From contig JAGOPY010000001.1 of the NCBI GenBank assembly GCA_017991835.1, positions 147,892-211,891 on the forward strand: DNA of 64,000 nucleotides, written 5' to 3'. Both the position numbers and the translations under genes were made by a program. Below the pieces are notes generated by a model that was not told the DNA's origin, ran no database searches, and worked only from the letters and a program-made list of their open reading frames with translations. Below are positions 1 to 64,000 of the stretch, in pieces. Origin of the DNA: Bacteroidales bacterium (lineage in GTDB: Bacteria; Bacteroidota; Bacteroidia; Bacteroidales; JAGOPY01). Positions within the stretch are counted from its first letter, which is position 1. The number at the start of each line of letters is the position of its first letter.

Positions 1-458
1 AGAAGCAGTAAAAAAGGTGCTCTCAGAGGATTAAGATCTTTTGAAACGGCATTGACCAGGCAAACTTTACCTAAATAATTTTCACTTTTGTGCAGATCAG
101 GAACAGGAACAAATTCAACCATATTAAAATTAGTGTCTGTCGGAGTCAACATCCAGCTATGCCTAGTACCATTATTCAGTTCGATAAATAGTACGCCTTC
201 GTATACGTAGGCATCTTTTACCCATTTAAAGTCTTTATAATAATTTAGTTTTGAATCCCACCCATTCACCGGATCAGTTGATAATAATATACTATCCGCA
301 CTTAACGATATCAGCGAATCGGTTTTAACGATCTCCCTCCATTCTTCCTCCGTGAGTTCATCGTCATCATCATAATCTAAATACTCATCAAGATCGCAGG
401 CGCAAAACCACAATACTGGAATCAAGAAGATAAACATGTATGCAAATCTGTTTCTCAT
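1..458 (-). CDS. hypothetical lipoprotein (partial, runs off window start)
   Basis: Open minus-strand frame from ATG at 458 (alternative ATG at 437) to the window edge. N-terminus MRNRFAYMFIFLIPVLWFCAC resembles a lipoprotein signal peptide with Cys. Absent from the ORF track because it is truncated by the window edge. Confidence 0.45.
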   Translation of the reverse strand, partial: MRNRFAYMFIFLIPVLWFCACDLDEYLDYDDDDELTEEEWREIVKTDSLISLSADSILLSTDPVNGWDSKLNYYKDFKWVKDAYVYEGVLFIELNNGTRHSWMLTPTDTNFNMVEFVPVPDLHKSENYLGKVCLVNAVSKDLNPLRAPFLLL

Positions 459-487
459 AGAACCAATTTTCACCAGTTAACTAAGAT

Positions 488-1357
488 TCACTCTTTGACA
501 CACCTGAATCCTATGATATTTTTCCCTCGATAAGCCTGATCCGGTGAGCAATCCAGCCGTTCTTTTACGCTCTGGTTTAATGCCGCATTGATAACACAAC
601 CACCTCTGATCACTTTCTTTGAACCTGCAACCGGACCATGTGGATTATCTTTATCTTCTCTATTATATCCCCCGAACCAGTCTTCACACCATTCCCAAAC
701 GTTCCCATTCATATCATAGATCCCCAATTCATTAGGCGCAAGCATTCCAACCGGGATTGTCGCTGCAGTTTTCACGCTAGCTATATATCTGCTTAAATCC
801 ACAGTACCTCCGATTGGATTATTTCTGAGCCCTGTATAGATTGAACCGGAATTCTCACCGAACCAGGCGACATCTTCATAATTATTGCTTCCACTGTATA
901 TATTTCCCTGACGATAAATCCCCCCAAGTGCGGCAAACTCCCATTCAGCCTCTGTAGGCAAACGTTTTCCAAGATGATTACAGAATTTTTGTGCTTCTCC
1001 CCAATTTACTCCTTCTACCGGACATACATCACACTCGCCTGTCCGTCCTTTTGGCAAAACCGGTCGAGGATTCCCCGTTTCGTCGCAGAATTTATTATAT
1101 TCACCTTTGGTAACCTCATATTTATCAATATAGAAATCATGAAGTCTGACCTGGCTTTCCGGATGTGAACTCGGCCATATACCACCACCAAATGTAAAAT
1201 CATCCCCTTTGACAAACATCATATCGTTCATCATCGCAGTAGCATCCTGTATTGAATCCTGATCTATTGAATTTGATTTCTGGACCTGGGCAATCAATCC
1301 GGGACATGATAGACAGATGGACCAGATCGCAATATAACTCTTGAGCAATGATTTCAT
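488..1357 (-). CDS. formylglycine-generating enzyme (SUMF1/FGE) family protein, secreted
   Basis: FGE-fold motifs GVNWGEAQKFCNHLGKRLPTEAEWEFAA, NVWEWCEDW and RGG...FRC. N-terminal signal peptide. Confidence 0.8.
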   Translation of the reverse strand: MKSLLKSYIAIWSICLSCPGLIAQVQKSNSIDQDSIQDATAMMNDMMFVKGDDFTFGGGIWPSSHPESQVRLHDFYIDKYEVTKGEYNKFCDETGNPRPVLPKGRTGECDVCPVEGVNWGEAQKFCNHLGKRLPTEAEWEFAALGGIYRQGNIYSGSNNYEDVAWFGENSGSIYTGLRNNPIGGTVDLSRYIASVKTAATIPVGMLAPNELGIYDMNGNVWEWCEDWFGGYNREDKDNPHGPVAGSKKVIRGGCVINAALNQSVKERLDCSPDQAYRGKNIIGFRCVKE

Positions 1358-1383
1358 AATTTTATCCTTTTAGAATACTGTTG

Positions 1384-3492
1384 TTATTTGCTCACAATCA
1401 CAAACTCCACCCTCCGGTTAAAGGCCCGCCCTTCCTCCGTATCATTGGTTTCCACCGGCCTGGATTCTCCGTATCCGACAAAACTTATCCTTGAAAGGGC
1501 AATGCTTTTATTCTTCAGGTATTCATAAACGGCTTTAGCCCGGTCTTCCGACAATTTCTGGTTATAGGCATCGGTACCCACATTGTCTGTATGGCCGGCC
1601 AGTTGAATAACCAGCTGCGGATGGTCGTTCATGATGGATAAGAGCCGTTCGAGTTCAAAAACAGAGGTTTCCAACAATACCGACTTGTCAGTGTCAAAGA
1701 AAATATTATTCAGCCTGATGATTGTCCCTGTATCTATCGGCGCAAGATAAAGGTCTCGGGTGATTTCTGAAAACTCCGTCTCATTGGTCAGGTCAATGTT
1801 TTCACTCACAGAAAAGAATCCTTCCTTTTGCGCATGGAAAGAATACTTATGCCCGGCAGGGAGACTGATCGTATAAGCGCCGTTTTCAGGGTTCGAACTC
1901 GCAATCCCGATCTCCTCATTGGTTTCCAGGTCGGAGTAAGTGATCCGGGCTTCAATAAACCCGGAGGATTTCAGGTTATAGACCTTACCGGTGATGAGTG
2001 CCACAGGATTGGGTTTGGCCGCCTCCGAAACTTTGATCCTGAAGATATCTTCATTTCCAAATGAATTATCGGTCGATACCAGGTAAGAATAATCGCCGGA
2101 GGCGGGAATGGTGAAATAGGCGTCCCATCCGGGCGTATTGATGCTGGGCCCCAGGTTCTGCGGTTTGCTCCATTTGGTCCAGGTATCGTCGAGCCGCCGG
2201 GTGATGTAAATGTCGTGGGATCCGTATCCGGGATAGGCATTGGAGCTAAAGTAAAGCGTAACATTATCCGGTGCTATGAAGGGAGTACCTTCATCCCCGA
2301 AAGTGTTGATATCCGGTCCCATATTCAATGGCTCCGACCATGAATCATCATCCTGCCGGAAAGAGATATAGAAATCTTTTTCACCATATGAATCTTTCCT
2401 TTCCAGCGACAGGATCATTTCGTTCTGGGAGGGTGACAGGTTACTCGAACAATAAAGGTTATCGTTGTAATAGTTTTTAATGTTCAAAGCCGTGGGGATA
2501 GTCCAGCCGCCTTTTGTCCGCTCCGATTTCGATAATCCCGCGCCGATCGATTTACCTGACTTGTCATAGCGGTTGATCACAACCAGCGAGTTATTATCCG
2601 GGGAACAGTATACTACACTGTTGTTGCTCTCATTGTTCAGCGGTTTCTTGATATTGACGCGCCTGCTCCAGGTAGAATCAGGATTCAGTGTGGAATACCA
2701 TATGTCCTGCGTATCTTCCTTGCCAATATTATTCTTATCACTTTCTACCGTCAGGTAAAGGGTTTGCCCGTCGGCAGAGATAATCGGGGCTAGTTCTTCC
2801 GCTTTGGAGTTGACATTCTCGCCCAGATTTTCCTTCAAAAATATCTTGCCCGACTCTTCGACCAGATTGATATTCTGCCAGCCATCCTGTTTTGCGACAA
2901 AATAGTCGACCTTCACGTTTTGATATCCTTCGTTCATAAATCCGACGATTGAGATGCAAAAATCGAAATCGGAACTGCTCCAGACTTTATGATCATTGAT
3001 GAAAAACTCCACCACGCCGTTCGTATTTCTGAGCTCAAGCTGGTTATACTCACCCGGGCCTTTTACAATACCGGTTTTGGTAGTTTTTGGCAGGACTTCT
3101 ACGGGTTTATACCTGTACTGCACCTGGTGATCGATAGCATATCCGTCTTTCGGATATATCTTGAATTTATAAATGCCCATTTTATCTGTATAGCGCGTGT
3201 CAAGGGCCATTAATCCGAAAGGCTTTTTTGTATGCCCGTCAGCATACTTTATACTGCACTTAATGGAAAAATCCTTCCCCGGATCAATCCTGATCTCCCG
3301 CATGACCAATACTGTTTCTTTCCTGAGATAACCGTGAAGAATCAGCTCCCCGTTTTTGAATTCCTCCACATAATCGTCGGTACTCACCCAGTTCTCTTCT
3401 TTTGTATCAAATGAATCTTCATAAAGGACTTCCTGGGCCAGAACCCAGGTTGTGGTGAAGATGAGCAGAAAAAACAGAATCAAAGTTTTCAT
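1384..3492 (-). CDS. OmpA family protein with TolB-like (PD40) repeats
   Basis: C-terminal OmpA domain (NNIFFDTDKSVL...LAGHTDNVGTDAYNQKLSEDRAKAV...RRVEFVIV). Central repeats of PD40 type (SADGQTLYLT, IAPDNVTLYFSS), a CarboxypepD_reg-like segment and a signal peptide. Confidence 0.85.
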   Translation of the reverse strand: MKTLILFFLLIFTTTWVLAQEVLYEDSFDTKEENWVSTDDYVEEFKNGELILHGYLRKETVLVMREIRIDPGKDFSIKCSIKYADGHTKKPFGLMALDTRYTDKMGIYKFKIYPKDGYAIDHQVQYRYKPVEVLPKTTKTGIVKGPGEYNQLELRNTNGVVEFFINDHKVWSSSDFDFCISIVGFMNEGYQNVKVDYFVAKQDGWQNINLVEESGKIFLKENLGENVNSKAEELAPIISADGQTLYLTVESDKNNIGKEDTQDIWYSTLNPDSTWSRRVNIKKPLNNESNNSVVYCSPDNNSLVVINRYDKSGKSIGAGLSKSERTKGGWTIPTALNIKNYYNDNLYCSSNLSPSQNEMILSLERKDSYGEKDFYISFRQDDDSWSEPLNMGPDINTFGDEGTPFIAPDNVTLYFSSNAYPGYGSHDIYITRRLDDTWTKWSKPQNLGPSINTPGWDAYFTIPASGDYSYLVSTDNSFGNEDIFRIKVSEAAKPNPVALITGKVYNLKSSGFIEARITYSDLETNEEIGIASSNPENGAYTISLPAGHKYSFHAQKEGFFSVSENIDLTNETEFSEITRDLYLAPIDTGTIIRLNNIFFDTDKSVLLETSVFELERLLSIMNDHPQLVIQLAGHTDNVGTDAYNQKLSEDRAKAVYEYLKNKSIALSRISFVGYGESRPVETNDTEEGRAFNRRVEFVIVSK

Positions 3493-3524
3493 AATATTCA
3501 GGGTTTACAGATTATTGAAAAGAA

Positions 3525-5144
3525 TTAATCAAAGATCAACCTAAGGAATCCCACATTTCTTTTAAACTTGTCGGCACACAGGTAAATAACTTTACCGGGA
3601 TCAGGAGAATAAAGCTCAGGAAACTGATCATCAACAAAGAAAGACTCACTTCCATAAATTCTAAAAGCGGAAATTTCACCCGTAGTCATATCAATTTTAC
3701 CGATGGTGGGATATTGCAACAAATCACCCTCCCACATGGAGCTTGTTTCAAGTATAACCCAATATAAGTATTGATGGCCCAGTCCCTCAATGAAAAATTG
3801 TCCTGTTCCGTACTCTTTGGCGCAGGAGTTGTTTTCCCTTGTATCAAGCCCGTATTGTGAAACAAGTTGTCCCTGAGGATTAAAATAAAACGCCAGCACA
3901 TCTGTGTATACGTCTTTTGATGTGCCGGCGACAGGATTGAAAGTGGTGGACCAGTTTTGTCCGGCAACAAAGAATTTCCCGTCATCGGCCACATAGTATG
4001 CATCTTTCTCGAATTTATTCCCGCGGTATGCGGGAAGCTTTTCCTGACCGGGCGGTACCTGGAGTTTTTTTGTGTAATCATCTGTCAGGGTAGCTTCAAT
4101 ATATTCCACCTGTCCATTCTTGACTTTCATCAGCTGAGTCGCTGTAAAATCAACTCCCACAAAAGGGTTGCCCATACCAAACTCACCTCCTGCTGCAGCA
4201 AAATAATAGGTGACTTCACGGTTGTCAGCAGGCCCAAAAAAATACGCTTCCTCTTTGCTTTCCGGTGCAATCATATCATCAATTTTCCAGAATGAATAGT
4301 GCGATAAAATGGGTATCTCCCCGGTAACTTCCAGTTTATTGTTCATTTGTACAAACTTAAAGTCGAATGCGGTTTTGCTGAGGTCTTCTTTCGCCGGTCC
4401 GAATATGAGATAATACTCTTCAAATCCTTCTTCATCCGTATTCACATCAATCCCTTCACAAAACGCAAGATATTGCTGCTTATCGAAACTCAAACTGCAT
4501 GATTTGACAATCCCCATATTGCGGTCCAGTTGTATAATGTTAATATCATTGCCATATGCCTGGCCGGTTTTCTTTTTGTCCTGTCGCAAAGCATATATCA
4601 TGGTCAATCCTCCGGTTTCCTCATCTGCAATCAGCCCTAAGTAATAATGCTCCTTTGCATCTTCTTTTGGCAGTTGATATTTATCAACTACCTCATTTGT
4701 CACAAAGTAATTCATGGCATTCCATTTGAATTCATATTCCATCTTTACTTTCAGGAAAACCACTTTGCCAGCACCAACAATCTGAGGAACCACTGCGTAT
4801 TCCTCGTATTTGTCGCCCTGGTAATCCCACCAGGGGTATTTCAGGGATGCTGTTGTGAAAGGGGCTTGATCGGGTTCCATCTTAATAAAATTAAAATCCT
4901 GGTCAAAAATGTATTTTTCAAATCCTATTTCCTGTTTGGAGGCTTTGAAAACATAGGTAAGTTCATAATTTCCGGTCTCTTCATTATAGATGGCCTCTCC
5001 CAGGTCGCCTGCTGCTGCCTTGGTTGAGATCGCAAAGGTTTTTTCAAGATCGATAGTCTGGCTGATAGCCTGCATATCCGGAAAAATGGCTGAAAAAGCC
5101 ACTACTCCTGAAAGTGCTAAGATGAAAATGGTTATTTTTTTCAT
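3525..5144 (-). CDS. hypothetical secreted protein
   Basis: 539-aa ORF with an N-terminal signal peptide. It sits 32 nt upstream of the OmpA gene on the same strand. No motif recognised. Confidence 0.6.
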   Translation of the reverse strand: MKKITIFILALSGVVAFSAIFPDMQAISQTIDLEKTFAISTKAAAGDLGEAIYNEETGNYELTYVFKASKQEIGFEKYIFDQDFNFIKMEPDQAPFTTASLKYPWWDYQGDKYEEYAVVPQIVGAGKVVFLKVKMEYEFKWNAMNYFVTNEVVDKYQLPKEDAKEHYYLGLIADEETGGLTMIYALRQDKKKTGQAYGNDINIIQLDRNMGIVKSCSLSFDKQQYLAFCEGIDVNTDEEGFEEYYLIFGPAKEDLSKTAFDFKFVQMNNKLEVTGEIPILSHYSFWKIDDMIAPESKEEAYFFGPADNREVTYYFAAAGGEFGMGNPFVGVDFTATQLMKVKNGQVEYIEATLTDDYTKKLQVPPGQEKLPAYRGNKFEKDAYYVADDGKFFVAGQNWSTTFNPVAGTSKDVYTDVLAFYFNPQGQLVSQYGLDTRENNSCAKEYGTGQFFIEGLGHQYLYWVILETSSMWEGDLLQYPTIGKIDMTTGEISAFRIYGSESFFVDDQFPELYSPDPGKVIYLCADKFKRNVGFLRLIFD

Positions 5145-5382
5145 GATTTGATTAAGGTTAAATGATCAGTTTGTCAGCTAATTCTACCTGGTTTGGAAAA
5201 ATGGATAGCAATTTACTTTCTGACAATTATAAGCTGTAATAATCACAAAACCATTTTCATCCAATGAATGAGCCTTTCCAGCTAATAAGCCCATAAACAC
5301 AGCTTATCAAATTATTTCATGAAATTCCGGGGCAGGCTGATGAAAAATAGCTACCTTAGGCTTGCCGATCGAAACCAGCACT

Positions 5383-6027
5383 ATGCCAGGATTATTAACC
5401 CGATGTACGGTTTATCTGATGGCTTCATTATGGATGAACGCATTATTTAGCCAGCAGGAACTGTCGATCATCCGGTCGTTCACTACCGACAATGGCTTTC
5501 CGGATAACGATGTCAGATGGATCACCCAGGACAGTCTGGGCTTTTTATGGATCGCCACCTGGGATGGCCTGGTAAGATACGATGGGGTGGAATTCAAAAC
5601 CTACCGCCACGATCCGAATGTCGCCAGCAGCCTGGGGTATTTCGAAGTTAGTATGATCATCGCCGATAAATTCAATCATATCTGGATCCGGACGGGTACA
5701 AAGCTCTGCCGGTACAACCCGGCCGGCGATGATTTCATCGTTTATGACCAGGCAAAAATTACCGCAGGTTCTTATCGGGAAAAGCCTGAATACTTTCAAA
5801 CCATCCTGGCCGATCCCGATCATGTTTTACATGTGAAATACGGCCGGGAATTTTACCGGTACAACAACGCGACCGATTCTTTTTCGCCGGTAAAAATTCA
5901 TTCAGATGAAACGGACTTGTCGGAGATCAACTATGCCGCATTCGATGATGCCGGCTTTTTGTGGTTATTCGAGCTGTTCTTAAATTTTAAACCTGAAAAT
6001 TATCAAGATAATAATCCTTTTTTTTGA
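5383..6027 (+). pseudogene. N-terminal remnant of a two-component-regulator-propeller (hybrid sensor / Y_Y_Y type) protein
   Basis: FTTDNGFPDNDVRWITQDSLGFLWIATWDGLVRYDGVEFKTYRHDP is the typical first propeller blade of Bacteroidetes sensor proteins, which usually exceed 1000 aa. This ORF stops after about 215 aa and is followed by about 450 bp with no convincing coding frame. Confidence 0.5.
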
Positions 6028-6388
6028 GTACAATAATATTTAACTCCTGTTAATTCATAATGAATAACTGATAATCAAAGTAAACCAGCTAACAAACTAT
6101 ACGTTTGGATTCAATTAATCACACTTTGTCATCGTATACTTTGATAAGTGCCTCCCCTCCCCTTATTCCCCTCCCATGCCGTCTTCGTTTCTTAAAATAA
6201 TATTCTCCGGGGAGGGGATAATTATTGACTATCCGACGCTTCTGCATCTGCAACTATTGATCCCCTTCGGAGAAGGTGGAGACAAATATAAAATTGCTCC
6301 ATTTCAATCCTTGATTCTAATGATCAGGTCAAAATGGCCCACGGAGAATAGATACTTTTCGGAAAGTTCTTCCTGCCTTTATTAGCTT

Positions 6389-6475
6389 TGGAACCTGGAA
6401 CCTGGAACCTGGAACCTGGAACCTGGAACCTGGAACCTGGAACTTTGGAACTTTGGAACTTTGGAACCTTGAACT
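6389..6475. repeat. tandem array (TGGAACC)x7 + (TGGAACTT)x3
   Basis: Counted directly. It ends 6 nt before the ATG at 6482. Confidence 0.9.
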
Positions 6476-6481
6476 AACCCC

Positions 6482-7171
6482 ATGCACCTCATCACTATCG
6501 GCGACCTCCACGGCTCCGCAGCCTGGAAACGGATCAACCCGCTCAAATACGACCGGGTGATCTTTGTGGGCGATTACGTCGATTCTGGCCGGTATAATGA
6601 TGAAGCCATCTATGCCAACCTGAAATCGCTGATACAATGGAAAGAAAAATTGCCGGACAGGATCGTTCTTCTTTGGGGTAACCACGACCTGGCCTATTTC
6701 TACGGCGGTCACGAACGGCACTATTGTTCCGGCTTCCGCCCCGATATGCTCTCCCGCCTCTTTTCATTTTATACCCACTACCGGTCGCACTTCCAGGCTG
6801 CTTTCCAGATCGGCAATTACCTCTGGACCCACGCCGGCGTTGTGCAACGATGGTTCGACCATTGTATCGGCAGCGAAGTGCTTCCTTCCGACCAGAACCT
6901 GGCGGCTACCCTGAACCGACTCTTTGACCAATATTATGAGCCCCTTTATTATGTGAGCGTCATCCGGGGCGGCGTAAATGAAGACGGCGGCATTTTCTGG
7001 GCCCACCGGACCGAAACGCTCGAAGATCCGCTGAAAGGCTACCACCAGATCGTAGGGCATTCACAGACACACGAGGGAATCGTCGTCGCCGACCATTTCG
7101 GCCCCGATACCTCCGTGACATATGTCGACTGCCTGACGACAAGCCCGGAGTTTTATAAATTGGAGATTTGA
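6482..7171 (+). CDS. metallophosphoesterase (Ser/Thr phosphatase-like)
   Basis: Calcineurin-like motifs GDLHG, GDYVDSG, GNHD and a later GH. Confidence 0.75.
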   Translation: MHLITIGDLHGSAAWKRINPLKYDRVIFVGDYVDSGRYNDEAIYANLKSLIQWKEKLPDRIVLLWGNHDLAYFYGGHERHYCSGFRPDMLSRLFSFYTHYRSHFQAAFQIGNYLWTHAGVVQRWFDHCIGSEVLPSDQNLAATLNRLFDQYYEPLYYVSVIRGGVNEDGGIFWAHRTETLEDPLKGYHQIVGHSQTHEGIVVADHFGPDTSVTYVDCLTTSPEFYKLEI

Positions 7172-7330
7172 GGATTGGGAGATTTGACGATTTGACGAAG
7201 GGATATTCGATTGTCCATTGTCGATTTTCGATTTTCGATTTTATTTTGAATTTAGATTTTGAGATTTGTTTGGTTTTTGGAGCTTGTGATTTGGAATTTT
7301 TATTGATATTTACAGGATAAATTCAGATCT
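7163..7330. repeat. degenerate GATTT-type tandem repeats incl. (TCGATTT)x3
   Basis: GAGATTTGAGGATTGGGAGATTTGACGATTTGACGA..., then TCGATTTTCGATTTTCGATTT at 7221-7241. Fills the gap before the acyl-CoA dehydrogenase gene. Confidence 0.7.
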
Positions 7331-7338
7331 GCGATTTT

Positions 7339-8478
7339 ATGGATTTCAACTTTTCCGAAGAACAACTCATGATCCGGCAGGCGGCGAAAGATTACGCCGA
7401 GCGGGAACTGATCACCGATGTGCTGGAACGCGACGCCAAAGCGGAGATTCCCTGGCGGCATATCAAAAACCTGGGCGAGCTGGGCTTTTTCGGCATCATG
7501 GTCGACCCGAAATACGGCGGCGGCGGGATGGATACGCTTTCATACGTGCTGGCAATAGAGGAGATCTCCAAGATCGACGCGGCCATGGGGGTGATCCTTT
7601 CGGTCCACAACTCCCTTCCCTGCTACGGCATCCAGAAGTACGGCACCGAAGTGCAGAAAGAGAAATACCTGCCCGACCTGGCCTCCGGCCGGAAGATCGG
7701 CGCTTACCTGCTCTCCGAGCCGGAAGCGGGCTCCGACGCGACATCGCAGAAAACGACCGCCGAAGACAAAGGCGACTACTACCTGATGAACGGCACCAAG
7801 AACTGGATCTCCAGCGCCAACAGCGGCAGTATCTACATCGTCATGGCCCAGACCTACCCGGAGCTGGGTCACAAAGGGATCAACGCTTTTATCGTCGAAA
7901 AAGAGTGGCCGGGAATAAGCCTGTCACCGCACGAAGACAAGATGGGCCTGCGCAGCTCCGATACGCATTCGGTGATGTTTACCGATGTGAAGGTACCCAA
8001 AGAGAACCGGATCGGTGAAGACGGGTTCGGCTTCAAATTCGCCATGAAACTGCTCGAAGCGGGCCGCATCAGCATTTCGGCCCAGGCCACCGGCATCGCG
8101 GCAGGGGCTTTCGAACGGTCGGTCAAATACGCCCAGGAACGCAAAGCCTTCGGCAAGCTGCTCGTTGACCACCAGGCCATTGCGTTTAAACTGGCCGATA
8201 TGGCCGTAAAACTGGAAGCGGCCCGGAATTTCGTCTATAAAGCCGCCTGGCTCAAGGATAACAACCAGCCGTTCAGCCTGGCTTCCAGCATGGCCAAGCT
8301 GTTCTGCGCCGATGCCGCCATGGAGATCACCACCGAAGCGGTCCAGATCCACGGAGGGTATGGCTATGTGAAAGAATACCATGTAGAGCGCCTGATGCGC
8401 GAAGCCAAGGTCACCCAGATCTACGAGGGGACGAGTGAGATACAGCGGATCGTGATCAGCAGGGCGCTGAGGGGGTAG
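7339..8478 (+). CDS. acyl-CoA dehydrogenase (short-chain/butyryl-CoA type)
   Basis: 379 aa with full-length ACAD features (LSEPEAGSD, QIHGGYGY, YEGTSEIQR). Lies upstream of etfBA. Confidence 0.9.
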   Translation: MDFNFSEEQLMIRQAAKDYAERELITDVLERDAKAEIPWRHIKNLGELGFFGIMVDPKYGGGGMDTLSYVLAIEEISKIDAAMGVILSVHNSLPCYGIQKYGTEVQKEKYLPDLASGRKIGAYLLSEPEAGSDATSQKTTAEDKGDYYLMNGTKNWISSANSGSIYIVMAQTYPELGHKGINAFIVEKEWPGISLSPHEDKMGLRSSDTHSVMFTDVKVPKENRIGEDGFGFKFAMKLLEAGRISISAQATGIAAGAFERSVKYAQERKAFGKLLVDHQAIAFKLADMAVKLEAARNFVYKAAWLKDNNQPFSLASSMAKLFCADAAMEITTEAVQIHGGYGYVKEYHVERLMREAKVTQIYEGTSEIQRIVISRALRG

Positions 8479-8481
8479 ATG

Positions 8482-8552
8482 GATTGTTCGATTGTTCGAT
8501 TGTTCGATTGTTCGATTGTTCGATTGTTCGATTGTTCGATTGTTCGATTGTT
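8482..8552. repeat. tandem array (GATTGTTC)x~9
   Basis: Starts 4 nt after the acyl-CoA dehydrogenase stop. Perfect octamer periodicity. Confidence 0.9.
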
Positions 8553-8574
8553 AATCTTACTGTCAAATATTATA

Positions 8575-8662
8575 ACAATTGAACAATTGAGCTGTTGAAC
8601 AATTGAGCTGTTGAACAATTGAGCCGTTGAACAATTGAACAGTTGAACAATTGAGCCGTTGA
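8575..8662. repeat. tandem array of 16-mer GAACAATTGAGCYGTT x~5
   Basis: Read directly. Its GAACAAT core is the reverse complement of the core of the preceding array, so the two arrays can form a long imperfect hairpin. Confidence 0.85.
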
Positions 8663-8724
8663 CTAATCTTTTTTATCTTTGATGATTCTTTTAATCATTA
8701 ATTTTAAACTGGAGGATATGTGGG

Positions 8725-9102
8725 ATGGAAAAGAAATATTTAAAATTAAATGATATTGATTCCTATAAGAGGGCTTTTCATCTGAGTAATAAAGTCTGGA
8801 ACATCGTAATTTCCTGGGATCATTTTTCGAAAAATACTGTCGGATCGCAATTTGTCCGGGCTGTGGATTCAATTTCTGCAAACCTGGCTGAAGGTTTTGG
8901 CAGATTTTCCAAAAAGGATAAGATTAAGTTTTATCGCATTGCAACGGGTTCGCTAAAAGAATCTTTGGATTGGAATGAAAAGTCAAAACATCGAAACCTG
9001 ATATCGGAAGAAATCTATCTGGAAATATTTAATGAACTGAATGCATTGCCATTAGAGATCAACCAACTTATAAAATACATAAATATGTCTCTTAAAAAAT
9101 AA
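8725..9102 (+). CDS. four-helix-bundle protein (23S rRNA intervening-sequence protein family)
   Basis: 125 aa. QFVRAVDSISANLAEGFGR...KFYRIATGSLKESLDW matches the family signature as I remember it. Confidence 0.75.
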   Translation: MEKKYLKLNDIDSYKRAFHLSNKVWNIVISWDHFSKNTVGSQFVRAVDSISANLAEGFGRFSKKDKIKFYRIATGSLKESLDWNEKSKHRNLISEEIYLEIFNELNALPLEINQLIKYINMSLKK

Positions 9103-9117
9103 TATTAAATTTGCCCG

Positions 9118-9199
9118 ACAATAGAACAATAGAACAATAGAACAATAGAACAATAGAACAATAGAACAATAGAACAATAGAACAATAGAACAATAGAAC
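9118..9199. repeat. tandem array (AACAATAG)x~10
   Basis: Perfect octamer array ending 2 nt before the etfB ATG. Confidence 0.9.
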
Positions 9200-9201
9200 C
9201 C

Positions 9202-9951
9202 ATGAAAATCCTCATCTGCCTCTCCAACGTCCCTGATACCACGACAAAAATCAAATTTACCGGCGATATGAAAAGTTTTGATGCTGCCGGTGTGCAATGG
9301 ATCATTAACCCGTGGGACGAACTGGCGCTGACCCGCGCCCTGGAACTGAAGGAAACCTCGGGCGCCACCATCGAAAAAGTGACCGTGCTGACCGTTGGCA
9401 AAGCCGATACCGAGCCGACCCTGCGCAAAGCGCTGGCCATCGGCGCCGACGACGCGGCCAGGATCGACGCCGATCCGAAAGACGCCTACCAGGTAGCTTC
9501 CCAGATCGCCGGCTTCCTGAAAACACAGCCGTATGAGATCGTCCTCTGCGGAATCGAATCCAGCGATTACAACGGGAGCATCGTCGGCGGGATGCTGTCG
9601 GAATTCCTCGACTGTACCTCGGTTTCTTCTGTTTCCGGATTGCAACTGGAAAACGGTACCATCCGGCTCAACCGCGAAATCGACGGCGGACAGGAGGTGG
9701 TGGAGGCCGGCGTTCCATTCGTTGGCATCGTTCAGAAAGGAATTGCCAAAGAGCCCCGTATCCCTTCGATGCGCGGTATCATGATGGCACGGTCGAAACC
9801 GCTGGCTGTGGTTCCGGCATTCGAGACCGAAGAGCTGACCGAGTTCACCAGCTATGAACTGCCCTCCGCGCACGCCAAATGCAAAATGATCGATGCGGAA
9901 AATATCGGCGGACTGGTGGAGGTGCTGAAAAATGAACTGAAAGTAATTTAG
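9202..9951 (+). CDS. etfB: electron transfer flavoprotein subunit beta
   Basis: MKILICLSNVPDTTTKIKF..., 249 aa, typical EtfB. Directly followed by etfA. Confidence 0.9.
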   Translation: MKILICLSNVPDTTTKIKFTGDMKSFDAAGVQWIINPWDELALTRALELKETSGATIEKVTVLTVGKADTEPTLRKALAIGADDAARIDADPKDAYQVASQIAGFLKTQPYEIVLCGIESSDYNGSIVGGMLSEFLDCTSVSSVSGLQLENGTIRLNREIDGGQEVVEAGVPFVGIVQKGIAKEPRIPSMRGIMMARSKPLAVVPAFETEELTEFTSYELPSAHAKCKMIDAENIGGLVEVLKNELKVI

Positions 9952-9985
9952 TTCAAAGTTCAAAATTCAAAATTCAAAGTTTATA
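9951..9985. repeat. tandem heptamers (GTTCAAA/ATTCAAA)x~5
   Basis: Overlaps the etfB stop and lies upstream of etfA. Confidence 0.8.
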
Positions 9986-10001
9986 ATTTAGAATTCTTAA
10001 T

Positions 10002-10973
10002 ATGTCAGTATTAGCTTTTACAGAGAATTGGGACGGTAAGTTCAAGAAGATCAGCTTTGAACTGATCTCATATGCACATCAGCTTGCACAAAAAATGGGG
10101 ACGCATGCGGTCGCGTTATCGATCGGCAGTGTTTCGGAAGATGAGCTGAATAAGCTGAAGCATTACGGCGCTTCAAAGATCATCAAAGTGGAAGACAGCC
10201 GGATCGACGGCCTGGTGAACAAGGCATATGCCGCCATCATCGCCCAGGTGGCCGAAAAGGAAGGGGCAAATGTTGTGGTGTTCTCACATAATTTTACCGG
10301 CAAGGCCCTTGCTCCGAGAGTGGCCGTGAAACTGAAAGCCGGCGTGGCATCCGGCGTGAATGCCGTTCCCGATTCTGTCGAACCGTTTGTAGTAAAAAAA
10401 GGGGTATTTACCGGGAAAGCTATCGGCCACATCACGATAAAATCGCCAATTAAAGTGCTGACACTTTTCCCCAACAGCGTGGAAACCCTCACGGCCGACG
10501 AGCCTGCAACGATCGAATCGTTCACTCCGCAGCTGACCGACGCTCATTTCGGAACCAAAGTAGTCGATGTAAAAAAAGTAACCGATCAGATCCTGCTGAC
10601 CGATGCCGACGTCGTTGTTTCAGGCGGCAGGGGAATGAAAGGCGCCGACAAATGGGGACCGCTGGAAGAGCTCGCAGGGCTGCTGGGAGCTGCATTGGCA
10701 TGCTCCAGGCCCGTCAGCGACGAAGGCTGGCGCTCGCATCATGAACATGTGGGCCAGACCGGCAAAGTCATCGGCCCCAACGTCTACATCGCCCTGGGCA
10801 TCTCGGGCGCTATCCAGCACCTGGGAGGCGTCAGCGCTGCCAAACACATCATCGCCATCAATACCGATAAAGACGCTCCCATCTTCGAAGCCGCCGAATA
10901 CGGCATGGTGGCCGATGTTCACCAGGTGCTGCCGCAGCTGGTGGAAGCAGTGAAAGAAGCGAAGAAACATTAA
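10002..10973 (+). CDS. etfA: electron transfer flavoprotein subunit alpha
   Basis: C-terminal FAD-binding region (VVSGGRG...GQTGKVIGPNVYIALGISGAIQHLGG...IIAINTDKDAPIF). Confidence 0.9.
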   Translation: MSVLAFTENWDGKFKKISFELISYAHQLAQKMGTHAVALSIGSVSEDELNKLKHYGASKIIKVEDSRIDGLVNKAYAAIIAQVAEKEGANVVVFSHNFTGKALAPRVAVKLKAGVASGVNAVPDSVEPFVVKKGVFTGKAIGHITIKSPIKVLTLFPNSVETLTADEPATIESFTPQLTDAHFGTKVVDVKKVTDQILLTDADVVVSGGRGMKGADKWGPLEELAGLLGAALACSRPVSDEGWRSHHEHVGQTGKVIGPNVYIALGISGAIQHLGGVSAAKHIIAINTDKDAPIFEAAEYGMVADVHQVLPQLVEAVKEAKKH

Positions 10974-11052
10974 GATATTTTGATATTTTGATATTGTGAT
11001 GTTGTGATATTGTGATGTTGTGATATTGTGATGTTGTGATGTTGTGATATTA
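10974..11052. repeat. tandem octamers (GATATTGT/GATGTTGT)
   Basis: Begins directly at the etfA stop codon. Confidence 0.85.
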
Positions 11053-11181
11053 TGGCATTATCATGTTTTGATTTTTTTTGTTTTGCTTTTGTGATTTATT
11101 GTTTGAAAGAGAGATACCGGGGGGATTCAACGGAGGACTATAACACAGAAGATAAAACACAAAACTTAGGATTTAAAACTT

Positions 11182-11904
11182 ATGCCGACTGTTGTTTCTC
11201 TCCATTCTGATATCCTCGATTTCTGCCGGGCCAATGCCGATGAGGCGCTGGTAAGAAAGTACTCCCGCTATTTCAAAGAAGGAGGGTATGACGCATATGG
11301 CGTGACTTATCCGTTGATGCAGGAGAAGGTGAAATCTGTCCTGGAAACGCCCGGGGTTGATCTGGGATTGATCATGGAACTCAGCCGGCTGCTTGTCCCC
11401 GGGACCAAATACGAAGAGCCTGCCATTGCCCTGATGCTGGTCAAAGCCATGAAGAAGCACTATACCGATGATACTTTCCGGGAGATCGTCCACTGGTTCG
11501 ATATCGGAATACGCAACTGGGCCCATACCGATGCGCTGTGTTCGGAGATCTTGTCGGTTTTCCTTCTGAAGAAGATCGTAGATTATAAAGAAATTGGAAA
11601 ATGGAAACAGGGGGAGAATAAATTTCAGCGGAGGGCGGTGCCGGTTGCATTGATCAAACTGATGAAAGAGACGAAGAGAGTTGAGGAATATGTTCGTTTT
11701 ATCGAGCCGCTGATGATGGATGCAGAGCGGGAGGTGCACCAGGGGGTTGGCTGGTTCCTGAGAGAGGCGTGGAAGATTGATCCTGAACCTGTTGAAGAAT
11801 TTTTACTGAAATACAAAAACACTGCCGCCCGCCTTATCTTTCAGTATGCTACGGAGAAAATGACGCCGGAGGGGAAGGCGAGGTTCAGGAGGGAGAAAAG
11901 GTAA
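11182..11904 (+). CDS. DNA alkylation repair protein (AlkD-like HEAT-repeat)
   Basis: About 240 aa. Pattern WAHTDALC ... FQRRAVPVALI ... VHQGVGWFLRE is typical of the DNA alkylation repair enzyme family. Confidence 0.7.
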   Translation: MPTVVSLHSDILDFCRANADEALVRKYSRYFKEGGYDAYGVTYPLMQEKVKSVLETPGVDLGLIMELSRLLVPGTKYEEPAIALMLVKAMKKHYTDDTFREIVHWFDIGIRNWAHTDALCSEILSVFLLKKIVDYKEIGKWKQGENKFQRRAVPVALIKLMKETKRVEEYVRFIEPLMMDAEREVHQGVGWFLREAWKIDPEPVEEFLLKYKNTAARLIFQYATEKMTPEGKARFRREKR

Positions 11905-11910
11905 TAGTCA

Positions 11911-14847
11911 TCAAATTTTATCCTCAAGGTCTTTGAAATTATCAAACCAATATTTACGGTAATCCTGAGGTACGGCGGCAATACCACCCTGTGCAGGCAT
12001 TAGAAACAGTTTTGCTGCAATCCGAAAACCATTGTAGGTAAACATCCTGGGATGACCTGAAAGTGGATCTTCATAAATCTGCCTGAATCCATCAATTTTT
12101 AATATTCCATCCGTATGGGCAGTCCCTTTTGGATCGATAAATAGTATCTGGTAATCAGATCCTTTTTTTAACCAGAATATAAAATCGGGTTTGAATCTTG
12201 AAATCCTGTTTTCCCTAAGGCTATAATAAGGAATATATACCTCATCAAGACTTTGATCCAGCTTTGAAAACATCCACCAATCAAATCTTTTAAATAAAAT
12301 GCCGCTATTTTTCAGGTAATCGCTTAATAATTCAAGGAATTTTACTTCACTGGGAACTGTTATAATGTGATTTAAGTAATCCAGCTTTTCCCTCTCCGAA
12401 ATAATCAACGGAATATAATAGTGATTCGGAATATACTTAATGTGCAGTTCCTCAAATGTAGCCTCCTCCAGAAAATCTAATTCAAGCTGCCTGATTTTTT
12501 GCTTATAGATGTCCCGATCCTGTGTTTCATCAAATTCTTTGTCTATGTCTTTTTCTTGTTCGGCTTTGTGTTCATAATTCTTGACCTGTTTGATCTTCTC
12601 CAGGATTGAATCATATCTGACGCCATCATCGAACCTGATCTTTTTAAAATGAACGATCTCCTCCTCCAGCTCTTTAAACCGCTCCAGTTCCTTATTTCGA
12701 ATGCCCAGGTAATCGAAAATTCGTTTTAGAATCAGAACAGGATCAGAAATTGACCGTGACTCGCTAAAATCAAAGTATTGATCCTGATCGTCAAAACATT
12801 TCGCAACTTTCTCCAGGATCTTCAGATTGGTTTCAAACTTAACCAGAGTTACCTTATTTCCAAGATATTCATAAAGCGTCCTTCCGAGGGCAAAGTCACT
12901 TTTACTGATCCGAAACTTCTGAACAGTATTCTCCTCAGCGTAGTTTTTTTCCGAATCTTTATAAACAGGGATCAATAATTGCTTTTCTTCCCTGGCTTTA
13001 TTGACCTGAAATTCCTGACCGATGTCACGGCCTGTTCTTTGTTCTCTAAGCGTCTGAATTATTTGCTTCAGGTTTGCAGCATTGGTTCCAAACACGTACA
13101 GGCTCTCAACCGGCAATATGCTAGTTTTCAAATCCTGGAAAAGCCTTGCCGGTACCTCGTTTCCGGAAACAAGATTTTGGAGTCTTTTTCGCTTGTTCTT
13201 CAAAGGCTCGATCCTTACTCCCCGGCCCACTGATTGCAAAACGAACTTTTTTGCATCTTTGCCCATACCAATATTGACAAAAAGAACGATATTCGGCCTG
13301 TTTGAGTCCCATCCTTCATAGAACGATCTGGAACCCATCAACAAATTGATTTCCGAGTCATCCTGGTTAAGCTTTTTAAAAATACTTTCATTTTCAAAGC
13401 TTTCGTTGATTTCGTATCCTTCAAGCTTGTCTTTCAGCCAGCCCGAAATATCCCCGATTTTAATGAGTCCGAAGGGTTTATCCGATGACTGAAGCTTGAA
13501 AATGATCTCATTTCTGTTACCGGGAATTTTTAAAACCTCAATCCTACCCGGAAATGACGAATTGTAAATATTCTCGGTAATATCCTGGTATTGAATCTCC
13601 CTTAAGAGCTCCTTGTTAATATTAAGATTCAGCTGTTCGAATTCATAAGAGGGATTATCTTCAATTTCCTTGATTAACTCCTCTCTGGCTGTGTTAAAAA
13701 AATCTTCAGGAATTTCATTAGCAGCGATTTTCTCAATTTCCGAAAAGAACAATTGCAAATCCGATTCTTCCGTATCGACTGAATTGACTAATGTCAACAA
13801 CAATGGCCTGTGATACAGCGATTGATGATACTGCCTGATCTTCCTGAAATATTTATTGATGTAGGTTAGCAGGATTAAGGTTTTGAGGACAATCTTCTGT
13901 TTTTCAATGAGCGAATAATCGTCCTTATCGCGGAATGCTGTAACCTTGGAACCGGAAATATAAATATGTTTCCCATAGCCCTCTTCGATAAATCTCGAAA
14001 GATTGAAATTAAAAACACATGTTGCATAATCTCGTGGATCCGTGAATGTTGCCGAAAAGTTGAATAAAAATCCGTTCCGTGTTAAGATGGTATAAAGTAT
14101 CTGCCTTTTACTGTCCTCTTTATCTCCTTTGTGGGCTTCATCCAGGATGATATACCACTTGCCTTCGTTTTGGTAATTCTTATAACTGATGATCTTCTCC
14201 TTCTGCTCATCCGAGATCAGGTCGGAGCGGTAATAAAATACAGTGATTTCATTTTTACCAAAAGATAAAACATTTTCATGCTTAACCTGGTCGTACTCCT
14301 TAAGGCTTTTCAGGTTGATTTTGCTATCGGAATTGAATGCATTGAACTGCTCGACATGGTTTTTAAACTGGTCGATCAGGTCATCCCGGTGGGCAAGAAA
14401 TAAAATATCCCTGGCCGGTATTTCATTGTTCTGCAATAATTTACGAAGTAAATCTATGAGCTTGACAATGACCAGCGTCTTTCCTGAACCAGTGGCCATC
14501 CAGTAGCTCATCCGGTTAATGAAGTATGCAAATGAGATTTTCCTGTTTTGTACCGGATAATCTTTCTCATATTCCATCAGAAATTTTGCTGTTTTTCTTT
14601 CCTCTTTGCCTTCCAGGTTAAAATCAAGATTCTCTTCAATATCAAAGTAGCCGTAGAATTTATCTTTTTCCCCGTTTTCATCTTTATAAAAACGATGAAG
14701 CGCTTTCAGCGTATTTTTCAAAGCGTCTTGCTGAAAGTTGAAAAGGGTCTTATCTTCCGAGAACCGGCCAAAATCAAAGTCCTGCCATACCTCAGGAAGG
14801 TTATCAAACGAAATATTATCGGCTATGGATTGGAGGTAAAGTTTCAT
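11911..14847 (-). CDS. res: type III restriction enzyme Res-like subunit (SF2 helicase + PD-(D/E)xK nuclease)
   Basis: Helicase motif I MATGSGKT, motif II ILDEAHKG, motif III SATF, motif VI QSVGRGVRI. C-terminal candidate nuclease motif FKPDF...FIDPKG. 978 aa, similar in size to EcoP15I Res. Overlaps the upstream gene by 4 nt (ATGA). Confidence 0.8.
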   Translation of the reverse strand: MKLYLQSIADNISFDNLPEVWQDFDFGRFSEDKTLFNFQQDALKNTLKALHRFYKDENGEKDKFYGYFDIEENLDFNLEGKEERKTAKFLMEYEKDYPVQNRKISFAYFINRMSYWMATGSGKTLVIVKLIDLLRKLLQNNEIPARDILFLAHRDDLIDQFKNHVEQFNAFNSDSKINLKSLKEYDQVKHENVLSFGKNEITVFYYRSDLISDEQKEKIISYKNYQNEGKWYIILDEAHKGDKEDSKRQILYTILTRNGFLFNFSATFTDPRDYATCVFNFNLSRFIEEGYGKHIYISGSKVTAFRDKDDYSLIEKQKIVLKTLILLTYINKYFRKIRQYHQSLYHRPLLLTLVNSVDTEESDLQLFFSEIEKIAANEIPEDFFNTAREELIKEIEDNPSYEFEQLNLNINKELLREIQYQDITENIYNSSFPGRIEVLKIPGNRNEIIFKLQSSDKPFGLIKIGDISGWLKDKLEGYEINESFENESIFKKLNQDDSEINLLMGSRSFYEGWDSNRPNIVLFVNIGMGKDAKKFVLQSVGRGVRIEPLKNKRKRLQNLVSGNEVPARLFQDLKTSILPVESLYVFGTNAANLKQIIQTLREQRTGRDIGQEFQVNKAREEKQLLIPVYKDSEKNYAEENTVQKFRISKSDFALGRTLYEYLGNKVTLVKFETNLKILEKVAKCFDDQDQYFDFSESRSISDPVLILKRIFDYLGIRNKELERFKELEEEIVHFKKIRFDDGVRYDSILEKIKQVKNYEHKAEQEKDIDKEFDETQDRDIYKQKIRQLELDFLEEATFEELHIKYIPNHYYIPLIISEREKLDYLNHIITVPSEVKFLELLSDYLKNSGILFKRFDWWMFSKLDQSLDEVYIPYYSLRENRISRFKPDFIFWLKKGSDYQILFIDPKGTAHTDGILKIDGFRQIYEDPLSGHPRMFTYNGFRIAAKLFLMPAQGGIAAVPQDYRKYWFDNFKDLEDKI

Positions 14848-15677
14848 GATTTATCCCGCAATTTTTTTTTACTCTCAGGTGATTTCAGGTAGTTTTCCCT
14901 GGAAGATATTTTCCTGCCAAGGCGTTTTTCAAGCTTCCGTTTTGCATCGCCGGCAATATTGCCCCCATCCCGCGCATCTTTCTTTAACTTTGGCATCCCC
15001 TGGGAGTCTTCATTTCTGGTAATTTCAGTGGTTGCGCGTTCGCCCAACATGGTAAATATCAGTTCAAAATCATTCATGTGATCCCTCAGGTTCTCCCGCT
15101 TCAGGCCTTTGAAGTTTTTATATTCCGAAGGAGTCATTCCGAAGGTAGCTTTTGAGATTTCTGCAGTTAAAATCTCATAATCCTTTTTTTCTTCAGCGCC
15201 GCGTTTCTGCCATTCATCCGTGAGTTCTTCCCGGATGGCAATTCCCCTTATACGCTTTTCAATCCAGTCGTCGCTGTAGCCTTTCAGTTTGTATAGTATC
15301 CGCGTTCTTTTGGTAGCCAGCTCGGGATTTTCGATCTCTTTGACCCGTTCGAAACCGGTTCTGGCTAACCAGCGTTTGAATGGCTCTGCTTTCGGCGATG
15401 GAATGGATTGGATGATCCTGAATATGCCTTCGGTGTCTGCACAGTCCGTTTCACGGAGCTTTCCGTCGGGAGCAGGCAATTTCAACCCGTGACAGTTTGT
15501 CACGACTTCACTTCCTTCTTCTTTCAGTCGCTGTTTCAGTTTTCGCCAGTATGCGCCGGGATCGACACTTTCTGTCAAGACTCCGCAAACATCCACTACT
15601 GAGAACCACCATTCATCCTCATGCAGAATCTTACGAACCTGCTTTCCCTTAAATAATGCAATCTTCGTCGGTTCCAT
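14844..15677 (-). CDS. Bro-N domain / DinD-like protein embedded between mod and res
   Basis: N-terminus FKGKQVRKILHEDEWWFSVVDVCGVLT...KAEPFKRWLA fits the Bro-N pattern. C-terminal KGLKRENLRDHMNDFELIF... resembles the E. coli DinD C-terminal region as I recall it. Starts 1 nt after the mod stop, and its stop overlaps the res start. Confidence 0.65.
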   Translation of the reverse strand: MEPTKIALFKGKQVRKILHEDEWWFSVVDVCGVLTESVDPGAYWRKLKQRLKEEGSEVVTNCHGLKLPAPDGKLRETDCADTEGIFRIIQSIPSPKAEPFKRWLARTGFERVKEIENPELATKRTRILYKLKGYSDDWIEKRIRGIAIREELTDEWQKRGAEEKKDYEILTAEISKATFGMTPSEYKNFKGLKRENLRDHMNDFELIFTMLGERATTEITRNEDSQGMPKLKKDARDGGNIAGDAKRKLEKRLGRKISSRENYLKSPESKKKLRDKS

Positions 15678-15678
15678 C

Positions 15679-18081
15679 TTATTCCCACCAGATTAAAGGT
15701 TTGACCAGCCGGTAATCCAGCTCTTTCGTATTGATCCTGCTTCCATCGGCAAATTCCACTTCGTTTTCCCGGATGGCTTTTATCCATTTGCCGGTAAGAT
15801 TCGATAATGTCTCCGCTACATCAATGCCCGGGTAAAGCTTTTCGAGGTCAATACTTACTTTATTTTGCTCATAATCAATCTCTAATGCCTTCAGCATCTT
15901 TTCATCTTTCAGGAAAACATACTGGCTGTATGCCTTTTCATCATTTTGATTAAACAAATCCGAGTCGTTGTAAATACACTTGTTTAAGGCCTCTTCGTAT
16001 TGCTCGAGCTCGTAGTATTTGAAGAAACCGCCGCCTGCAAATCCATTTTCTTTTGCAACAACAGTATTTCTACCATTATATAAATCCCCCTTTAATCTCG
16101 GTATTATCTCAACATAAAAATGTTCTGCTAGCTCAATTCCAATGAACTTTCTCTTTTCAATTTTCAACGATGTACAGACTGTTGTTCCACTACCAGCATA
16201 AAAATCCAAAATAATCCCTCCAGCATTCGAAGATGACTTAATTATTCTTTCTAATAATTTTTCTGGCTTTTGTGTATCAAAATTAACTCGCTCATTAGAT
16301 GTAGGTTGTTGTTGAAATGATTTAATGTCATTCCAAACTTCAACAAAAGGTGCATTTTCATCAACTGTTTGAGTTAACTCTCTCCATACTTCTGGAAATG
16401 GTCTTTGAATATCAATCAGATCACTAAGCATATTCCACACATCACCATATGGTTTCTGTTTTTCAAGTATGTCTTTTTTATAGATTCTTCTACCATGAGC
16501 CACTTGGAATAATTCACCTCTTTCATCTTTTTGTTTGAAGCTTTCAAGATACTTAAGTGTATGAGGTTGAATTACTTTATTAAAAATGCTTCTCTCAGCT
16601 TTTGAATAAAAAAGTATATTTTGGTGGCCTAGAATCCAATTATAAATAGCTCCTTTAACTTTATATCCTGAAAGGACCTGAATATCCCAAATTAATTCCC
16701 TTTTAAAACATTCTTTACCAAAAACATGGTTAGTTATTAGACGTCCCAGATAATTAGCATTCTCATCAAGATGAATGTAAAGGTTTCCATTCGATTTTAA
16801 CAAGCTATTTGAAAGACTAAGCCTGTCATTTAAAATAGACAACCATGTGCTATCTTGATAATTATCAATATAATCAAAATCATCTCCTGTATTAAATGGA
16901 GGATCTATATAAACTAAATCAATCTTGCTTTTGAATTTCAGTCGAATGGTAATCAGCGCCTGGTAGTTTTCGCTTTTGATAAGCCAGCCGTCGAGTTGCC
17001 GGTCGAGGTTGTCGAATAATGCCAGGATCTCAAGCTCAAGGCTTTTAAAATATTTCGTATCGAAAGGCAGGTGTTCAAATTTCTTGTCCCCCTGTATATC
17101 AGCGGTTTTGAATTGTTCATCCACAATACCTAATTCCTGCCATTCCTTAATTTGTTCCTTTATTCCCGGATGTTCCAGCAGTTTTTTAACCAGGCCGGCA
17201 TCGGTTATTTTATCAAGGGTAATAACGTAATTGCTGTTTTTAACGAATTTGGGCTTGTTCCATATCTTCACCAGTTCATCTTCAAACTGGGCAATGAAAT
17301 CAATGATCCTGAACGCGATGCTTTTCAGGACCTGAAGCTGGTTAACCCGTTCGCCCGACCATTCTTTCGCGCCATCCCAGAAATACTGGAAGCTCCAGAG
17401 CTTGAACTGCTCCTGCAGGAATGCCCGGGCATTCTTATTGATAAAGAAATCCACCTCGCTTTGCTTCTCAAATACCCTGAAAGCCCGTTCAAGCTGTTCT
17501 TCGGTAATCGCAATATTTTTCTTTTTCAGGTCTTTTAAAATATCTGCAGTTTTCGTAACTGTCCCTTTTTCAGAGTATTTCGTGATAAATAATATTGTTC
17601 CGTCTTCCCTTACATTCTTTAATTCAAAGATGACGGTCCTCTTTTCATTCGCTTTCTTGTTTTCAATTGTTCCGGCATCGAAATAAAACTTCAGTTCCTC
17701 GAATTCGACCGGCATACTCTTAAAAATCCGGTCCGTCTTTACATAATAGAGCATCTGGGTTTTCCAGAACAGGATCACGTCTTTCTCATCGGTGTAAACT
17801 TTTTCGTAGATATTATTGTGGAAAGGCGTGGAATTGAAATAGATAGAGCCACTTTGGGTAAAATAGCGGCTGAAAAAAGAAAATAATTTATCGAAAAGCT
17901 CATCACGAAAATGAGGGTATTGTTCTAAAGCATGGTCAATATCAGCCTGGAGCACCTTTTCAATCTGTGCATAATAACCGGATTTAATGCGCATCAGGTT
18001 AATAAATCCACCCTTACCCTCAATTTTAGCTCCTATAAAAACGTCCTGAAGCGCTTTGTAAAACTTATTTTCTTTACTCAT
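15679..18081 (-). CDS. mod: type III-like DNA methyltransferase Mod (beta-class N6A/N4C) with long N-terminal extension
   Basis: Motif IV LVYIDPPFNTGDDF precedes motif I ILDFYAGSGTT (order IV then I = beta class), with an intervening region of about 245 aa. About 390 aa lie upstream of motif IV. Confidence 0.8.
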   Translation of the reverse strand: MSKENKFYKALQDVFIGAKIEGKGGFINLMRIKSGYYAQIEKVLQADIDHALEQYPHFRDELFDKLFSFFSRYFTQSGSIYFNSTPFHNNIYEKVYTDEKDVILFWKTQMLYYVKTDRIFKSMPVEFEELKFYFDAGTIENKKANEKRTVIFELKNVREDGTILFITKYSEKGTVTKTADILKDLKKKNIAITEEQLERAFRVFEKQSEVDFFINKNARAFLQEQFKLWSFQYFWDGAKEWSGERVNQLQVLKSIAFRIIDFIAQFEDELVKIWNKPKFVKNSNYVITLDKITDAGLVKKLLEHPGIKEQIKEWQELGIVDEQFKTADIQGDKKFEHLPFDTKYFKSLELEILALFDNLDRQLDGWLIKSENYQALITIRLKFKSKIDLVYIDPPFNTGDDFDYIDNYQDSTWLSILNDRLSLSNSLLKSNGNLYIHLDENANYLGRLITNHVFGKECFKRELIWDIQVLSGYKVKGAIYNWILGHQNILFYSKAERSIFNKVIQPHTLKYLESFKQKDERGELFQVAHGRRIYKKDILEKQKPYGDVWNMLSDLIDIQRPFPEVWRELTQTVDENAPFVEVWNDIKSFQQQPTSNERVNFDTQKPEKLLERIIKSSSNAGGIILDFYAGSGTTVCTSLKIEKRKFIGIELAEHFYVEIIPRLKGDLYNGRNTVVAKENGFAGGGFFKYYELEQYEEALNKCIYNDSDLFNQNDEKAYSQYVFLKDEKMLKALEIDYEQNKVSIDLEKLYPGIDVAETLSNLTGKWIKAIRENEVEFADGSRINTKELDYRLVKPLIWWE

Positions 18082-18260
18082 AAATAATTGAATATAAATG
18101 CTATGAAAAGAATATGTTATAGACTAAATTCCCTTCAAATATAATCCAAATCTGTGATTACTCCGGGAAATCTGTGGTGAAAATCCTTTTCCATTACAAA
18201 TAACAAATTAGCCTTCTAATCCATCATTTTACATAATTTTACACTCTTGATTGAAATCTT

Positions 18261-18791
<531 letters not shown>

Positions 18792-18804
18792 ATAACATTC
18801 TTTT

Positions 18805-18856
18805 AACCACATAGGCAGATAGAACACATAGGATACACAATAGATTCTATGTGGTT
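18805..18856. repeat. CACATAG-word hairpin
   Basis: AACCACATAG (18805-18814) pairs with CTATGTGGTT (18847-18856). The loop contains further ACACATAGG/ACACAATAG words. Confidence 0.7.
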
Positions 18857-18940
18857 ACTGTTTTGCCCTTTCCCGAAAAATCGGGACAAGTTGTGTTTAT
18901 TTTATTAATATTTATTATGATAAAATATAAAATCTGAAAG

Positions 18941-21346
18941 ATGAAAAGATTTATATCTCTATTTATATTTACTCTGGCATGCATATCTCTTCATGCACAA
19001 ATAATTACCATAAAAGACAAAGAGAATTACCAACCGCTGGACCTGGTCACCCTGTCCAGCCAGGAACCGGCAGCATCGGCCATCACCAATATTAAAGGAC
19101 AGGCTGATATTTCCGCATTCACGGGATCATCCCTGATCGAGATCCGGTTGCTGGGATACGAACCGGTGAAAATAAGCTGGGCCGACCTTGCAAGAGCAGG
19201 CTTTCACCTCAACCTCAGCCAGTCTGCCATATCCCTCGACCAGGTGATCATCTCGGCTACGCGCTGGAGCCAGATGACCCGCGAGGTGCCCTCAAAGATC
19301 ACGTTGATTTCGGCCAAGGAAGTTGCCCTGCAGAATCCCCAAACGGCCGCCGACCTGCTGGGCGCCTCCGGTGAAATTTTCATCCAGAAAAGCCAGCTCG
19401 GAGGGGGCAGCCCGATGATCCGCGGTTTTGCCACCAACCGCGTTCTGCTGGTCGTCGATGGAATCCGCATGAATACGGCGATTTTCCGCAGCGGGAACCT
19501 GCAGAACGTCATCGCTCTCGATCCGTTCGCCGTGGAAAAGACCGAGATCTTCTTCGGCCCCGGTTCGGTGATCTATGGCAGCGATGCCATCGGCGGGGTC
19601 ATGAACTTCCAGACCCTCACTCCCCGTCTCTCCGTGAACGGTGAGCCTTATATATCTGGCAATGCCGTAACTCGCTTCTCATCCGCCAATAAAGAAATGA
19701 CAGGTCATTTAGATGTCAACGTGGGATGGAAAAAGTGGGCCATGGTCACAAGCTTTTCTCAATTTCATTTCTCTGATCTCAGGATGGGATCGAATGGCCC
19801 CGACGATTATCTCAGGCCGAATTACGTCATCCGCCAGGACAGCGCTGATGTGGTTATCACCAATCCCGATCCGCTGGTGCAGACCCCTACCGGATACGAC
19901 CAGACCAGCCTGATGCAGAAGGTCAGGTTTTCGCCGAATGCCAACTGGGATCTGACATACGGGATTCATTATTCGACAACCACCAACGTGTCGCGTTACG
20001 ACCGTTTGCTCAGGACCAAAAACGGCCTTCCCCGGAGCGCCGAATGGTACTACGGCCCGCAGACCTGGATGATGAACACGCTGAACATCGAGAACAAGGC
20101 TACCGGTGGAATTTACGACCGGATGAATATCCGCCTGGCGCACCAGTTGTTCGAGGAGAGCCGTCATGACCGCGACCGGAACAAAGCTACAAGATTCAAT
20201 CGCTTTGAAAAGGTGAATGCTTATTCCGTCAATATCGACTTTACGAAGATAATACGGGAAAAACACCGGCTTTTCTACGGCCTGGAATACATTTCCAACA
20301 AAGTTGAATCGACCGGGACCGACGAGGATATCACAACCGGTGAATCAATCCCGGGCCCGGCCCGTTACCCGCAGTCGACCTGGGCTTCGTACGCTGCTTA
20401 CCTGACGTACCATTACAAAATCAACGAAAAGTTTAATCTGCAGGCCGGGGCACGGTACAATCACTACACGCTGGATGCGGAATTTGATACGACCTTTTAC
20501 CCCTTCCCGTTTACGGCTGCAAATCTGAGCGACGGGGCCATTACCGGAAGCGTGGGCCTGGTGTACAACCCGGCCGAGAAATGGTCGTTCGGGGCCGACA
20601 TTTCCACAGGGTTCCGTTCGCCCAATGTGGACGACATCGGAAAAGTATTTGACTCAGAACCGGGGGCGGTGATGGTGCCCAATCCCGATCTGAGCGCCGA
20701 GTATGTGTACAATGCAGAGATTGATATTGCCCGGGTGTTCGGTAATTTCATGAAGATCGACCTGGTGGCCTACTACACCTATCTCGACCATGCCCTTGTC
20801 AGGCGGGATTTTACGCTGAACGGGCAGGACAGCATCTTTTATGACGGCGAGATGAGCCGGGTGCAGGCGATGCAGAATGCGGCTTTTGCCACCGTATATG
20901 GAGTCCAGGCTGAGGTGGAGGTGAAACTCCCGTCGGGGTTCGGATTTTCGACACAGTTCAACTACCAGAAAGGGGAAGAGGAGCTTGACGACGGCACGAA
21001 GAGCCCGCTGCGTCATGCAGCCCCCTGGTTTGGCAAATCGGGGCTGACATTTTCGGCCGACAAGCTGAAGATAGACCTGTATGCGGCATACAGCGGCGAA
21101 GTCAGTTATGAGAGCCTGCCGCCGGAGGAGCAGGGCAAAGACTACATGTATGCGAAAGACGAAGATGGCAATCCCTACTCGCCATCATGGTACACCTTGA
21201 ATTTCAAGGCCATGTACCAGATCAGCGACATTTTATCGGTCAGCGGCGGAGTGGAGAACATCACGGATGTCAGGTACAGGCCATACAGCAGCGGGATCAC
21301 GGCGCCGGGGCGGAACCTGGTGTTGTCGCTCCGGGCGAGTTTCTGA
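18941..21346 (+). CDS. TonB-dependent receptor (heme/hemoglobin-type boxes)
   Basis: Signal peptide, CarboxypepD_reg-like N-domain, plug domain (GGSPMIRGF...VVDGIRMN) and a terminal F. FRSPN and NPDL boxes resemble the FRAP/NPNL boxes of heme receptors. Confidence 0.85.
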   Translation: MKRFISLFIFTLACISLHAQIITIKDKENYQPLDLVTLSSQEPAASAITNIKGQADISAFTGSSLIEIRLLGYEPVKISWADLARAGFHLNLSQSAISLDQVIISATRWSQMTREVPSKITLISAKEVALQNPQTAADLLGASGEIFIQKSQLGGGSPMIRGFATNRVLLVVDGIRMNTAIFRSGNLQNVIALDPFAVEKTEIFFGPGSVIYGSDAIGGVMNFQTLTPRLSVNGEPYISGNAVTRFSSANKEMTGHLDVNVGWKKWAMVTSFSQFHFSDLRMGSNGPDDYLRPNYVIRQDSADVVITNPDPLVQTPTGYDQTSLMQKVRFSPNANWDLTYGIHYSTTTNVSRYDRLLRTKNGLPRSAEWYYGPQTWMMNTLNIENKATGGIYDRMNIRLAHQLFEESRHDRDRNKATRFNRFEKVNAYSVNIDFTKIIREKHRLFYGLEYISNKVESTGTDEDITTGESIPGPARYPQSTWASYAAYLTYHYKINEKFNLQAGARYNHYTLDAEFDTTFYPFPFTAANLSDGAITGSVGLVYNPAEKWSFGADISTGFRSPNVDDIGKVFDSEPGAVMVPNPDLSAEYVYNAEIDIARVFGNFMKIDLVAYYTYLDHALVRRDFTLNGQDSIFYDGEMSRVQAMQNAAFATVYGVQAEVEVKLPSGFGFSTQFNYQKGEEELDDGTKSPLRHAAPWFGKSGLTFSADKLKIDLYAAYSGEVSYESLPPEEQGKDYMYAKDEDGNPYSPSWYTLNFKAMYQISDILSVSGGVENITDVRYRPYSSGITAPGRNLVLSLRASF

Positions 21347-21357
21347 TGGAATAAAAT

Positions 21358-21412
21358 GAGACTCCATCTCGAATCGGTGAGACTCCATCTCGAATCGGTG
21401 AGATGGAGTCTC
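21358..21412. repeat. GAGACTCCATCTC composite element (2 direct units + 1 inverted unit)
   Basis: Units at 21358, 21379 (direct, 21-bp spacing, linker GAATCGGT) and 21400 (inverted, GAGATGGAGTCTC). It starts 12 nt after the TonB-dependent receptor stop. Confidence 0.85.
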
Positions 21413-21496
21413 ATTAAAAAAATATTTAACTCCATTCGATCTATCATGTAATTTTCATAATTTTAAGGCATTAGAAATTTGCCTATCGGTGAAATT

Positions 21497-23641
21497 ATGA
21501 GACTCCATCTGGTTTATTTCTGTTTTCTATGGATCAATGTACTACTCTGCCAACCAACAACAGCCCAATGGACCTGGCAAAACCCGCTACCGACGGGCAA
21601 TACGTATCGTGGCAGCAACTTCATCGATACCCAGACTGGTTGGGTCGTCGGCGGCTATGGCTGTATCCTGAAAACTTCCGATGGCGGGACCACCTGGGTG
21701 CTGCAGAACAGCGGCGTGACTACCGATCTGTATGGCGTATATTTCCTGGATGAAAACTATGGCTGGGCAGTCGGAAACGGCGCCACGATCCTGCATACCA
21801 AGAATGGCGGAAACGATTGGATGATCCAGCACGGCGGTTCCGGCTCCGGTTCTTATATCAATTCGGTCTATTTTTCTGACTCATTACACGGATGGACTGA
21901 TGGAACCAACGGTGGAGGCCAGTATTTTGAAACAACCGATGGGGGTAATACCTGGCTGTGGAGAAGCATTCCGGGCGTTTCGTATTCCTGGGAACTTTCG
22001 TCCATGTTTTTTACCGATTCCCTTTTCTTCTGGGCCCTCACGGGAGTCGACCAGATTTCGCACACGGAAGACGGCGGAAATACCTGGATAACGGGGCCAT
22101 CGCCAACCGGCTGGGGAGAGATGTTTTTCTTAAATCATGATACTGGATGGATGACCGACAGTCACCGGATTTACCGCACCACCGACAGAGCCCTGACCTG
22201 GGAAGAACAGTTGCCGATGCAGGGGCCGGCTATTTACGATCTCTTTTTTACAGACGCCCTGCATGGATGGGCAGGTGGTGAGGGCTTATTGCTAAAAACA
22301 GCGGATGGCGGAGAATCCTGGGAGAGTTACGAAACAGATGTGCTCTTCCTGGCTATTGAGTTTTCAGATATGCTGAACGGATGGGCCGTAGGAGGTTGGG
22401 CAGGAGAATTATATCATACACTTGACGGAGGAAATACGTGGGAAGATAAGCGTGCAGGCAGTGATGGGTATATCACTGCCATCAGTTTCGGTAGTCCCGA
22501 ATTTGGCATAGCAGGCTATTTTGAAGATGATTACCACTCCCTGTTGATGACAACAGACGGTGGGGCCGCATGGGACCGCCTGACGATTTTGGAAGATTCC
22601 ATACGTTGGAATGCTCTTTGGGTGGAGGATAATATCAATGCCTGGGTTTGCGGAGATGACGGAACGATAGTTCATTCGGGCGACGGCGGGCAATCCTGGC
22701 AAGTCCAGCGTGAAAATTCACCCGGAGCCTGGTTTTCTGAACTGCAGTTCCTGGATCCCCTTACCGGATTTTCTGTAGGGATTGATGCCGGATACACCAA
22801 TATCCTTCTTGCCAGGACTTACGACGGAGGGCAGAACTGGTCTACTCTGCCGTTCCATTATTCGGCTTCGCCACAGGGTATGTGGTTTACCGATCCGTTA
22901 AATGGATTTCTTGTAGCCACCGACATGAACACAGACGCACAGGTTCTCCTGACAACCTATTCCGGTGGCGAAAGCTGGATCATCACCGACCTGCCGCTCG
23001 ATGATGATGAGGATGCTTCGTCGGTTTGCTTTACCACTTCATTAAAAGGCTTTATCGGAGCCGACAATTGCATTCTGCGAACCCACGACGGAGGCCAGAA
23101 CTGGGAGAGATACAATATCAATGGAGGCCAGATATTTTCCCTTTCCTTTCCCGATTCCCTGAACGGCTGGTGTATTGGCAAAATTTATTCTGATAGAGCA
23201 GTATTGCGCACAAACAATGGCGGTGAAAGCTGGGCTGAGGTCCCTGTGATTTCCGACAATACCTTGACCGACTTAGCTTTCACAGCGCCTGACAACGGAT
23301 GGATCTGCGGATACGGCGGCCTGATCCTGAAATGGGGCGAAAACAACCCGGTCTCTATCAGGGATGATGATACGCCTGTTAATGTTTCCGTTCCGCTAAT
23401 TTTCCCGAATCCGGCAAGCCATTGGCTGAACATTGACCTTACCGTTTTCCCGGAAAACCAGAAAATATCATATAGAATCTTTGATATTCAGGGTGAGGAA
23501 ATCGGGACGGGATCATATCAAAATAAGGGAAGCTTTGACCGGTTAACGATTGATCTGGGAGATATTCAACCGGGTTTGTACATAATTGATATGGTTTCTG
23601 GAGGAGTAAAACAAGGCGGGAGGTTCGTTGTTGTTCAATGA
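21497..23641 (+). CDS. BNR/Ycf48-like beta-propeller repeat protein, T9SS cargo
   Basis: Many DGG.TW repeats. C-terminal T9SS sorting domain (FPNPASHWLNIDL...GLYIIDMV...). Start moved to ATG 21497 (MRLHLVYFCFLWINVLLCQ signal peptide). Confidence 0.75.
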   Translation: MRLHLVYFCFLWINVLLCQPTTAQWTWQNPLPTGNTYRGSNFIDTQTGWVVGGYGCILKTSDGGTTWVLQNSGVTTDLYGVYFLDENYGWAVGNGATILHTKNGGNDWMIQHGGSGSGSYINSVYFSDSLHGWTDGTNGGGQYFETTDGGNTWLWRSIPGVSYSWELSSMFFTDSLFFWALTGVDQISHTEDGGNTWITGPSPTGWGEMFFLNHDTGWMTDSHRIYRTTDRALTWEEQLPMQGPAIYDLFFTDALHGWAGGEGLLLKTADGGESWESYETDVLFLAIEFSDMLNGWAVGGWAGELYHTLDGGNTWEDKRAGSDGYITAISFGSPEFGIAGYFEDDYHSLLMTTDGGAAWDRLTILEDSIRWNALWVEDNINAWVCGDDGTIVHSGDGGQSWQVQRENSPGAWFSELQFLDPLTGFSVGIDAGYTNILLARTYDGGQNWSTLPFHYSASPQGMWFTDPLNGFLVATDMNTDAQVLLTTYSGGESWIITDLPLDDDEDASSVCFTTSLKGFIGADNCILRTHDGGQNWERYNINGGQIFSLSFPDSLNGWCIGKIYSDRAVLRTNNGGESWAEVPVISDNTLTDLAFTAPDNGWICGYGGLILKWGENNPVSIRDDDTPVNVSVPLIFPNPASHWLNIDLTVFPENQKISYRIFDIQGEEIGTGSYQNKGSFDRLTIDLGDIQPGLYIIDMVSGGVKQGGRFVVVQ

Positions 23642-23716
23642 GACTCCATCTCGAACCGGTGAGATGCCATCTGCTTTCACTCGAGACTCCATCTCGAAAA
23701 ATTGAGATGGAGTCTC
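23640..23716. repeat. GAGAYNCCATCTS composite element (3 direct + 1 inverted)
   Basis: Units at 23640, 23661, 23683 and inverted at 23704. The first unit overlaps the TGA stop at 23639-23641. The terminal hairpin is GAGACTCCATCTC-gaaaaatt-GAGATGGAGTCTC. Confidence 0.85.
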
Positions 23717-23775
23717 ACAGTGCACGGATATGCCAGGCGGAACAAATGATTGATATATAGCTTTATAAGTAGATT

Positions 23776-24441
23776 ATGAAAAAGACCGTATTCACACTAC
23801 TGTTGCTGGGAATAGTTCCATTTACCTTACAATCTCAATTCTTAAAAGGGACAATCCTTAAAACAAAACCCTTTCAGGATTTCGTCGCTTATAATCCGAC
23901 CTTTGGAATGGAAAAAACGGTTGGTAAGTTATTCAGCGCAGAGCTTGAATTTATGTACCGTAACAGGAGCTGGAATGTATCCGGTGGAGAATGGGATCTT
24001 GGCCGCTTTTACGATGCCGGCGGATTCAAAATTGTGATCGGATCAAGGATCTATTTTGGAAAAACAAACAGGAACCTGGATCAAGAAACTCAAAAAGCTC
24101 CGTTTGCCTGGTATGGAGCCATCCAGTTGGGCTATAACCTCAGCACTACGTATAATGTCGACCGGAAAGCTACAGTTTCAGGCATTTATATGTATACGGC
24201 TGACATAGATAAAAACTGGCTGGAGCTGAATATCGGTATCGGACGGCAATTTTACTTATTCAAAACAATAACCCTGGATCTTAACCTGGGGCCCTCCATT
24301 TATTTTCCACACCAGGAAAAAACAACCATTACAAAAAGTGAAGATTTGAGCGAAATCGGGACGACGAAAACCGAGGATTTCAATTTTGGACGAATTATCA
24401 GGCCAAATCTAATCCTATCATTAGGATATTATTTTAAATAA
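23776..24441 (+). CDS. hypothetical outer-membrane beta-barrel-like protein
   Basis: Signal peptide, alternating aromatic/hydrophilic strands, and a C-terminal LSLGYYFK. No specific family recognised. Confidence 0.5.
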   Translation: MKKTVFTLLLLGIVPFTLQSQFLKGTILKTKPFQDFVAYNPTFGMEKTVGKLFSAELEFMYRNRSWNVSGGEWDLGRFYDAGGFKIVIGSRIYFGKTNRNLDQETQKAPFAWYGAIQLGYNLSTTYNVDRKATVSGIYMYTADIDKNWLELNIGIGRQFYLFKTITLDLNLGPSIYFPHQEKTTITKSEDLSEIGTTKTEDFNFGRIIRPNLILSLGYYFK

Positions 24442-24477
24442 TAACAGCGGCCAATCCCGCATCAAAACAAAATAGCC

Positions 24478-25932
24478 ATGAAAAAGTTTTATCTATTATG
24501 CCTGCTTCTCATACTGTTCATGATTACCCGGGCACAATCGTATATCCCTTTACCGGATACCAATGCTTATTGGAATGAGATAAAATTCTACCAGGGCCAG
24601 TGCGACCCGCCGGATTTTTGCAGGTACACCTGCTATTTCCAGGGGGATACAGTTCTCAATTCTTTATCTTATCATAAAGTTTATAAAAATGACAGTTATG
24701 AAATTTCCTATTCCGGAGGATTAAGGCAGGATGGTGAAAAAGTCTATTACTGGGATCGGGACTGCGATTCGCCGGTACTTCTGTACGATTTCGGGCTGAC
24801 CGTCGGGGATTCCATAGCCCTGGCCTGCATGCTATGCGATGAAGAGCCGCTGTACGCCCAGGTAGTCTCCGTCGACTCGGTGATGATCGGGGATATGAGC
24901 TACCGGAAAAGGATCAATTTCACCTATGGTTATTCCTATTCGTGGATCGAAGGGATCGGAAGCGTGTACGGCTTGCTGTATCCGTATTATTCCTGCATTT
25001 TATGTGTCTGTTACCAGAAACTGGTCTGCTTCGAGCAGGATGGCCAGGTCCTTTACCTGAATGAATCGGATGTTCCCTGTTTCAATTTCGTCAATCCACC
25101 GGGAGACATCGATCCGGCCTCCGAATGGCGCGTGGATTCGTGGACGGCCGAACCGGATTATTCGACGAATTCATACTACCGGGATTTTATAGATGGGGAT
25201 ACCATCATCAATACAATAAGATATCATAAGGTTTACCAATCAGGATATACCTATTATCTGAATTATCCTCCGGGATATTATTATTATTATGAAGATGTAT
25301 TTCATGGGCTGTTGAGGGAAGAAGATAACCGCTGGTATACAATTAATTACAATGGCCAGGATGAGTTGCTGTACGATTTTACCCTGGATGTAGGCGATAC
25401 TGTTTACTCGGCGTTTACTTTTATTTTTGAAGATCCGATCATCGTAACGGGCGTCGATTCGGTCCTGGTTGGCGGAGATTACAAAAGGCGCCTGGAATTG
25501 AATTCTGAAGAAGGCGGCGGAGCGGAATACATTATAGAGGATATTGGGGCCACTTCCGGCCTGTTCGAAAACATGTTCTTCTTCGAATGGGGATCGGAAC
25601 TGGTTTGCTTTGCTAAGAACGGCGTTTCTCTGTGGGGAGCCTCAACGGAAGAGTGCGACCTGGCCGTGGCTATCGGGGAAGCAGAAACCCATCCGAACGC
25701 GTGCTTTATTTCACCCAACCCGGCAACTGGCCATTTGATCCTGACATTATACGGAAGCACCGGAGAAGCATCTTTCACCCTGATCAATCTTTTGGGAAAT
25801 GTGGTCATGGAGGGCTCATTTACTTCTCCATCCATTAATAAAATTGATTTAAATACTTATTCTCCGGGTATCTACTTAGCGGTTATCATAACAGCAGATA
25901 CAAGGGAAACCATCAAGGTGGTTAAAAGATAG
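24478..25932 (+). CDS. hypothetical T9SS cargo protein
   Basis: Signal peptide. C-terminal sorting domain CFISPNPATGHLILTL...SPGIYLAVI...IKVVKR. Confidence 0.7.
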   Translation: MKKFYLLCLLLILFMITRAQSYIPLPDTNAYWNEIKFYQGQCDPPDFCRYTCYFQGDTVLNSLSYHKVYKNDSYEISYSGGLRQDGEKVYYWDRDCDSPVLLYDFGLTVGDSIALACMLCDEEPLYAQVVSVDSVMIGDMSYRKRINFTYGYSYSWIEGIGSVYGLLYPYYSCILCVCYQKLVCFEQDGQVLYLNESDVPCFNFVNPPGDIDPASEWRVDSWTAEPDYSTNSYYRDFIDGDTIINTIRYHKVYQSGYTYYLNYPPGYYYYYEDVFHGLLREEDNRWYTINYNGQDELLYDFTLDVGDTVYSAFTFIFEDPIIVTGVDSVLVGGDYKRRLELNSEEGGGAEYIIEDIGATSGLFENMFFFEWGSELVCFAKNGVSLWGASTEECDLAVAIGEAETHPNACFISPNPATGHLILTLYGSTGEASFTLINLLGNVVMEGSFTSPSINKIDLNTYSPGIYLAVIITADTRETIKVVKR

Positions 25933-25974
25933 TTGCCTCTTTTATGCTTCGAGCAAGATGGATTGTAGGTGATC

Positions 25975-26050
25975 GAGACGCCATCTCAAATCGGTGAGAC
26001 TCCATCTCCTTTCATCGAGACTCCATCTCGAAAAATTGAGATGGAGTCTC
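25975..26050. repeat. GAGAYNCCATCTS composite element (3 direct + 1 inverted), near-copy of 23640-23716
   Basis: Units at 25975, 25996, 26017 and inverted at 26038. It has the same linkers (aaatcggt, ctttcatc, gaaaaatt) as the 23640 element. Confidence 0.85.
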
Positions 26051-26173
26051 ATTAATTAAAAAAATCTACATAAATATCTAGACTTTTCCTATATTTTTGC
26101 TTATATTTGACCCTCAATCCTTTACTAAAGGATAATTCAACCTTATTATCAATTAATCCAAAAAATCTTACGT

Positions 26174-27274
26174 ATGACACAGATTAAAATTGCTTCATTC
26201 AACCTGGAAAATCTTTTCACCCGGCCGGTTGCGATGAACCAGGACACCGATGCCGCCGGAGCCGCCGCTATCGAAGATCATGCGCTGGCCAACACCATCA
26301 TCAATAAAGAGGTTTACACTGACAGCGACAAACAAACACTCATTGAATTGTCGGGTAAATACAAATGGCACACGCTCAACCCTCCGAAGAATGCGCTGGT
26401 TCAGTTGCAGAAGATCAGAGGATCGCTGTTCCGGAAACCCAAAAACGGCCCCCTGGAAGTGGTTGCCAAAGGCCGCGACAGCTGGGTGGGATGGTTTGAG
26501 CTCCTTACCGAAGACGTTAGCTGGAAAGCCACCTATAACACCGGCAGGGTTATCGATGCCGTCAGGCCCGATATTTTGATCACGGTTGAGGTTGAAAACA
26601 GGCCGACCCTGGGCCGTTTCAACGAACAGATCCTCAAAGCCCATTTCGGTTTCTCCTATAAGCATTTTATGGTCATCGACGGCAATGATATGCGGGGAAT
26701 TGACCTGGGGATCATGAGCCAATACCCGATCGTGGAGATTCGTAGCCATGTGGATCTGCCGACGAACGGCGGGCATGTTTTTTCCCGTGACTGCCCGGAA
26801 TACGACATCATCCTGCCGGAAAATAAAAGGATCGTCATCATCCCGAATCACCTGAAATCCAAAAGAAACGGCGATGACACAGAATCCAGGGAGAGAAGGA
26901 AACTCCAGGCGGATTCAGCCCATGCTATCGCTTTATCGGCATTGAACAGGTCGGATCTGGTGCTGATCGGTGGCGATCTGAATGACACACCCGGCAGCGA
27001 ACCGCTGCAAGGTTTATTCAACGACGGATTCACCGACGTGAGCTCTCATCCCGACTACCCGGCCGACCGGCCAGGGACATACAACACCGGCCTCGCCGGT
27101 AATAAGATCGATTACCTGATCATGTCGCCTGCGCTGGCAGGCAAATTGCAAACCACCGGGATCGAGCGTAGGGGATCCTACCACCCTAACACGTGGGAAC
27201 CTTTCGACACGGTGACGAAAAAATCGGAAGAAGCCTCCGATCATCATTTGATCTGGGGGACATTTGAGGTTTGA
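26174..27274 (+). CDS. endonuclease/exonuclease/phosphatase (EEP) family protein
   Basis: IASFNLENLF at the N-terminus, GGDLNDTP, SDHHLIW at the C-terminus. No signal peptide. Confidence 0.75.
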   Translation: MTQIKIASFNLENLFTRPVAMNQDTDAAGAAAIEDHALANTIINKEVYTDSDKQTLIELSGKYKWHTLNPPKNALVQLQKIRGSLFRKPKNGPLEVVAKGRDSWVGWFELLTEDVSWKATYNTGRVIDAVRPDILITVEVENRPTLGRFNEQILKAHFGFSYKHFMVIDGNDMRGIDLGIMSQYPIVEIRSHVDLPTNGGHVFSRDCPEYDIILPENKRIVIIPNHLKSKRNGDDTESRERRKLQADSAHAIALSALNRSDLVLIGGDLNDTPGSEPLQGLFNDGFTDVSSHPDYPADRPGTYNTGLAGNKIDYLIMSPALAGKLQTTGIERRGSYHPNTWEPFDTVTKKSEEASDHHLIWGTFEV

Positions 27275-27280
27275 TGGGTT

Positions 27281-27408
27281 GAGATGCCATCTGGTTGCAT
27301 TGAGATGCCATCTCAATATCGTGAGACTCCATCTGGTTGCCACGAGACTCCATCTCGAAGAAAAATTTCACTTTAAGATGGAGTCTCACTTAACTGAGAT
27401 GGAGTCTC
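27281..27408. repeat. GAGAYNCCATCTS composite element (4 direct + 2 inverted, nested hairpin)
   Basis: Direct units at 27281, 27302, 27323 and 27344 (exact 21-bp period). Inverted units at 27375 and 27396 (also 21 bp apart). Inner and outer arms can pair as a long interrupted hairpin. Confidence 0.85.
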
Positions 27409-27450
27409 CTTAATAAATAGTAATTTTACCTTCCTATATCAACCGTACCC

Positions 27451-30018
27451 TTGAAATCAAAATCACTCCATATCGCCTATCTTCTTATCTTCCTCACCCT
27501 TTTCACCCATCCCGCCCACAGCCAGCTCGAAGCCTGGGGCGATACCACCATCTGCCAGGGCGGATCAGCCCAGCTCTTTGCCAACGGCGATGGCGTCAGC
27601 TACTTCTGGAGCTCCTATCCTACCGACCCTTCGCTCCTGATCCCACAGCAACAAAACCCGGTCGTTTCGCCCCAGGTAAGCACCATGTATGTCGTCCAGT
27701 CGAATATTGCTACCGGTAACCTCATCCTCAACGGCTCGTTTGAACTCGGCGTGATGGGTTTTAACAGCGAATACGTCAACAACCAGGTCAGCATTGTGGC
27801 AGAAGGGACCTATGCCGTGGTGAACGACGCCCATACGGTGCACCCGAATTTCTACTGCAACGAAGACCACACCAGCGGCAACGGGAAATTTATGGCGGTG
27901 AACGGCGCCGGGGTAGCCAATGTCAAGGTCTGGTATCTCTCCCTGAACAACATCCAGCCCGGCAGCAAATATGAATTCTCGACCTGGATCACCAGCCTCC
28001 ACGCTACCAACCCGGCCATCCTCCAGTTCAGCATCAACGGGGAACTCATGGGAGAACCTTTCCAGGCTTATCCATACACCTGCGACTGGTACCAGTTCTT
28101 CCACATCTGGGAAGCCGGCGACAATACCCAGGCCACTATCAGTATTGTCAACCAGAATACGATCCTGAGCGGTAACGATTTCGCCCTCGACGACATCTCG
28201 TTTGCCACTGTTCTTGTTTACTTCGATACGGTCTACGTGGAGGTCCTTCCCCAGTTTACCTCCACTTTTGTTGCACCTCAAGCTGCCTGTACCCGCGAAA
28301 TTGTCACCGTGACCTACCAGGGAAATGCCCCGGATACCGCGATTTTTAACTGGGATTTTGGAGATGCCTCCGTACTTTCCGGTAACGGACCTGGTCCTTA
28401 CGAAATCGTGCATAACTCTATTGGGAATAATACGATCAGCCTCTGTGTGGAAGGTGATGGATGTGCCTCCGATACGGCCACTGCCGGTGTTTTGGTCGGC
28501 GAAAGCCCGATGGTGGCAGCCACCGCCGATGCGTCCATCATCCCTTACGGATCTTCCACGACGTTGCATGGCAGCTATTCGGGCGGCACCGGCCCTTGTG
28601 CCTGGAGCTGGGAGCCGGCAGCGTTGCTGACTGATCCGGGCTCGCTGAATCCCCAGACAAACGCACTATTTGCCACCACCGGATTTATCCTGGCCGTTAC
28701 CGACCAGGCTGCCAATTGCACCGGATACGACACGGTCATTGTACAGGTAACCGGCGGTCCGCTGGGGGTAAACATCGCAGCCGATCCGGAAGCCGTATGT
28801 ATCGGCCAGCAGACGACTTTAACCGCTTTACCCTACGGAGGTACTGAAAACTATAGCTATTCCTGGTCATCCTCCCCACCCGGCTTTACATCCGATCTCC
28901 CGGAAGTCACCGTTCAACCGGCTTCTACGACAACCTATTCCGTTTCCGTTAGCGACGGGCTGAGTGAAATGACTGCATCGGTCACAATTACCGTTCATCC
29001 GAATCCCCAGCCGGATGCCGGCCCTGACCAGTTGATCCCATACGGCACCAATACCACGCTATCGGCCACTGCATCAGGAGGTAGTGGCAACTATGCATAC
29101 CACTGGGAACCGGCCGCTTTGGTCTCAGACCCGGATATACCCGTTACGCAGACCCAGAACCTGATCATCGCTACCGTTTTTACCCTGACGGTCACCGACC
29201 TTGAAACAGGCTGTGTCAGCAATCCCGATCCCATTACCATCAGCATCGACGGCGGCCCGCTGGCGGTCGTCATCACCAGCGACAAGCCAAAGATCTGCCG
29301 GGGCGAGGAGGCCGTTCTCACCGCACATGCCAGCGGCGGCAACCAGGGAAACTATATCTACTCCTGGAGCGATAACCTGGGCAATTCATATCCTTCGCTG
29401 GCCCAGATCAAGGTATCGCCGGAAGATACGACGGTCTTTCATGTTTCGGTCGACGATGGGTACAATGTCAATGGGTATGATTTCACCCTGGTCGTCTTTC
29501 CGTCGGCTGAATTCGGATGGGCTGACGGCTCTGACCATGTGTTTGCCTGTCCGAATGATTCGGTGTTGCTGCAACCTGTTCCCCGTGATCCTTCCTGGAA
29601 TTTTCTCTGGTCGAACGGCGCGACTACCCCCGAAATCTTTGTGACCGTCACGGGAATTGGCTTCAGCCTGCAAGATTATTCACTAACGACTACCACAGTG
29701 GATGGATGCACATTTACCGATACGATCCTGGTCTCTTTCGATTTTTCATATTGCTCAGGTATTGAGGATGAAGGAGAAACAACGGTGATGATCAGTCCGA
29801 ACCCTGCCTCGGGGGCTTTCAAAGTTTCCTGGAAAAAAACCGGTGAATTTGAGGCGATTAGAGTTTATAACGGTTTGGGTAAGATGATTTCACAGAAGGA
29901 AACCGGTCATATCAATCATGTTATTTTCGATCATTTCAATTACTCCCCCGGACTCTATTACGTCCATTTGATCGGTGCCAAATCATCAGAAACCCGGAAA
30001 GTCCTCCTAATGCCCTGA
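27451..30018 (+). CDS. large T9SS cargo protein with repeated Ig-like modules
   Basis: Signal peptide. Jelly-roll/CBM-like N-domain (NGSFELG...DDISF). Repeated modules of about 90 aa (GGxxxYxYxW.P). C-terminal ISPNPASGAFKVSW...GLYYVHL. Confidence 0.7.
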   Translation: MKSKSLHIAYLLIFLTLFTHPAHSQLEAWGDTTICQGGSAQLFANGDGVSYFWSSYPTDPSLLIPQQQNPVVSPQVSTMYVVQSNIATGNLILNGSFELGVMGFNSEYVNNQVSIVAEGTYAVVNDAHTVHPNFYCNEDHTSGNGKFMAVNGAGVANVKVWYLSLNNIQPGSKYEFSTWITSLHATNPAILQFSINGELMGEPFQAYPYTCDWYQFFHIWEAGDNTQATISIVNQNTILSGNDFALDDISFATVLVYFDTVYVEVLPQFTSTFVAPQAACTREIVTVTYQGNAPDTAIFNWDFGDASVLSGNGPGPYEIVHNSIGNNTISLCVEGDGCASDTATAGVLVGESPMVAATADASIIPYGSSTTLHGSYSGGTGPCAWSWEPAALLTDPGSLNPQTNALFATTGFILAVTDQAANCTGYDTVIVQVTGGPLGVNIAADPEAVCIGQQTTLTALPYGGTENYSYSWSSSPPGFTSDLPEVTVQPASTTTYSVSVSDGLSEMTASVTITVHPNPQPDAGPDQLIPYGTNTTLSATASGGSGNYAYHWEPAALVSDPDIPVTQTQNLIIATVFTLTVTDLETGCVSNPDPITISIDGGPLAVVITSDKPKICRGEEAVLTAHASGGNQGNYIYSWSDNLGNSYPSLAQIKVSPEDTTVFHVSVDDGYNVNGYDFTLVVFPSAEFGWADGSDHVFACPNDSVLLQPVPRDPSWNFLWSNGATTPEIFVTVTGIGFSLQDYSLTTTTVDGCTFTDTILVSFDFSYCSGIEDEGETTVMISPNPASGAFKVSWKKTGEFEAIRVYNGLGKMISQKETGHINHVIFDHFNYSPGLYYVHLIGAKSSETRKVLLMP

Positions 30019-30113
30019 TCCGGAAATTCTTCCGAAAATCAAATTTCATTATCTTTGCAGCCTTGAACAAATCTTACTCAGTATTGTTTGAGTATCAACC
30101 GGATAATAATTTA

Positions 30114-31073
30114 ATGGAAGATCAGGCAAAACTCTCATTCTTTAAGAAGTGGTGGATATCGGCCAGGCCGTTTTCATTCCCCGCTTCCACCATGCCCGTT
30201 ATTTTTGGGACGGTGCTGGCCTATGTTTATGGCGGACACGAATTCAAGCCGCTGCTGTTTATTTTAGCTTTTATAGCGATGGTCATCCTTCACTCGGGGG
30301 CAAATATTCTGAGCGATATATTTGATTTTGAGAAAGGGCTCGATAAGGTCCCCGGCCCGACCAGCGGCGGAGTTGTCAGGGGAATTATTTCCATACGCGA
30401 AGCATGGATCGGTTCTGTCTCCATGCTGGTTTTCGGGACGATCATCGGGCTGTACCTGACCTGGGTGAGCGGACCCTGGTTGCTGGCTATCGGTATTCTC
30501 GGCCTTTTAGTGGGTACGTTTTACACCTCCCATTCCATGGTCAACATGAAGTACAACGGGCTTGGCGACCTGGCCGTATTCCTCAATTTCGGAATCCTGG
30601 GCTCGCTGGGCGCCTATTATGTGCAATCCGGCGCTCTATCATGGATTCCTGTCATCTGGGCCATCCCGATGTCGATGCTGGTCATTGCCATCCTGCATGC
30701 CAATAACTGGAGGGATATCCAGTCGGACAAAGAGATCAAGATATTTACCATCGCCTCATTACTGGGAGATAAGAATTCATTACGGTATTATGGCGTTTTG
30801 ATTTACGGACCGTTTATCATCATAGTGGGCCTGATCCTGGTCCCGTTTTTCCTGTTCCCGAACATGACCGCCATGCCGTTTACATTCCTGATCACGCTGG
30901 CCGCGCTTCCGCTGGCTTTCAGGGTCTGGAAAAAAGCGCTGAACCGGAAAACACCGGCCCAGCCGCTTGATTTCATTGCCCTCGACGGCGCATCGGCGCA
31001 ATTGAACCTGCTTTTCGGATCGCTCTGTACCCTGGCCCTGATCCTCCAGGCTGTTATTGACTGGGCAAAATGA
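30114..31073 (+). CDS. menA: 1,4-dihydroxy-2-naphthoate polyprenyltransferase (UbiA family)
   Basis: Polytopic membrane protein with DIFDFEKGLD and NNWRDIQSD motifs typical of MenA. Start set at the first ATG (MEDQAKL) rather than the TTG at 30063. Confidence 0.75.
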   Translation: MEDQAKLSFFKKWWISARPFSFPASTMPVIFGTVLAYVYGGHEFKPLLFILAFIAMVILHSGANILSDIFDFEKGLDKVPGPTSGGVVRGIISIREAWIGSVSMLVFGTIIGLYLTWVSGPWLLAIGILGLLVGTFYTSHSMVNMKYNGLGDLAVFLNFGILGSLGAYYVQSGALSWIPVIWAIPMSMLVIAILHANNWRDIQSDKEIKIFTIASLLGDKNSLRYYGVLIYGPFIIIVGLILVPFFLFPNMTAMPFTFLITLAALPLAFRVWKKALNRKTPAQPLDFIALDGASAQLNLLFGSLCTLALILQAVIDWAK

Positions 31074-31165
31074 GATGGCATCTCAAATCAACGTCGTATT
31101 GTTTATAACTAACTATAAATAAGTTTATTGGCTTCAACAAAATAGGGATTCGGGATGCCATCTCA
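31072..31165. repeat. pair of GAGATGSCATCTC palindromes about 81 bp apart
   Basis: GAGATGGCATCTC at 31072-31084 abuts the menA TGA. GGGATGCCATCTC at 31152-31164 contains the ATG of the CPBP gene. Confidence 0.7.
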
Positions 31166-31808
31166 TAAGATCATTAATATCCGACCTGCCATTCTCATCT
31201 CCTGCCTGGCCGTCCTGATGTTCAGCCCGATGTTTGTGTTGCGCCAGGTCGGTCCCGTCGACTTCTGGTGGTGGATGACGATCAACCTGTCAATCCTCAT
31301 TAGTTTGTCGATTATCACCGACTGGGAATATTATTACATCTTATCGAAAGATTTTACGAAGAGCATTCTGAAGAAAATTATGATCGGGCTTATCTCCGCC
31401 ATGGTCCTGTACTTCGTATTTTTCCTCGGAAATTATCTTTCGCGCCTCTGGTTCGATTTCGCCGGCACGGGAATCGAAAACGTATATAAATTCAAGGGAG
31501 ATGCCGCCGGAATCCGGATTGCCATCCTGATGCTGCTGATCATCGGTCCCGGCGAAGAACTTTTCTGGAGGGGATATCTTCAAAGAAAATTCTCAAAAAA
31601 ATACGGTAAATGGACTGGCCTGATCATCGCCCTTATCCTGTATACCGGTGTCCATATTTTCACCGGCAATTTCATGCTGATCATGGCAGCCTTCATCTGC
31701 GGCCTCTTCTGGGCCTGGATGTACCTGAAATATGAGTCGATGCTTATCAACGTGATCAGCCATACCGCCTGGGATATCGTGGTGTTCCTCTTGCTGCCGT
31801 TCCACTAG
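31155..31808 (+). CDS. CPBP family intramembrane glutamic endopeptidase
   Basis: EELFWRGYL motif, a later H..W.. motif (ISHTAWD), and multiple TM helices. Confidence 0.75.
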   Translation: MPSHKIINIRPAILISCLAVLMFSPMFVLRQVGPVDFWWWMTINLSILISLSIITDWEYYYILSKDFTKSILKKIMIGLISAMVLYFVFFLGNYLSRLWFDFAGTGIENVYKFKGDAAGIRIAILMLLIIGPGEELFWRGYLQRKFSKKYGKWTGLIIALILYTGVHIFTGNFMLIMAAFICGLFWAWMYLKYESMLINVISHTAWDIVVFLLLPFH

Positions 31809-31945
31809 GTTCAGGGTTCTGTTGTTCCAGTGTTCAATTGTTCTATTGTTCTATTGTTCTGTTGTTCTATTGTTCTGTTGTTCTATTGTTCTATTGTTCT
31901 ATTGTTCTATTTCTATTTCTATTGTCTTTGTCTTTTGTTCCATGG
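31809..31945. repeat. tandem octamers (GTTCTATT/GTTCTGTT), reverse complement of the 9118 array word
   Basis: TTCTATTG is a cyclic permutation of CTATTGTT, which is the reverse complement of AACAATAG. Confidence 0.9.
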
Positions 31946-32040
31946 TATTTTTATGGGTTTCTTATGTGATTTTTTCAGGATAATTGAACATTAACAGTGT
32001 TGAATCATGTATTTTTACAGACAATTCAATACCTTAACCC

Positions 32041-35013
32041 ATGAAAAATCCAGCATTACCCCATCTCCTTACCACCCTTATAACCCTTATAACCTTTATA
32101 ACCCTTATAACCTTTACCACCCTTACCACACATGCCCAGTGGAGCACCGACCCCGCCATCAATAACGCCATTATCGCTTTGTCAGGGGAAGAAGCCATTC
32201 CGAAGATCGCGACCTGTTCCAACGGCGATACCTATATTGCTTCCTTTTCCAACAACGGAAATTACAACGTACGGATGCAACGGCTCAACGCCCAGGGTAT
32301 ACCACAGTGGGCCGATGACGGCATCCTCATCAGCGACAACCCGCAGGACAGCTGGCTCACCGACTGGGATATCTGCGCTGATAACGCCAACCACGCTATT
32401 CTTGTTTTTCCGGATATCCGTAACGGCGGTGCCAATGTCGTAGCCTACCGGATTTCGCCAACCGGTACTTTCGCCTGGGGCGACGACGGTATCGTCCTCT
32501 CTACCGGCGATGCCAATTACTCGCCGAAGGTTACGGCTACCGCAGCCGGAAATGCCATCGTGGCCTGGATGCAGGACGATGTGATCCGGGTGCAGAAGAT
32601 CAGCCCGACCGGGTCCCTTCCCTGGGGATCGGGAGGACTGGTCCTTCAACAGACCGGGATCACTTTCTCCTGGCCACAGCTCCTGCCGGTGGGCACCGAT
32701 GAATTCATTATGAAATATTACCAGGATTCGGGTACGTTCCCGGCCATCACCCGGCATATCTATGCACAGCGCTACAACGCTGGCGGTACCGGCGTCTGGT
32801 CATCCCCCACCGTGGTATCCAATGCGGGAGGTATCGCCGCCTGGACCCAGGTACTGCCTTTCATCAACGACGGCTCCGACGGATTCTACATTGCATGGCA
32901 CGACGACCGTGACAACAATATGCTCTCCAGCACCTGGGTCAACCATGTCAATAGTTCCGGCGCTGTGCTGTTCACGGCTAACGGGGTGGAAGCCTCCACC
33001 CTCGGCGGGCGCAACCATTTTTATCCCCAGCTTGCCCTGCCTCCCGGTTCTTCCAATGTGTTCGTTTTCTGGAACGAAATGGACGGCGACCAAAACAACC
33101 GCGGGATTTACGGGCAGAAGATCACTGCTACAGGTTCAAAACTATGGGCAACGACCGGGATGATCTTCATCGAAATTTCTCCGGTCGATGTCTATCCGGA
33201 AGCAGCACGCCATTCCCCGGACGATGTGGTTGTTTTCTACTCCGAACAGGTGTCCGGATTGGATTATACCCTTAAAGCTTTCCGGATCGATGCAGATGGC
33301 GGATATATCTGGACGCCCAACCATAAAACACTTTGTTCGGTCGTTTCCGAAAAAGTTCATGTGGAAACCAATGATTTTGCCGATAACCAGTGGATCATGG
33401 CCTGGGAAGACGACCGGGCAGGACAGAAAGACATTTATGCACAGAACATCCAGCTCGACGGATCGCTCGGGCCTTACGATCCCAATGAAGGGACCATTGA
33501 AGGAGTAGTGACCCTGGGCGGAGGTGCAGGCAGTGTGACCCAGGTAACCGTTACGGCTGGTGGATACAGCACGAATCCCGATAATGCGGGTTTTTATTCG
33601 ATGGTGGTGGAAGAAGGCACTTACGATGTGATCGGTATGCTGCAGGGTTATTATCCCGATACGGTATTCAGCGTAATGGTGATCACCGGTGAAACAACAG
33701 AAGATGTTGATCTTACGCTCCAGGCCCTGCCGACAGGATTCATCAGCGGCAATGTCTCCCTTTCCGAAGGCAATGCCGATCTGACGGAGGTCACAGTTAC
33801 GGCGGGATTGCATACGGTGAATCCCGATGCAAACGGTGACTATATCATGGAGATAGAGATCGGCACCTACGAGGTGACGGCTTCGCTGGATGGATATATG
33901 CCGGAAACCGAGACCGGTGTTGTGGTCGTGGAAGGTCAGACAACGACCGGTGTCGACTTTATCCTCGATCCTGTGCCCACTACAGGATTTATCACGGGTA
34001 TTGTCCTCCTGGCAGGAGGTGACGGAGAGGTGACCGAAGTCAATGTTACGGCAGGCAATGTGACCGTTAATCCCGGTGAAGATGGGATTTACCTGCTCGA
34101 AATTGTGGCCGGAACGTATGAAGTGACGGCCAGTCTGCCCGGCTACCTGACCGGGGTAGTACCCAATGTGGTGGTACTGGTGGAACAAACGACTCCCGAT
34201 ATTGACTTCTATCTCTATGAAGCGCCCGATATCGGTTATATCGAAGGATGGGTAACGCTGAACGGCCCGGGCGATGTGACCCAGGCGGTTGTGACGGCCG
34301 GCAACCAGTCCGACAATCCGAACGCCCAGGGTTATTACTTCCTGGGACTTCCGGCAGGGACATACACCGTGACTGCCGATCATCCTTACACTTTACCCGA
34401 GACCCTGGAAGGAATAGCAGTGATCGCCGGACAAAATACAGAAAATGTTAACTTCGAGCTCGATGTCCTGCGTTGCAATCTGTTGGTGAAAGCTGTCGAC
34501 CAGTACGGTTCTCCTTTATCGGATGTTGAAGTGGATATTATTGGACCTGAGGATATTTATACGGGAATTATTGAGAATGATTCGGTTATTTTTGAAGATG
34601 TGCCTTACGGATTGTATGCCGGTACTGCATGGCTGGTGATGAGCCCCGATACGGCCCGTACCAACGACGAGATCAACGACAGCGACCAGGATATGGAGTT
34701 TGTTTTTATCCTTGGCGGGATGAATGATGAAAGCCAAACCCGGGTCAGGTCATTCAGCATTTCACCGAATCCCTTCTCAGACGAGGTCAGGCTGTCGTTC
34801 GAAGTCGACAATCCCGTCGATGTGATCCTGAAGGTTTATTCTTCCACGGGGCGATTGATAAAAATCCTTGCCGAAGGCAGGTTTGATCGTGGCAGGCACG
34901 AGGTTCAGTGGAACGGTGATGAGGACGGAGGCAACTGTCTGCCGGCAGGGATTTACACGGTTGTTTTCCAGGCTGGAGGTGAAAGGGAGGCTAAGGTTTT
35001 GATCCTGAGATAG
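32041..35013 (+). CDS. large T9SS cargo protein with CarboxypepD_reg-like repeats
   Basis: Signal region. Five or six repeats of about 75 aa (G.V.L..G......VTAG....NPD..G.Y......GTY.VTAS..GY). C-terminal ISPNPFSDEVRLSF...GIYTVVF. Confidence 0.7.
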   Translation: MKNPALPHLLTTLITLITFITLITFTTLTTHAQWSTDPAINNAIIALSGEEAIPKIATCSNGDTYIASFSNNGNYNVRMQRLNAQGIPQWADDGILISDNPQDSWLTDWDICADNANHAILVFPDIRNGGANVVAYRISPTGTFAWGDDGIVLSTGDANYSPKVTATAAGNAIVAWMQDDVIRVQKISPTGSLPWGSGGLVLQQTGITFSWPQLLPVGTDEFIMKYYQDSGTFPAITRHIYAQRYNAGGTGVWSSPTVVSNAGGIAAWTQVLPFINDGSDGFYIAWHDDRDNNMLSSTWVNHVNSSGAVLFTANGVEASTLGGRNHFYPQLALPPGSSNVFVFWNEMDGDQNNRGIYGQKITATGSKLWATTGMIFIEISPVDVYPEAARHSPDDVVVFYSEQVSGLDYTLKAFRIDADGGYIWTPNHKTLCSVVSEKVHVETNDFADNQWIMAWEDDRAGQKDIYAQNIQLDGSLGPYDPNEGTIEGVVTLGGGAGSVTQVTVTAGGYSTNPDNAGFYSMVVEEGTYDVIGMLQGYYPDTVFSVMVITGETTEDVDLTLQALPTGFISGNVSLSEGNADLTEVTVTAGLHTVNPDANGDYIMEIEIGTYEVTASLDGYMPETETGVVVVEGQTTTGVDFILDPVPTTGFITGIVLLAGGDGEVTEVNVTAGNVTVNPGEDGIYLLEIVAGTYEVTASLPGYLTGVVPNVVVLVEQTTPDIDFYLYEAPDIGYIEGWVTLNGPGDVTQAVVTAGNQSDNPNAQGYYFLGLPAGTYTVTADHPYTLPETLEGIAVIAGQNTENVNFELDVLRCNLLVKAVDQYGSPLSDVEVDIIGPEDIYTGIIENDSVIFEDVPYGLYAGTAWLVMSPDTARTNDEINDSDQDMEFVFILGGMNDESQTRVRSFSISPNPFSDEVRLSFEVDNPVDVILKVYSSTGRLIKILAEGRFDRGRHEVQWNGDEDGGNCLPAGIYTVVFQAGGEREAKVLILR
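32071..32130 (+). repeat. in-frame 9-nt tandem repeat inside a signal-peptide region
   Basis: ACCCTTATA/ACCTTTATA/ACCCTTACC units encode LLTTLITLITFITLITFTTLTT. Confidence 0.85.
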
Positions 35014-35046
35014 GAAAGGGATGGCGTCCCTCGGGACCTCGTCCCG

Positions 35047-35068
35047 AAGGGATGGCGTCCCTTTTTTT
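35047..35068 (+). terminator. intrinsic terminator after the 32041..35013 cargo gene
   Basis: AAGGGA-tggcg-TCCCTT stem-loop followed by a T run. It is preceded by a direct copy of GGGATGGCGTCCC and a GGGAC-ctc-GTCCC hairpin. Confidence 0.6.
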
Positions 35069-35102
35069 GAGATGGAGTCTCATTTAAACGAGACTCCATC
35101 TC
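35069..35102. repeat. GAGATGGAGTCTC / GAGACTCCATCTC hairpin element
   Basis: 13-bp arms at 35069-35081 and 35090-35102 with an 8-nt loop, immediately after a separate terminator. Confidence 0.85.
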
Positions 35103-35237
35103 AATTTAATGCCTTCTGTTTTATACCTTTACCTAATGTTTTATTAACTTGAAGGAATTTGCGCATAAACAAGGTTGATGAAAATCAAAGAGAACCAAAA
35201 GGCAATCTTCTTCTAACAATCTTATTATCTGTACATT

Positions 35238-35693
35238 ATGAAGCTGAAAATCCTTGTCGGGAACGGAAGAAAAATCGGACTGCTGGCCCTTCCGTTCATC
35301 GTTGCCGGTTTAACCCTGAACATCCTCTACCCCGAAGCCTTTAGCGTCTGCGGACCGACACTTGGTCTTATCATCGCTTCGGTCATCATACTCATCCCGG
35401 GCATTATCATCTGGATATGGTCAGTGGTTTTGATCCTGACGAAGATTCCCCGCAGGGAACTGATCACCACCGGGCCTTATGCTCTGGTCAAGCATCCGCT
35501 CTACACCGGGGTGGCGCTACTCGTCCTGCCCTGGGTCGGCTTTCTGTGCAACACATGGCTCGGGGCCCTGATCGGCATTGTAGTTTACATCGGATCGAGG
35601 CTTTATTCGCCGGAAGAAGAAAAGATCCTGGCCAAGATCTTCGGCCAGGCCTGGGACGATTATTGCAATAAAGTTCTCCTCCCCTGGATATAA
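35238..35693 (+). CDS. isoprenylcysteine carboxyl methyltransferase (ICMT/PEMT) family protein
   Basis: Membrane protein with LITTGPYALVKHPLYTG and EEEKIL...FG..W..Y motifs. Confidence 0.7.
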   Translation: MKLKILVGNGRKIGLLALPFIVAGLTLNILYPEAFSVCGPTLGLIIASVIILIPGIIIWIWSVVLILTKIPRRELITTGPYALVKHPLYTGVALLVLPWVGFLCNTWLGALIGIVVYIGSRLYSPEEEKILAKIFGQAWDDYCNKVLLPWI

Positions 35694-35703
35694 GAGACCA
35701 TAT

Positions 35704-35731
35704 CGAAAATCGTAAATCGTAAATCGAATAT
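35704..35731. repeat. tandem heptamers (CGTAAAT)x~4
   Basis: CGAAAATCGTAAATCGTAAATCGAATAT, between convergent genes. Confidence 0.8.
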
Positions 35732-36825
35732 CACTTAAAAATCCGGTATACACACCCGGCCATATCATCCGAAACGAATAATGAACCGTCGGGCCCGACC
35801 TGCACATCGGCCGGCCTTCCCCAAACCTCCTCCCCCTTCAGCCAGCCACTGGCAAATACTTCATACCGGATCGGCCGGCTCTCCGAAAGAGTAATGAATG
35901 AGATGCGATACCCGGTCTTTTTCGACCGGTTCCAGGAGCCGTGCTCGGCTATGAAAATCCCGCCCTGGTATTTCTTGTCAAACATTTTCCCGGTGTAGAA
36001 TCTCATCCCTAAAGCAGCAACATGAGCCGGTAGCTCCATCGCCGGTGTGATAAAACTCTTGTTCCGCGGCCGCTGCGGCCAGTACTCCGGATCGAAAGCT
36101 TTGCCGTTCATAAATGGAAATCCATAGTGTGCCCCGGGCACCGGTGCTTTATTCAGCTCATCCGGCGGAAAATCATCCCCCATCTCATCCCTGCCGTTTT
36201 CGGTAAACCACATGATCCTCGTTTCAGGCTCCCAGTCGAATCCTACCGTATTCCTCACCCCTTCCGCATAGTATTCCAGGCCTCCACCGTCCAGCGTCAT
36301 CCTTAATATTCTCGCATACCAGACACTGTCGGGCAAACAAACATTGCACGGCGCCCCCACCGGTACATACAACTTGCCCTCGGGCCCAACCCGGATAAAC
36401 TTCCATCCATGCCAGCGGTCGTCCGGGAAATTGGCATTGATCTCTTTCGGCTCCGGCTTCTTGTCAAGGTATTGCATAACATCCTCATACTTCAGTATCC
36501 TTGAAACAGCCGAAACATAAAGGTCCCCGTTGTAATAGTCGAGCCCTGCCGGCATATTCAGACTGTCGTCTACAACGATGACCGTACGATCCGGCCGTAC
36601 AGCGTAAACCTTTCCCTCTACCATCGAACCGACGAACAGCGTCCCGTCTTCCGCAAAATCCATGGCACGGGCATTCGGCACCTGGTCGGTATAAACCTCG
36701 ATCTTGTATCCCGCCGGCAACATGATCCCGGAAAGGTTTTCACCCGGTTTCAGGGTCGCCTGTCCAAACATCCACACAGGCAAAAACCCCATCCATCCAA
36801 AAAATAAACTAACTATTATCCTCAT
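35731..36825 (-). CDS. PQQ-dependent sugar (sorbosone/glucose) dehydrogenase family protein
   Basis: Signal peptide, six-blade-propeller-type sequence, and GMRFYTG...GGIFIAEHGSWNRS typical of the sorbosone dehydrogenase family. Confidence 0.7.
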   Translation of the reverse strand: MRIIVSLFFGWMGFLPVWMFGQATLKPGENLSGIMLPAGYKIEVYTDQVPNARAMDFAEDGTLFVGSMVEGKVYAVRPDRTVIVVDDSLNMPAGLDYYNGDLYVSAVSRILKYEDVMQYLDKKPEPKEINANFPDDRWHGWKFIRVGPEGKLYVPVGAPCNVCLPDSVWYARILRMTLDGGGLEYYAEGVRNTVGFDWEPETRIMWFTENGRDEMGDDFPPDELNKAPVPGAHYGFPFMNGKAFDPEYWPQRPRNKSFITPAMELPAHVAALGMRFYTGKMFDKKYQGGIFIAEHGSWNRSKKTGYRISFITLSESRPIRYEVFASGWLKGEEVWGRPADVQVGPDGSLFVSDDMAGCVYRIFK

Positions 36826-36875
36826 ATCCTGAATAAATTCTAATCATCCCAAAATCAAATCCCAAAACCATTCCC

Positions 36876-36912
36876 TTTTCACTCTTCACTTTTCACTTTT
36901 CACTCTTCACTA
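36876..36912. repeat. tandem heptamers (TYTTCAC)x~5
   Basis: TTTTCACTCTTCACTTTTCACTTTTCACTCTTCAC. Overlaps the MscS stop. Confidence 0.85.
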
Positions 36913-38504
36913 TTCTCCGGAATCGTCACCTTATTCCCATCCCGCTCGGCGCGATAATGCGGCGACATGATCTCAACCCCCGCCTTGTTGAACTCGTCCT
37001 GTATGTTCTGATGCAAGTCCGATTTGATTCTTACGATGCCATGCGAGTTTTTAACATAAGCGTTGATCTGGTAGCTGATATAAAAATCCTCCAGCCCGGT
37101 CTGCAAAACAAAAGGTTTCGGTTGAGCAACCACCCCCGCCGTCTTTTCCGCAGCCCGGATCAGAAGCTCATGCACCTTCCGCCACGGGGCATCGTAGCCA
37201 ATCGTCACGGTCGTGTGAATGATAAGACCCTCATCCAGCGTTGCCGCTGTGAAATTAACCGTATAACCGGTCAATATCTTTGAATTGGGAATTGTAACTT
37301 CTTCATTCTTAATTGTTCTGAGCCTTGTCGTCATCAGGGTCTTTTCAATAACATCACCCGTAATATCTTCGATGGTGATCCTGTCGCCCACTTTATAAGG
37401 CCTCATGTAAGTGATCACCAGCCCGGCCAGGGTGTTTCCGATCAGTGAAGTGGAACCCAGCGAAATAAGCAATCCCAGGAAAACCGATACCCCCTGGAAT
37501 ATCGGGGAATCGGAACCGGGAAGGTATGGGAATATGATGATGAACATGAAAGCATAAAGAAGGATTCGGATGATATTGAAGGTAGGCAGGGCCCATTCGG
37601 GATGAAATCCTTTTATTACCAATGCTTTATTTTCAACTTCCTTCGTAAGATACCTGATAAGCCGGATCAGGTATTTGAATAATAAGTAGATAATAATGAT
37701 GGTTATCAATTTTGGAAGATAACCGATGATCCCCATGAGGATATTTTGTATCGGCTCCCAGATCATGGCGATAATCTTTCGGGTAATCCCCTCGGTTGAT
37801 GGGAAAATGCTGAAAATCACCGGCAAGGCTACCAGGAACAGGATTATTATTAAAACAATCTTAAAAAACCGCAACAATCCCCTGGCTACCACAAACTCCC
37901 GCTCCGCCGTAAGAAACTCATATTCATTTATTTTGATGCTTTTGAAAAGACGTTCTTTATGCTTCTCTGCATATTTTATTATCTTCCTGAATAACCAGTT
38001 TAATAACCAGATGATCAATACCAGGACAAAGACCACAATCAGCGAGTAAGCAATGTTAGTAACAGTTGCCGTGATGTTGAATTTCGCGCTCTTCGCCGCC
38101 AGTTCCTCATTCAGCAAATTGAACACCCTACCTGAAATTTCATCCTGTGTCATACCTGTCCCCGCGGTATCCGCCGGCTGAATAACCATCAGCACCTTGT
38201 TGCGGTAAACAATGTAATAATCGCTTTCAACATAGAAACCGGTCAGCGAATCAGCATAAAAAACAGGCTCCTTCACCACCTTCATCAGCTTATCCGATAT
38301 GGCAGCCGCGCGGTCTCCGGCTGAAAAAGCGCCATAGGCAGAATGGATTGTGAACAATGTATCTCCAAGAAGTACAACCGGACTACCGGCCTGGTCCACA
38401 AAGGCACCCTTCATGGCGGTTCCGCTGCCCGGCTGATCCTGTGCTTGAATTGTCAAAGCTGATATTACGGCAACCGCAGTTATGATTATCCTGACTATCT
38501 TCAT
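36900..38504 (-). CDS. mechanosensitive ion channel (MscS) family protein
   Basis: C-terminal MscS core (LIGNTLAGLVITYMRPYKVGDRI...TIKNEEVTIPNSKIL). Start set at ATG MKIVRIII; the track ORF starts 10 codons earlier at a TTG. Confidence 0.8.
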   Translation of the reverse strand: MKIVRIIITAVAVISALTIQAQDQPGSGTAMKGAFVDQAGSPVVLLGDTLFTIHSAYGAFSAGDRAAAISDKLMKVVKEPVFYADSLTGFYVESDYYIVYRNKVLMVIQPADTAGTGMTQDEISGRVFNLLNEELAAKSAKFNITATVTNIAYSLIVVFVLVLIIWLLNWLFRKIIKYAEKHKERLFKSIKINEYEFLTAEREFVVARGLLRFFKIVLIIILFLVALPVIFSIFPSTEGITRKIIAMIWEPIQNILMGIIGYLPKLITIIIIYLLFKYLIRLIRYLTKEVENKALVIKGFHPEWALPTFNIIRILLYAFMFIIIFPYLPGSDSPIFQGVSVFLGLLISLGSTSLIGNTLAGLVITYMRPYKVGDRITIEDITGDVIEKTLMTTRLRTIKNEEVTIPNSKILTGYTVNFTAATLDEGLIIHTTVTIGYDAPWRKVHELLIRAAEKTAGVVAQPKPFVLQTGLEDFYISYQINAYVKNSHGIVRIKSDLHQNIQDEFNKAGVEIMSPHYRAERDGNKVTIPENSEE

Positions 38505-38545
38505 ATGTAAACTAAGCCCTTGGTTATATAACAAAGTTACATAAA

Positions 38546-38584
38546 ATTGAGATGGAGTCTCAATTTTTGAGACTCCATCTCAAT
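38546..38584. repeat. 39-nt near-perfect palindrome built from the same 13-mer
   Basis: ATTGAGATGGAGTCTCAA-ttt-TTGAGACTCCATCTCAAT: 18-bp arms and a 3-nt loop. It lies in the divergent gap between the MscS gene and the 38662 cargo gene. Confidence 0.85.
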
Positions 38585-38661
38585 ACCAACTCTTTTTCCT
38601 CCTACTTTTGATAGTCGATTTCAGGAAAAACTCCTGGTCATCATTTAACCAAAACTGTATT

Positions 38662-41600
38662 ATGAATTTACTATTCAGAGCATTTCTCCTGATACTTACA
38701 GCCGTTTGCTTTATTACCGCGACTAACGCCCAGATCACCCCTCAGGTCCGCCGGGCCGTTCATTCCGATAAAACACCCCCGCTCAGGGAAATGCGGTTGA
38801 TCGAACCGCAGCCTCGCGACCGAAGCTGGAAGAACGGAATTATCCGTAATGAGGACTCGGGCCGGAAGCGAAACGAAAATCCTTCTCCCCTGCCGTCGGG
38901 GTTGGATCCTGCACTCCAGTCAGAATTCGGATTCCGGGATTTTCCGGGAATGGTGGCCAACTTCGAAGGCGTTCCGAACCGGAACTCAGTCTACCCGCCC
39001 GATACCGACGGAGATGTCGGCCCCAACCACTATTTCCAGATGATCAACCTGTCGTTCCAGATCTTCGACAAGCAGGGAAATTCTCTCTACGGGCCTGCCG
39101 ACAATTCCACCCTCTGGAGCGGGTTTATCGGCTCCTGGACAGGGACCAACGACGGCGACCCGATCCTGTTGTACGACGAAATGGCCGATCGCTGGGTAGC
39201 TACCCAATTTGCCATCAATACTTCCGACGGCACTTACTGGGAGCTTGTCGCCCTCTCGGAATCGGGTGATCCGCTAGGGGCCTATTACCGCTATGCTTTC
39301 CAGTTCCCGGCTTTCAACGACTATCCGAAAGTGGGCGTCTGGCCCGATGGCTACTATTTTTCCTTTAATATGTTCGGCAACGACTACCGCAGGGCAGCCG
39401 TATGCGCTCTCGACCGGGAAGCGATGCTGAACGGCGATCCCGATGCCCGGATGGTGCTTTTCGATATGCCGCAGGGAAGCGAACCCTGGAGCCTCCTGCC
39501 GGCCGACTTCGACGGTCCGCCGCCACCCGCCGGCATCCCGAATTACTTTATCTACGCTATGGATGATGCCTTTGGCAGCGGCGACTACCTGAGCCTTTGG
39601 GCTTTCGTAACGAACTGGGATTCCCCTGAAAACTCAACTTTCCTGGAGATCGGCCGCCTGGATACCGAACCATTTAACTCATTCTTCTGCGAAGCCTCTT
39701 TGGGCGCCTGCCTGCCGCAACCCGACAACGGGCCGAACCTGGAGGTGCTGTCCGACAGGCTGATGTACCGCCTGCAATACAGGAACTTCGGCACCTATCA
39801 GACGATGGTCACCAATCATACGGTCAATGCCGACGGACAGGGGCATGCCGGTATACGCTGGTACGAGCTGCGGAATAACAACGACGGCAACTGGTACATC
39901 TACCAGCAGGGGACTTATGCTCCCGATGAGAACGACCGCTGGATGGCCAGTGTCGCCATGGACGGCCGGGGGTATATCGCCCTGGGATTCAGTATCGTCA
40001 GCCCCGTCATGTACCCTTCGATCCGTTATACGGGCCGTAGTCCGAACGATCCCCCGGGTCAGATGACCTTCTTTGAAGAAGAAATCATGGCCGGAACCGG
40101 TATCCAGACCGGCAGCGCTGCCCGCTGGGGCGACTACAGTATGATGTCGGTCGATCCGGCCGACGATACAACATTCTGGTTCACTACCGAATACGTTAAA
40201 AACTCCGGCCAGGTGAGCTGGAAAACACGAATAGCCGGATTCAGAATGCTGGAAGACAACCTGGCGCCGGCTGATGTAATGGACCTGCAAGCTAATGCCA
40301 ACACTACCAACTCCATCACACTCCGCTGGACAGCCACCGGTAACGACGGCAACTCCGGGACCGCTTTCCTATACGATATCCGCTATTCCAAAGAGCCCAT
40401 CACGAATGAAAACTTCGATGCCGCCATCCAGGCTGAAAACGAGCCTGCCCCATCCGAATCCGGCTCCCAGGAGGTGTTTACCATAAATGATCTGGAGTTC
40501 AGCACCACCTACTACCTGGCCATGAAGGTCCGCGACCGCCAGTTCAATTTCACCGGGCTTTCTAACACGGTGCAGGCCATGACCCCGGGCAAGCCCGTGA
40601 TGGCGGTGGAGGAAACGGCTATCGTTCAGAAGATATTCCCGGGCTCCGCCGGGCAAAGGGAATTCATCATCCGGAATACCGGTGAGAGCGATCTCTGTTT
40701 TAAGACTCAGAAAGAGTCCGCGGGCGGAATAAAACATCCCCGAAACCTGGGCGATTATGCCGACCGAAGCCGACAATCCGATCCGGATGTTGACGCCTGG
40801 GTGCGCGAAGCCCTGTCGAATGACGGCCTGAGCGGATCCCGCGCAGCCGGCGATATCCTGGGCGAATACACCGGGGCCACCTCCTCCATCTCCGGGATGA
40901 CATGGGTCGGGAACAACATCTTCATGCTCGATATGCAAAACAACCTCCTTCTGACTTACGACACGGCCCTGCAAGCTATAACCGGCGAAGTGACCGTGCA
41001 CGAAAATCCTTTCAGCATCGCCTGGGACGGGGAACTTCTCTGGATCGGCGACAATAACGGCAATATCACGGCGTACCACCCCGACGGCAGTTCGGCCGGC
41101 TACTCCTTCAGTTGCCCGCAAATCGGATACCCGACACTGTCGTGGGACGGCGAAGCCTTCTACACCAATACGATCATTTCCAATAACCCGTATGTTTACC
41201 GCGTCGACGAGACCGGGAAAATCCTTGAATCCTTCCGCTTTATGCTGAATTCGATGCAGATCTGGCAACTGGTATACGTGCCGGAACACTATTCGGGGCC
41301 ATTCTGGTTTACCAACAACAACGGGATCATCGGGCAGGCTATGGTGGATGAGAACAACACCGGCACTATTTTACAGCAGTTTGCGGCCCCTTTCACCATC
41401 TCGTTTGCCCTCTGTCACGACCACACCGACCTATGGTACGGAAAACCCGGTGGTACCCTTTACCGGATCGATGATGGAACCGATGAAGTCAACTGGCTGA
41501 CGATCGAACCGGGCAAAGGAATTGTCCCGGCTGCAAGCCAACTGTCGCTGGCCCTGAATTTTAACGCCGGCGGGTTTGACTTCGGAAATAAACTTGCCAA

Positions 41601-42159
41601 TGTGACGATCCTGACAAATGATCCGGAAGTTCCGTCGGTCACATTACCTGTCGACATGGTCGTAACCGGATTTTCCCTTGGCCCCGACACCAGCTTTTGC
41701 GGGCATCTTAACATTACCCTCGACGCCGGTGAAGGATTCGCAGGCTACCTGTGGTCAGACGGGTCCACCGGGCAGACTATGGAGATCGATTCTGCCGGCT
41801 ATGGCCTGGGAATCGCCGGTATCTGGGCCGAAGCCACCGATATCGGAGGGATGGTTTTAAGAGACTCCATATCAATCAATTTCCTGGATTGCACCGACAT
41901 CATCGAATTTTCTTCCGGACTTAAGGTGAAGATTTATCCAAATCCGACTAACGGCAGTTTTACGGTAGAATCGGAAGGAAATCAGGAAGAGATGCTGAAA
42001 CTTTTCCTGCTGAATCCGGAAGGAAAGACCATGATGGAATTTGAGATGGCATCTCCGGGAAAACAATCATTTACACCCGGTTTAAAGAAAAACGGGAACT
42101 ATCTCCTCAGATTGTCTTCCGGAGGCAAAACCAAAGTGATCAAACTGATGGTCATCTAA
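38662..42159 (+). CDS. very large hypothetical T9SS cargo protein
   Basis: Signal peptide from MNLLFRAFLLILTAVCF. FN3-like segment (ITLRWTATGNDGNSGTAFLYDIRYS). C-terminal IYPNPTNGSFTVES...GNYLLRL. No catalytic motif recognised. Confidence 0.7.
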   Translation: MNLLFRAFLLILTAVCFITATNAQITPQVRRAVHSDKTPPLREMRLIEPQPRDRSWKNGIIRNEDSGRKRNENPSPLPSGLDPALQSEFGFRDFPGMVANFEGVPNRNSVYPPDTDGDVGPNHYFQMINLSFQIFDKQGNSLYGPADNSTLWSGFIGSWTGTNDGDPILLYDEMADRWVATQFAINTSDGTYWELVALSESGDPLGAYYRYAFQFPAFNDYPKVGVWPDGYYFSFNMFGNDYRRAAVCALDREAMLNGDPDARMVLFDMPQGSEPWSLLPADFDGPPPPAGIPNYFIYAMDDAFGSGDYLSLWAFVTNWDSPENSTFLEIGRLDTEPFNSFFCEASLGACLPQPDNGPNLEVLSDRLMYRLQYRNFGTYQTMVTNHTVNADGQGHAGIRWYELRNNNDGNWYIYQQGTYAPDENDRWMASVAMDGRGYIALGFSIVSPVMYPSIRYTGRSPNDPPGQMTFFEEEIMAGTGIQTGSAARWGDYSMMSVDPADDTTFWFTTEYVKNSGQVSWKTRIAGFRMLEDNLAPADVMDLQANANTTNSITLRWTATGNDGNSGTAFLYDIRYSKEPITNENFDAAIQAENEPAPSESGSQEVFTINDLEFSTTYYLAMKVRDRQFNFTGLSNTVQAMTPGKPVMAVEETAIVQKIFPGSAGQREFIIRNTGESDLCFKTQKESAGGIKHPRNLGDYADRSRQSDPDVDAWVREALSNDGLSGSRAAGDILGEYTGATSSISGMTWVGNNIFMLDMQNNLLLTYDTALQAITGEVTVHENPFSIAWDGELLWIGDNNGNITAYHPDGSSAGYSFSCPQIGYPTLSWDGEAFYTNTIISNNPYVYRVDETGKILESFRFMLNSMQIWQLVYVPEHYSGPFWFTNNNGIIGQAMVDENNTGTILQQFAAPFTISFALCHDHTDLWYGKPGGTLYRIDDGTDEVNWLTIEPGKGIVPAASQLSLALNFNAGGFDFGNKLANVTILTNDPEVPSVTLPVDMVVTGFSLGPDTSFCGHLNITLDAGEGFAGYLWSDGSTGQTMEIDSAGYGLGIAGIWAEATDIGGMVLRDSISINFLDCTDIIEFSSGLKVKIYPNPTNGSFTVESEGNQEEMLKLFLLNPEGKTMMEFEMASPGKQSFTPGLKKNGNYLLRLSSGGKTKVIKLMVI

Positions 42160-42186
42160 CAGTTGCGACAAACCCGGGAGCCGTGC

Positions 42187-42918
42187 TCACTTCACAGCTA
42201 CATGCAGGGCGGCGACCCCACCGCTCAGGCGGGTAAACGATACAGAGGTAAAACCGTGCTGCTTCAGCAGATCGCAAATCTCTTCCGGCTGATAATAACG
42301 GATAACGGAGTAAGACAGGTATTTGTAAGCGGGCCAGTTGCCCGATATCATGCCACCGACCGGGTACACAAAGAACCGGGTGTAAAACCTGAATAAAACC
42401 CTGAGCCACCCCCATTTCGGCTGGCTGCTTTCGATGATCACAAAACGCCCGCCGGGCTTCAGCACCCGGTTGATCTCCGCTAAGAATTTCGGCGTATCGA
42501 AATTTTTGAAAGTAAGGTTTCGGAAAGCAAAAGAGATCCCGATCGAATCGAAATGGTTGTCGGGGAATGGCATGGCGGCAGCGTCACCTTGCTGGTAAAC
42601 AATGCCGGCCTGATGCCTTTTTATCGATTTCTTACGGGCAATCTCCAGCATCGGCTCACTGTAATCATAACCGGTAATTTCAACCGTTCCGTGGCTCATC
42701 CGCGAAAGCCGGACCGCCAGGTCGCCGGTCCCGGTGCACAAATCCATGATCCTCTCCGGGTTTCCGGCCAGGCAGGCACTGGCCGCCCTCTTCCGCCAGC
42801 GCTCATCCAGTGTAAGTGTAAAAATCCGGTTGATGATATCATAACTGGGCGGAACAGCCGTGAAAATCTTGTAAAGCGGCCGCTGGCCCGGAGTCTTCTT
42901 GTCTTTCATAAAAACCAA
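42187..42918 (-). CDS. ubiE: demethylmenaquinone / ubiquinone C-methyltransferase
   Basis: YDIINRIFTL...RWR, SAM motif DLCTGTGD, LKPGGRFVIIE. Typical UbiE/MenG. Confidence 0.85.
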   Translation of the reverse strand: MVFMKDKKTPGQRPLYKIFTAVPPSYDIINRIFTLTLDERWRKRAASACLAGNPERIMDLCTGTGDLAVRLSRMSHGTVEITGYDYSEPMLEIARKKSIKRHQAGIVYQQGDAAAMPFPDNHFDSIGISFAFRNLTFKNFDTPKFLAEINRVLKPGGRFVIIESSQPKWGWLRVLFRFYTRFFVYPVGGMISGNWPAYKYLSYSVIRYYQPEEICDLLKQHGFTSVSFTRLSGGVAALHVAVK

Positions 42919-42957
42919 TTACGCCGCAAAAATAACCTTTAACTACCAATCCCTGAC

Positions 42958-43040
42958 TTCAATTTTGAACTCAGCACTTTGAACTTCAACTTTGAACTTT
43001 GAACTTTAACTTTGAACTTTGATCTTTGAACTTTGAACTA
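42958..43040. repeat. tandem heptamers (TGAACTT) x~9, degenerate
   Basis: The reverse complement of the word is the AGTTCAA word of the 9951 array. Overlaps the 3' end of the decarboxylase ORF. Confidence 0.85.
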
Positions 43041-44427
43041 ATCCCCACGCTTTTATCACGTGTTCCATTGTAACATTCGTTTGTGCGACCACCATCCGGA
43101 TCGCATATTTACCGTTTATCTTTGTATGAGTCATGTAAGCTTCTCCTGTGGAATTGATCAGCCGGAGCATCTTTTCATTTATCAGGTTAAGCTCCCCTTC
43201 GTCTTCCACCACTTCCGGTTTGTAACGGAAGCAGACCAGGTTAAGCGTCACCGGCGCCATAATTTCAAAGTCTTTTTCCTGACGGATGATCTCCGCCAGG
43301 TCACCGGCCATACGAAGGTGGCCCCTCAGTCTTTCCTGTAACCCCGACAGCCCGAAGCTGCGCAGCACAAACCACAGCTTCAGCGCCCGGAAACGCCTGC
43401 CCAGCGGCACACTCCAGTCGCAGTAATCGTTCACCCTGCCCGCATCGCCGGTGCGCAGGTATTCGGGTACAATTTGCAGGGTCCTGAGCAACGTGCCCTT
43501 ATCCCGGACAAAGTAAGCCGAACAATCAAAATTGGTGAACAACCATTTGTGGGGATTGAAGACAAAACTGTCGGCCATCTCCAGCCCCTCCGCCATCCAG
43601 CGGTATTCCGGCAGGATGAGCGCCGAACCGGCATAAGCGGCATCGACATGCAGCCAGATTCCATACCTGGCGCACAATTCGCCAATGGCCCGCAACGGAT
43701 CGATAGCCGTTACTCCTGTGGTGCCCAATGTCGCTACTACGCATATTGGCTTCTTTCCTGATGCCAGGTCATCCTCAATAGCCTGCTGAAGCTGCGCCGG
43801 ATCAAGGCGAAACTGCTCATCTACAGCAACTTTAACCAGGTTCCGGCTGCCCATCCCGGCAATCCTCACAGCCTTTTCAATGCTCGAATGAGTCTCAGTG
43901 GAGCAATAGATCCGGAAATCACCTGCGCCCTGCATGCCCTCCGTATTTACAGTAAATCCGGAAAACTTCTCCCGGGCGCAGAGAATAGCCACCAGGGTTG
44001 CCGTCGATGCCGAATCCTGGATAACCCCCTGAAAATCCATCGGGATGCCGCATATCTTCTTCAGCCACTCCATCATCTTTTCCTCCAGTTCGGCGGCGGC
44101 CGGCGAAGTCTCCCATTTCATGCACTGCGCGCCGAGTGTGGCGGTCAGCATCTCCGCCAGCACCGAAGGATAACTGGAATTGGCCGGAAAATAAGCAAAG
44201 AAATTCGGGCTCTGCCAGTGCGTCATCCCCGGAAGGATAATATTTTCAAAATCCCTGAAAATATCTTCCATCTCCTCCCCCTTAACTGGAACGTCGTCTT
44301 GTAATAGTCGGAATATTTCACCCGGCGCGGTTTTCGCTTTTACAGGATACTGTTCAGCCTGTTCTATATAATCGGCCATCCAGTCGGCAAACCGGTGGGC
44401 ACTCTCACGAAATGCTTTGTTATCCAT
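43006..44427 (-). CDS. pyridoxal-dependent (group II) aromatic-L-amino-acid decarboxylase-like
   Basis: HWQSPNFFAYFP, and FVFNPHKW with the PLP lysine. Length of about 470 aa. Start set at the first ATG. The last few codons run into a heptamer array. Confidence 0.8.
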   Translation of the reverse strand: MDNKAFRESAHRFADWMADYIEQAEQYPVKAKTAPGEIFRLLQDDVPVKGEEMEDIFRDFENIILPGMTHWQSPNFFAYFPANSSYPSVLAEMLTATLGAQCMKWETSPAAAELEEKMMEWLKKICGIPMDFQGVIQDSASTATLVAILCAREKFSGFTVNTEGMQGAGDFRIYCSTETHSSIEKAVRIAGMGSRNLVKVAVDEQFRLDPAQLQQAIEDDLASGKKPICVVATLGTTGVTAIDPLRAIGELCARYGIWLHVDAAYAGSALILPEYRWMAEGLEMADSFVFNPHKWLFTNFDCSAYFVRDKGTLLRTLQIVPEYLRTGDAGRVNDYCDWSVPLGRRFRALKLWFVLRSFGLSGLQERLRGHLRMAGDLAEIIRQEKDFEIMAPVTLNLVCFRYKPEVVEDEGELNLINEKMLRLINSTGEAYMTHTKINGKYAIRMVVAQTNVTMEHVIKAWGLVQSSKIKVQS

Positions 44428-44544
44428 GTCGTTCCGTTTTACGTACAAAGATCATCATGTTTTTTTCAATCAACCCGCTCTTTTTAGCAAAAATATGCTT
44501 ACATTTAAACTGCATTTGATAATGGATAACTAATTTTTGCTGCA

Positions 44545-44922
44545 ATGGATACCAGAAAATTCGAGTACCTGGAAACAATCCGTGAAACCATTGAAACGGG
44601 TGATTATGAAGAACTGGATGATTATATTGAAGATATCCGCGACCAGGTAAAAGCCGATCCCGAATTCCAGGAACTCTTCGGGGAGATCAAAAGCCGTAAT
44701 TACGGCGATGCCATTTCTTTGATCGATGAGTTTATCTACCAGGATATCCAGTCGGGCCAGGACGATTTTTTTAATGAAGAATCGCTGAACAGGCTTGGCG
44801 GACTGGATTATCCAAAGAATTTGGAGGGCTTTACCGAAGAAGGAGTGCCGGAAGAAATTTCGTTTGAAGAGTTTATTGAAGATGATTTTGTCGGAGGTGC
44901 AGGCCAGGAGGAAGAGTATTAA
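44545..44922 (+). CDS. hypothetical acidic protein
   Basis: 125-aa ORF, very D/E-rich, 21 nt upstream of the next gene. No family recognised. Confidence 0.45.
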   Translation: MDTRKFEYLETIRETIETGDYEELDDYIEDIRDQVKADPEFQELFGEIKSRNYGDAISLIDEFIYQDIQSGQDDFFNEESLNRLGGLDYPKNLEGFTEEGVPEEISFEEFIEDDFVGGAGQEEEY

Positions 44923-44943
44923 TATCTGGCCGTTCGACGCACG

Positions 44944-46614
44944 ATGAAGAAATTCTTCTGGATTTCAGCTTTATTCCTCCTTTCTGCCGGGATTGCTCTC
45001 CTGATCCTGGCCCGCTATGCGGAACATGTCGCCGAACCGTATATCCTTACCTTCCTTGAACACAACAAACCGGGCCACCACAAAATCGAATACGGTAAGA
45101 TCAGGCTTAACCTGCTCAACAGTACGGTAAATATCCGTGATGTCCGGGTTTTCCCGGAACCGGAATATTCAGGGAATGAAAACGTCTGGATGGTATTGAA
45201 TGTCGGCCTCATCAAACTGAAACGGATTGACCTTTGGGAATTATTTTTCCATAAGAACCTCTATATCAGCGATTTTATTATACTCCGGCCCGAAACCCGT
45301 CTTCATCTGCCTGACCGGATCACCAGCCAGTCTGTCGAAAATGTAACTGCCGAAGAAGATGTGCAGGTAAAACCGCAGTTGCTCAAAAGTATAGCGCTCG
45401 ATAAAATGATCATCTCCGGCGGCACTTTCCGCCTTTACCGCAACGAAGATATTATCGCCAGTTCCGACAATATTGGCTTTTTAGCACGGAATATCAGCCT
45501 GGTTAAAAATACTGATGATGACCCGCTGGGCTATTCTTACGGAGAAGTGAAGTTCATACTGACCGATCTGTGGTTCCAGTCTGAAACCGGCCTCTATGAC
45601 ATGGGCCTGGATAAATTCACCGTCGTTAAAAAAGATTCATCCGTTATCCTTGAAGGATTCCGGATGAAACCCAAATACGGCAGGGAGGAATTCTCAAAAC
45701 AACTGAAATCACAGGATGACCGGTTCGATATTGACATCGGGAAGATAGAGGTGGCCGGGATCGGTTACCGCAGATTCCTCGAAGGGAACCCGCTGGAAAT
45801 TACCCGGATCATGATAGACGGAATGACCGCAGATATTTATCGCGATAAAAATGTTCCGTTCGATTTGATGAACTACCCGGAATATTACAACGAGCTATTC
45901 CTGAAATTAAGCATCCCTCTTCAGATCAATGCTGTTGAGATCGACAATTCCCGGCTGATTTACAGCGAACTGGCAACCGGTGCCGCCCAGGCTGGCGAAA
46001 TTATTTTCGAAGACTTTAAACTGGCATCCTACAAACTGAATAACAGGCCTGTCAACGACTCTGTCGAGGATTTCATTCAAATAAACGTAAAGGCTAAAAT
46101 CATGGGAGAAGGTCCGCTGAATGCCGACCTGGTTTTGCCGCTGGAAGGGAACACAAGGGCCATCAGGTGCTCTGGCAGCGTCGGGGCAATGAAGGTCGTG
46201 CCACTGAACGGTATGCTGGAACCTTCCATCAATATAAAATTCAATGATGGCCTGCTTACCCGGATGACTTTCGCTTTTGAAGGAGATGAAAGGCTTTCAA
46301 ACGGCTGGATGGAATTTCTCTATAAAGATCTTAATGTGGCCATTCTGAAAAAAGAACCCGGCAAAGAGTGGGGATTCCTCTCCATGCTTGCAAATACGGT
46401 CACACTCTCCAACAATCCCCATTCCGGAAAAGATCCAAAAATAGTAGCTATTGGTTATGAACGCGACCGGAATAAGGGTGTGATCAATTTCATCTGGAAA
46501 ACAATTCAAAGCGGAATGATCCGGACTATAATCCCGGTTAATAAATACCAGATCAACAAAAAACAGAAAGAGGTGCGGGTACCGGAGGGTAAGGCAAGTA
46601 AGAAAAAGAAATAA
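44944..46614 (+). CDS. hypothetical membrane-anchored protein
   Basis: 556 aa with an N-terminal TM anchor (FFWISALFLLSAGIALLILA) and a lysine-rich tail. No motif recognised. Confidence 0.55.
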   Translation: MKKFFWISALFLLSAGIALLILARYAEHVAEPYILTFLEHNKPGHHKIEYGKIRLNLLNSTVNIRDVRVFPEPEYSGNENVWMVLNVGLIKLKRIDLWELFFHKNLYISDFIILRPETRLHLPDRITSQSVENVTAEEDVQVKPQLLKSIALDKMIISGGTFRLYRNEDIIASSDNIGFLARNISLVKNTDDDPLGYSYGEVKFILTDLWFQSETGLYDMGLDKFTVVKKDSSVILEGFRMKPKYGREEFSKQLKSQDDRFDIDIGKIEVAGIGYRRFLEGNPLEITRIMIDGMTADIYRDKNVPFDLMNYPEYYNELFLKLSIPLQINAVEIDNSRLIYSELATGAAQAGEIIFEDFKLASYKLNNRPVNDSVEDFIQINVKAKIMGEGPLNADLVLPLEGNTRAIRCSGSVGAMKVVPLNGMLEPSINIKFNDGLLTRMTFAFEGDERLSNGWMEFLYKDLNVAILKKEPGKEWGFLSMLANTVTLSNNPHSGKDPKIVAIGYERDRNKGVINFIWKTIQSGMIRTIIPVNKYQINKKQKEVRVPEGKASKKKK

Positions 46615-46634
46615 ATTCGGAATGAACCGGCAGC

Positions 46635-47078
46635 TTATCCCGGCAACAAATGTTCCTCGATCTCCAGGAAAATAATCTCCAGGTTTTTGATCTTTCCCTT
46701 TGGAATTTCATAGGCAGCCAGTGCCTGCGGTACCTTCTGGATTTTCCCGGTGATCTCCTTTTTTAAAGCCGCAGGCAAAATATCGTTCACGATCAGGAAA
46801 AAATCGGCCCCCTTCTCAGAAGGGATCAAACGCCCATCCTCATGATAATTGGAAACCAGGTAATAATCCCGCCTCTCTTCCGGATGACTGTACAGATAAA
46901 AGGAATAACCGCGCGATTCGGCTTCCTCGCCCGATATCAGGTCATCCAGCCTTTTAAAATGAAAACCCAGGCTTTCATTCATAAAGAAGGCGAACCGGTA
47001 GTCCTTCATATGGCAGGCGATCCCTATCGTTGTGTAATCGTAGGAGCTGCCACCGGTGAGTTTGATCTTCCTGCCCAT
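46635..47078 (-). CDS. small Bacteroidetes-type hypothetical protein (possibly IPExxxVDY family)
   Basis: 147 aa. YDYTTIGIACHMKDYRFAFFMNESLGFHFKRLDDL resembles that family from memory. The start overlaps the GH97 stop by 1 nt. Confidence 0.45.
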   Translation of the reverse strand: MGRKIKLTGGSSYDYTTIGIACHMKDYRFAFFMNESLGFHFKRLDDLISGEEAESRGYSFYLYSHPEERRDYYLVSNYHEDGRLIPSEKGADFFLIVNDILPAALKKEITGKIQKVPQALAAYEIPKGKIKNLEIIFLEIEEHLLPG

Positions 47079-48958
47079 CAGTTTACAGGTGTTACCGTGA
47101 TGGCCTGCCCGCCTCCCGGGGCCAGCCGGATCACATATTCATCGTCCTTTTTCACCATCCTCTTTTCAATGACGTAATCCAGAGGGTTGGAAACCCAATC
47201 GGCGTCCGGACCGTCAGCATAGACCACGGCTTCATACATCACCTTTTCATCCAGGAAGTCCAGTTTGACAAGCAACTCACGCGGATTTTCATCGGTGATC
47301 GACCCGATGTACCAGGCATTGTTCTTTTTCCGGGCAATGGTCACATAATCGCCGATCTTCCCGTTAAGCGCCTTCGTCTGGTCCCAGTCAACCGGCACTT
47401 CCCGGATGAACCGGAACGCCGGATGACCTTCGTAATTTTCGATCAGATCGGCCGCCATCTGCAACGGGCTGTAAATAACAACCATCAATGCCAGTTGCTT
47501 CGCCAGGGTGCTATGGATCCGGTTATCATACTCATTGCCAAGCCCCCATTCGCGGCTCATGAAATTCGGCCAGGTGCGTTCCAGCCCGGTCGCCTTCACC
47601 GTTTCATGCGCATCCACCATGATCTTGTGCTTCGCCGCTTTTTCAATGATCATCGCCTGGTGATTGACCATCCACTGCCCGTGATGGTATTGCCCCTCAG
47701 GCCTCATCTTACCTACATAGCCGGTTTTTATGGCATGGACCCCAAGCCGCTCATAAAGAGCGAAAGCGGAATCCACCTGTGTCTCATAAAATTCAGCGTT
47801 GGCTCCGGTTTCATTATGGACAATCAGGTACACGCCCTTATTTTTTGCATATCCCGCCACTTCCGCAAGATTGTAATCATCATAGGCTTCCATCATCGGA
47901 AACTCAACGCCGTCGGCCCAGTTCTCCCATCCTTTGTTCCAACCCTCTACCAGCACCCCGGGTATGTTGTTCTCTGACGCAAAATCGATGTGCCGCTTCG
48001 CATTCTCCGTGGTAGCCCCATGCTTCGGGCCGGCTGTCCAGGTATACTTTCCGATATGCATCCCCCACCAGATGCCGATGTACTTCATCGGCCTGATCCA
48101 GCTTATGTCTTCCAGCTTCGTGGGTTCATTCAGGTTCAGGATCAACGATGATTCGATCAGTTCGCCGGCAGTTTTTGAAAGTTGAACCGTTCTCCAGGGC
48201 GTCTGAAAAGGGACCTCAACCCTGGCTTTTACCCCGTCGGGCCATGGCACCAGGTCGCACAACAGCGTTAAAGGAGCATCGGCAGACCTTTTCAGCCTCA
48301 TTTCAGGGTAATTCACCAGCGCCGCTTCGTGCAGGCTCAGGCACAGGCTGTCGGTCAGCGATTCCATCGTCAGCGGGGTATTGGCCGAATCAATTCCGCT
48401 GATGGGGGTATTGCGGTAAAGAAATTCATGATTGTCATAATCACCCGGGATCCACCAGGCACTGAGATCATCCCTGAACCGGAATTCGGTCAGCTCCTTC
48501 ATGATCTCCAGTTTGGTCAGTCCTTCCTGTTCGGGAACGACATACCGGAAAGCGATGCCGTCGTTGTACGCCCTGAACTCAAGCTGTAATGTCCGGCCGG
48601 GTTCGGCCTTCTCTTTCAGGATCACCTGGAGCTGCCCGTAGTGCTCCCTGATCCGGTTGCGCTGCCCCCAGGCCGGTTCCCAGCGGCTTTGTTCACCCGA
48701 CATGGTCGCTTTCTCCATCCTGAGGTTTTCCCCGATCGGCAGTCCGTCCCGTATCTCAAAACCCAGCGCCGACGTGTCGATCACAACCCGGGTATCACGG
48801 ATCACCCGGTAAAAGGGCTTTCCCTCCCTGAGGATGAAAACTATGTTATTTCTTCCATCCGGTGAATCAAGCCTCACCGCCTCATCCGAAGAACAGGATG
48901 AGAAAAGTAAAGCAAAACACAAAATCAATGGCGCAAATCCTAAAATCCCAATTCTCAT
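47078..48958 (-). CDS. glycoside hydrolase family 97 (SusB-like alpha-glucosidase)
   Basis: SPDGRNNIVF...GKPFYRV, GVLVEGWNKGWENW. Lipoprotein signal MRIGILGFAPLILCFALLFSSC. The track ORF extends 27 codons further upstream into a tandem heptamer array, so I trimmed it. Confidence 0.75.
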   Translation of the reverse strand: MRIGILGFAPLILCFALLFSSCSSDEAVRLDSPDGRNNIVFILREGKPFYRVIRDTRVVIDTSALGFEIRDGLPIGENLRMEKATMSGEQSRWEPAWGQRNRIREHYGQLQVILKEKAEPGRTLQLEFRAYNDGIAFRYVVPEQEGLTKLEIMKELTEFRFRDDLSAWWIPGDYDNHEFLYRNTPISGIDSANTPLTMESLTDSLCLSLHEAALVNYPEMRLKRSADAPLTLLCDLVPWPDGVKARVEVPFQTPWRTVQLSKTAGELIESSLILNLNEPTKLEDISWIRPMKYIGIWWGMHIGKYTWTAGPKHGATTENAKRHIDFASENNIPGVLVEGWNKGWENWADGVEFPMMEAYDDYNLAEVAGYAKNKGVYLIVHNETGANAEFYETQVDSAFALYERLGVHAIKTGYVGKMRPEGQYHHGQWMVNHQAMIIEKAAKHKIMVDAHETVKATGLERTWPNFMSREWGLGNEYDNRIHSTLAKQLALMVVIYSPLQMAADLIENYEGHPAFRFIREVPVDWDQTKALNGKIGDYVTIARKKNNAWYIGSITDENPRELLVKLDFLDEKVMYEAVVYADGPDADWVSNPLDYVIEKRMVKKDDEYVIRLAPGGGQAITVTPVN

Positions 48959-48994
48959 ATCATTAACTCTAAAACTCATAACTAAAATTCGTAA

Positions 48995-49029
48995 CCCGAA
49001 ACCTGAAACCTGGAACCTGGAACTTGGAC
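48995..49029. repeat. tandem heptamers (CYGRAAC)x~5, same word as 6389 array
   Basis: CCGAAACCTGAAACCTGGAACCTGGAACTTGG, between the transglutaminase-like gene stop and the GH97 start. Confidence 0.85.
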
Positions 49030-49031
49030 TA

Positions 49032-50672
49032 TCACTCAACTATCTCCCAATCCCCGAAATTCTCAAAATTCACATAGGTCTTCGGTTCAGTGGTCCAGAA
49101 CTGGTTGGAGTTGTAGGTCCAGCCCAGGGTTTCCGATCCGCCTCCACTCTCGGTTGTCACCAGGAGCGTACCGCTGACACTGCCGATGGCATTGGCCTGG
49201 TCGCGGGGCCAGCTTTGGTCGCCGCGGCTCGGATCTACCGGGATCCAGCCGTAGTTCGGCAGGTAAACCTCCGCCCAGCGATGAAAGACATCGTCCATGC
49301 TGGCATCCTCCTCCCTGACAACCACCGAACCGGCATACCTGGCCGGAATGCCGGCTGCCCGGCACATGGCGATGAAAACAAAGGTGTACTCCGAACACGA
49401 GCCGCTGCCCCTGGCGAGAACTGTCGGTGCCGTATTCCACCCTCCCGTCATTTCATAATACATGTTGGCATTGATATGATCGAAGATATCCCGTACGATC
49501 CAGTATGGATTGGTCTGGTCTCCAACAACTGCCGCAACGGCATCCCGGATCACCGGGTGGGTGATCTGAAACTTCTCGTTGTCTTCCAGGTACTTACCTC
49601 TAATTTCAGCCGGGATGTCTCCCCTGGAACCAACCTTGTCGGGAAAAATAAAATAACGCACCTCCCAGGTGGTGGCCAGCGTCGTCATTTCAACCGTCCG
49701 GGTCTCGCCGGCGCCCAGGTCTTCGAAATGAAACCGGGCCGTTTTTTGTCCCCAGCGGTCGGTGACGATCTCCGCTGGTTTCATATTGTAAGATGGTGCC
49801 GCGGTAAACTGCTGGTTATCACGGTCGACCGGGATGGCAATGTGCAGGTCCGCATCGGTCACCTTTCCCGGGCCAAAGTTCTTGATCTGGTGCGTAAAGA
49901 TCAATTTGCCTTTTCGCTCCTTCGAACGAAGGAATTTTTCATCGTCCCTGGCGACGATCTTATACAGTTTATCGGTCTGGTAATCAATATGCCAGAGATA
50001 TTCCCCGTCGTAGCAGAGGCCTGCCGGATAAGGCCCCGGCGATGGGGTGATCAGAACCACCCTCCCTGTCTCCGGGCTGACCATGTAAATCTCGTCTTTC
50101 GACCGGTCGCAAACCCAGAGGTAAGTGCCATCAAAGGCCAGGCCCGTAGAGAATGAAGCCGGGGATTTGAAGGAGGTGATCGTGGTTCCGTCGTCGGGAC
50201 TGAACCGGATCAGTTCGTCGGAAAGGTCGTCGGCACACCATAGGTACCGGCCGTCGTAAGCAAGCCCGATGGGGCTGGCCGAAGGAGCGTCGAGGGTTTG
50301 AAGAATATGTCCGGTAGCCGGATCAAGGCGGTAGATGATGCCATCGTAATTCTCCGAGATATCCGTTCCCCCCTTCAGATCGGCGTTCCAGAGGTTCTTG
50401 CCGTCCCAGGCCAGTGCCAGTGGCCAGTAGCCCGGCGATGGCAGGGTGCGGATCACTTTGCCATTGTCCGGGTCGATGCAATACAGCAGGTCGGCCTTCC
50501 GGTCGGAGACCCAGATGTTCTTTCCGTCCCAGGTGATACCGGTACAATATTTCCCCGGCAGGTCGAATGATTTGACCACCTGGCCGGGATATGCATTAAG
50601 AAGAGAAGGCAGTAAAAAAGCACAGAAAACACATAATAAGATCATTAGATGAAAGGGAGTATTATTTTTCAT
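49032..50672 (-). CDS. beta-propeller repeat + transglutaminase-like domain protein
   Basis: Signal peptide, repeated W/YDG..LW blades, and a C-terminal transglutaminase core (GSGSCSEYTFVFIAMCRAAGIPARY). Confidence 0.7.
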   Translation of the reverse strand: MKNNTPFHLMILLCVFCAFLLPSLLNAYPGQVVKSFDLPGKYCTGITWDGKNIWVSDRKADLLYCIDPDNGKVIRTLPSPGYWPLALAWDGKNLWNADLKGGTDISENYDGIIYRLDPATGHILQTLDAPSASPIGLAYDGRYLWCADDLSDELIRFSPDDGTTITSFKSPASFSTGLAFDGTYLWVCDRSKDEIYMVSPETGRVVLITPSPGPYPAGLCYDGEYLWHIDYQTDKLYKIVARDDEKFLRSKERKGKLIFTHQIKNFGPGKVTDADLHIAIPVDRDNQQFTAAPSYNMKPAEIVTDRWGQKTARFHFEDLGAGETRTVEMTTLATTWEVRYFIFPDKVGSRGDIPAEIRGKYLEDNEKFQITHPVIRDAVAAVVGDQTNPYWIVRDIFDHINANMYYEMTGGWNTAPTVLARGSGSCSEYTFVFIAMCRAAGIPARYAGSVVVREEDASMDDVFHRWAEVYLPNYGWIPVDPSRGDQSWPRDQANAIGSVSGTLLVTTESGGGSETLGWTYNSNQFWTTEPKTYVNFENFGDWEIVE

Positions 50673-50745
50673 GACTAAGAATTTATTTCGAGGATGAAAT
50701 TATGGAAAATAATAAAACGAGGAGGCTGTCTCCAAAGGCTTTTTA

Positions 50746-50855
50746 TTAACCGCGAAGGCGCACAAAGTACATCACAAAGGAACACTAAGTAGTTGAATAT
50801 CAATTTACATACCTTTGTGCGCCTTTGTGAATTCCTTGGTGTCCTTTGTGGTTAA
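50746..50855. repeat. CACAAAGG-word hairpin downstream of rnc
   Basis: AAGGCGCACAAAG (50755-50767) pairs perfectly with CTTTGTGCGCCTT (50813-50825). Outer TTAACC/GGTTAA arms, and extra CACAAAGG / CCTTTGTG words on both arms. Confidence 0.7.
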
Positions 50856-50875
50856 ATCCTTTTGAGACATCCTCC

Positions 50876-51598
50876 TCACTCGGAAAGTAATTCCTCGCAG
50901 GCTTTCTCCGCAGCCGATTGCTCCGCCGCCTTGATCGAATAATCCAGGCCCCGCGAAACCGGCAACCCGTCGATATAAAGCTCTACCATGTATTGCTTCC
51001 GGTGACCATCCCCAATCTCCTGCAATACCTTGAATTCGAGCGGCTTCTTCTCCCGCTGGGCATATTCCAGTATCCGGCTCTTGAAATTGGTGTCGGTCTT
51101 CTCAATTTCATCCACATCCAGGTGCACGTCAATGATCCTCCGGATAATGATCTTGCGGGTGAAATTATAGCCTTTGTCGAGATAAATGGCACCGACCAGC
51201 GCTTCAAACGTATCGCCGTAAATCGACTTGCTCGAAGTATACGCCCCGTTGCCCTGGAATATCAGCTTGTTCAGCCCCATCTTCAGGGAGAGTTTGTTGA
51301 ACCGGCTGCGGCTCACAATGCGCGAACGCATCTCGGTCAGAAAACCTTCATGCTGGTAAGGAAATTTCTTGTAAAGATAATCGGCCACGACCGAACTGAG
51401 CACGGCATCGCCCAGGTATTCAAGCCTTTCGTTGTTCACCTGCTGGCCTTTCAGCCATACCTGCGGTGCCGATTTATGGGAAAGGGCTACTTTATAAAGA
51501 TGTATGTTGCAGGGATAGAATCCCAGCAGGTTTTTAATCGCTGTATAAAGGATTTTGTCTTTTTTAAACTGGACAATAACAAATTTTACCATCACCAT
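50876..51598 (-). CDS. rnc: ribonuclease III
   Basis: NERLEYLGDAVL signature and a C-terminal dsRBD. Start moved to the internal ATG (MVMVKF) just downstream of the fabF stop; the track start overlaps fabF by 47 nt. Confidence 0.85.
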   Translation of the reverse strand: MVMVKFVIVQFKKDKILYTAIKNLLGFYPCNIHLYKVALSHKSAPQVWLKGQQVNNERLEYLGDAVLSSVVADYLYKKFPYQHEGFLTEMRSRIVSRSRFNKLSLKMGLNKLIFQGNGAYTSSKSIYGDTFEALVGAIYLDKGYNFTRKIIIRRIIDVHLDVDEIEKTDTNFKSRILEYAQREKKPLEFKVLQEIGDGHRKQYMVELYIDGLPVSRGLDYSIKAAEQSAAEKACEELLSE

Positions 51599-51608
51599 GC
51601 CGGGAAGG

Positions 51609-52862
51609 TTATCCCCGGTACTTTTTGAAGATAAGGGAGGCGTTATGCCCGCCAAACCCGAAGGTATTGCTCAGGGCGTAGTTAACAACCCGCTTTTTGG
51701 CTGTATGATAAGTAAAGTCAAGGTTATTGTCAATCTCCGGATCATCGGTGAAATGGTTGATCGTCGGAGGAATGATATCATTCCGGATAGCCAGGATGGT
51801 GGCAATAGCTTCGATGGCGCCGGCAGCGCCCAGCAGGTGACCGGTCATCGACTTGGTTGAATTGATGCTGATCTTATAGGCATGCTCCCCGAAGGTATCT
51901 ACGATGGCCCTGGGTTCGGCAATGTCGCCAACGGGCGTCGATGTGCCGTGCGTATTGATGTGATCGATCTCTTCCGGCCGGATGCCTGCATCTTTCAGGG
52001 CATTTCTCATGGCCAGCATCGCCCCTTTTCCGTCAGGATGCGGAGCGGTCATGTGGTAAGCGTCGCCCGACAGGCCTCCGCCCACTAATTCTGCATAGAT
52101 TTTTGCTCCCCTGGCCATGGCATGTTCGTACTCTTCAAAAATAAGGCCGCATCCGCCTTCACCCAGGACAAACCCGTCGCGGTCTTTGTCGAATGGCCTC
52201 GACGCCGTTTTCGGATCATCATTCCGGGTGGAGATGGCATGCATGGAATTAAACCCGCCAACTCCACCGATTGTAATGGATGCTTCAGAGCCACCGACGA
52301 TAAAAGCATCGGCAAATCCCAGTCGGATGTAGTTAAAAGCATCCACCATGGCATTGGCTGCCGAGGCACAGGCGGAGACCGTCGCAAAATTCGGCCCCAT
52401 GAATCCGTACCGGATCGAAATATGACCGGCCGCGATATCGGCAATCATTTTGGGGATGAAAAACGGATTGAACCGGGGAGTGCCGTCTCCTTTGGCGAAG
52501 CTGATGATCTCATTCTCGAAGGTTTCCAACCCTCCGATCCCGGATGCCCAGATGACGCCAACCCGCTCTTTGTCAACCGACTCCGAATTGATCCCCGAGT
52601 CGGTAACGGCCTGGTCGGCTGCTATAAGGGCATATTGTGCATAAAGATCGTATTTCCTGACTTCCTTGCGGTCAAAATACAGGCCCATGTCGAGGTTCTT
52701 CACCTCACAGGCAAACTGGGTCTTGAATTTCGACGCATCAAAACGCGTAATAGGCCCAGCGCCACTAACCCCATTGACCAATCCGGTCCACAATTCCTCA
52801 ACCGTATTGCCCAATGGGGTAAGGGCTCCAAGTCCGGTAATGACTACTCGGCGTGAAGTCAT
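51609..52862 (-). CDS. fabF: beta-ketoacyl-ACP synthase II
   Basis: Full-length KAS II: active-site ACASAANA, HGTSTPVGD, SNTFGFGGHN. Confidence 0.92.
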   Translation of the reverse strand: MTSRRVVITGLGALTPLGNTVEELWTGLVNGVSGAGPITRFDASKFKTQFACEVKNLDMGLYFDRKEVRKYDLYAQYALIAADQAVTDSGINSESVDKERVGVIWASGIGGLETFENEIISFAKGDGTPRFNPFFIPKMIADIAAGHISIRYGFMGPNFATVSACASAANAMVDAFNYIRLGFADAFIVGGSEASITIGGVGGFNSMHAISTRNDDPKTASRPFDKDRDGFVLGEGGCGLIFEEYEHAMARGAKIYAELVGGGLSGDAYHMTAPHPDGKGAMLAMRNALKDAGIRPEEIDHINTHGTSTPVGDIAEPRAIVDTFGEHAYKISINSTKSMTGHLLGAAGAIEAIATILAIRNDIIPPTINHFTDDPEIDNNLDFTYHTAKKRVVNYALSNTFGFGGHNASLIFKKYRG

Positions 52863-52877
52863 GAAATAAATTTAGAC

Positions 52878-53114
52878 TTATTTTGTGTTCTCTTCGATGT
52901 ATTTTATCGCATCACCCACGGTTCCGATCTTCTCAGCGGCATCATCCGGGATGGCAATGTTGAATTCCTTCTCGAATTCCATGATGAGTTCAACCGTATC
53001 GAGCGAATCAGCGCCTAAATCGTTTGTGAAGCTGGCTTCTGCGGTAACTTCATTCTCATCTACACCAAGCTTATCAACTATGATAGCTTTTACTCTGGTT
53101 GCAATGTCTGACAT
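52878..53114 (-). CDS. acpP: acyl carrier protein
   Basis: [12 protein letters not shown]...[16 protein letters not shown] (phosphopantetheine Ser motif DSLD). Start trimmed to the internal ATG, giving 78 aa. Confidence 0.9.
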
Positions 53115-53358
53115 ACTTAAAATGATTTTGGTTAAACAAGCTGCAAAGAAAATAATAATCTTGACATAATACAAGAGGAAGATAAAATATTTTGGGGCCG
53201 GAATGTTATATGCAATTCATTATCAATTATATATTATTTTCTGGATATTTTATTTGCCAGGTTTATCATACATCTTATATTTTAAAAATCAGGAAATTAA
53301 ATCCGGATAGCCAAATGGACCGGAAATCTGTATATTTGATCCGGATTTTCCCTGACAT

Positions 53359-53940
53359 ATGATAAACATCGCCATCTTTGCCTCAGGAAACGGCAGCAAT
53401 GCCCAGAATATAGCTGAGTACTTTCAGAACCATCCTGCCATCCGGGTCTCGCTCATCCTGGCTAACAAACCCGATGCCTTTGTCCTCGAACGGGCAAAAA
53501 ACCTCGGAATCCCATCGCATGTGTTTAACCGGAAAGAGTTTTACGAAACAAACGACGTTCTGCAGGTCCTTCTCGATCATCATACCGACTTCATCGTGCT
53601 GGCCGGATTTCTCTGGTTCGTGCCGGATAATCTCCTGAGTAATTTCTCCCGTAAGATCATCAATATCCATCCTGCCCTCCTGCCCCGCCACGGCGGAAAA
53701 GGCATGTACGGCGACAAGGTTCATAAAGCCGTTATGGAATCAGGCGATAAAGTAACGGGCATCACTATCCATTTTGTGAATGACCATTATGATGAAGGAG
53801 AGATCATTTTCCAGGAATCGATCCCCGTAACCCCCGGCGATACGGCTGACAGCATCGCCCATAAAGTCCATCAGCTCGAATACAGGCACTTTCCAAGGGT
53901 GATTGAAGAGGTCATTAAGTCGTCATCGCTTGCCCGATGA
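53359..53940 (+). CDS. purN: phosphoribosylglycinamide formyltransferase
   Basis: IAIFASGNGSN, INIHPALLP..GGKGMYG, and a length of about 190 aa. Confidence 0.88.
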   Translation: MINIAIFASGNGSNAQNIAEYFQNHPAIRVSLILANKPDAFVLERAKNLGIPSHVFNRKEFYETNDVLQVLLDHHTDFIVLAGFLWFVPDNLLSNFSRKIINIHPALLPRHGGKGMYGDKVHKAVMESGDKVTGITIHFVNDHYDEGEIIFQESIPVTPGDTADSIAHKVHQLEYRHFPRVIEEVIKSSSLAR

Positions 53941-54070
53941 TGTTTCAGGTGGAAATCCCGGCATGTTACAAAGTCGTTAATCGTTGATCCCGGTCTTATT
54001 TTTCAGCACAAAAAAAAATGAAAACTGAATAAACCGATCAAGTTTTACTATTTTTGCCGCTCATTTTGTT

Positions 54071-54681
54071 ATGATGGAATCGAGCGAAAGAATTATCCTG
54101 AAATCCATTGAACTGTTTACCCGATACGGCATCCGGCTGGTAACCATGGACCAGATCGCCGAAGAGGTGGGTATGTCGAAACGGACAATCTATGAATTGT
54201 TTAAAAACAAAGACACCCTGGTCATGGAGTGCCTTGAATCGATCCACCGGAAACAAATGACCGAAATACAGGAAATTGCCGAAAGAGTTTCAAACGTCAT
54301 CGAGGCTTTATACCGCGTCGGGCAATATAGCGAGAAAAAGAAAGCAGAAATGAATCCCATTTTTTTGAAGATATCCGGAAACTATATCCTCAAATATGGA
54401 ATACCATGAAACAACGCTCCAATACCGGGTCCGGTATGTTCTCCCATATGATCCTGACAAAAGGGATTGGGGAAGGCATTTTCCGGGATGACCTGGATAT
54501 TACAATTGTCGGTACATTCATGCAATCCATGATGGAGACTTTTCACAAAAAAGAGATATTCCCCGAAAACACCCCTGACAAAGCCCTGCTCCGCAATATA
54601 GTCATCCCTTACTATATGGGTATCTCAACGGATAAAGGGAAGAAACTCATCGAACAATATATACCATTAACATTTTCTTGA
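54071..54681 (+). pseudogene. TetR/AcrR family regulator interrupted by a frameshift in a T7 run
   Basis: The N-terminal HTH ORF (54071..54409: LFTRYGIRLVTMDQIAEEVGMSKRTIYELFKNKDTL) and the C-terminal ORF (54406..54681) are in different frames. Reading the second frame back to the T run at 54360-54366 gives ...FFEDIRKLYPQIWNTMKQRS..., a continuous TetR-like sequence if one T is added. Confidence 0.7.
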
Positions 54682-54706
54682 TCACTACTAATAATTATAT
54701 TCAGCA

Positions 54707-56005
54707 ATGCGTAAAACAGCGTTATTTCTTTTATTATGGGCGTTTACAGGCTGTTTTCAGGCATCAGGACAGGAAAAACTGGCACTATCCCTGGAACAGG
54801 CAATAAATTATGCACTCGAATACAACAAGCAACTCGAGAATGCCGCTATCTCCGTCGACCTGGCCCAGAAAAAAATAAACGAATCGATTTCCGGTTTCCT
54901 CCCCCAGGCCGATCTGTCTATGGATTACTCGAACTATCTCGGCGCCGAAATGGAGTTCAGCTTCGGGGAAGGCCTCCCGGCACAGAAAATTCCGTTTAAC
55001 CCTACCAGCAACCTGTATCTCAGGGTATCCCAAATGGTCTTCAGCGGAAATATGATCGTCGGGCTTCAAATGGTGAAGATCTATAAGGAGATGTCGTCTA
55101 CAAATTACCTGAAAACGGAACAAAGCCTGAAGGAAAACACCATCAAAGCCTACCAGAATGCCCTGGTATCGGAAAAATATATCGGCATTATCAATGAAAA
55201 CCTGGCCAATACCCGCCAGATCTACGAAAACACCAAAGCGATGGTCTCGGTGGGTATGGCGGAAAAACTCGATCTCGACCAGTTCGAGGTCACCCTTTCC
55301 ACACTGGAAAATGCCCTGAAATCGGCCGAAAGGCAGAAAGAACTGGCCTACAACCTGCTCCGCTTCCAGCTGGGCGTGCAGGCCGATACTCCCGTCGATC
55401 TGACAGATTCTCTTGGCTTCTTCATCGAAAACTTCGATATCACAGGACTGGCCGACAAATCGTTCAATTTGTCGAATAACCTTGATTACCAGGTCATGCA
55501 GAGCCAGGTACAGATCTCCGGAAAGCAGGTCAGTATGCAAAAGATGAATTACCTGCCGACACTGACCGGGTTTTACCAGCATACCAACAAGCTGATGAAA
55601 CCGGAATTCGATTTGTCTCCGAAAAATGTAATCGGCCTGAACTTTAATTTCCCGATCCTGTCGAGCGGTATGCGCAATTCGCAGTATAACCAGGCCCGCC
55701 TCCAGTACGAGACAACCCTTAACAACAAAAGCCTGCTGACCGACCAGCTGCTCCTCCAGGAAAAACAACTGCGATTCAACCTGGCCAGCGCCATCGAACA
55801 GTATCTCAACCGGAAGAACAATGTGGATGTTACATACCGCATCTATAAAAGCTACCGGTTCAAGTACGAGCAGGGAATAGCCTCAAGCCTTGACCTGACG
55901 ATCGCCAATAACAATTATCTGCAGGCCGAATCGGATTACCTCATGTCGATCATGACCTTGCTCGACGCACGCACCGCCCTGCAAAAACTTTTGAATACAC
56001 TATAA
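54707..56005 (+). CDS. TolC family outer-membrane efflux protein
   Basis: 432 aa, signal peptide, two-repeat coiled-coil OEP architecture. First gene of the efflux operon. Confidence 0.85.
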   Translation: MRKTALFLLLWAFTGCFQASGQEKLALSLEQAINYALEYNKQLENAAISVDLAQKKINESISGFLPQADLSMDYSNYLGAEMEFSFGEGLPAQKIPFNPTSNLYLRVSQMVFSGNMIVGLQMVKIYKEMSSTNYLKTEQSLKENTIKAYQNALVSEKYIGIINENLANTRQIYENTKAMVSVGMAEKLDLDQFEVTLSTLENALKSAERQKELAYNLLRFQLGVQADTPVDLTDSLGFFIENFDITGLADKSFNLSNNLDYQVMQSQVQISGKQVSMQKMNYLPTLTGFYQHTNKLMKPEFDLSPKNVIGLNFNFPILSSGMRNSQYNQARLQYETTLNNKSLLTDQLLLQEKQLRFNLASAIEQYLNRKNNVDVTYRIYKSYRFKYEQGIASSLDLTIANNNYLQAESDYLMSIMTLLDARTALQKLLNTL

Positions 56006-56029
56006 TCGTAACCATAAAAATCAAGTTTT

Positions 56030-57094
56030 ATGAAATTTTTAAGATCACTTCCGGCAATTGTACTATCCGTATTCATCCTTGCAGGATGCGGATCCATGGA
56101 AGGAGAGAAAAAAAATGAATCATCGGCCGCTTCAGCCTCCGCTATTAAAATAGAGAAAGTTAAGGTTATGGCGCTGGAACCGGTAACGATCGGGAAAAAT
56201 ATCGAATACACCTCAACGCTGAAAGCCTTCGAAGAGGTGCACCTGGTGCCTTCCACCCCGGGCCGGATTGAGAAGATTTATGTCGAAGTCGGAAGCCGTG
56301 TCAGTAAAGGGGATGTGCTGGTGCAAATGGACCAAACGCAGCTGAGGCAGGCGATCATCCAATTGCAGACACTGGAAACCGATTACAAACGGCTCGATAC
56401 ACTGCAGAAAGTAGGCAGTATTACCCGCCAGCAATTCGACCAGATCAGCGCCCAGGTGGAGATTGCCCGCAACAATGTGGAATTTCTCAAGGAAAATACC
56501 CGGCTCGTAGCTCCTTTCGGGGGCATTATCTCCGGTAAATATTTCGAAGATGGCGAAATGTATTCGGGTGCGCCGAACACCACTGCGGGCAAAGCGGCCA
56601 TCCTTTCGATCGTGCAGATCAATCCGCTCAAGGCCATCGTCAATATCCCCGAGACTTACTTCCCGGCTGTCGGCGAAGGGATGAAAACTCGCGTGCTCAG
56701 CGACCTTTACCGCGACCAGGAATATGCCGGCCAGATCATGCGCAAATACCCGACCATCGATCCGAATACACATTCCTTCCAGGCCGAGATCAGGATCGAA
56801 AACCCGGGAGAAAAACTCCGCCCGGGAATGTTCTGCCGCGTCGAACTGGGCTTCGGCGAGATCGAAGCGCTGGTAGTCCCCGCCCTGGCCGTCCTTAAAA
56901 TGCAGGGATCCAACGAGCGTTACATCTTCCTGGCCGACCAGGGTAAAGCCAAAAGGGTATCCGTGACGATCGGCCAGCGCTTCGACGACAAAGTGGAGAT
57001 CATCTCCAATGAGCTGAAAGTCGGGGATCAGCTCATCATCGCCGGCCAGTCGAGGCTGGTCGACCAGGTACCGGTCGAAATCGTCATCGAATAA
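56030..57094 (+). CDS. efflux RND transporter periplasmic adaptor subunit
   Basis: Lipoprotein signal (LAGCG), HlyD/MFP-like lipoyl and hairpin segments. Sits between the TolC and RND genes. Confidence 0.85.
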   Translation: MKFLRSLPAIVLSVFILAGCGSMEGEKKNESSAASASAIKIEKVKVMALEPVTIGKNIEYTSTLKAFEEVHLVPSTPGRIEKIYVEVGSRVSKGDVLVQMDQTQLRQAIIQLQTLETDYKRLDTLQKVGSITRQQFDQISAQVEIARNNVEFLKENTRLVAPFGGIISGKYFEDGEMYSGAPNTTAGKAAILSIVQINPLKAIVNIPETYFPAVGEGMKTRVLSDLYRDQEYAGQIMRKYPTIDPNTHSFQAEIRIENPGEKLRPGMFCRVELGFGEIEALVVPALAVLKMQGSNERYIFLADQGKAKRVSVTIGQRFDDKVEIISNELKVGDQLIIAGQSRLVDQVPVEIVIE

Positions 57095-57136
57095 TCATTT
57101 AAAAAGTAATCCGATTAACTTTTTAAGATCAATACA

Positions 57137-60100
57137 ATGAGTATTTATAAAAGCGCTGTCAACAAACCCATTACCACCGTCATGATATTCACGGCGGTCG
57201 TAGTGCTCGGGTTATACTCGCTCATTAATATACCGATCGATCTGTATCCCGAGATCGAACCGCCCTATATCAGCATCATGACCACCTACGCAGGGGCCAA
57301 TGCCGCGGATATCGAAACCAACATCACCAAGCCGATCGAAGACGCGCTCAACTCCGTCGATAAGCTGAAAGAGGTGACTTCGGTTTCTTATGATAACCTC
57401 TCACTGGTCAGTATGGAATTTGAATGGGGTTCCAACCTCGATGAAGTACTTAACGATGTAAGATCGGTGATCGATGGCGTTTACAATTATCTGCCCGACG
57501 GGTGCGACAGGCCGTCCATCTTCAAGTTCAGTACCAGTATGATGCCGATCTTGTTCTATGCCATCACGGCTGAAGAAAGCTATCCCGGCCTCGAAAAGAT
57601 CATCGAGGAAAAACTGGTCAATCCGCTTAACAGGATCGAAGGGATCGGCTCCATCACCACGATGGGTTCGCCAAAACGTATCATTTACATCGATGTCGAT
57701 CCCCGGAAACTGGATGCTTATGCCCTGAGCCTCGAACAGATCGGTAACACCATCGCAGCCGAGAACCTGAATATGCCTTCAGGGAATGTCAAGATGGGAA
57801 AATTCGATTACCAGCTCAGGGTGGAAGGTGAGTTTGAAGAAAGCGATCATATCAGGGAAATCATCGTCGGTAATATCGGCGGGAAAGCGGTTTACCTGAA
57901 AGATATCGCTACTGTCAGGGATACACTCAAGTATGGTTTTATTGATGAGAAGATCAATGGTAAACAGGGAATGCGCCTCCTGGTCATGAAACAATCGGGA
58001 GCCAATACAGTAAGTATCGCCCGGGATGTTCATGCGAAAATGGATGAGTTGGTAAAAACTTTGCCGCCCGATATCAGTGTAAACCCGATATTCGACAGCT
58101 CCGACTTTATCAAAGGATCCATCGACAACCTGTCGGAAACCCTGATGTGGGCTTTTCTTTTCGTTATCCTGATCGTCTTGTTCTTCCTGGGCCGCTGGAG
58201 GGCAACATTGATCATTATCCTGACCATCCCGATCTCGCTGGTGGTCTCCTTTATCTATCTCTACTTTACCGGCAGTTCGCTGAACGTGATCTCACTCTCC
58301 TCGCTATCGATCGCAATCGGAATGGTGGTCGATGATGCGATCGTGGTCCTCGAAAACATCACCAAGCATATCGAAAGGGGATCCAGCCCGCGGGAAGCAG
58401 CCATTTATGCCACCAACGAAGTGTGGCTGGCCGTCATTATCACCACCCTTGTCATCGTTGCCGTATTCCTTCCCCTGACCATGGTCGGCGGTATGACCGG
58501 CGTGATGTTCAACGAACTGGGATGGATCGTCACCATAACCATTGTGACCTCAACCCTCGTTGCCATCACGCTGACTCCCATGCTCTCCTCGAAATTGCTG
58601 AAAACATGGATACCGAAAGAAAAGTCAATGAATTCAGCTTATGATAAAACCATCCGAAAGGGTCTCGACAAACTGGATAATTTTTATGAGAGAACCATCC
58701 GTTGGGCCCTGCACCATAAAAGCCTGGTCATTATCGTAAGCCTGGCCATATTTATCGGGAGCCTCGTCCTGGGTGCGTTTTTTGTAAAAACCGATTTTAT
58801 GCCGGAAAGCGACGAGAGCAGAATGACCGTCTCTATCGAACTGCAAACAGGCTTGAGAATGGAAGAATCGAAGATCACGGCAGAAAAGGTCGAGAAGATC
58901 ATCCGGGAGCGTTATCCCGAAATTACGATCATTTCGAATTCGACCGGCGCCGACGACGAAGGTAATTTCTTCTCCCTCTTCAGGCCTACGGGGTCGAACC
59001 GGATCAACCTGATGATGCGATTGGCACCGGTGACCGAGCGCAGCCGTTCCGTGTTTGAGATTGCTGACGACTTCCGCAACCAGCTCGATCAGATTGCCGA
59101 GGTGGTCAATTACGATATTGCCACTTCGAACAACATGATGGGCGGCGGATCCAATACCGTTGATGTGGAAATCTTCGGGTACGATTTCAATGAAACGAAC
59201 CGGATTGCCGATGAGATAAAGACACGGATCAGCCGGATACCCGGCGCCAAAGACGTTTCGTTGAGCCGGGAGAAGGACCGTCCGGAACTGCAGATCGTGC
59301 TCGACAGGGAAAAACTGGCCATGAACGGGTTGAACAGCGCGTTGGTGTCGACTTACATCCGGAACCGGGTGGATGGGATGACCGCTTCCAAATTCAGGGA
59401 GGAAGGCGATGAATACAATATTGAGCTGCGGTACCAGGAAGATTACAGGAATTCGATCACCGACCTGGAGGAGATCACTATCATGAATCCTGCAGGGCAA
59501 AGGATAAAACTTAAAGAACTGGGAGAAGTGAAGGAGTACTGGTCGCCGCCGAATATCGAGCATAAACGACGGGAGAGGATTGCCAAAGTATCCGTCAAAC
59601 CGGTCGGGGTGTCGTTGGGAGAGCTTGCTGAAAGCATCAGGAAAGAAGTTGCTTCGGTCGAAGTTCCTCCGGAGATCATGATCAATGTGGGAGGCGCCTA
59701 TGAAGACCAGATGGAAGGCTTCCAGGATATCGGTTTGCTGATGATCATGAGTCTTGTGCTGGTATTTATTGTCATGGCGTCACAATTTGAATCGTTTGCC
59801 ATGCCATTTGTTATCATGTTTTCGATACCGTTTGCCTTCACGGGCGTAGTGCTGAGCCTGTTCCTGACCAACACCACCCTCAGCCTGATCGCCGCTCTCG
59901 GGGCTGTCTTGCTGATCGGGATTGTGGTGAAGAACGGCATTGTGCTGGTGGATTTCATCAATCTGATGCGCGATAGGGGATTTGAGTTGTACGAAGCGAT
60001 TGCCCGGGCCGGGCATTCCCGGTTGCGCCCGGTATTGATGACTGCCGGCACCACTATCCTTGGGATGCTTCCCTTGGCGCTGAGCAAGGGTGAAGGATCG

Positions 60101-60262
60101 GAGATCTGGACCCCGATGGGGATCACCGTGATCGGGGGACTGGTCATTTCCACGATTGTTACGATGGTGATCGTCCCGGTCATGTACGCCATACTTGCCC
60201 GACGGGGTGAGCGTGATAAAAAGACCAGGCTAAGGAAGCGGTTTTTATTCATGGACAAATAA
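57137..60262 (+). CDS. efflux RND transporter permease (AcrB/HAE1-like)
   Basis: 1041 aa, 12-TM AcrB architecture. Motifs include SIAIGMVVDDAIVVLENI and GIVVKNGIVLVDF. Confidence 0.9.
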   Translation: MSIYKSAVNKPITTVMIFTAVVVLGLYSLINIPIDLYPEIEPPYISIMTTYAGANAADIETNITKPIEDALNSVDKLKEVTSVSYDNLSLVSMEFEWGSNLDEVLNDVRSVIDGVYNYLPDGCDRPSIFKFSTSMMPILFYAITAEESYPGLEKIIEEKLVNPLNRIEGIGSITTMGSPKRIIYIDVDPRKLDAYALSLEQIGNTIAAENLNMPSGNVKMGKFDYQLRVEGEFEESDHIREIIVGNIGGKAVYLKDIATVRDTLKYGFIDEKINGKQGMRLLVMKQSGANTVSIARDVHAKMDELVKTLPPDISVNPIFDSSDFIKGSIDNLSETLMWAFLFVILIVLFFLGRWRATLIIILTIPISLVVSFIYLYFTGSSLNVISLSSLSIAIGMVVDDAIVVLENITKHIERGSSPREAAIYATNEVWLAVIITTLVIVAVFLPLTMVGGMTGVMFNELGWIVTITIVTSTLVAITLTPMLSSKLLKTWIPKEKSMNSAYDKTIRKGLDKLDNFYERTIRWALHHKSLVIIVSLAIFIGSLVLGAFFVKTDFMPESDESRMTVSIELQTGLRMEESKITAEKVEKIIRERYPEITIISNSTGADDEGNFFSLFRPTGSNRINLMMRLAPVTERSRSVFEIADDFRNQLDQIAEVVNYDIATSNNMMGGGSNTVDVEIFGYDFNETNRIADEIKTRISRIPGAKDVSLSREKDRPELQIVLDREKLAMNGLNSALVSTYIRNRVDGMTASKFREEGDEYNIELRYQEDYRNSITDLEEITIMNPAGQRIKLKELGEVKEYWSPPNIEHKRRERIAKVSVKPVGVSLGELAESIRKEVASVEVPPEIMINVGGAYEDQMEGFQDIGLLMIMSLVLVFIVMASQFESFAMPFVIMFSIPFAFTGVVLSLFLTNTTLSLIAALGAVLLIGIVVKNGIVLVDFINLMRDRGFELYEAIARAGHSRLRPVLMTAGTTILGMLPLALSKGEGSEIWTPMGITVIGGLVISTIVTMVIVPVMYAILARRGERDKKTRLRKRFLFMDK

Positions 60263-60273
60263 GAAATAGAAAG

Positions 60274-60567
60274 ATGAAAGCGGTATTTATCGTATTTAAT
60301 CAGGCCCATACCGAGAGGGTGGAATACTTGTTCGACAGGCTGGAGATTCGCGGATACACCTGGTGGACCGATGTCCATGGAAGGGGATCGGTGTCAGGAG
60401 AGCCGAGGATGGGCACCCATACCTGGCCGGAAATCAATTCGGCAGCTATGGCCATTGTGGATGACAATGCAGTAGATGAGATCCTGGAAAAAGTCAGGAG
60501 GATCGATGAAATCAACCGGGAAGTGGGAATTCGTGCCTTTGTATGGGATATTCTGAAATCGGTCTGA
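60274..60567 (+). CDS. small PII-like transporter-associated protein
   Basis: 97 aa, starts 11 nt after the RND stop. The beta-alpha-beta pattern (MKAVFIVFNQAHTERVEYLFDRLEIRGYT...) is reminiscent of the PII-like/PG0541-type proteins found next to RND pumps (from memory). Confidence 0.5.
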   Translation: MKAVFIVFNQAHTERVEYLFDRLEIRGYTWWTDVHGRGSVSGEPRMGTHTWPEINSAAMAIVDDNAVDEILEKVRRIDEINREVGIRAFVWDILKSV

Positions 60568-60605
60568 TCATTCGGGAAACAAAACGATTGATATTGTTTC
60601 ATCTA

Positions 60606-60621
60606 ATTAACAATTGTTAAT
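60606..60621. promoter_or_regulatory. perfect 16-bp palindrome ATTAACAATTGTTAAT (candidate operator), copy A
   Basis: Perfect dyad read directly from the sequence. It lies about 80 bp upstream of the -7 box. It is conserved exactly in copy B, while the spacer between it and the promoter has diverged. Confidence 0.5.
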
Positions 60622-60663
60622 AACGGGTGTGATTAACTTGTGGATTGTGAAACATAAAATGGC

Positions 60664-60695
60664 TTGACTTACCCCCCTGTTTCGTTTTACTTTTG
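60664..60695 (+). promoter_or_regulatory. Bacteroidetes-type promoter (-33 TTG, -7 TACTTTTG) for ncRNA copy A
   Basis: TACTTTTG at 60688-60695 matches the TAnnTTTG consensus. TTG at 60664-60666 lies roughly 21 bp upstream. Confidence 0.45.
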
Positions 60696-60699
60696 TTTC

Positions 60700-61075
60700 A
60701 TCAGGTCAGCGATAAAAGACTGGCAAAGGCAGGCAGGATGGAGACGACGCTGAGTCCGCAAGGAGGAGGCAGAGTTCAAAGTCCGCCCCGGACACCGGAG
60801 GCCGAAAGGCGGAGGGGAGCGAGGGGGAGCAAAGACCGGACAACGCCGAAAGGCAGCGCGAGGGAAGGCCGGCCGCCAAAGCCGGGAGCCACGGAAGCTA
60901 AATCCGCCGAAAGACGGACACGCGGAAGGGAACCCGACAAAGAGGAGAAGGAACCGAAAGGAACCGGAACCAAAGGTTAGTCAAAATAACAGTAGCCTGG
61001 CGCAAACCGCAAGCTTCGGCAAACGGCAAGCGAACGGGGATCGATCCGGCGAGGTTCGGTCCCCGTTGTGTTTTT
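60700..61075 (+). ncRNA. candidate structured/purine-rich ncRNA, copy A (family unknown)
   Basis: Bounded by a TAnnTTTG-type -7 box (TACTTTTG, 60688-60695) and an intrinsic terminator (61033-61075). It is much more G+A-rich than the flanks. Local hairpins include TCAGCG/CGCTGA, GTCCG-ccc-CGGAC, several GAAA-capped stems and CGC-aaa-CCG-caa-GC-UUCG-GC-aaa-CGG-caa-GCG. The 5' end is estimated, not mapped. Confidence 0.55.
61033..61075 (+). terminator. intrinsic terminator of ncRNA copy A
   Basis: AACGGGGA (61033-61040) pairs with TCCCCGTT (61060-61067), with an inner CCG/CGG stem. Followed by GTGTTTTT. Confidence 0.65.
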
Positions 61076-61089
61076 AATCAGTTTAAGAT

Positions 61090-61105
61090 ATTAACAATTG
61101 TTAAT
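61090..61105. promoter_or_regulatory. perfect 16-bp palindrome ATTAACAATTGTTAAT, copy B
   Basis: Identical to 60606-60621, offset 484 bp. Confidence 0.5.
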
Positions 61106-61147
61106 AATAGCTGTGAGAAACTTGTGGATTGAGAAAAGTAAAACGGC

Positions 61148-61179
61148 TTGACTTACCCCCCTGTTTCGTTTTACTTTTG
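61148..61179 (+). promoter_or_regulatory. Bacteroidetes-type promoter for ncRNA copy B
   Basis: Sequence identical to 60664-60695. Confidence 0.45.
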
Positions 61180-61183
61180 TTTC

Positions 61184-61560
61184 ATCAGGTCAGCGATAAA
61201 AGACTGGCAAAGGCAGGCAGGATGGAGACGACGCTGAGTCCGCAAGGAGGAGGCAGAGTTCAAAGTCCGCCCCGGACACCGGAGGCCGAAAGGTCGAAGG
61301 GAGCGAGGGGGAGCAATGACCGGACAACGCCGAAAGGCAGCGCGAGGGAAGGCCGGCCGCCAAAGCCGGGAGCCAGGGAGGCTAAACGCGTCGAAAGACG
61401 GGCACGCCGAAGGGAACCCGACAAAGAGGAGAAGGAACCGAAAGGAACCGGAACCAAAGGTTAGTCAAAATAACAGTAGCCTGACGCAAACCGCACGCTT
61501 CGGCAAACGGCAAGCGAACGGGGATCGATCCGGCAAGGTTCGGTCCCCGTTGTGTTATTG
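61184..61560 (+). ncRNA. candidate structured/purine-rich ncRNA, copy B
   Basis: Second copy, offset by exactly 484 bp. The first ~110 nt of the predicted RNA (and the promoter upstream) are identical to copy A. Later differences include a T-A to C-G swap across the GAAA-capped stem (60920/60935 vs 61404/61419). Confidence 0.55.
61517..61560 (+). terminator. intrinsic terminator of ncRNA copy B (weaker U-tail)
   Basis: Same stem (61517-61524 / 61544-61551). The only change is in the loop (G to A). The tail GTGTTATTG is less U-rich. Confidence 0.5.
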
Positions 61561-61583
61561 ATAATATCCTCCGTTTAATTGTA

Positions 61584-61602
61584 TAAAATCCACGTAGTGG
61601 AT
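61584..61602 (-). terminator. candidate intrinsic terminator of dnaG
   Basis: On the minus strand: ATCCAC-tac-GTGGAT hairpin followed by TTTTAT, about 25 nt after the dnaG stop. Confidence 0.45.
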
Positions 61603-61625
61603 ACAGTACGGAAGACCCGCTTTGA

Positions 61626-63563
61626 TTATTTAGTGATTATTCTGCCTAATTTTTGATTAATTTTTATACTGATTTCTTTATAATTCTTATGCCTGGTCTG
61701 TAAAAGCATTATATCTTCCTCACTTGCTGTGACTTTTATTTCTTGCAGAATTTCATTGATCATCCTGTCTATTGTCTTTTCTTTAAACGAAAGTAAAGTT
61801 GACTCAACCGCAAAAAGCAGCTTCTCTTTTTCAGAGTTAACTAAAATTCTTTTTTTTAACCAATTTTCGCTCAACTCATACCGACTACTTAAAATAGTAA
61901 TGACCTCACTAATAAGTTCTTGATCCTGGCCGTCATTGATTAACAATTTTTCATCAGGCTCATTGCCTTCAAGCAACGCCAAATTATACAAATCAAAAAT
62001 CTTTTGATATACTGGATTTGCAAATTTCAAATCATCCTTGTTGACCTCTTCAGTAATATATCTTGCCACACTGATCTTTTGAGCCAATTCATCCTGTTCA
62101 TTAATCTCAATATCATAATTGGAATATAGTAATAACAATCTGATTAAATGATACTCCTGGGATTCTATTTCCTGATTCACCTGTTCTACCTGCCTCGGCG
62201 CCGGCATCTCCGGAATATCCACCTCCTGCCTCGCCGCCTCCTGCTCCGCCTGCTTCCTGTTCTTCTGGTATAATATCTTGTTCAGCGACGACATGAGCAT
62301 CTGCTCCTGCACATCCATCAGCGTACTGCACTCCTTGATGTAGACCGAACGGTAAATCGGATCGGGTATCAGCGATATGCTCCCGACAATCTCTTTGATC
62401 AATCCGGCCCGCTTGATGGGATCATTGGCCGCTTCTTTCAGCAACAGGCTGGTCTTGAACCGGATAAAATCCTGCGCCCCGCCGGTGATCAGCTCCTCCA
62501 GCTCGGCCCGCCGGTGCTTCCGGGCATAAGAATCGGGATCTTCTCCATCCGGAAATAAAACGATCCTGACATTCATTCCCTGCTCCAGCACCATGTCGAT
62601 CCCCCGGAATGAAGCCTTGATCCCCGCCGGATCACCGTCGTACAAAATCGTGATATTCGGCGTGTAACGCTTGATCAGCCGTATCTGCTCCTCCGTGAGC
62701 GCCGTGCCCGATGAAGCCACCACGTTTTCAATCCCGGCCTGGTGCATCGAAATCACATCGGTATAACCCTCCACCAGGTAACAGTTGTCGAGCCGGATAA
62801 TGGCGCTCTTCGCAAAATAAAGGCCGTAAAGGGTCTGGCTCTTGCTGTATATCTCCGATTCGATCGAATTGACATACTTCGGGACGTGGTCGTCCTTCAG
62901 CAAGGTCCGCCCGCCAAAACCCAGAATCCGACCGGTTATGTTGTGGATCGGGAAAATGACCCGGCCCCTGAAACGGTCATAACTCCGGCCGTCTTTCGTG
63001 ATCGTCAGCCCTGTCTTTTCCAGGTACTCCAGTTTGTAGCCGTTCTCCAGGGCGTTCTTCGTGAATGCATCCCAGCTCTCTGGACTGTAACCCAGCTGGA
63101 ATTTTTTGATCGTGTCGGGCTTCAGGTCGCGGCTCTTGAAATATTCAAGCCCGATGGCTTTGCCGGCTTCCGTCTCATGCAGGTTTTGCATGAAGAAATT
63201 CATGGCAAACGCCGTCACCTGGAAAAGCGTTTCCCGTTCATTTTCAATCTGAACATCTTCAGGAGTAATCGAATCCTCCTCGATGGCTATGCCGTACTTT
63301 TTCGCCAGGTAGGTCAGTGCTTCGGGATAGGTGAAATGTTCGTGTTCCATCAGGAAATTCACCACATTTCCCCCCTTACCCGAACTGAAACATTTGAAGA
63401 TCCCCTTGGCCGGCGACACATAGAACGAAGGGTTGCGTTCGGCCGTAAACGGACTCAGCCCCTTGTAATTCTGCCCGCTTTTTTTGAGTTTGACAAATTC
63501 GCCGACAACCTCTTCAATACGGGCGTCTTCCAGAATACGCGCTATGGTTTGTTTGGAGATCAA
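61626..63563 (-). CDS. dnaG: DNA primase
   Basis: Zinc-ribbon region (FYVSPAKGIFKCFSSGKGGNVVNFL), RNA polymerase core, and TOPRIM (YLVEGYTDVISMHQAG...LYDGDPAG). Confidence 0.92.
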   Translation of the reverse strand: MISKQTIARILEDARIEEVVGEFVKLKKSGQNYKGLSPFTAERNPSFYVSPAKGIFKCFSSGKGGNVVNFLMEHEHFTYPEALTYLAKKYGIAIEEDSITPEDVQIENERETLFQVTAFAMNFFMQNLHETEAGKAIGLEYFKSRDLKPDTIKKFQLGYSPESWDAFTKNALENGYKLEYLEKTGLTITKDGRSYDRFRGRVIFPIHNITGRILGFGGRTLLKDDHVPKYVNSIESEIYSKSQTLYGLYFAKSAIIRLDNCYLVEGYTDVISMHQAGIENVVASSGTALTEEQIRLIKRYTPNITILYDGDPAGIKASFRGIDMVLEQGMNVRIVLFPDGEDPDSYARKHRRAELEELITGGAQDFIRFKTSLLLKEAANDPIKRAGLIKEIVGSISLIPDPIYRSVYIKECSTLMDVQEQMLMSSLNKILYQKNRKQAEQEAARQEVDIPEMPAPRQVEQVNQEIESQEYHLIRLLLLYSNYDIEINEQDELAQKISVARYITEEVNKDDLKFANPVYQKIFDLYNLALLEGNEPDEKLLINDGQDQELISEVITILSSRYELSENWLKKRILVNSEKEKLLFAVESTLLSFKEKTIDRMINEILQEIKVTASEEDIMLLQTRHKNYKEISIKINQKLGRIITK

Positions 63564-63630
63564 GGTTATTAATATGCTTTACAAAGATAATAATGCATTA
63601 GAGGGAAGGGGAAATTGTTGATAATATCTT

Positions 63631-63723
63631 GAGATGGCATCTCAAATCGATCGTCCAATCTTCTGTTTCGCTTGCCAGATAAACCATTCCTGATTTTAAT
63701 CAGATATTCTGAGATGCCATCTC
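63631..63723. repeat. pair of GAGATGSCATCTC palindromes 80 bp apart
   Basis: GAGATGGCATCTC at 63631-63643 and GAGATGCCATCTC at 63711-63723, in the divergent gap between dnaG and the last ORF. Confidence 0.8.
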
Positions 63724-63761
63724 AAAAAACAATAAATTAGCCCCTTAATTATAACCTACCC

Positions 63762-64000
63762 ATGACAGAAAACAATCTCATAATCCCCCAATCGCAGGAA
63801 CAGCTTGACAAAACACAGAAAGCCCGCCTGCTGATGGACTTTTTCCACCGTATCATGATCCACCATGCCATGTGGTTTGCAGAAGTGCAGCACCAATACG
63901 GTCTGGATATCGCCCTTGATGCCATGAAAGAGGCGTATGCCAAAAGTTCCGGCATCCAGCTGAACCGGCTGGCGAAAACGCTGGGATTTGAGATGCATGA
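63762..64000 (+). CDS. hypothetical protein (partial, runs off window end)
   Basis: ATG at 63762 opens a frame (MTENNLIIPQSQEQLDKTQKARLLMDFFHRIMIHHAMWFAEVQ...) that continues to the window edge. The two antisense track ORFs here are shorter shadows. Confidence 0.45.
   Translation, partial: MTENNLIIPQSQEQLDKTQKARLLMDFFHRIMIHHAMWFAEVQHQYGLDIALDAMKEAYAKSSGIQLNRLAKTLGFEMH

Follow-up and report, generated by a model that had tools for sequence, protein, structure and literature searches.

The REP/BIME system of E. coli and its TnpAREP protein ('REPtron', 4ER8) joins a single-copy HUH/Y1 transposase homologue to the high-copy intergenic repeats that flank it; these stand alone, in inverted pairs or in tandem clusters with regular spacing, for the most part shortly after genes. 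Each repeat is a hairpin of 20–40 nt that has GTAG as its 5′ foot, and successive units of a BIME array face in alternate directions. E. coli REPs reportedly make upstream mRNA more stable and influence translation if they lie close to stop codons. In Pseudomonas, the REPIN–RAYT systems (Bertels and Rainey; PMC5581495) consist of a vertically inherited single-copy RAYT that co-evolves with a repeat population that is long-lived within its lineage, and each REPIN is an inverted pair of REPs, about 100 nt long, that replicates as a whole. Head–head, tail–tail and head–tail REP dimers and tandem clusters have been described (PMC3733652), as have Bacteroidetes RAYTs with atypical, GTAG-less and weakly structured flanking repeats that have further genomic copies (PMC6006769).

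We analysed a window of 64,000 nucleotides from a Bacteroidales genome, in which four arrays of a 13-nt unit lie in successive intergenic gaps, exactly where the earlier note had placed them:

21358..21412, plus strand: REP-type array 1, with direct units at 21358 and 21379 (+) and an inverted unit at 21400 (−), spaced 21 bp apart; both linkers are gaatcggt, and the array begins 12 nt past the TBDR stop codon (21346).
23640..23716, plus strand: REP-type array 2, with direct units at 23640, 23661 (the middle one, GAGATGCCATCTG) and 23683 (+) and an inverted unit at 23704 (−); the first unit overlaps the TGA stop (23639–23641) of the upstream gene.
25975..26050, plus strand: REP-type array 3, with direct units at 25975 (GAGACGCCATCTC), 25996 and 26017 (+) and an inverted unit at 26038 (−); it begins 43 nt past the stop codon at 25932.
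27281..27408, plus strand: REP-type array 4, with direct units at 27281, 27302, 27323 and 27344 (+), forming two 42-nt dimers, then inverted units at 27375 and 27396 (−); it begins 7 nt past the stop codon at 27274.

These arrays are probably clusters of REP-type repeats, cognate to a RAYT that this Bacteroidales lineage inherits vertically in single copy; the RAYT would be a TnpAREP-type homologue of HUH/Y1 transposases that has been domesticated. The unit is an imperfect 13-nt dyad (GAGAC-TCC-ATCTC) with palindromic variants (GAGAT-GSC-ATCTC). The dyad motif reported earlier is real and far above chance: the window holds 33 matches to GAGAYNCCATCTS with at most one mismatch, which correspond to 28 distinct positions because palindromic variants match on both strands, compared with 1.17 ± 1.19 expected from shuffles (maximum 6; 0 of 100 shuffles reached 33). 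A solitary GAGACTCCATCTC unit is a weak dyad with a 4-bp stem (−1 kcal/mol). An inverted copy closes each array, and single strands of the arrays fold into hairpins with 13-bp stems at −19 to −32 kcal/mol and z-scores of −4.5 to −6.6 (array 1, −19.4 kcal/mol, z −6.6; array 4, a nested hairpin, −32.5 kcal/mol, z −6.5). The recurring linkers were likewise confirmed, and arrays 2 (23640) and 3 (25975) are about 88–91% identical across about 78 nt. The arrays break short-read contigs, as repeats do, and short-read contigs of the same organism start within array 3.

Start-to-start spacings between neighbours in the window were 21 bp (12 cases), 20 bp (2), 22 bp (1), 31 bp (2), 80 bp (2) and 99 bp (1), upholding the preferred 21-bp spacing, and RAYT loci that were not chosen by spacing gave 21 (57 cases) and 22 (19). 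Neighbouring units are joined by a linker fixed at 8–9 nt, which gives a 21–22 nt register in all three relative orientations. The proposal that every site faces one side of the helix was not supported as stated, as only neighbours are in register and the longer gaps (31, 80 and 99 bp here; 64–68 and 92 elsewhere) are not multiples of 21. The regularity is that of a fixed linker between neighbours, not of long-range helical phasing. Further units are present across the window:

21499..21511, plus strand: solo unit GAGACTCCATCTG, overlying the opening codons of the BNR/T9SS gene (start ATG 21497, M-R-L-H-L); this ATG is also the start used by the JGI gene call in L181.
31072..31084, no strand assigned: palindromic unit TGAGATGGCATCTCA, overlapping the UbiA stop codon (31071–31073).
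31152..31164, plus strand: variant unit GGGATGCCATCTC, at a distance of exactly 80 bp from the 31072 unit and including the ATG (31155) of an Rce1-like gene.
35018..35061, minus strand: pair of the GGGA-type subfamily (GGGACGCCATCCC), two units spaced 31 bp, an inner dyad (cgggac/gtcccg) and then a T run, beginning 5 nt past the stop codon 35013.
35069..35102, no strand assigned: outward-facing pair, an inverted copy and then a direct one, 21 bp apart (hairpin −15.5 kcal/mol, z −7.8).
38549..38581, no strand assigned: outward-facing pair, 20 bp apart, occupying the 73-bp gap between a divergent MscS-like gene and T9SS-cargo gene (hairpin −19.1 kcal/mol); the sole unit site that passes a terminator-like scan (minus strand).
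42043..42055, no strand assigned: palindromic unit GAGATGGCATCTC, within the region of 38608–42159 that encodes the T9SS C-terminal domain; it may be a copy within the gene or a coincidental match.
63631..63723, no strand assigned: two palindromic units (63631–63643 and 63711–63723) at a distance of exactly 80 bp, located upstream of minus-strand dnaG and ahead of the next plus-strand gene.

The arrays had been described as bracketing T9SS-cargo genes, which stood in part. Por_Secre_tail domains were found on 21497–23641, 24478–25932 and 27451–30018, and none on 26174–27274, which encodes an endonuclease/exonuclease/phosphatase protein without a T9SS tail. The single gene previously drawn at 23776–25932 is two open reading frames (23776–24441 and 24478–25932) split by TAA TAA, the second with its own signal peptide. 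Across other genomes, 6 of 45 cluster-adjacent genes carried a T9SS tail compared with 2 of 128 others (p = 0.004), and most cluster neighbours were unrelated genes (for example, gyrB-like, pheS, UbiA and dnaG). The association with T9SS cargo is a modest preference, not a rule.

The search for a RAYT or IS200-like partner was positive in related Bacteroidales, in which a single-copy HUH/Y1 transposase homologue of roughly 200 aa has clusters of the same 13-nt unit on both sides in the same 21–22 nt register. RAYTs with units on either side were seen in L012, L081, L170, L171-173, L174, L175/176, L090, L177 and L180. Pfam Y1_Tnp (25.3 bits against a cutoff of 23) and NCBIfam NF047646, 'REP-associated tyrosine transposase' (E = 2e-15), both recognise the gene at L012:1214-1795(−). 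Its HUH motif is PNHFHFL and its tyrosine motif YIHKNP, the only PDB relative of its profile is E. coli TnpAREP (4ER8), and its homologues bear the JGI label 'REP element-mobilizing transposase RayT'. Some RAYT C termini end in '..EMESL', a translated unit, and synteny is conserved (Methyltransf_24 / RAYT / gyrB-like). Because no RAYT was found in the 64-kb window and the organism's own RAYT was not located, the link to a RAYT rests on these relatives. No phage contig carried the RAYT–unit pair.

Unit sequence co-varies with the transposase. Flanking units change from GAGACTCCATCTC to GGGACTCCATCTC and then GGGACTCCATCCC/GGGACGGAGTCCC while RAYT identity drops from 100 to 53%, and RAYTs at 36–48% identity have their own short dyads alongside, such as AGACCTAACAGGTCT, AGACCCTAAGGGTCT and GGGTTGCCAACCC-like ones. 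Compensatory changes preserve the dyad across RAYT lineages (GAGAC..ATCTC, then GGGAC..ATCCC, then other short dyads), and the GGGA-type subfamily seen at 35018..35061 also flanks RAYTs of other lineages. Clusters are held at the same orthologous gaps between species with about 77% identical coding DNA. In five orthologous cluster pairs from two species, 196 of 208 core positions (94%) are identical compared with 28 of 72 linker positions (39%), and such clusters differ in unit number, in the orientation of one unit and in linkers. Between strains with 98% overall identity there are 10 changes in linkers and none in cores, array 1 keeping its cores and differing in its linkers; linkers turn over faster than neighbouring DNA. 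Retention at the same sites across species fits retention by the host as well as mobility. Among the three roles proposed in the earlier note, the REP-like mobile element is thus the supported one, as the RAYT is flanked by the same units and unit sequence tracks RAYT lineage.

The units could also be duplex, operator-like sites. The protein that reads them, perhaps a global regulator, a nucleoid or insulator protein or the RAYT as binder, would be sequence-specific, would oligomerise on neighbours two helical turns apart and would delimit transcription units, which would make the RAYT association secondary. Such a protein would suit the single 20–22 bp centre-to-centre distance shared by direct, convergent and divergent neighbours, a 13-bp core that is nearly invariant at every position between flanks that carry little information, and the retention of cores, unlike linkers, at orthologous sites. 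Four-unit modules enclose several divergent promoter regions, including the one upstream of the RAYT itself, and palindromic units 80 bp apart bracket two entire intergenic regions. We nevertheless consider this reading unlikely: at about one per 6 kb, clusters are far denser than a normal regulon, longer gaps fall out of helical phase, linkers change faster than nearby DNA, and unit sequence follows RAYT lineage across many lineages, which is the accepted signature of REP–RAYT pairs (PMC6006769, PMC5581495). Most elements begin 0–43 nt past a stop codon, not at promoters, and they are found in tandem, convergent and divergent gaps alike, which together with the neighbour-only register speaks against the binding array for an unseen regulator that had been suggested.

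Strong folds directly after same-strand stop codons, T runs after some copies in relatives (for example, L032, L004 and L012) and the enrichment of T9SS-tailed genes beside clusters would be expected if the arrays served mainly to terminate transcription or stabilise mRNA 3′ ends of single-gene units, T9SS-cargo genes for instance, and owed their repetition to convergent selection for hairpins. However, none of the four arrays passes the terminator-like scan or is a canonical intrinsic terminator, and the terminator role once proposed for them is unsupported because none has a T tract. Purely direct arrays, which reach 20 units (L175), cannot form terminator hairpins; units in relatives point along or against the upstream gene and are found between divergent genes as well; and convergent selection would not fix one 13-nt sequence across species, all of which makes this explanation improbable. 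It is barely conceivable that the units are DNA-uptake-type signals, or serve in some other way as a genome-wide 'self' tag like the DUS of Neisseria or the USS of Pasteurellaceae, although an exact ~13-mer is common to several species with lineage-specific 'dialects', and units are frequent, in both orientations and often in inverted pairs after genes. Units lie almost all outside genes and are nearly absent from coding DNA, unlike USS and DUS, they form arrays of fixed spacing, and they flank and co-vary with the RAYT; we know of no uptake-signal system in this group.

As REP-type repeats of a RAYT, the arrays belong to a kind of system that is already well known, and their head-to-tail layout is unusual. 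Compared with E. coli REPs, the unit has 13 nt, a 4–5-bp dyad and no conserved GTAG-like foot beside it; long head-to-tail arrays take the place of alternating ones, and linkers keep a fixed length while their sequence is hypervariable. Unlike in REPINs, neighbours are commonly found in direct, convergent and divergent arrangement alike, and an array can contain as many as 20 units. Subclass 2.6 RAYTs (Bertels group 5; Quentin et al. 2018, PMC6006769) are similar in being from Bacteroidetes, with GTAG-less repeats of weaker 'atypical secondary structures' and extra genomic copies, and in their size (179 aa versus about 195–200 aa here), YIHxNP tyrosine motif and YSS tail motif; their listed repeats, by contrast, are individual hairpins with 8–10-bp stems, none resembling GAGACTCCATCTC or GGGACTCCATCCC, and for the HUH and 'W' motifs they have NH[LIV]H and WQ where NHFH and [FY]Q are found here. 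Closest to NHFH / [FY]Q / YIHxNP is the motif set of TIRYT/TIRtron subclass 2.1 (NH[YF]H / FQ / Y[IV]HLNP; Di Nocera et al. 2013, PMC3733652; Quentin et al. 2018). Its flanking repeats need not form hairpins by themselves, and some species have moderately abundant families as dimers or clusters. Subclass 2.1 proteins are, however, longer (median 238 aa versus about 200 aa) with a C-terminal HTH-like domain, and their TIRs share GGGGWSAS with no adjacent REP-like sequences (Quentin et al.), whereas the repeats here are abundant and phased. The unit sequence was absent from the two REP catalogues compared, in agreement with the earlier view that no described family has it.

By analogy with E. 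coli TnpAREP and IS200/IS605 enzymes, the RAYT would recognise units on single-stranded DNA, either as the 4–5-bp mini-hairpin of one unit or as the 13-bp hairpin that two adjacent inverted units form together. Such recognition is less obvious than in classical REPs, as a lone unit is very weak and purely direct arrays lack long hairpins. The enzyme would nick and rejoin at units, seeding units or dimers into new intergenic sites, and arrays would then expand and contract locally through slippage or unequal exchange; alternatively, a new unit may be joined to the array at a set distance from a unit already there. Local growth and shrinkage would give head-to-tail arrays, constant spacing and fast-changing linkers, and fixed-length hypervariable linkers are predicted by no described REP mechanism. 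Side effects on the host are likely, namely strong mRNA 3′-end hairpins immediately past the ends of genes and stop or start codons supplied by units, and an effect of the array hairpins on mRNA is possible; these effects are consequences of the repeats and not the reason for their existence.

The repeat in the window is a 13-nt imperfect dyad, here called a unit, and neighbouring units form arrays in which successive starts usually lie 21–22 nt apart. The positions of four arrays in the earlier note (21358–21412, 23640–23716, 25975–26050 and 27281–27408) proved exact on re-reading. Searching the window with GAGAYNCCATCTS and allowing at most one mismatch gave 33 matches at 28 distinct positions, since palindromic variants score on either strand; dinucleotide-preserving shuffles gave 1.17 ± 1.19 matches, and none of 100 shuffles reached 33. 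Adjacent units start 21 bp apart in 12 cases, 20 bp in two and 22 bp in one, and the remaining gaps are 31 bp (twice), 80 bp (twice) and 99 bp (once). All four arrays share one layout: direct copies follow one another, and one or two inverted copies end the series. Over the 64 kb, 24 of the 28 positions are intergenic, two fall on start codons and two lie inside coding sequence. The arrays, further units and genes around them are as follows.

Units and genes in the window.
18941–21346, TonB-dependent receptor
21358–21412, array
21497–23641, BNR-repeat protein with a T9SS sorting tail
21499, further unit
23640–23716, array
23776–24441, 221-aa protein with no Pfam match
24478–25932, T9SS-tail protein
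25975–26050, array
26174–27274, endonuclease/exonuclease/phosphatase protein without a T9SS tail
27281–27408, array
27451–30018, T9SS-tail protein, followed by UbiA and then an Rce1-like gene
31072/31152, further units
35018/35049, related GGGACGCCATCCC pair
35069/35090, further units
38549/38569, further units
42043, further unit
63631/63711, further units

Folded as single strands, the four arrays gave long hairpins (−19 to −32 kcal/mol, z of −4.5 to −6.6). A lone common unit has a stem of just 4 bp (−1 kcal/mol), stems reach 5–6 bp in the variants GAGATGSCATCTC and GGGACGGAGTCCC, and inverted neighbours pair into 13-bp stems. No conserved 5′ GT[AG]G (or CGTC) tag marks the hairpin foot, positions flanking the 13-mer carry little information, and no target-site duplications were visible at the edges of the four arrays. 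Units overlap gene ends at 21497, 23639–23641, 31071–31073 and 31155, where two TGA stops and two ATG starts fall in or against a unit; one such start reads ATG-AGA-CTC-CAT-CTG, encoding MRLHL. Palindromic TGAGATGSCATCTCA units form two pairs, 31072/31152 and 63631/63711, each exactly 80 bp apart and each bracketing a whole intergenic region (UbiA and the Rce1-like gene; dnaG and the next gene), and the sequences enclosed by the two pairs are unrelated to each other.

Part of the gene map in the earlier note required correction: the single gene it placed at 23776–25932 is two same-frame ORFs of 221 and 484 aa with TAA TAA between them, and a separate signal peptide opens the second. The remainder of the window is ordinary chromosome (dnaG, rnc, fabF, purN, an RND pump and a Type III restriction-modification-like operon). 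This operon (11911–18081, minus strand) encodes a ResIII/helicase protein, a Bro-N domain protein and an N6/N4 DNA methylase, and we saw no connection between it and the repeats. The 64-kb window contains no transposase, including any REP-associated tyrosine transposase (RAYT), and no RNA family was detected anywhere in it at Rfam gathering thresholds.

The arrays had also been described as bracketing transcription units for T9SS cargo. All five genes in the window with a T9SS tail (Por_Secre_tail, the C-terminal sorting domain of such cargo) touch a cluster of units, but these genes neighbour one another. At independent loci in other MAGs, Por_Secre_tail was present in 6 of 45 cluster-adjoining genes and 2 of 128 others (Fisher p = 0.004, with crude gene calling). 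The association is a preference, which might arise because genes of this type stand alone and have roomy spacers; it is not a defining property.

Among the matches listed for species-representative genomes, the identical 13-mer occurs in pairs in CAVPBC01, CAWGKX01, CAZAZE01 and a Prolixibacteraceae MAG, all Bacteroidales; the matches listed for a degenerate genome-wide pattern also include unrelated dyads from other phyla. The core does not vary across these Bacteroidales MAGs, and the sequence of the 8-nt linkers depends on the site. Direct neighbours are common, as are convergent and divergent ones, clusters occupy tandem, convergent and divergent intergenic regions alike, and the 8-kb loci fetched from relatives contain additional clusters. 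All four arrays, with unchanged unit numbers, are present in contigs from strains 98% identical to the window; in these, none of about 221 core positions has changed, and of ten linker changes eight are in the 21358 array. At greater distance, five pairs of clusters occupy the same orthologous gaps in two species with ~77% identical coding DNA, with 196 of 208 core positions identical and 28 of 72 linker positions. Unit numbers at such gaps differ between these species (3 versus 4, 3 versus 2), and one unit is flipped beside an unchanged neighbour (locus L040, 418, versus L057, 7441). Because the gaps are shared and the units and linkers change, the arrays are old as sites and dynamic in their contents. 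For the phosphatase-family gene, a more distant relative had no units in 13 kb. Another species has a pair beside its orthologue of the minus-strand ORF just downstream of the GH97 gene; the pair is missing in the window (ORF at ~46640–47070), where synteny differs.

In the aligned orthologous loci of these two species (~77% identical in coding DNA), clusters lie on both sides of a gene of ~193 aa. The copy at L012:1214-1795(-) matches PF01797 (Y1_Tnp) at 25.3 bits (cutoff 23) and NF047646, ‘REP-associated tyrosine transposase’, with E = 2e-15 and 56.8 bits, below the equivalog cutoff of 80. It carries the HUH motif PNHFHFL and YIHKNP, and its sole relative among PDB structures is 4ER8, Escherichia coli TnpAREP. 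The gene has 2466 homologues, many of them labelled ‘REP element-mobilizing transposase RayT’ by JGI. A RAYT or IS200-like partner, which the earlier note had proposed to look for, therefore exists in relatives, with the same units on both flanks (L012, L081, L170, L171-174, L175-177, L180 and L090), and copies of this unit are scattered through the MAGs CAVPBC and CAWGKX. Homologues at 88, 84, 76, 73, 68, 67 and 53% identity are all flanked upstream and downstream by clusters of 13-nt units at 21–22-nt spacing. On one contig, L175, the first of two RAYT copies is followed directly by 20 head-to-tail units and the second by 12, and some RAYT frames read into the first downstream unit, such that the C terminus ‘..EMESL’ is translated GAGATGGAGTCTC. 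Scanning metagenomes with a RAYT profile gave relatives at no more than 53% identity, which helped in following co-variation, and none of the closest RAYTs looked up came from samples holding the organism of the window.

In most fetched loci, including L012 and L081, the RAYT sits between a Methyltransf_24 gene and a gyrB-like gene, the exception being L175 with its two RAYT copies; a constant position is what one would expect of a single-copy gene inherited vertically. Upstream of every close RAYT, a conserved stretch of ~45 nt (..CGGGTATAaatca..TTTTCCGGATtaac..) lies between two unit pairs (L012 1867-1918, L081 3055-3106, L170 956-986 and L171 5880-5934); this is probably the promoter or leader of the RAYT, enclosed by repeats. 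Locus L175 also contains a ~200-bp higher-order tandem repeat (743-3294 and 6630-7119; 13 copies of two to three units each) beside its two RAYT copies, in addition to the 20-unit head-to-tail array after the first.

The unit changes with the transposase. The closest RAYTs are flanked by GAGACTCCATCTC, the RAYT at 73% identity by the hybrid GGGACTCCATCTC, and those at 68–53% by GGGACTCCATCCC or GGGACGGAGTCCC. RAYTs at 36–48% identity have the same layout with short dyads of their own, such as AGACCTAACAGGTCT, AGACCCTAAGGGTCT, ACCTGTCAGGT and a GGGTTGCCAACCC-like unit. As identity drops from 100% to 36%, the series thus runs from GAGA..TCTC through GGGA..TCTC and GGGA..TCCC to other dyads, and positions 2 and 12 of the unit change together, so that the dyad is kept. 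A second repeat subfamily is present in the window at 35010–35065, where two copies of GGGATGGCGTCCC, 31 bp apart and with an inner cgggac/gtcccg dyad, are followed by a T run and directly abut the GAGA-type pair 35069/35090. As the GGGA-type unit flanks RAYTs of other lineages, two subfamilies may coexist in the genome of the window, or one may survive there as a relic.

A RAYT flanked by a dispersed repeat that tracks it is the accepted definition of a REP–RAYT system, or REPtron (PMC3733652, PMC5581495, PMC6006769). Judged from its sequence, the present system works like a REPtron: relatives have a RAYT, the dispersed unit lies on both its flanks, unit and RAYT co-vary, and units in the window are numerous and mostly extragenic. 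It lacks the GTAG foot, which is likewise missing from the published atypical Bacteroidetes repeats of subclass 2.6 and class 3 (PMC6006769). The unit itself has no match in the REP tables of Di Nocera 2013 (PMC3733652) or Quentin 2018 Table S1 (PMC6006769). By motifs (NHFH, [FY]Q, YIHxNP and YSS), the best fit for the transposase appears to be the second motif set of Quentin subclass 2.1 (TIRYT-like), a subclass reported to be without REPs (PMC6006769). TIRYTs have NH[YF]H, FQ and Y[IV]HLNP, a C-terminal HTH-like extension and TIRs with GGGGWSAS, whereas the RAYT here (193–201 aa, YIH[KLFRV]NP) lacks the long extension and its flanks lack GGGGWSAS. Subclass 2.6 (Bertels group 5; NH[LIV]H, WQ, YIH[QN]NP, ~179 aa, Bacteroidetes) would be the next best fit, agreeing in phylum and differing in two of three motifs. 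The kind of system is known, and the architecture of its arrays is unusual.

We considered whether a regulator or insulator protein binding duplex DNA could explain the units. Such a protein would account for the frozen core and for spacing that is independent of orientation, but it fits poorly with the density of units, their sites right after stop codons, the turnover of linkers and the tracking of RAYT lineages. The 21-bp phasing was proposed to place every site on one face of the helix; neighbours are indeed in register, but gaps of 31, 64–68, 80, 92 and 99 bp are out of phase, and because these longer gaps are not multiples of 21 they argue against any model that needs all sites on one side. 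An iteron or cooperative operator array is not supported, as phase is limited to neighbours and most arrays lie directly after stop codons. That position would suit intrinsic terminators, a role the earlier note had raised, but all four arrays lack a T tract, purely direct arrays cannot fold into terminator hairpins, and a terminator-like scan reported none of the four, its only hit at a unit site being 38584–38546(-); we therefore reject this role for them. An effect of the 3′ hairpins on mRNA stability or translation is plausible as a by-product of the arrays.

Other origins were set aside. Four-unit modules within one genome have unrelated internal sequences (for example, L017 versus L075), so a MITE reading of the modules was rejected, and genes flanking similar arrays have only the T9SS tail in common, so segmental duplication was rejected as their source. 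There was no match in viral contigs to indicate a phage origin, 13-nt repeats with 8-nt ‘spacers’ are the wrong size for a CRISPR-like array, and an uptake signal was also rejected. Literature matches to the core are human Alu-derived primers only, and the CpG-decayed 3′ end of human Alu reads as GAGACTCCATCTC plus an A run. Because bacterial genes flank the arrays in many MAGs, the resemblance is coincidental and contamination is rejected; text or k-mer screens could nevertheless mislabel the arrays as human contamination, as all literature matches to the unit are human primers. In Opitutales/Verrucomicrobiota (L007, L008, L021, L022, L029 and ~25 other loci), TTGATAC-TGAGACTCAATCTCA occurs as a direct repeat of two copies with a 22–23-bp period, once per locus, within a divergent promoter region and shortly upstream of TTGTCAA, and looks like a conserved activator or operator site. 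We set this single-copy, operator-like repeat aside; its sequence comes within one base of the REP core, apparently by chance.

The REP–RAYT reading is directly supported in the association of RAYT and unit and in its evolutionary pattern. By analogy with E. coli TnpAREP and IS200/IS605 enzymes, the RAYT would recognize units on single-stranded DNA, either as the small stem-loop of a single unit or as the 13-bp hairpin of two inverted neighbours, and would nick and rejoin there. Arrays may afterwards expand and contract locally, and a higher-order periodicity of 42–43 nt (27281 array and L175) points to duplication of dimers. Constant linker length combined with fast-changing linker sequence is outside every published REP mechanism; our conjectures are that new units are joined at a fixed distance from a unit already there, or that arrays convert one another. 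A bolder reading, which we think improbable, is that the fixed 8–9-nt linker records the mode of action of this RAYT clade and that the host has kept phased arrays as boundary or insulator elements. The enzyme would then add single units, each at a set distance from one already in place, or bind neighbouring units cooperatively on duplex DNA; linker length would stay stable as linker sequence changed faster than the surrounding DNA, and arrays would mark boundaries between transcription units of one gene each, with a preference for genes of T9SS-secreted proteins. If true, this would be a REP system with a distinct mechanism of dissemination and a host-level function.

For Bacteroidales MAGs there are practical consequences, as the arrays break short-read assemblies, overlap start and stop codons and can mislead gene callers and motif-based regulon predictions. 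REP–RAYT systems have been much studied in Proteobacteria but hardly described in Bacteroidota, where the published cases are ‘atypical’ structures only. This family is a clean example, with a searchable 13-nt core, compensatory co-evolution with its RAYT and orthologous sites that can be compared between species, and its architecture of fixed-length, fast-changing linkers and up to 20 head-to-tail units could help to reveal how RAYTs spread their repeats.

Follow-up and report, generated by a model that had tools for sequence, protein, structure and literature searches.

The locus at positions 60606-61562 of the window, the 64,000-nucleotide stretch of Bacteroidales DNA that was analysed, is likely to consist of two tandem, recently diverged copies of a stand-alone structured non-coding RNA gene with a predicted transcript of about 377 nt. 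As an earlier note on this DNA had described, a 484-bp unit occurs twice head-to-tail: Tandem Repeats Finder resolved 60606-61556 into a single array (period 484, 2.0 copies, 95% matches, score 1741). The same two-copy arrangement was present in the independent assemblies L114 and L157 and was partial in L006 and L173. The units below were delimited by Tandem Repeats Finder and pairwise alignment, the operator boxes were placed from a position-frequency table of 56 upstream regions, and the 5′ and 3′ ends of the RNA were inferred from the promoter and terminator.

60606-61089, + strand: repeat unit A, 484 bp, with operator array, promoter, RNA gene and terminator
61090-61562, + strand: repeat unit B, layout as unit A, terminal U tract weaker (UUGUGUUAUU)
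60604-60647, + strand: predicted operator array of unit A, four 9-mer boxes
60604-60612, inverted: box A, TAATTAACA
60615-60623, + strand: box B, TGTTAATAA
60628-60636, + strand: box C, TGTGATTAA
60639-60647, + strand: box D, TGTGGATTG
60664-60695, + strand: promoter of unit A, -33 TTG at 60664-60666 behind an A tract and -7 box TACTTTTG at 60688-60695
60700-61076, + strand: RNA copy A, about 377 nt, from a predicted start at A60700, 5 nt past the -7 box, to an end in the U tract that follows the terminator hairpin
61033-61076, + strand: intrinsic terminator, hairpin 61033-61067 followed by UGUGUUUUU
61088-61131, + strand: predicted operator array of unit B, boxes at 61088-61096, 61099-61107, 61112-61120 and 61123-61131
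61148-61150 and 61172-61179, + strand: -33 TTG and -7 box of unit B
61184-61560, + strand: RNA copy B, about 377 nt

The covariance model R1 scored copy A at 367 bits over 60697-61077 and copy B at 356 bits over 61181-61561. The two copies were 95.5% identical, and 8 of the 14 differences in the RNA body touched predicted pairs or adjacent positions. These eight comprised a compensatory double change (2 positions), a further two that were wobble-preserving, three that created two new pairs and one that disrupted a pair. The compensatory change from U-A to C-G that had been placed at the base of a GAAA-capped stem does exist, but sits at 60903/60918 versus 61387/61402 and not at 60920/60935; in the same hairpin the C.A mismatch also reported turns into U-A, whereas a C-G pair is lost to G.G. 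Conservation between the units was uneven, as had been noted, with unbroken identity from the -33 region to about RNA nucleotide 113 and a spacer carrying 9 differences. Short-read assemblies break exactly at the tandem copies.

A search for relatives, which the earlier note had proposed to make with the repeat unit, yielded 76 full-length homologs (56 after dereplication at 97%) of 291-653 nt from MAGs of the Bacteroidales and Marinilabiliales and from metagenomes, a scan of which gave 89 stretches. Most homologs were fetched by a pattern that imposed the palindrome core of the operator, TTTGT and RNA positions 4 and 6-12; invariance at those positions is therefore by construction, and members without the operator could not be found in this way. 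Three loci (L011, L012 and L014) were recovered by the RNA-body model alone and all carried the operator, so that its presence is independent in these and by construction in the pattern-derived loci. Two more, L005, which is syntenic with the window, and L006, were reached through a translated-ORF search; the same kind of search with the L012 ORF returned the query itself only. Both copies in the window belong to this Bacteroidia family of predicted 291-653-nt RNAs, which is absent from Rfam 15. Searches of 60000-62000 (E ≤ 10), of the entire window and of 12 loci (both at gathering score), and of 12 loci with the limit set to E ≤ 1, matched no family; they returned chance-level tfoR, DdR11 and c-di-GMP-I-GGC matches and unrelated tRNAs only, in agreement with the statement that the RNA fits no known family. 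The window held no tRNA genes, IMG/VR viral contigs gave 0 matches, and no description of the RNA was found in open-access full text, including the B. thetaiotaomicron transcriptomes and the Breaker-lab genome screens.

The predicted fold has an invariant architecture, in which the outermost helix, P1, joins the 5′ end to a site some 80 nt before the 3′ end and is followed inward by an internal loop, a second helix (P2) and a variable central domain; in all members P1 is followed by a UNCG-capped hairpin and then by the terminator. Its parts in copy A, with P1 also given for copy B, are as follows.

60701-60706, + strand: 5′ strand of P1, UCAGGU, pairing with 60995-61000 (GCCUGG)
61185-61190 with 61479-61484, + strand: P1 of copy B, UCAGGU/GCCUGA, the outer U.G becoming U-A
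60707-60717, + strand: conserved internal loop, CAGCGAUAAAA facing 60983-60994 (AAAAUAACAGUA)
60718-60724, + strand: 5′ strand of P2, GACUGGC, pairing with 60976-60982 (GUUAGUC)
60755-60764, + strand: GCAA-capped hairpin, besides those of the central domain
60783-60976, + strand: central domain, almost U-free (2 U in 194 nt), with A/G-rich linkers
60801-60810, 60845-60854, 60903-60918 and 60950-60965, + strand: short GNRA-capped hairpins
60869-60885, + strand: CCGGC/GCCGG stem within the central domain
61001-61032, + strand: 3′ hairpin directly after P1, with outer CGC/GCG stem, CCG/CGG stem, 3x3 internal loop, GC/GC stem and UUCG loop

Covariation across the homologs supported this structure on the + strand at P1, P2 and the 3′ hairpin. 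The core covariation score was 0.366, compared with 0.224 ± 0.010 in shuffles (0 of 500 reached it) and at most 0.157 when the partners were slid. P1, with the consensus NCARGU pairing with RCYUGN, was paired in 97.9% of cells. In the 56 sequences of the pair table its position 8 was G-C in about 49, A-U in 6 and G-U in 1, and its position 5 was U-G in 19, U-A in 11, C-G in 14, G-C in 6 and unpaired in 6. P2 occurred family-wide in 27 distinct complementary combinations of 5′ and 3′ strands, with changes on both sides at six of its seven pairs; a comparison of cognate and non-cognate duplex energies was uninformative because many members have similar P2 sequences, and was replaced by the table of helix types and the pair counts. 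The G.U pairs that are common in P1 and P2 are compatible with the + strand alone. Compensatory changes were also found at 7 of 9 pairs of the 3′ hairpin (55 sequences), where columns 82-102 were C-G in 21, U-A in 15 and G-C in 6; the UUCG stem with its 3x3 internal loop (61008-61025), proposed from the letters of the window, is real and covaries in homologs.

The internal loop is A-rich, with the family consensus 5′ SAGCGAUAAAA / 3′ nnAAUAACAGUA. On its 3′ strand, where the search pattern imposed none of the conserved positions, A63 and A68 were invariant and A59, U61, A62, C64, G66 and U67 were at least 90% conserved (55 sequences); L106 carried matching 1-nt insertions on both strands. The copies in the window possess this loop strand (AAUAACAGUA), P2, the UNCG hairpin directly after P1, and the terminator. 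Within the window subfamily 97.5% of cells were paired, versus 25-49% when slid, and nine pairs changed on both sides; most pairs there are invariant, and the structure of the central domain is backed by few compensatory events. In this subfamily pair 60903/60918 covaried (U-A in 12, G-C in 4, C-G in 1), and a terminator pair was divided between A-U (9) and G-C (9). The terminator that had been proposed (61033-61067 and its U tract) is real and covaries in homologs; terminators went unflagged in a simple scan because their stems are long and interrupted. In the 500-nt relatives, 38 of 94 predicted pairs showed compensatory changes. Folded as a single sequence, the whole RNA had an ordinary minimum free energy (z = -0.58).

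Gene callers place ORFs in this region, and NCBI annotates hypothetical proteins P0001 and P0002, which could suggest a duplicated gene for a small, basic, disordered protein of 95 or 111 aa; the P0002 ORF of L005 aligned over 100% of the query at 44% identity. That reading is hardly credible. Depletion of U removes stop codons on both strands and so leaves long ORFs, which were indeed listed in both orientations. Every homolog differed from the window by 3-7 frame-shifting indels, the longest open frame changed frame among homologs, and 49%, 54% and 60% of the columns at codon positions 1, 2 and 3, respectively, were variable, with neither codon periodicity nor third-position excess. No Pfam family was matched by the ORFs of the window, and a protein search returned two clusters only among 5.8 billion proteins. 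The ORF has its TTG start within the -7 box, and its internal ATG is not shared by L005. A recount reproduced the 11 nucleotide differences between copies A and B in the 95-aa ORF, 8 of the 9 changed codons being non-synonymous. The coding potential is accordingly as weak as the earlier note had judged from those differences, given the frame-shifting indels, the lack of third-position excess and of a Pfam match, and the 'hypothetical proteins' at this locus in public MAGs are artefacts of U-free, stop-free sequence. The proposal of a two-copy non-coding RNA gene with a promoter and terminator of its own, belonging to a family that Rfam lacks, was supported.

Upstream of the RNA, the perfect 16-bp palindrome ATTAACAATTGTTAAT was found in both units, at 60606-60621 and 61090-61105, and not in shuffles (0 of 100 gave at least 4 matches at up to 3 mismatches). 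The palindrome, which had been put forward as the operator, is real, but it forms only part of a phased array of four boxes: boxes A and B make up the palindrome, and boxes B, C and D are direct repeats spaced 11-13 nt. Boxes C and D and the TTAT/ATAA flanks lay outside the search pattern. In 175 loci the palindrome core occurred solely upstream of this RNA; on this distribution, the predicted operator is dedicated to it. The Bacteroidetes-type -33/-7 promoter was likewise present in the window; homologs retained its TTG and its -7 'TA', both of which the search pattern left free. Spacing from operator to start was 99-101 nt in 94 of 100 pattern matches across all loci including the window (93-109 being allowed), and the distance from the four-box array to the -7 box was fixed at 73-75 nt. 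Elsewhere in the window the box motif occurred 9 times versus 4.2 ± 2.1 expected, an enrichment that is not clear.

The boxes fit TTATN[C/A]ACA, near the DnaA-box consensus TTATNCACA, and their phasing, the uniqueness of the palindrome to this site and the adjacency to dnaG in 19 loci would suit a functional DNA element, either a DnaA-box-like cluster of the datA/DARS type or a response-regulator site by dnaG, with an incidental transcript. This is very unlikely. Compensatory changes in P1, P2, the 3′ hairpin and the helices of the large relatives argue for selection on the RNA itself, the fixed distance to the -7 box is a promoter-like geometry, and most clades carry the gene away from dnaG. 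Boxes A and B have at position 6 an invariant A that is off the DnaA consensus, although that A was imposed by the search pattern. An origin of replication was also considered and rejected because genes converge at the locus. For the RNA gene, a putative regulator protein would bind the four helically phased 9-mers (TTATYAACA / TGTTnATAA / TGTKnATA / TGTKnATA) and, from boxes 50-95 bp upstream of the start, would control transcription. The operator-binding protein could be DnaA-like or a response regulator, tying the RNA to a global physiological signal.

The neighbours of the gene differed by clade. It adjoined dnaG in 19 loci, another clade had enolase upstream (8 loci) and UbiD downstream (8 loci), and ileS was among the others; clustering of the neighbourhoods found no recurrent partner gene, only clade-specific synteny and an IS200-like insertion. 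The RNA was absent beside dnaG in 77 of 80 DnaG-synteny loci. In the dnaG-linked loci the element is convergent with dnaG, mostly with 16-104 nt separating it from the dnaG stop; in the window the terminator of copy A is about 550 nt away from that stop and the terminator of copy B 66 nt. A TGTTGATAA box is also found upstream of dnaG, about 50 nt before its start (63616-63624). A cis-acting accessory of dnaG, whose convergent transcript or bidirectional terminator modulated the 3′ end or the expression of dnaG, would fit this layout and is nevertheless a highly improbable account: the same RNA core is found between enolase and UbiD, near ileS and elsewhere without dnaG, the RNA is retained where an IS200-like transposase gene has inserted between it and dnaG (L092, L117 and L170), and the transcript predicted for the RNA stops short of dnaG, with no antisense overlap.

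The version in the window represents a U-poor, GNRA-hairpin-rich branch of the family, linked to dnaG. The stretch that had been described as purine-only holds many C residues, and depletion of U in the central domain (1.5% versus 26% for the window) is the actual anomaly. Other members contain 16-35% U and elaborate covarying structures, and the purine-rich, U-poor character is a lineage-specific trait within a broader family. The estimate of about 20 GGA triplets agreed with the actual counts, 21 for copy A and 18 for copy B; composition alone predicts 14.6 ± 2.9, which leaves an excess of only about 2 SD and 1 SD, respectively, so the GGA count is mostly compositional.

The earlier note had likened the RNA to sponges of the CsrB/RsmZ or 6S type, in which GGA or purine-rich motifs would sequester RNA polymerase or a global RNA-binding protein and paralogs would add capacity. 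The likeness to CsrB/RsmZ lies in a separately promoted and terminated gene, paralogous copies and repeated short hairpins, with four occurrences each of CGAAAG and GGAACC (the latter put at three before), and the GGA count of copy A lends it some weight. The analogy was not supported, and a sponge is an unlikely reading of the locus. Loops of CsrB/RsmZ are A(N)GGA, whereas those found here are GAAA, GCAA or UUCG (GNRA/UNCG), with the GGA motifs mostly in stems and linkers, and members with normal U and few such motifs retain the same core. The body is a multi-branch structure closed by the long-range helices P1 and P2 and contains a conserved internal loop, features in which it differs from CsrB/RsmZ. 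Models of CsrB, CsrC, RsmX, RsmY and RsmZ matched neither 60000-62000, searched at E ≤ 10, nor any part of the window at gathering score, and CsrA is not known from Bacteroidota. With 6S RNA, including its Bacteroidales form, the present RNA shares a stand-alone character and a 5′ end pairing with a 3′-proximal region; 6S RNA, however, is a rod of about 180-200 nt with a large central bubble mimicking an open promoter, in contrast to the multi-branch 291-653 nt here, and neither the 6S (even at E ≤ 10) nor the Bacteroidales-1-type Rfam models matched the window or the homologous loci.

Other known RNAs were compared with the structured RNA in the same way. Type A bacterial RNase P RNA is similar in size and in its nested closing helices P1, P2 and P3, along with the long-range helices in large relatives. 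However, the universal CR-I and CR-V sequences of RNase P RNA are missing from the sequence here, its models gave no Rfam match (12 loci at E ≤ 1; the window at E ≤ 10), and the present RNA differs in its two copies and highly variable size. The hairpin GCU-GAG-UCC-GCAA-GGA-GGA-GGC resembles SRP helix 8, but the loop sequences differ and no SRP model matched. For tfoR, a Vibrio sRNA, two hairpins and the terminator at the RNA 3′ end scored 20 and 17 bits against a gathering score of 70; only generic 3′ hairpins were matched, far below gathering, and this was treated as chance.

There was a likeness in kind to OLE, ROOL, GOLLD and the raiA motif, which like this RNA are stand-alone genes of several hundred nt with many covarying helices, highly conserved unpaired stretches and abundant GNRA tetraloops, and whose context gives no obvious target or function. 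None of the four gave an Rfam 15 match in the window or in 24 homologous loci, and they belong to a different phylum, the present RNA being from Bacteroidota. ROOL and GOLLD are frequently associated with phages or tRNAs, in contrast to the chromosomal housekeeping neighbours and lack of IMG/VR matches here; OLE has oapA/B/C neighbours, whereas this RNA is without dedicated neighbouring protein genes. It differs from all of them in its conserved upstream operator array.

On balance, we somewhat favor a previously undescribed class of Bacteroidia RNAs of 290-650 nt, with OLE/ROOL-like complexity, a platform of P1, A-rich loop and P2, and a dedicated, phased four-box operator, whose central domain in the lineage of the window was rebuilt as an almost U-free GNRA array and whose gene was duplicated there. 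The RNA would act in trans as a folded RNA and, judged by its architecture, is probably part of a ribonucleoprotein or a self-assembling RNA. The platform of P1, loop and P2 may be a conserved recognition site and the central domain a replaceable scaffold, which in the dnaG-linked lineage would have become a string of GNRA-capped hairpins with almost no U. Such a string may favor tetraloop-mediated tertiary contacts and resistance to U-dependent nucleases; the array could serve for higher-order assembly by RNA alone or as a nuclease-resistant scaffold. Duplication would most simply provide higher dosage.

Large, highly structured bacterial RNAs of obscure role are rare, and new biology has come from them again and again (RNase P, tmRNA, OLE, ROOL and GOLLD). 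Bacteroidota are not known to possess hubs of the Hfq, ProQ or CsrA type, and little of their RNA biology has been charted. The family described here lends itself to direct testing, given its roughly 56 distinct members, the strong covariation, the defined conserved core and the dedicated operator. Annotation at the locus is corrected from 'hypothetical proteins' in public MAGs to an RNA gene, and the graded depletion of U within a single domain of a conserved RNA is evolutionarily unusual and in need of explanation.

Tandem Repeats Finder reported a single array at 60606-61556, with a period of 484, 2.0 copies and 95% matches. Both units carry, in order, a palindrome, a diverged spacer, a -33 TTG, a -7 box, a body of ~377 nt, a long hairpin and a U tract, a layout proposed in the earlier note and borne out by the repeat analysis, sequence reading and alignment of the copies.

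Features of the tandem units (window positions, + strand)
60606-60621 and 61090-61105: perfect palindrome ATTAACAATTGTTAAT, one per unit
60688-60695: -7 box TACTTTTG, preceded by the -33 TTG (from sequence reading and copy alignment)
60700-61076: copy A RNA, ends inferred from promoter and terminator
61184-61560: copy B RNA, ends likewise inferred

In pairwise alignment, copies A and B were identical between the -33 region and roughly RNA nt 113, and differed at 14 positions in the remaining RNA and 9 in the spacer. Misassembly does not explain the duplication: in the independent assemblies L114 and L157 the two copies likewise lie 484 nt apart, and L006 and L173 stop inside the second copy. 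The tandem duplication does break assemblies, in that all four short-read Logan contigs with an identical DnaG (L001-L004) end at the repeat edge, ~120 nt beyond the dnaG stop. A second tandem pair (1508-1888 and 1991-2371) is present in L170, a different species whose DnaG is 76% identical to that of the window; with just 84% identity between its copies, duplication would either have recurred or be old, with copies lost or converted elsewhere.

U was nearly absent from much of the body (2 T in 194 nt at 60783-60976; 1.5% vs 26% in the window), and ORFs therefore appear on both strands. The stretch previously called purine-only was misdescribed in detail, C being abundant there. GGA occurred 21 and 18 times in the two copies, where composition predicts 14.6 +/- 2.9, and CGAAAG four times. 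Elsewhere in the window, just past the end of a coding region, an 8-nt microsatellite (TTGTTCTA / TTGTTCTG; 31830-31925) of ~12 repeats reaches 55-59% T with ~10% A.

A protein gene was rejected on the grounds of frame-shifting indels, the lack of a codon-position pattern, shifting open frames and the lack of a Pfam match. Neither the 95-aa nor the 111-aa ORF matched a Pfam family, and a search of 5.8 billion proteins returned the same-species ORF and one relative, and no more. In the coding test alignment A3 (18 members, close homologs), every sequence carried 3-7 frame-shifting indels relative to the window within the ORF, and variable columns made up 49%, 54% and 60% of codon positions 1, 2 and 3. 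Among homologs, the longest open frame switched from one frame to another. These results confirm the weak coding potential first read from the sequence. The -7 box ends in the very TTG that serves as the ORF's 'start'. Public annotations of 'hypothetical proteins' (99-130 aa) over the RNA, in GCA_034003905.1 (RBS55_06940), GCA_019429045.1 (K0B08_02790) and the relative locus L012 (9922-10314), are artefacts of a stop-free, U-poor sequence.

The spurious ORF served as a lead to L005, a Bacteroidales MAG in which a single copy, bearing the same palindrome, occupies the corresponding site and converges on the 3′ end of dnaG. Three of 80 DnaG loci fetched from species-representative genomes, L011, L012 (Marinilabiliales) and L014, carried a diverged version directly after dnaG. 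A pattern from the shared promoter and 5′ end matched 89 metagenome stretches; it imposed AACAATTGTT, TTTGT and RNA positions 4 and 6-12, where invariance is by construction, and required the operator, so that operator-less members could not be found. Among the 100 pattern matches, which came from the window and earlier loci as well as these stretches, the palindrome lay 99-101 nt from the start in 94, with 93-109 allowed; by this narrow spacing the matches are homologs and not chance finds. With 3′ ends set by a 3′-domain profile, 76 full-length RNAs of 291-653 nt were obtained (56 at 97% dereplication). R1, a covariance model of the RNA body, found two and only two copies in the 64 kb of the window, scoring 367 and 356 bits, and 75 further matches in metagenome loci with E below 1e-4. 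L011, L012 and L014 were recovered independently by R1, from the RNA body alone, and the operator is present in all three.

The homologs share a core of two closing helices and a hairpin. In P1, nt 5-10 (NCARGU) at the 5′ end pair with RCYUGN ~80 nt from the 3′ end in 55-56 sequences, the search having constrained the 5′ strand only. Across 56 sequences, its third pair was G-C in 49, A-U in 6 and G-U in 1, and its outer pair was U-G in 19, U-A in 11, C-G in 14, G-C in 6 and mismatched in 6. P2 occurred as 27 different complementary 5′/3′ combinations across the family, among them GGCUG/CAGUC, GACUG/CGGUC, GGUUG/CAACC, CGCC/GGUG or GGCG, CUGGC/GCCAG and GCCG/CGGC. The 3′ strand of the A-rich internal loop between P1 and P2, AAUAACAGUA, was 90-100% conserved without being imposed by the search, and one relative (L106) has one-nucleotide insertions matched on both loop strands (GUAUA opposite UAAAC). 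A UNCG-capped hairpin immediately 3′ of P1 showed compensatory changes in 7 of 9 outer pairs. In this core, 81.5% of cells were paired, compared with 19-40% with slid partners, and the covariation score was 0.366, compared with 0.224 +/- 0.010 for shuffles (0 of 500 reached 0.366) and at most 0.157 for slid partners, upholding an RNA structure by covariation across homologs. G·U pairs were frequent and compatible with the + strand only. Because single-sequence minimum free energy was ordinary (z = -0.58), the structural case rests on this comparative evidence.

Within the window's subfamily, 97.5% of cells were paired (25-49% when slid), with both-sided changes in 9 pairs, including the GAAA hairpin 60903-60918. 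The compensatory differences previously suspected between the copies stood in part: a compensatory double change turns U-A into C-G at 60903/60918, two changes (60810 and 61000) are wobble-preserving and three (60896 with 60924, and 60907) create new pairs, but the change at 60904 breaks one. The remaining differences fall at positions unpaired in the predicted structure. In ten relatives of 491-534 nt, 38 of the 94 predicted pairs showed compensatory changes; the predicted helices included the long-range GCUC/GAGC, GAAGU/ACUUC and GUCC/GGAC. The window's central domain is predicted to form GNRA-capped hairpins in series, joined by A/G-rich linkers. Central-domain U content was 3.6-10% in the dnaG-linked subfamilies (~375 and ~430-490 nt) and 16-35% elsewhere, which suggests that the purine-rich, U-free look is lineage-specific remodelling of a variable domain. 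By this comparison, the RNA with its U-poor domain is one branch of a broader ornate RNA family.

This family appears to be undescribed. Rfam 15 (4227 families) gave no match in the whole window at gathering score and none in 24 homologous loci; at E <= 10, matches around the finding were at chance level. Identity with tfoR, a Vibrio sRNA, was rejected as a chance match, the scores at 60986-61075 and 61470-61559 (20 and 17 bits) falling far below the gathering score of 70 and being attributable to a generic two-hairpin-plus-terminator 3′ end. On the features tested, the RNA fails membership of RNase P, of OLE, ROOL and GOLLD, and of CsrB/RsmZ and 6S, leaving the earlier sponge analogy with the last two unsupported. 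IMG/VR contained no match, and the open-access full text searched, including papers on B. thetaiotaomicron transcriptomes and large structured-RNA screens, gave no description of this RNA. The proposal of an unknown RNA family is supported by the Rfam result, the homologs and the covariation, and considerably extended.

Alignment of 56 upstream regions on the palindrome resolved an array of four boxes, followed by an A tract, the -33 TTG and the -7 box.

Boxes of the operator array
Box A: TTATYAACA, inverted
Box B: TGTTnATAA
Box C: TGTKnATA, starting 12 nt after the start of box B
Box D: TGTKnATA, starting 11 nt after the start of box C

The search placed no constraint on boxes C and D, on the TTAT/ATAA flanks, or on the TTG and the 'TA' of the -7 box. 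The 18-nt core TATNAACAATTGTTNATA had no other occurrence in the 175 fetched loci (~1.8 Mb). The boxes resemble both the DnaA-box consensus, TTATNCACA, and the phased TGTTA repeats of OmpR/ArcA-type regulators. The half-site TGTTGATAA recurs at 63616-63624, ~50 nt upstream of the dnaG start codon, which could reflect coincidence or a shared regulator.

Neighbours of the RNA gene varied with clade: a convergent dnaG 16-104 nt away (19 loci), purN upstream (9 loci), enolase upstream with UbiD downstream (8 loci), or ileS, GH29 or argS beside it (other loci). No protein family recurred across these neighbourhoods. Relatives of 400-520 nt lie between enolase and a UbiD-family decarboxylase, in the same orientation as both (L095, L115, L125, L105, L122, L139 and L087; e.g. 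L125 5317-5812), and a sensor histidine kinase occurs 2-3 kb downstream in this clade. In several related species an IS200-like Y1 transposase (Pfam Y1_Tnp, E = 6e-22) has inserted between the RNA terminator and dnaG (L092 6271-6765; L117 605-1084; L170 963-1340). Immediately upstream of the window's units, at 60274-60567, is a gene for a 97-aa P-II-like protein (Pfam P-II, E = 2.6e-7), directly 3′ of that for a 1041-aa RND pump. The whole TetR-RND-P-II block looks like an insertion, since relatives such as L005 lack it between purN and the RNA.

At the level of sequence, these data show a duplicated, self-contained gene for a structured RNA, with a dedicated operator upstream for a putative binding protein and a conserved part consisting of a P1/A-rich loop/P2 platform and a 3′ hairpin. 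The RNA most likely acts in trans, as a folded molecule, in an RNP or as a self-assembling scaffold. Recognition would fall to the conserved loop, with NGUA and SAG beside P1 possibly forming a bulged-G (S-turn) motif, and the variable domain would be a replaceable scaffold. With its many GNRA loops, the window's form may make tertiary or quaternary contacts through these tetraloops; the scarcity of U may confer nuclease resistance, and duplication probably raises dosage.
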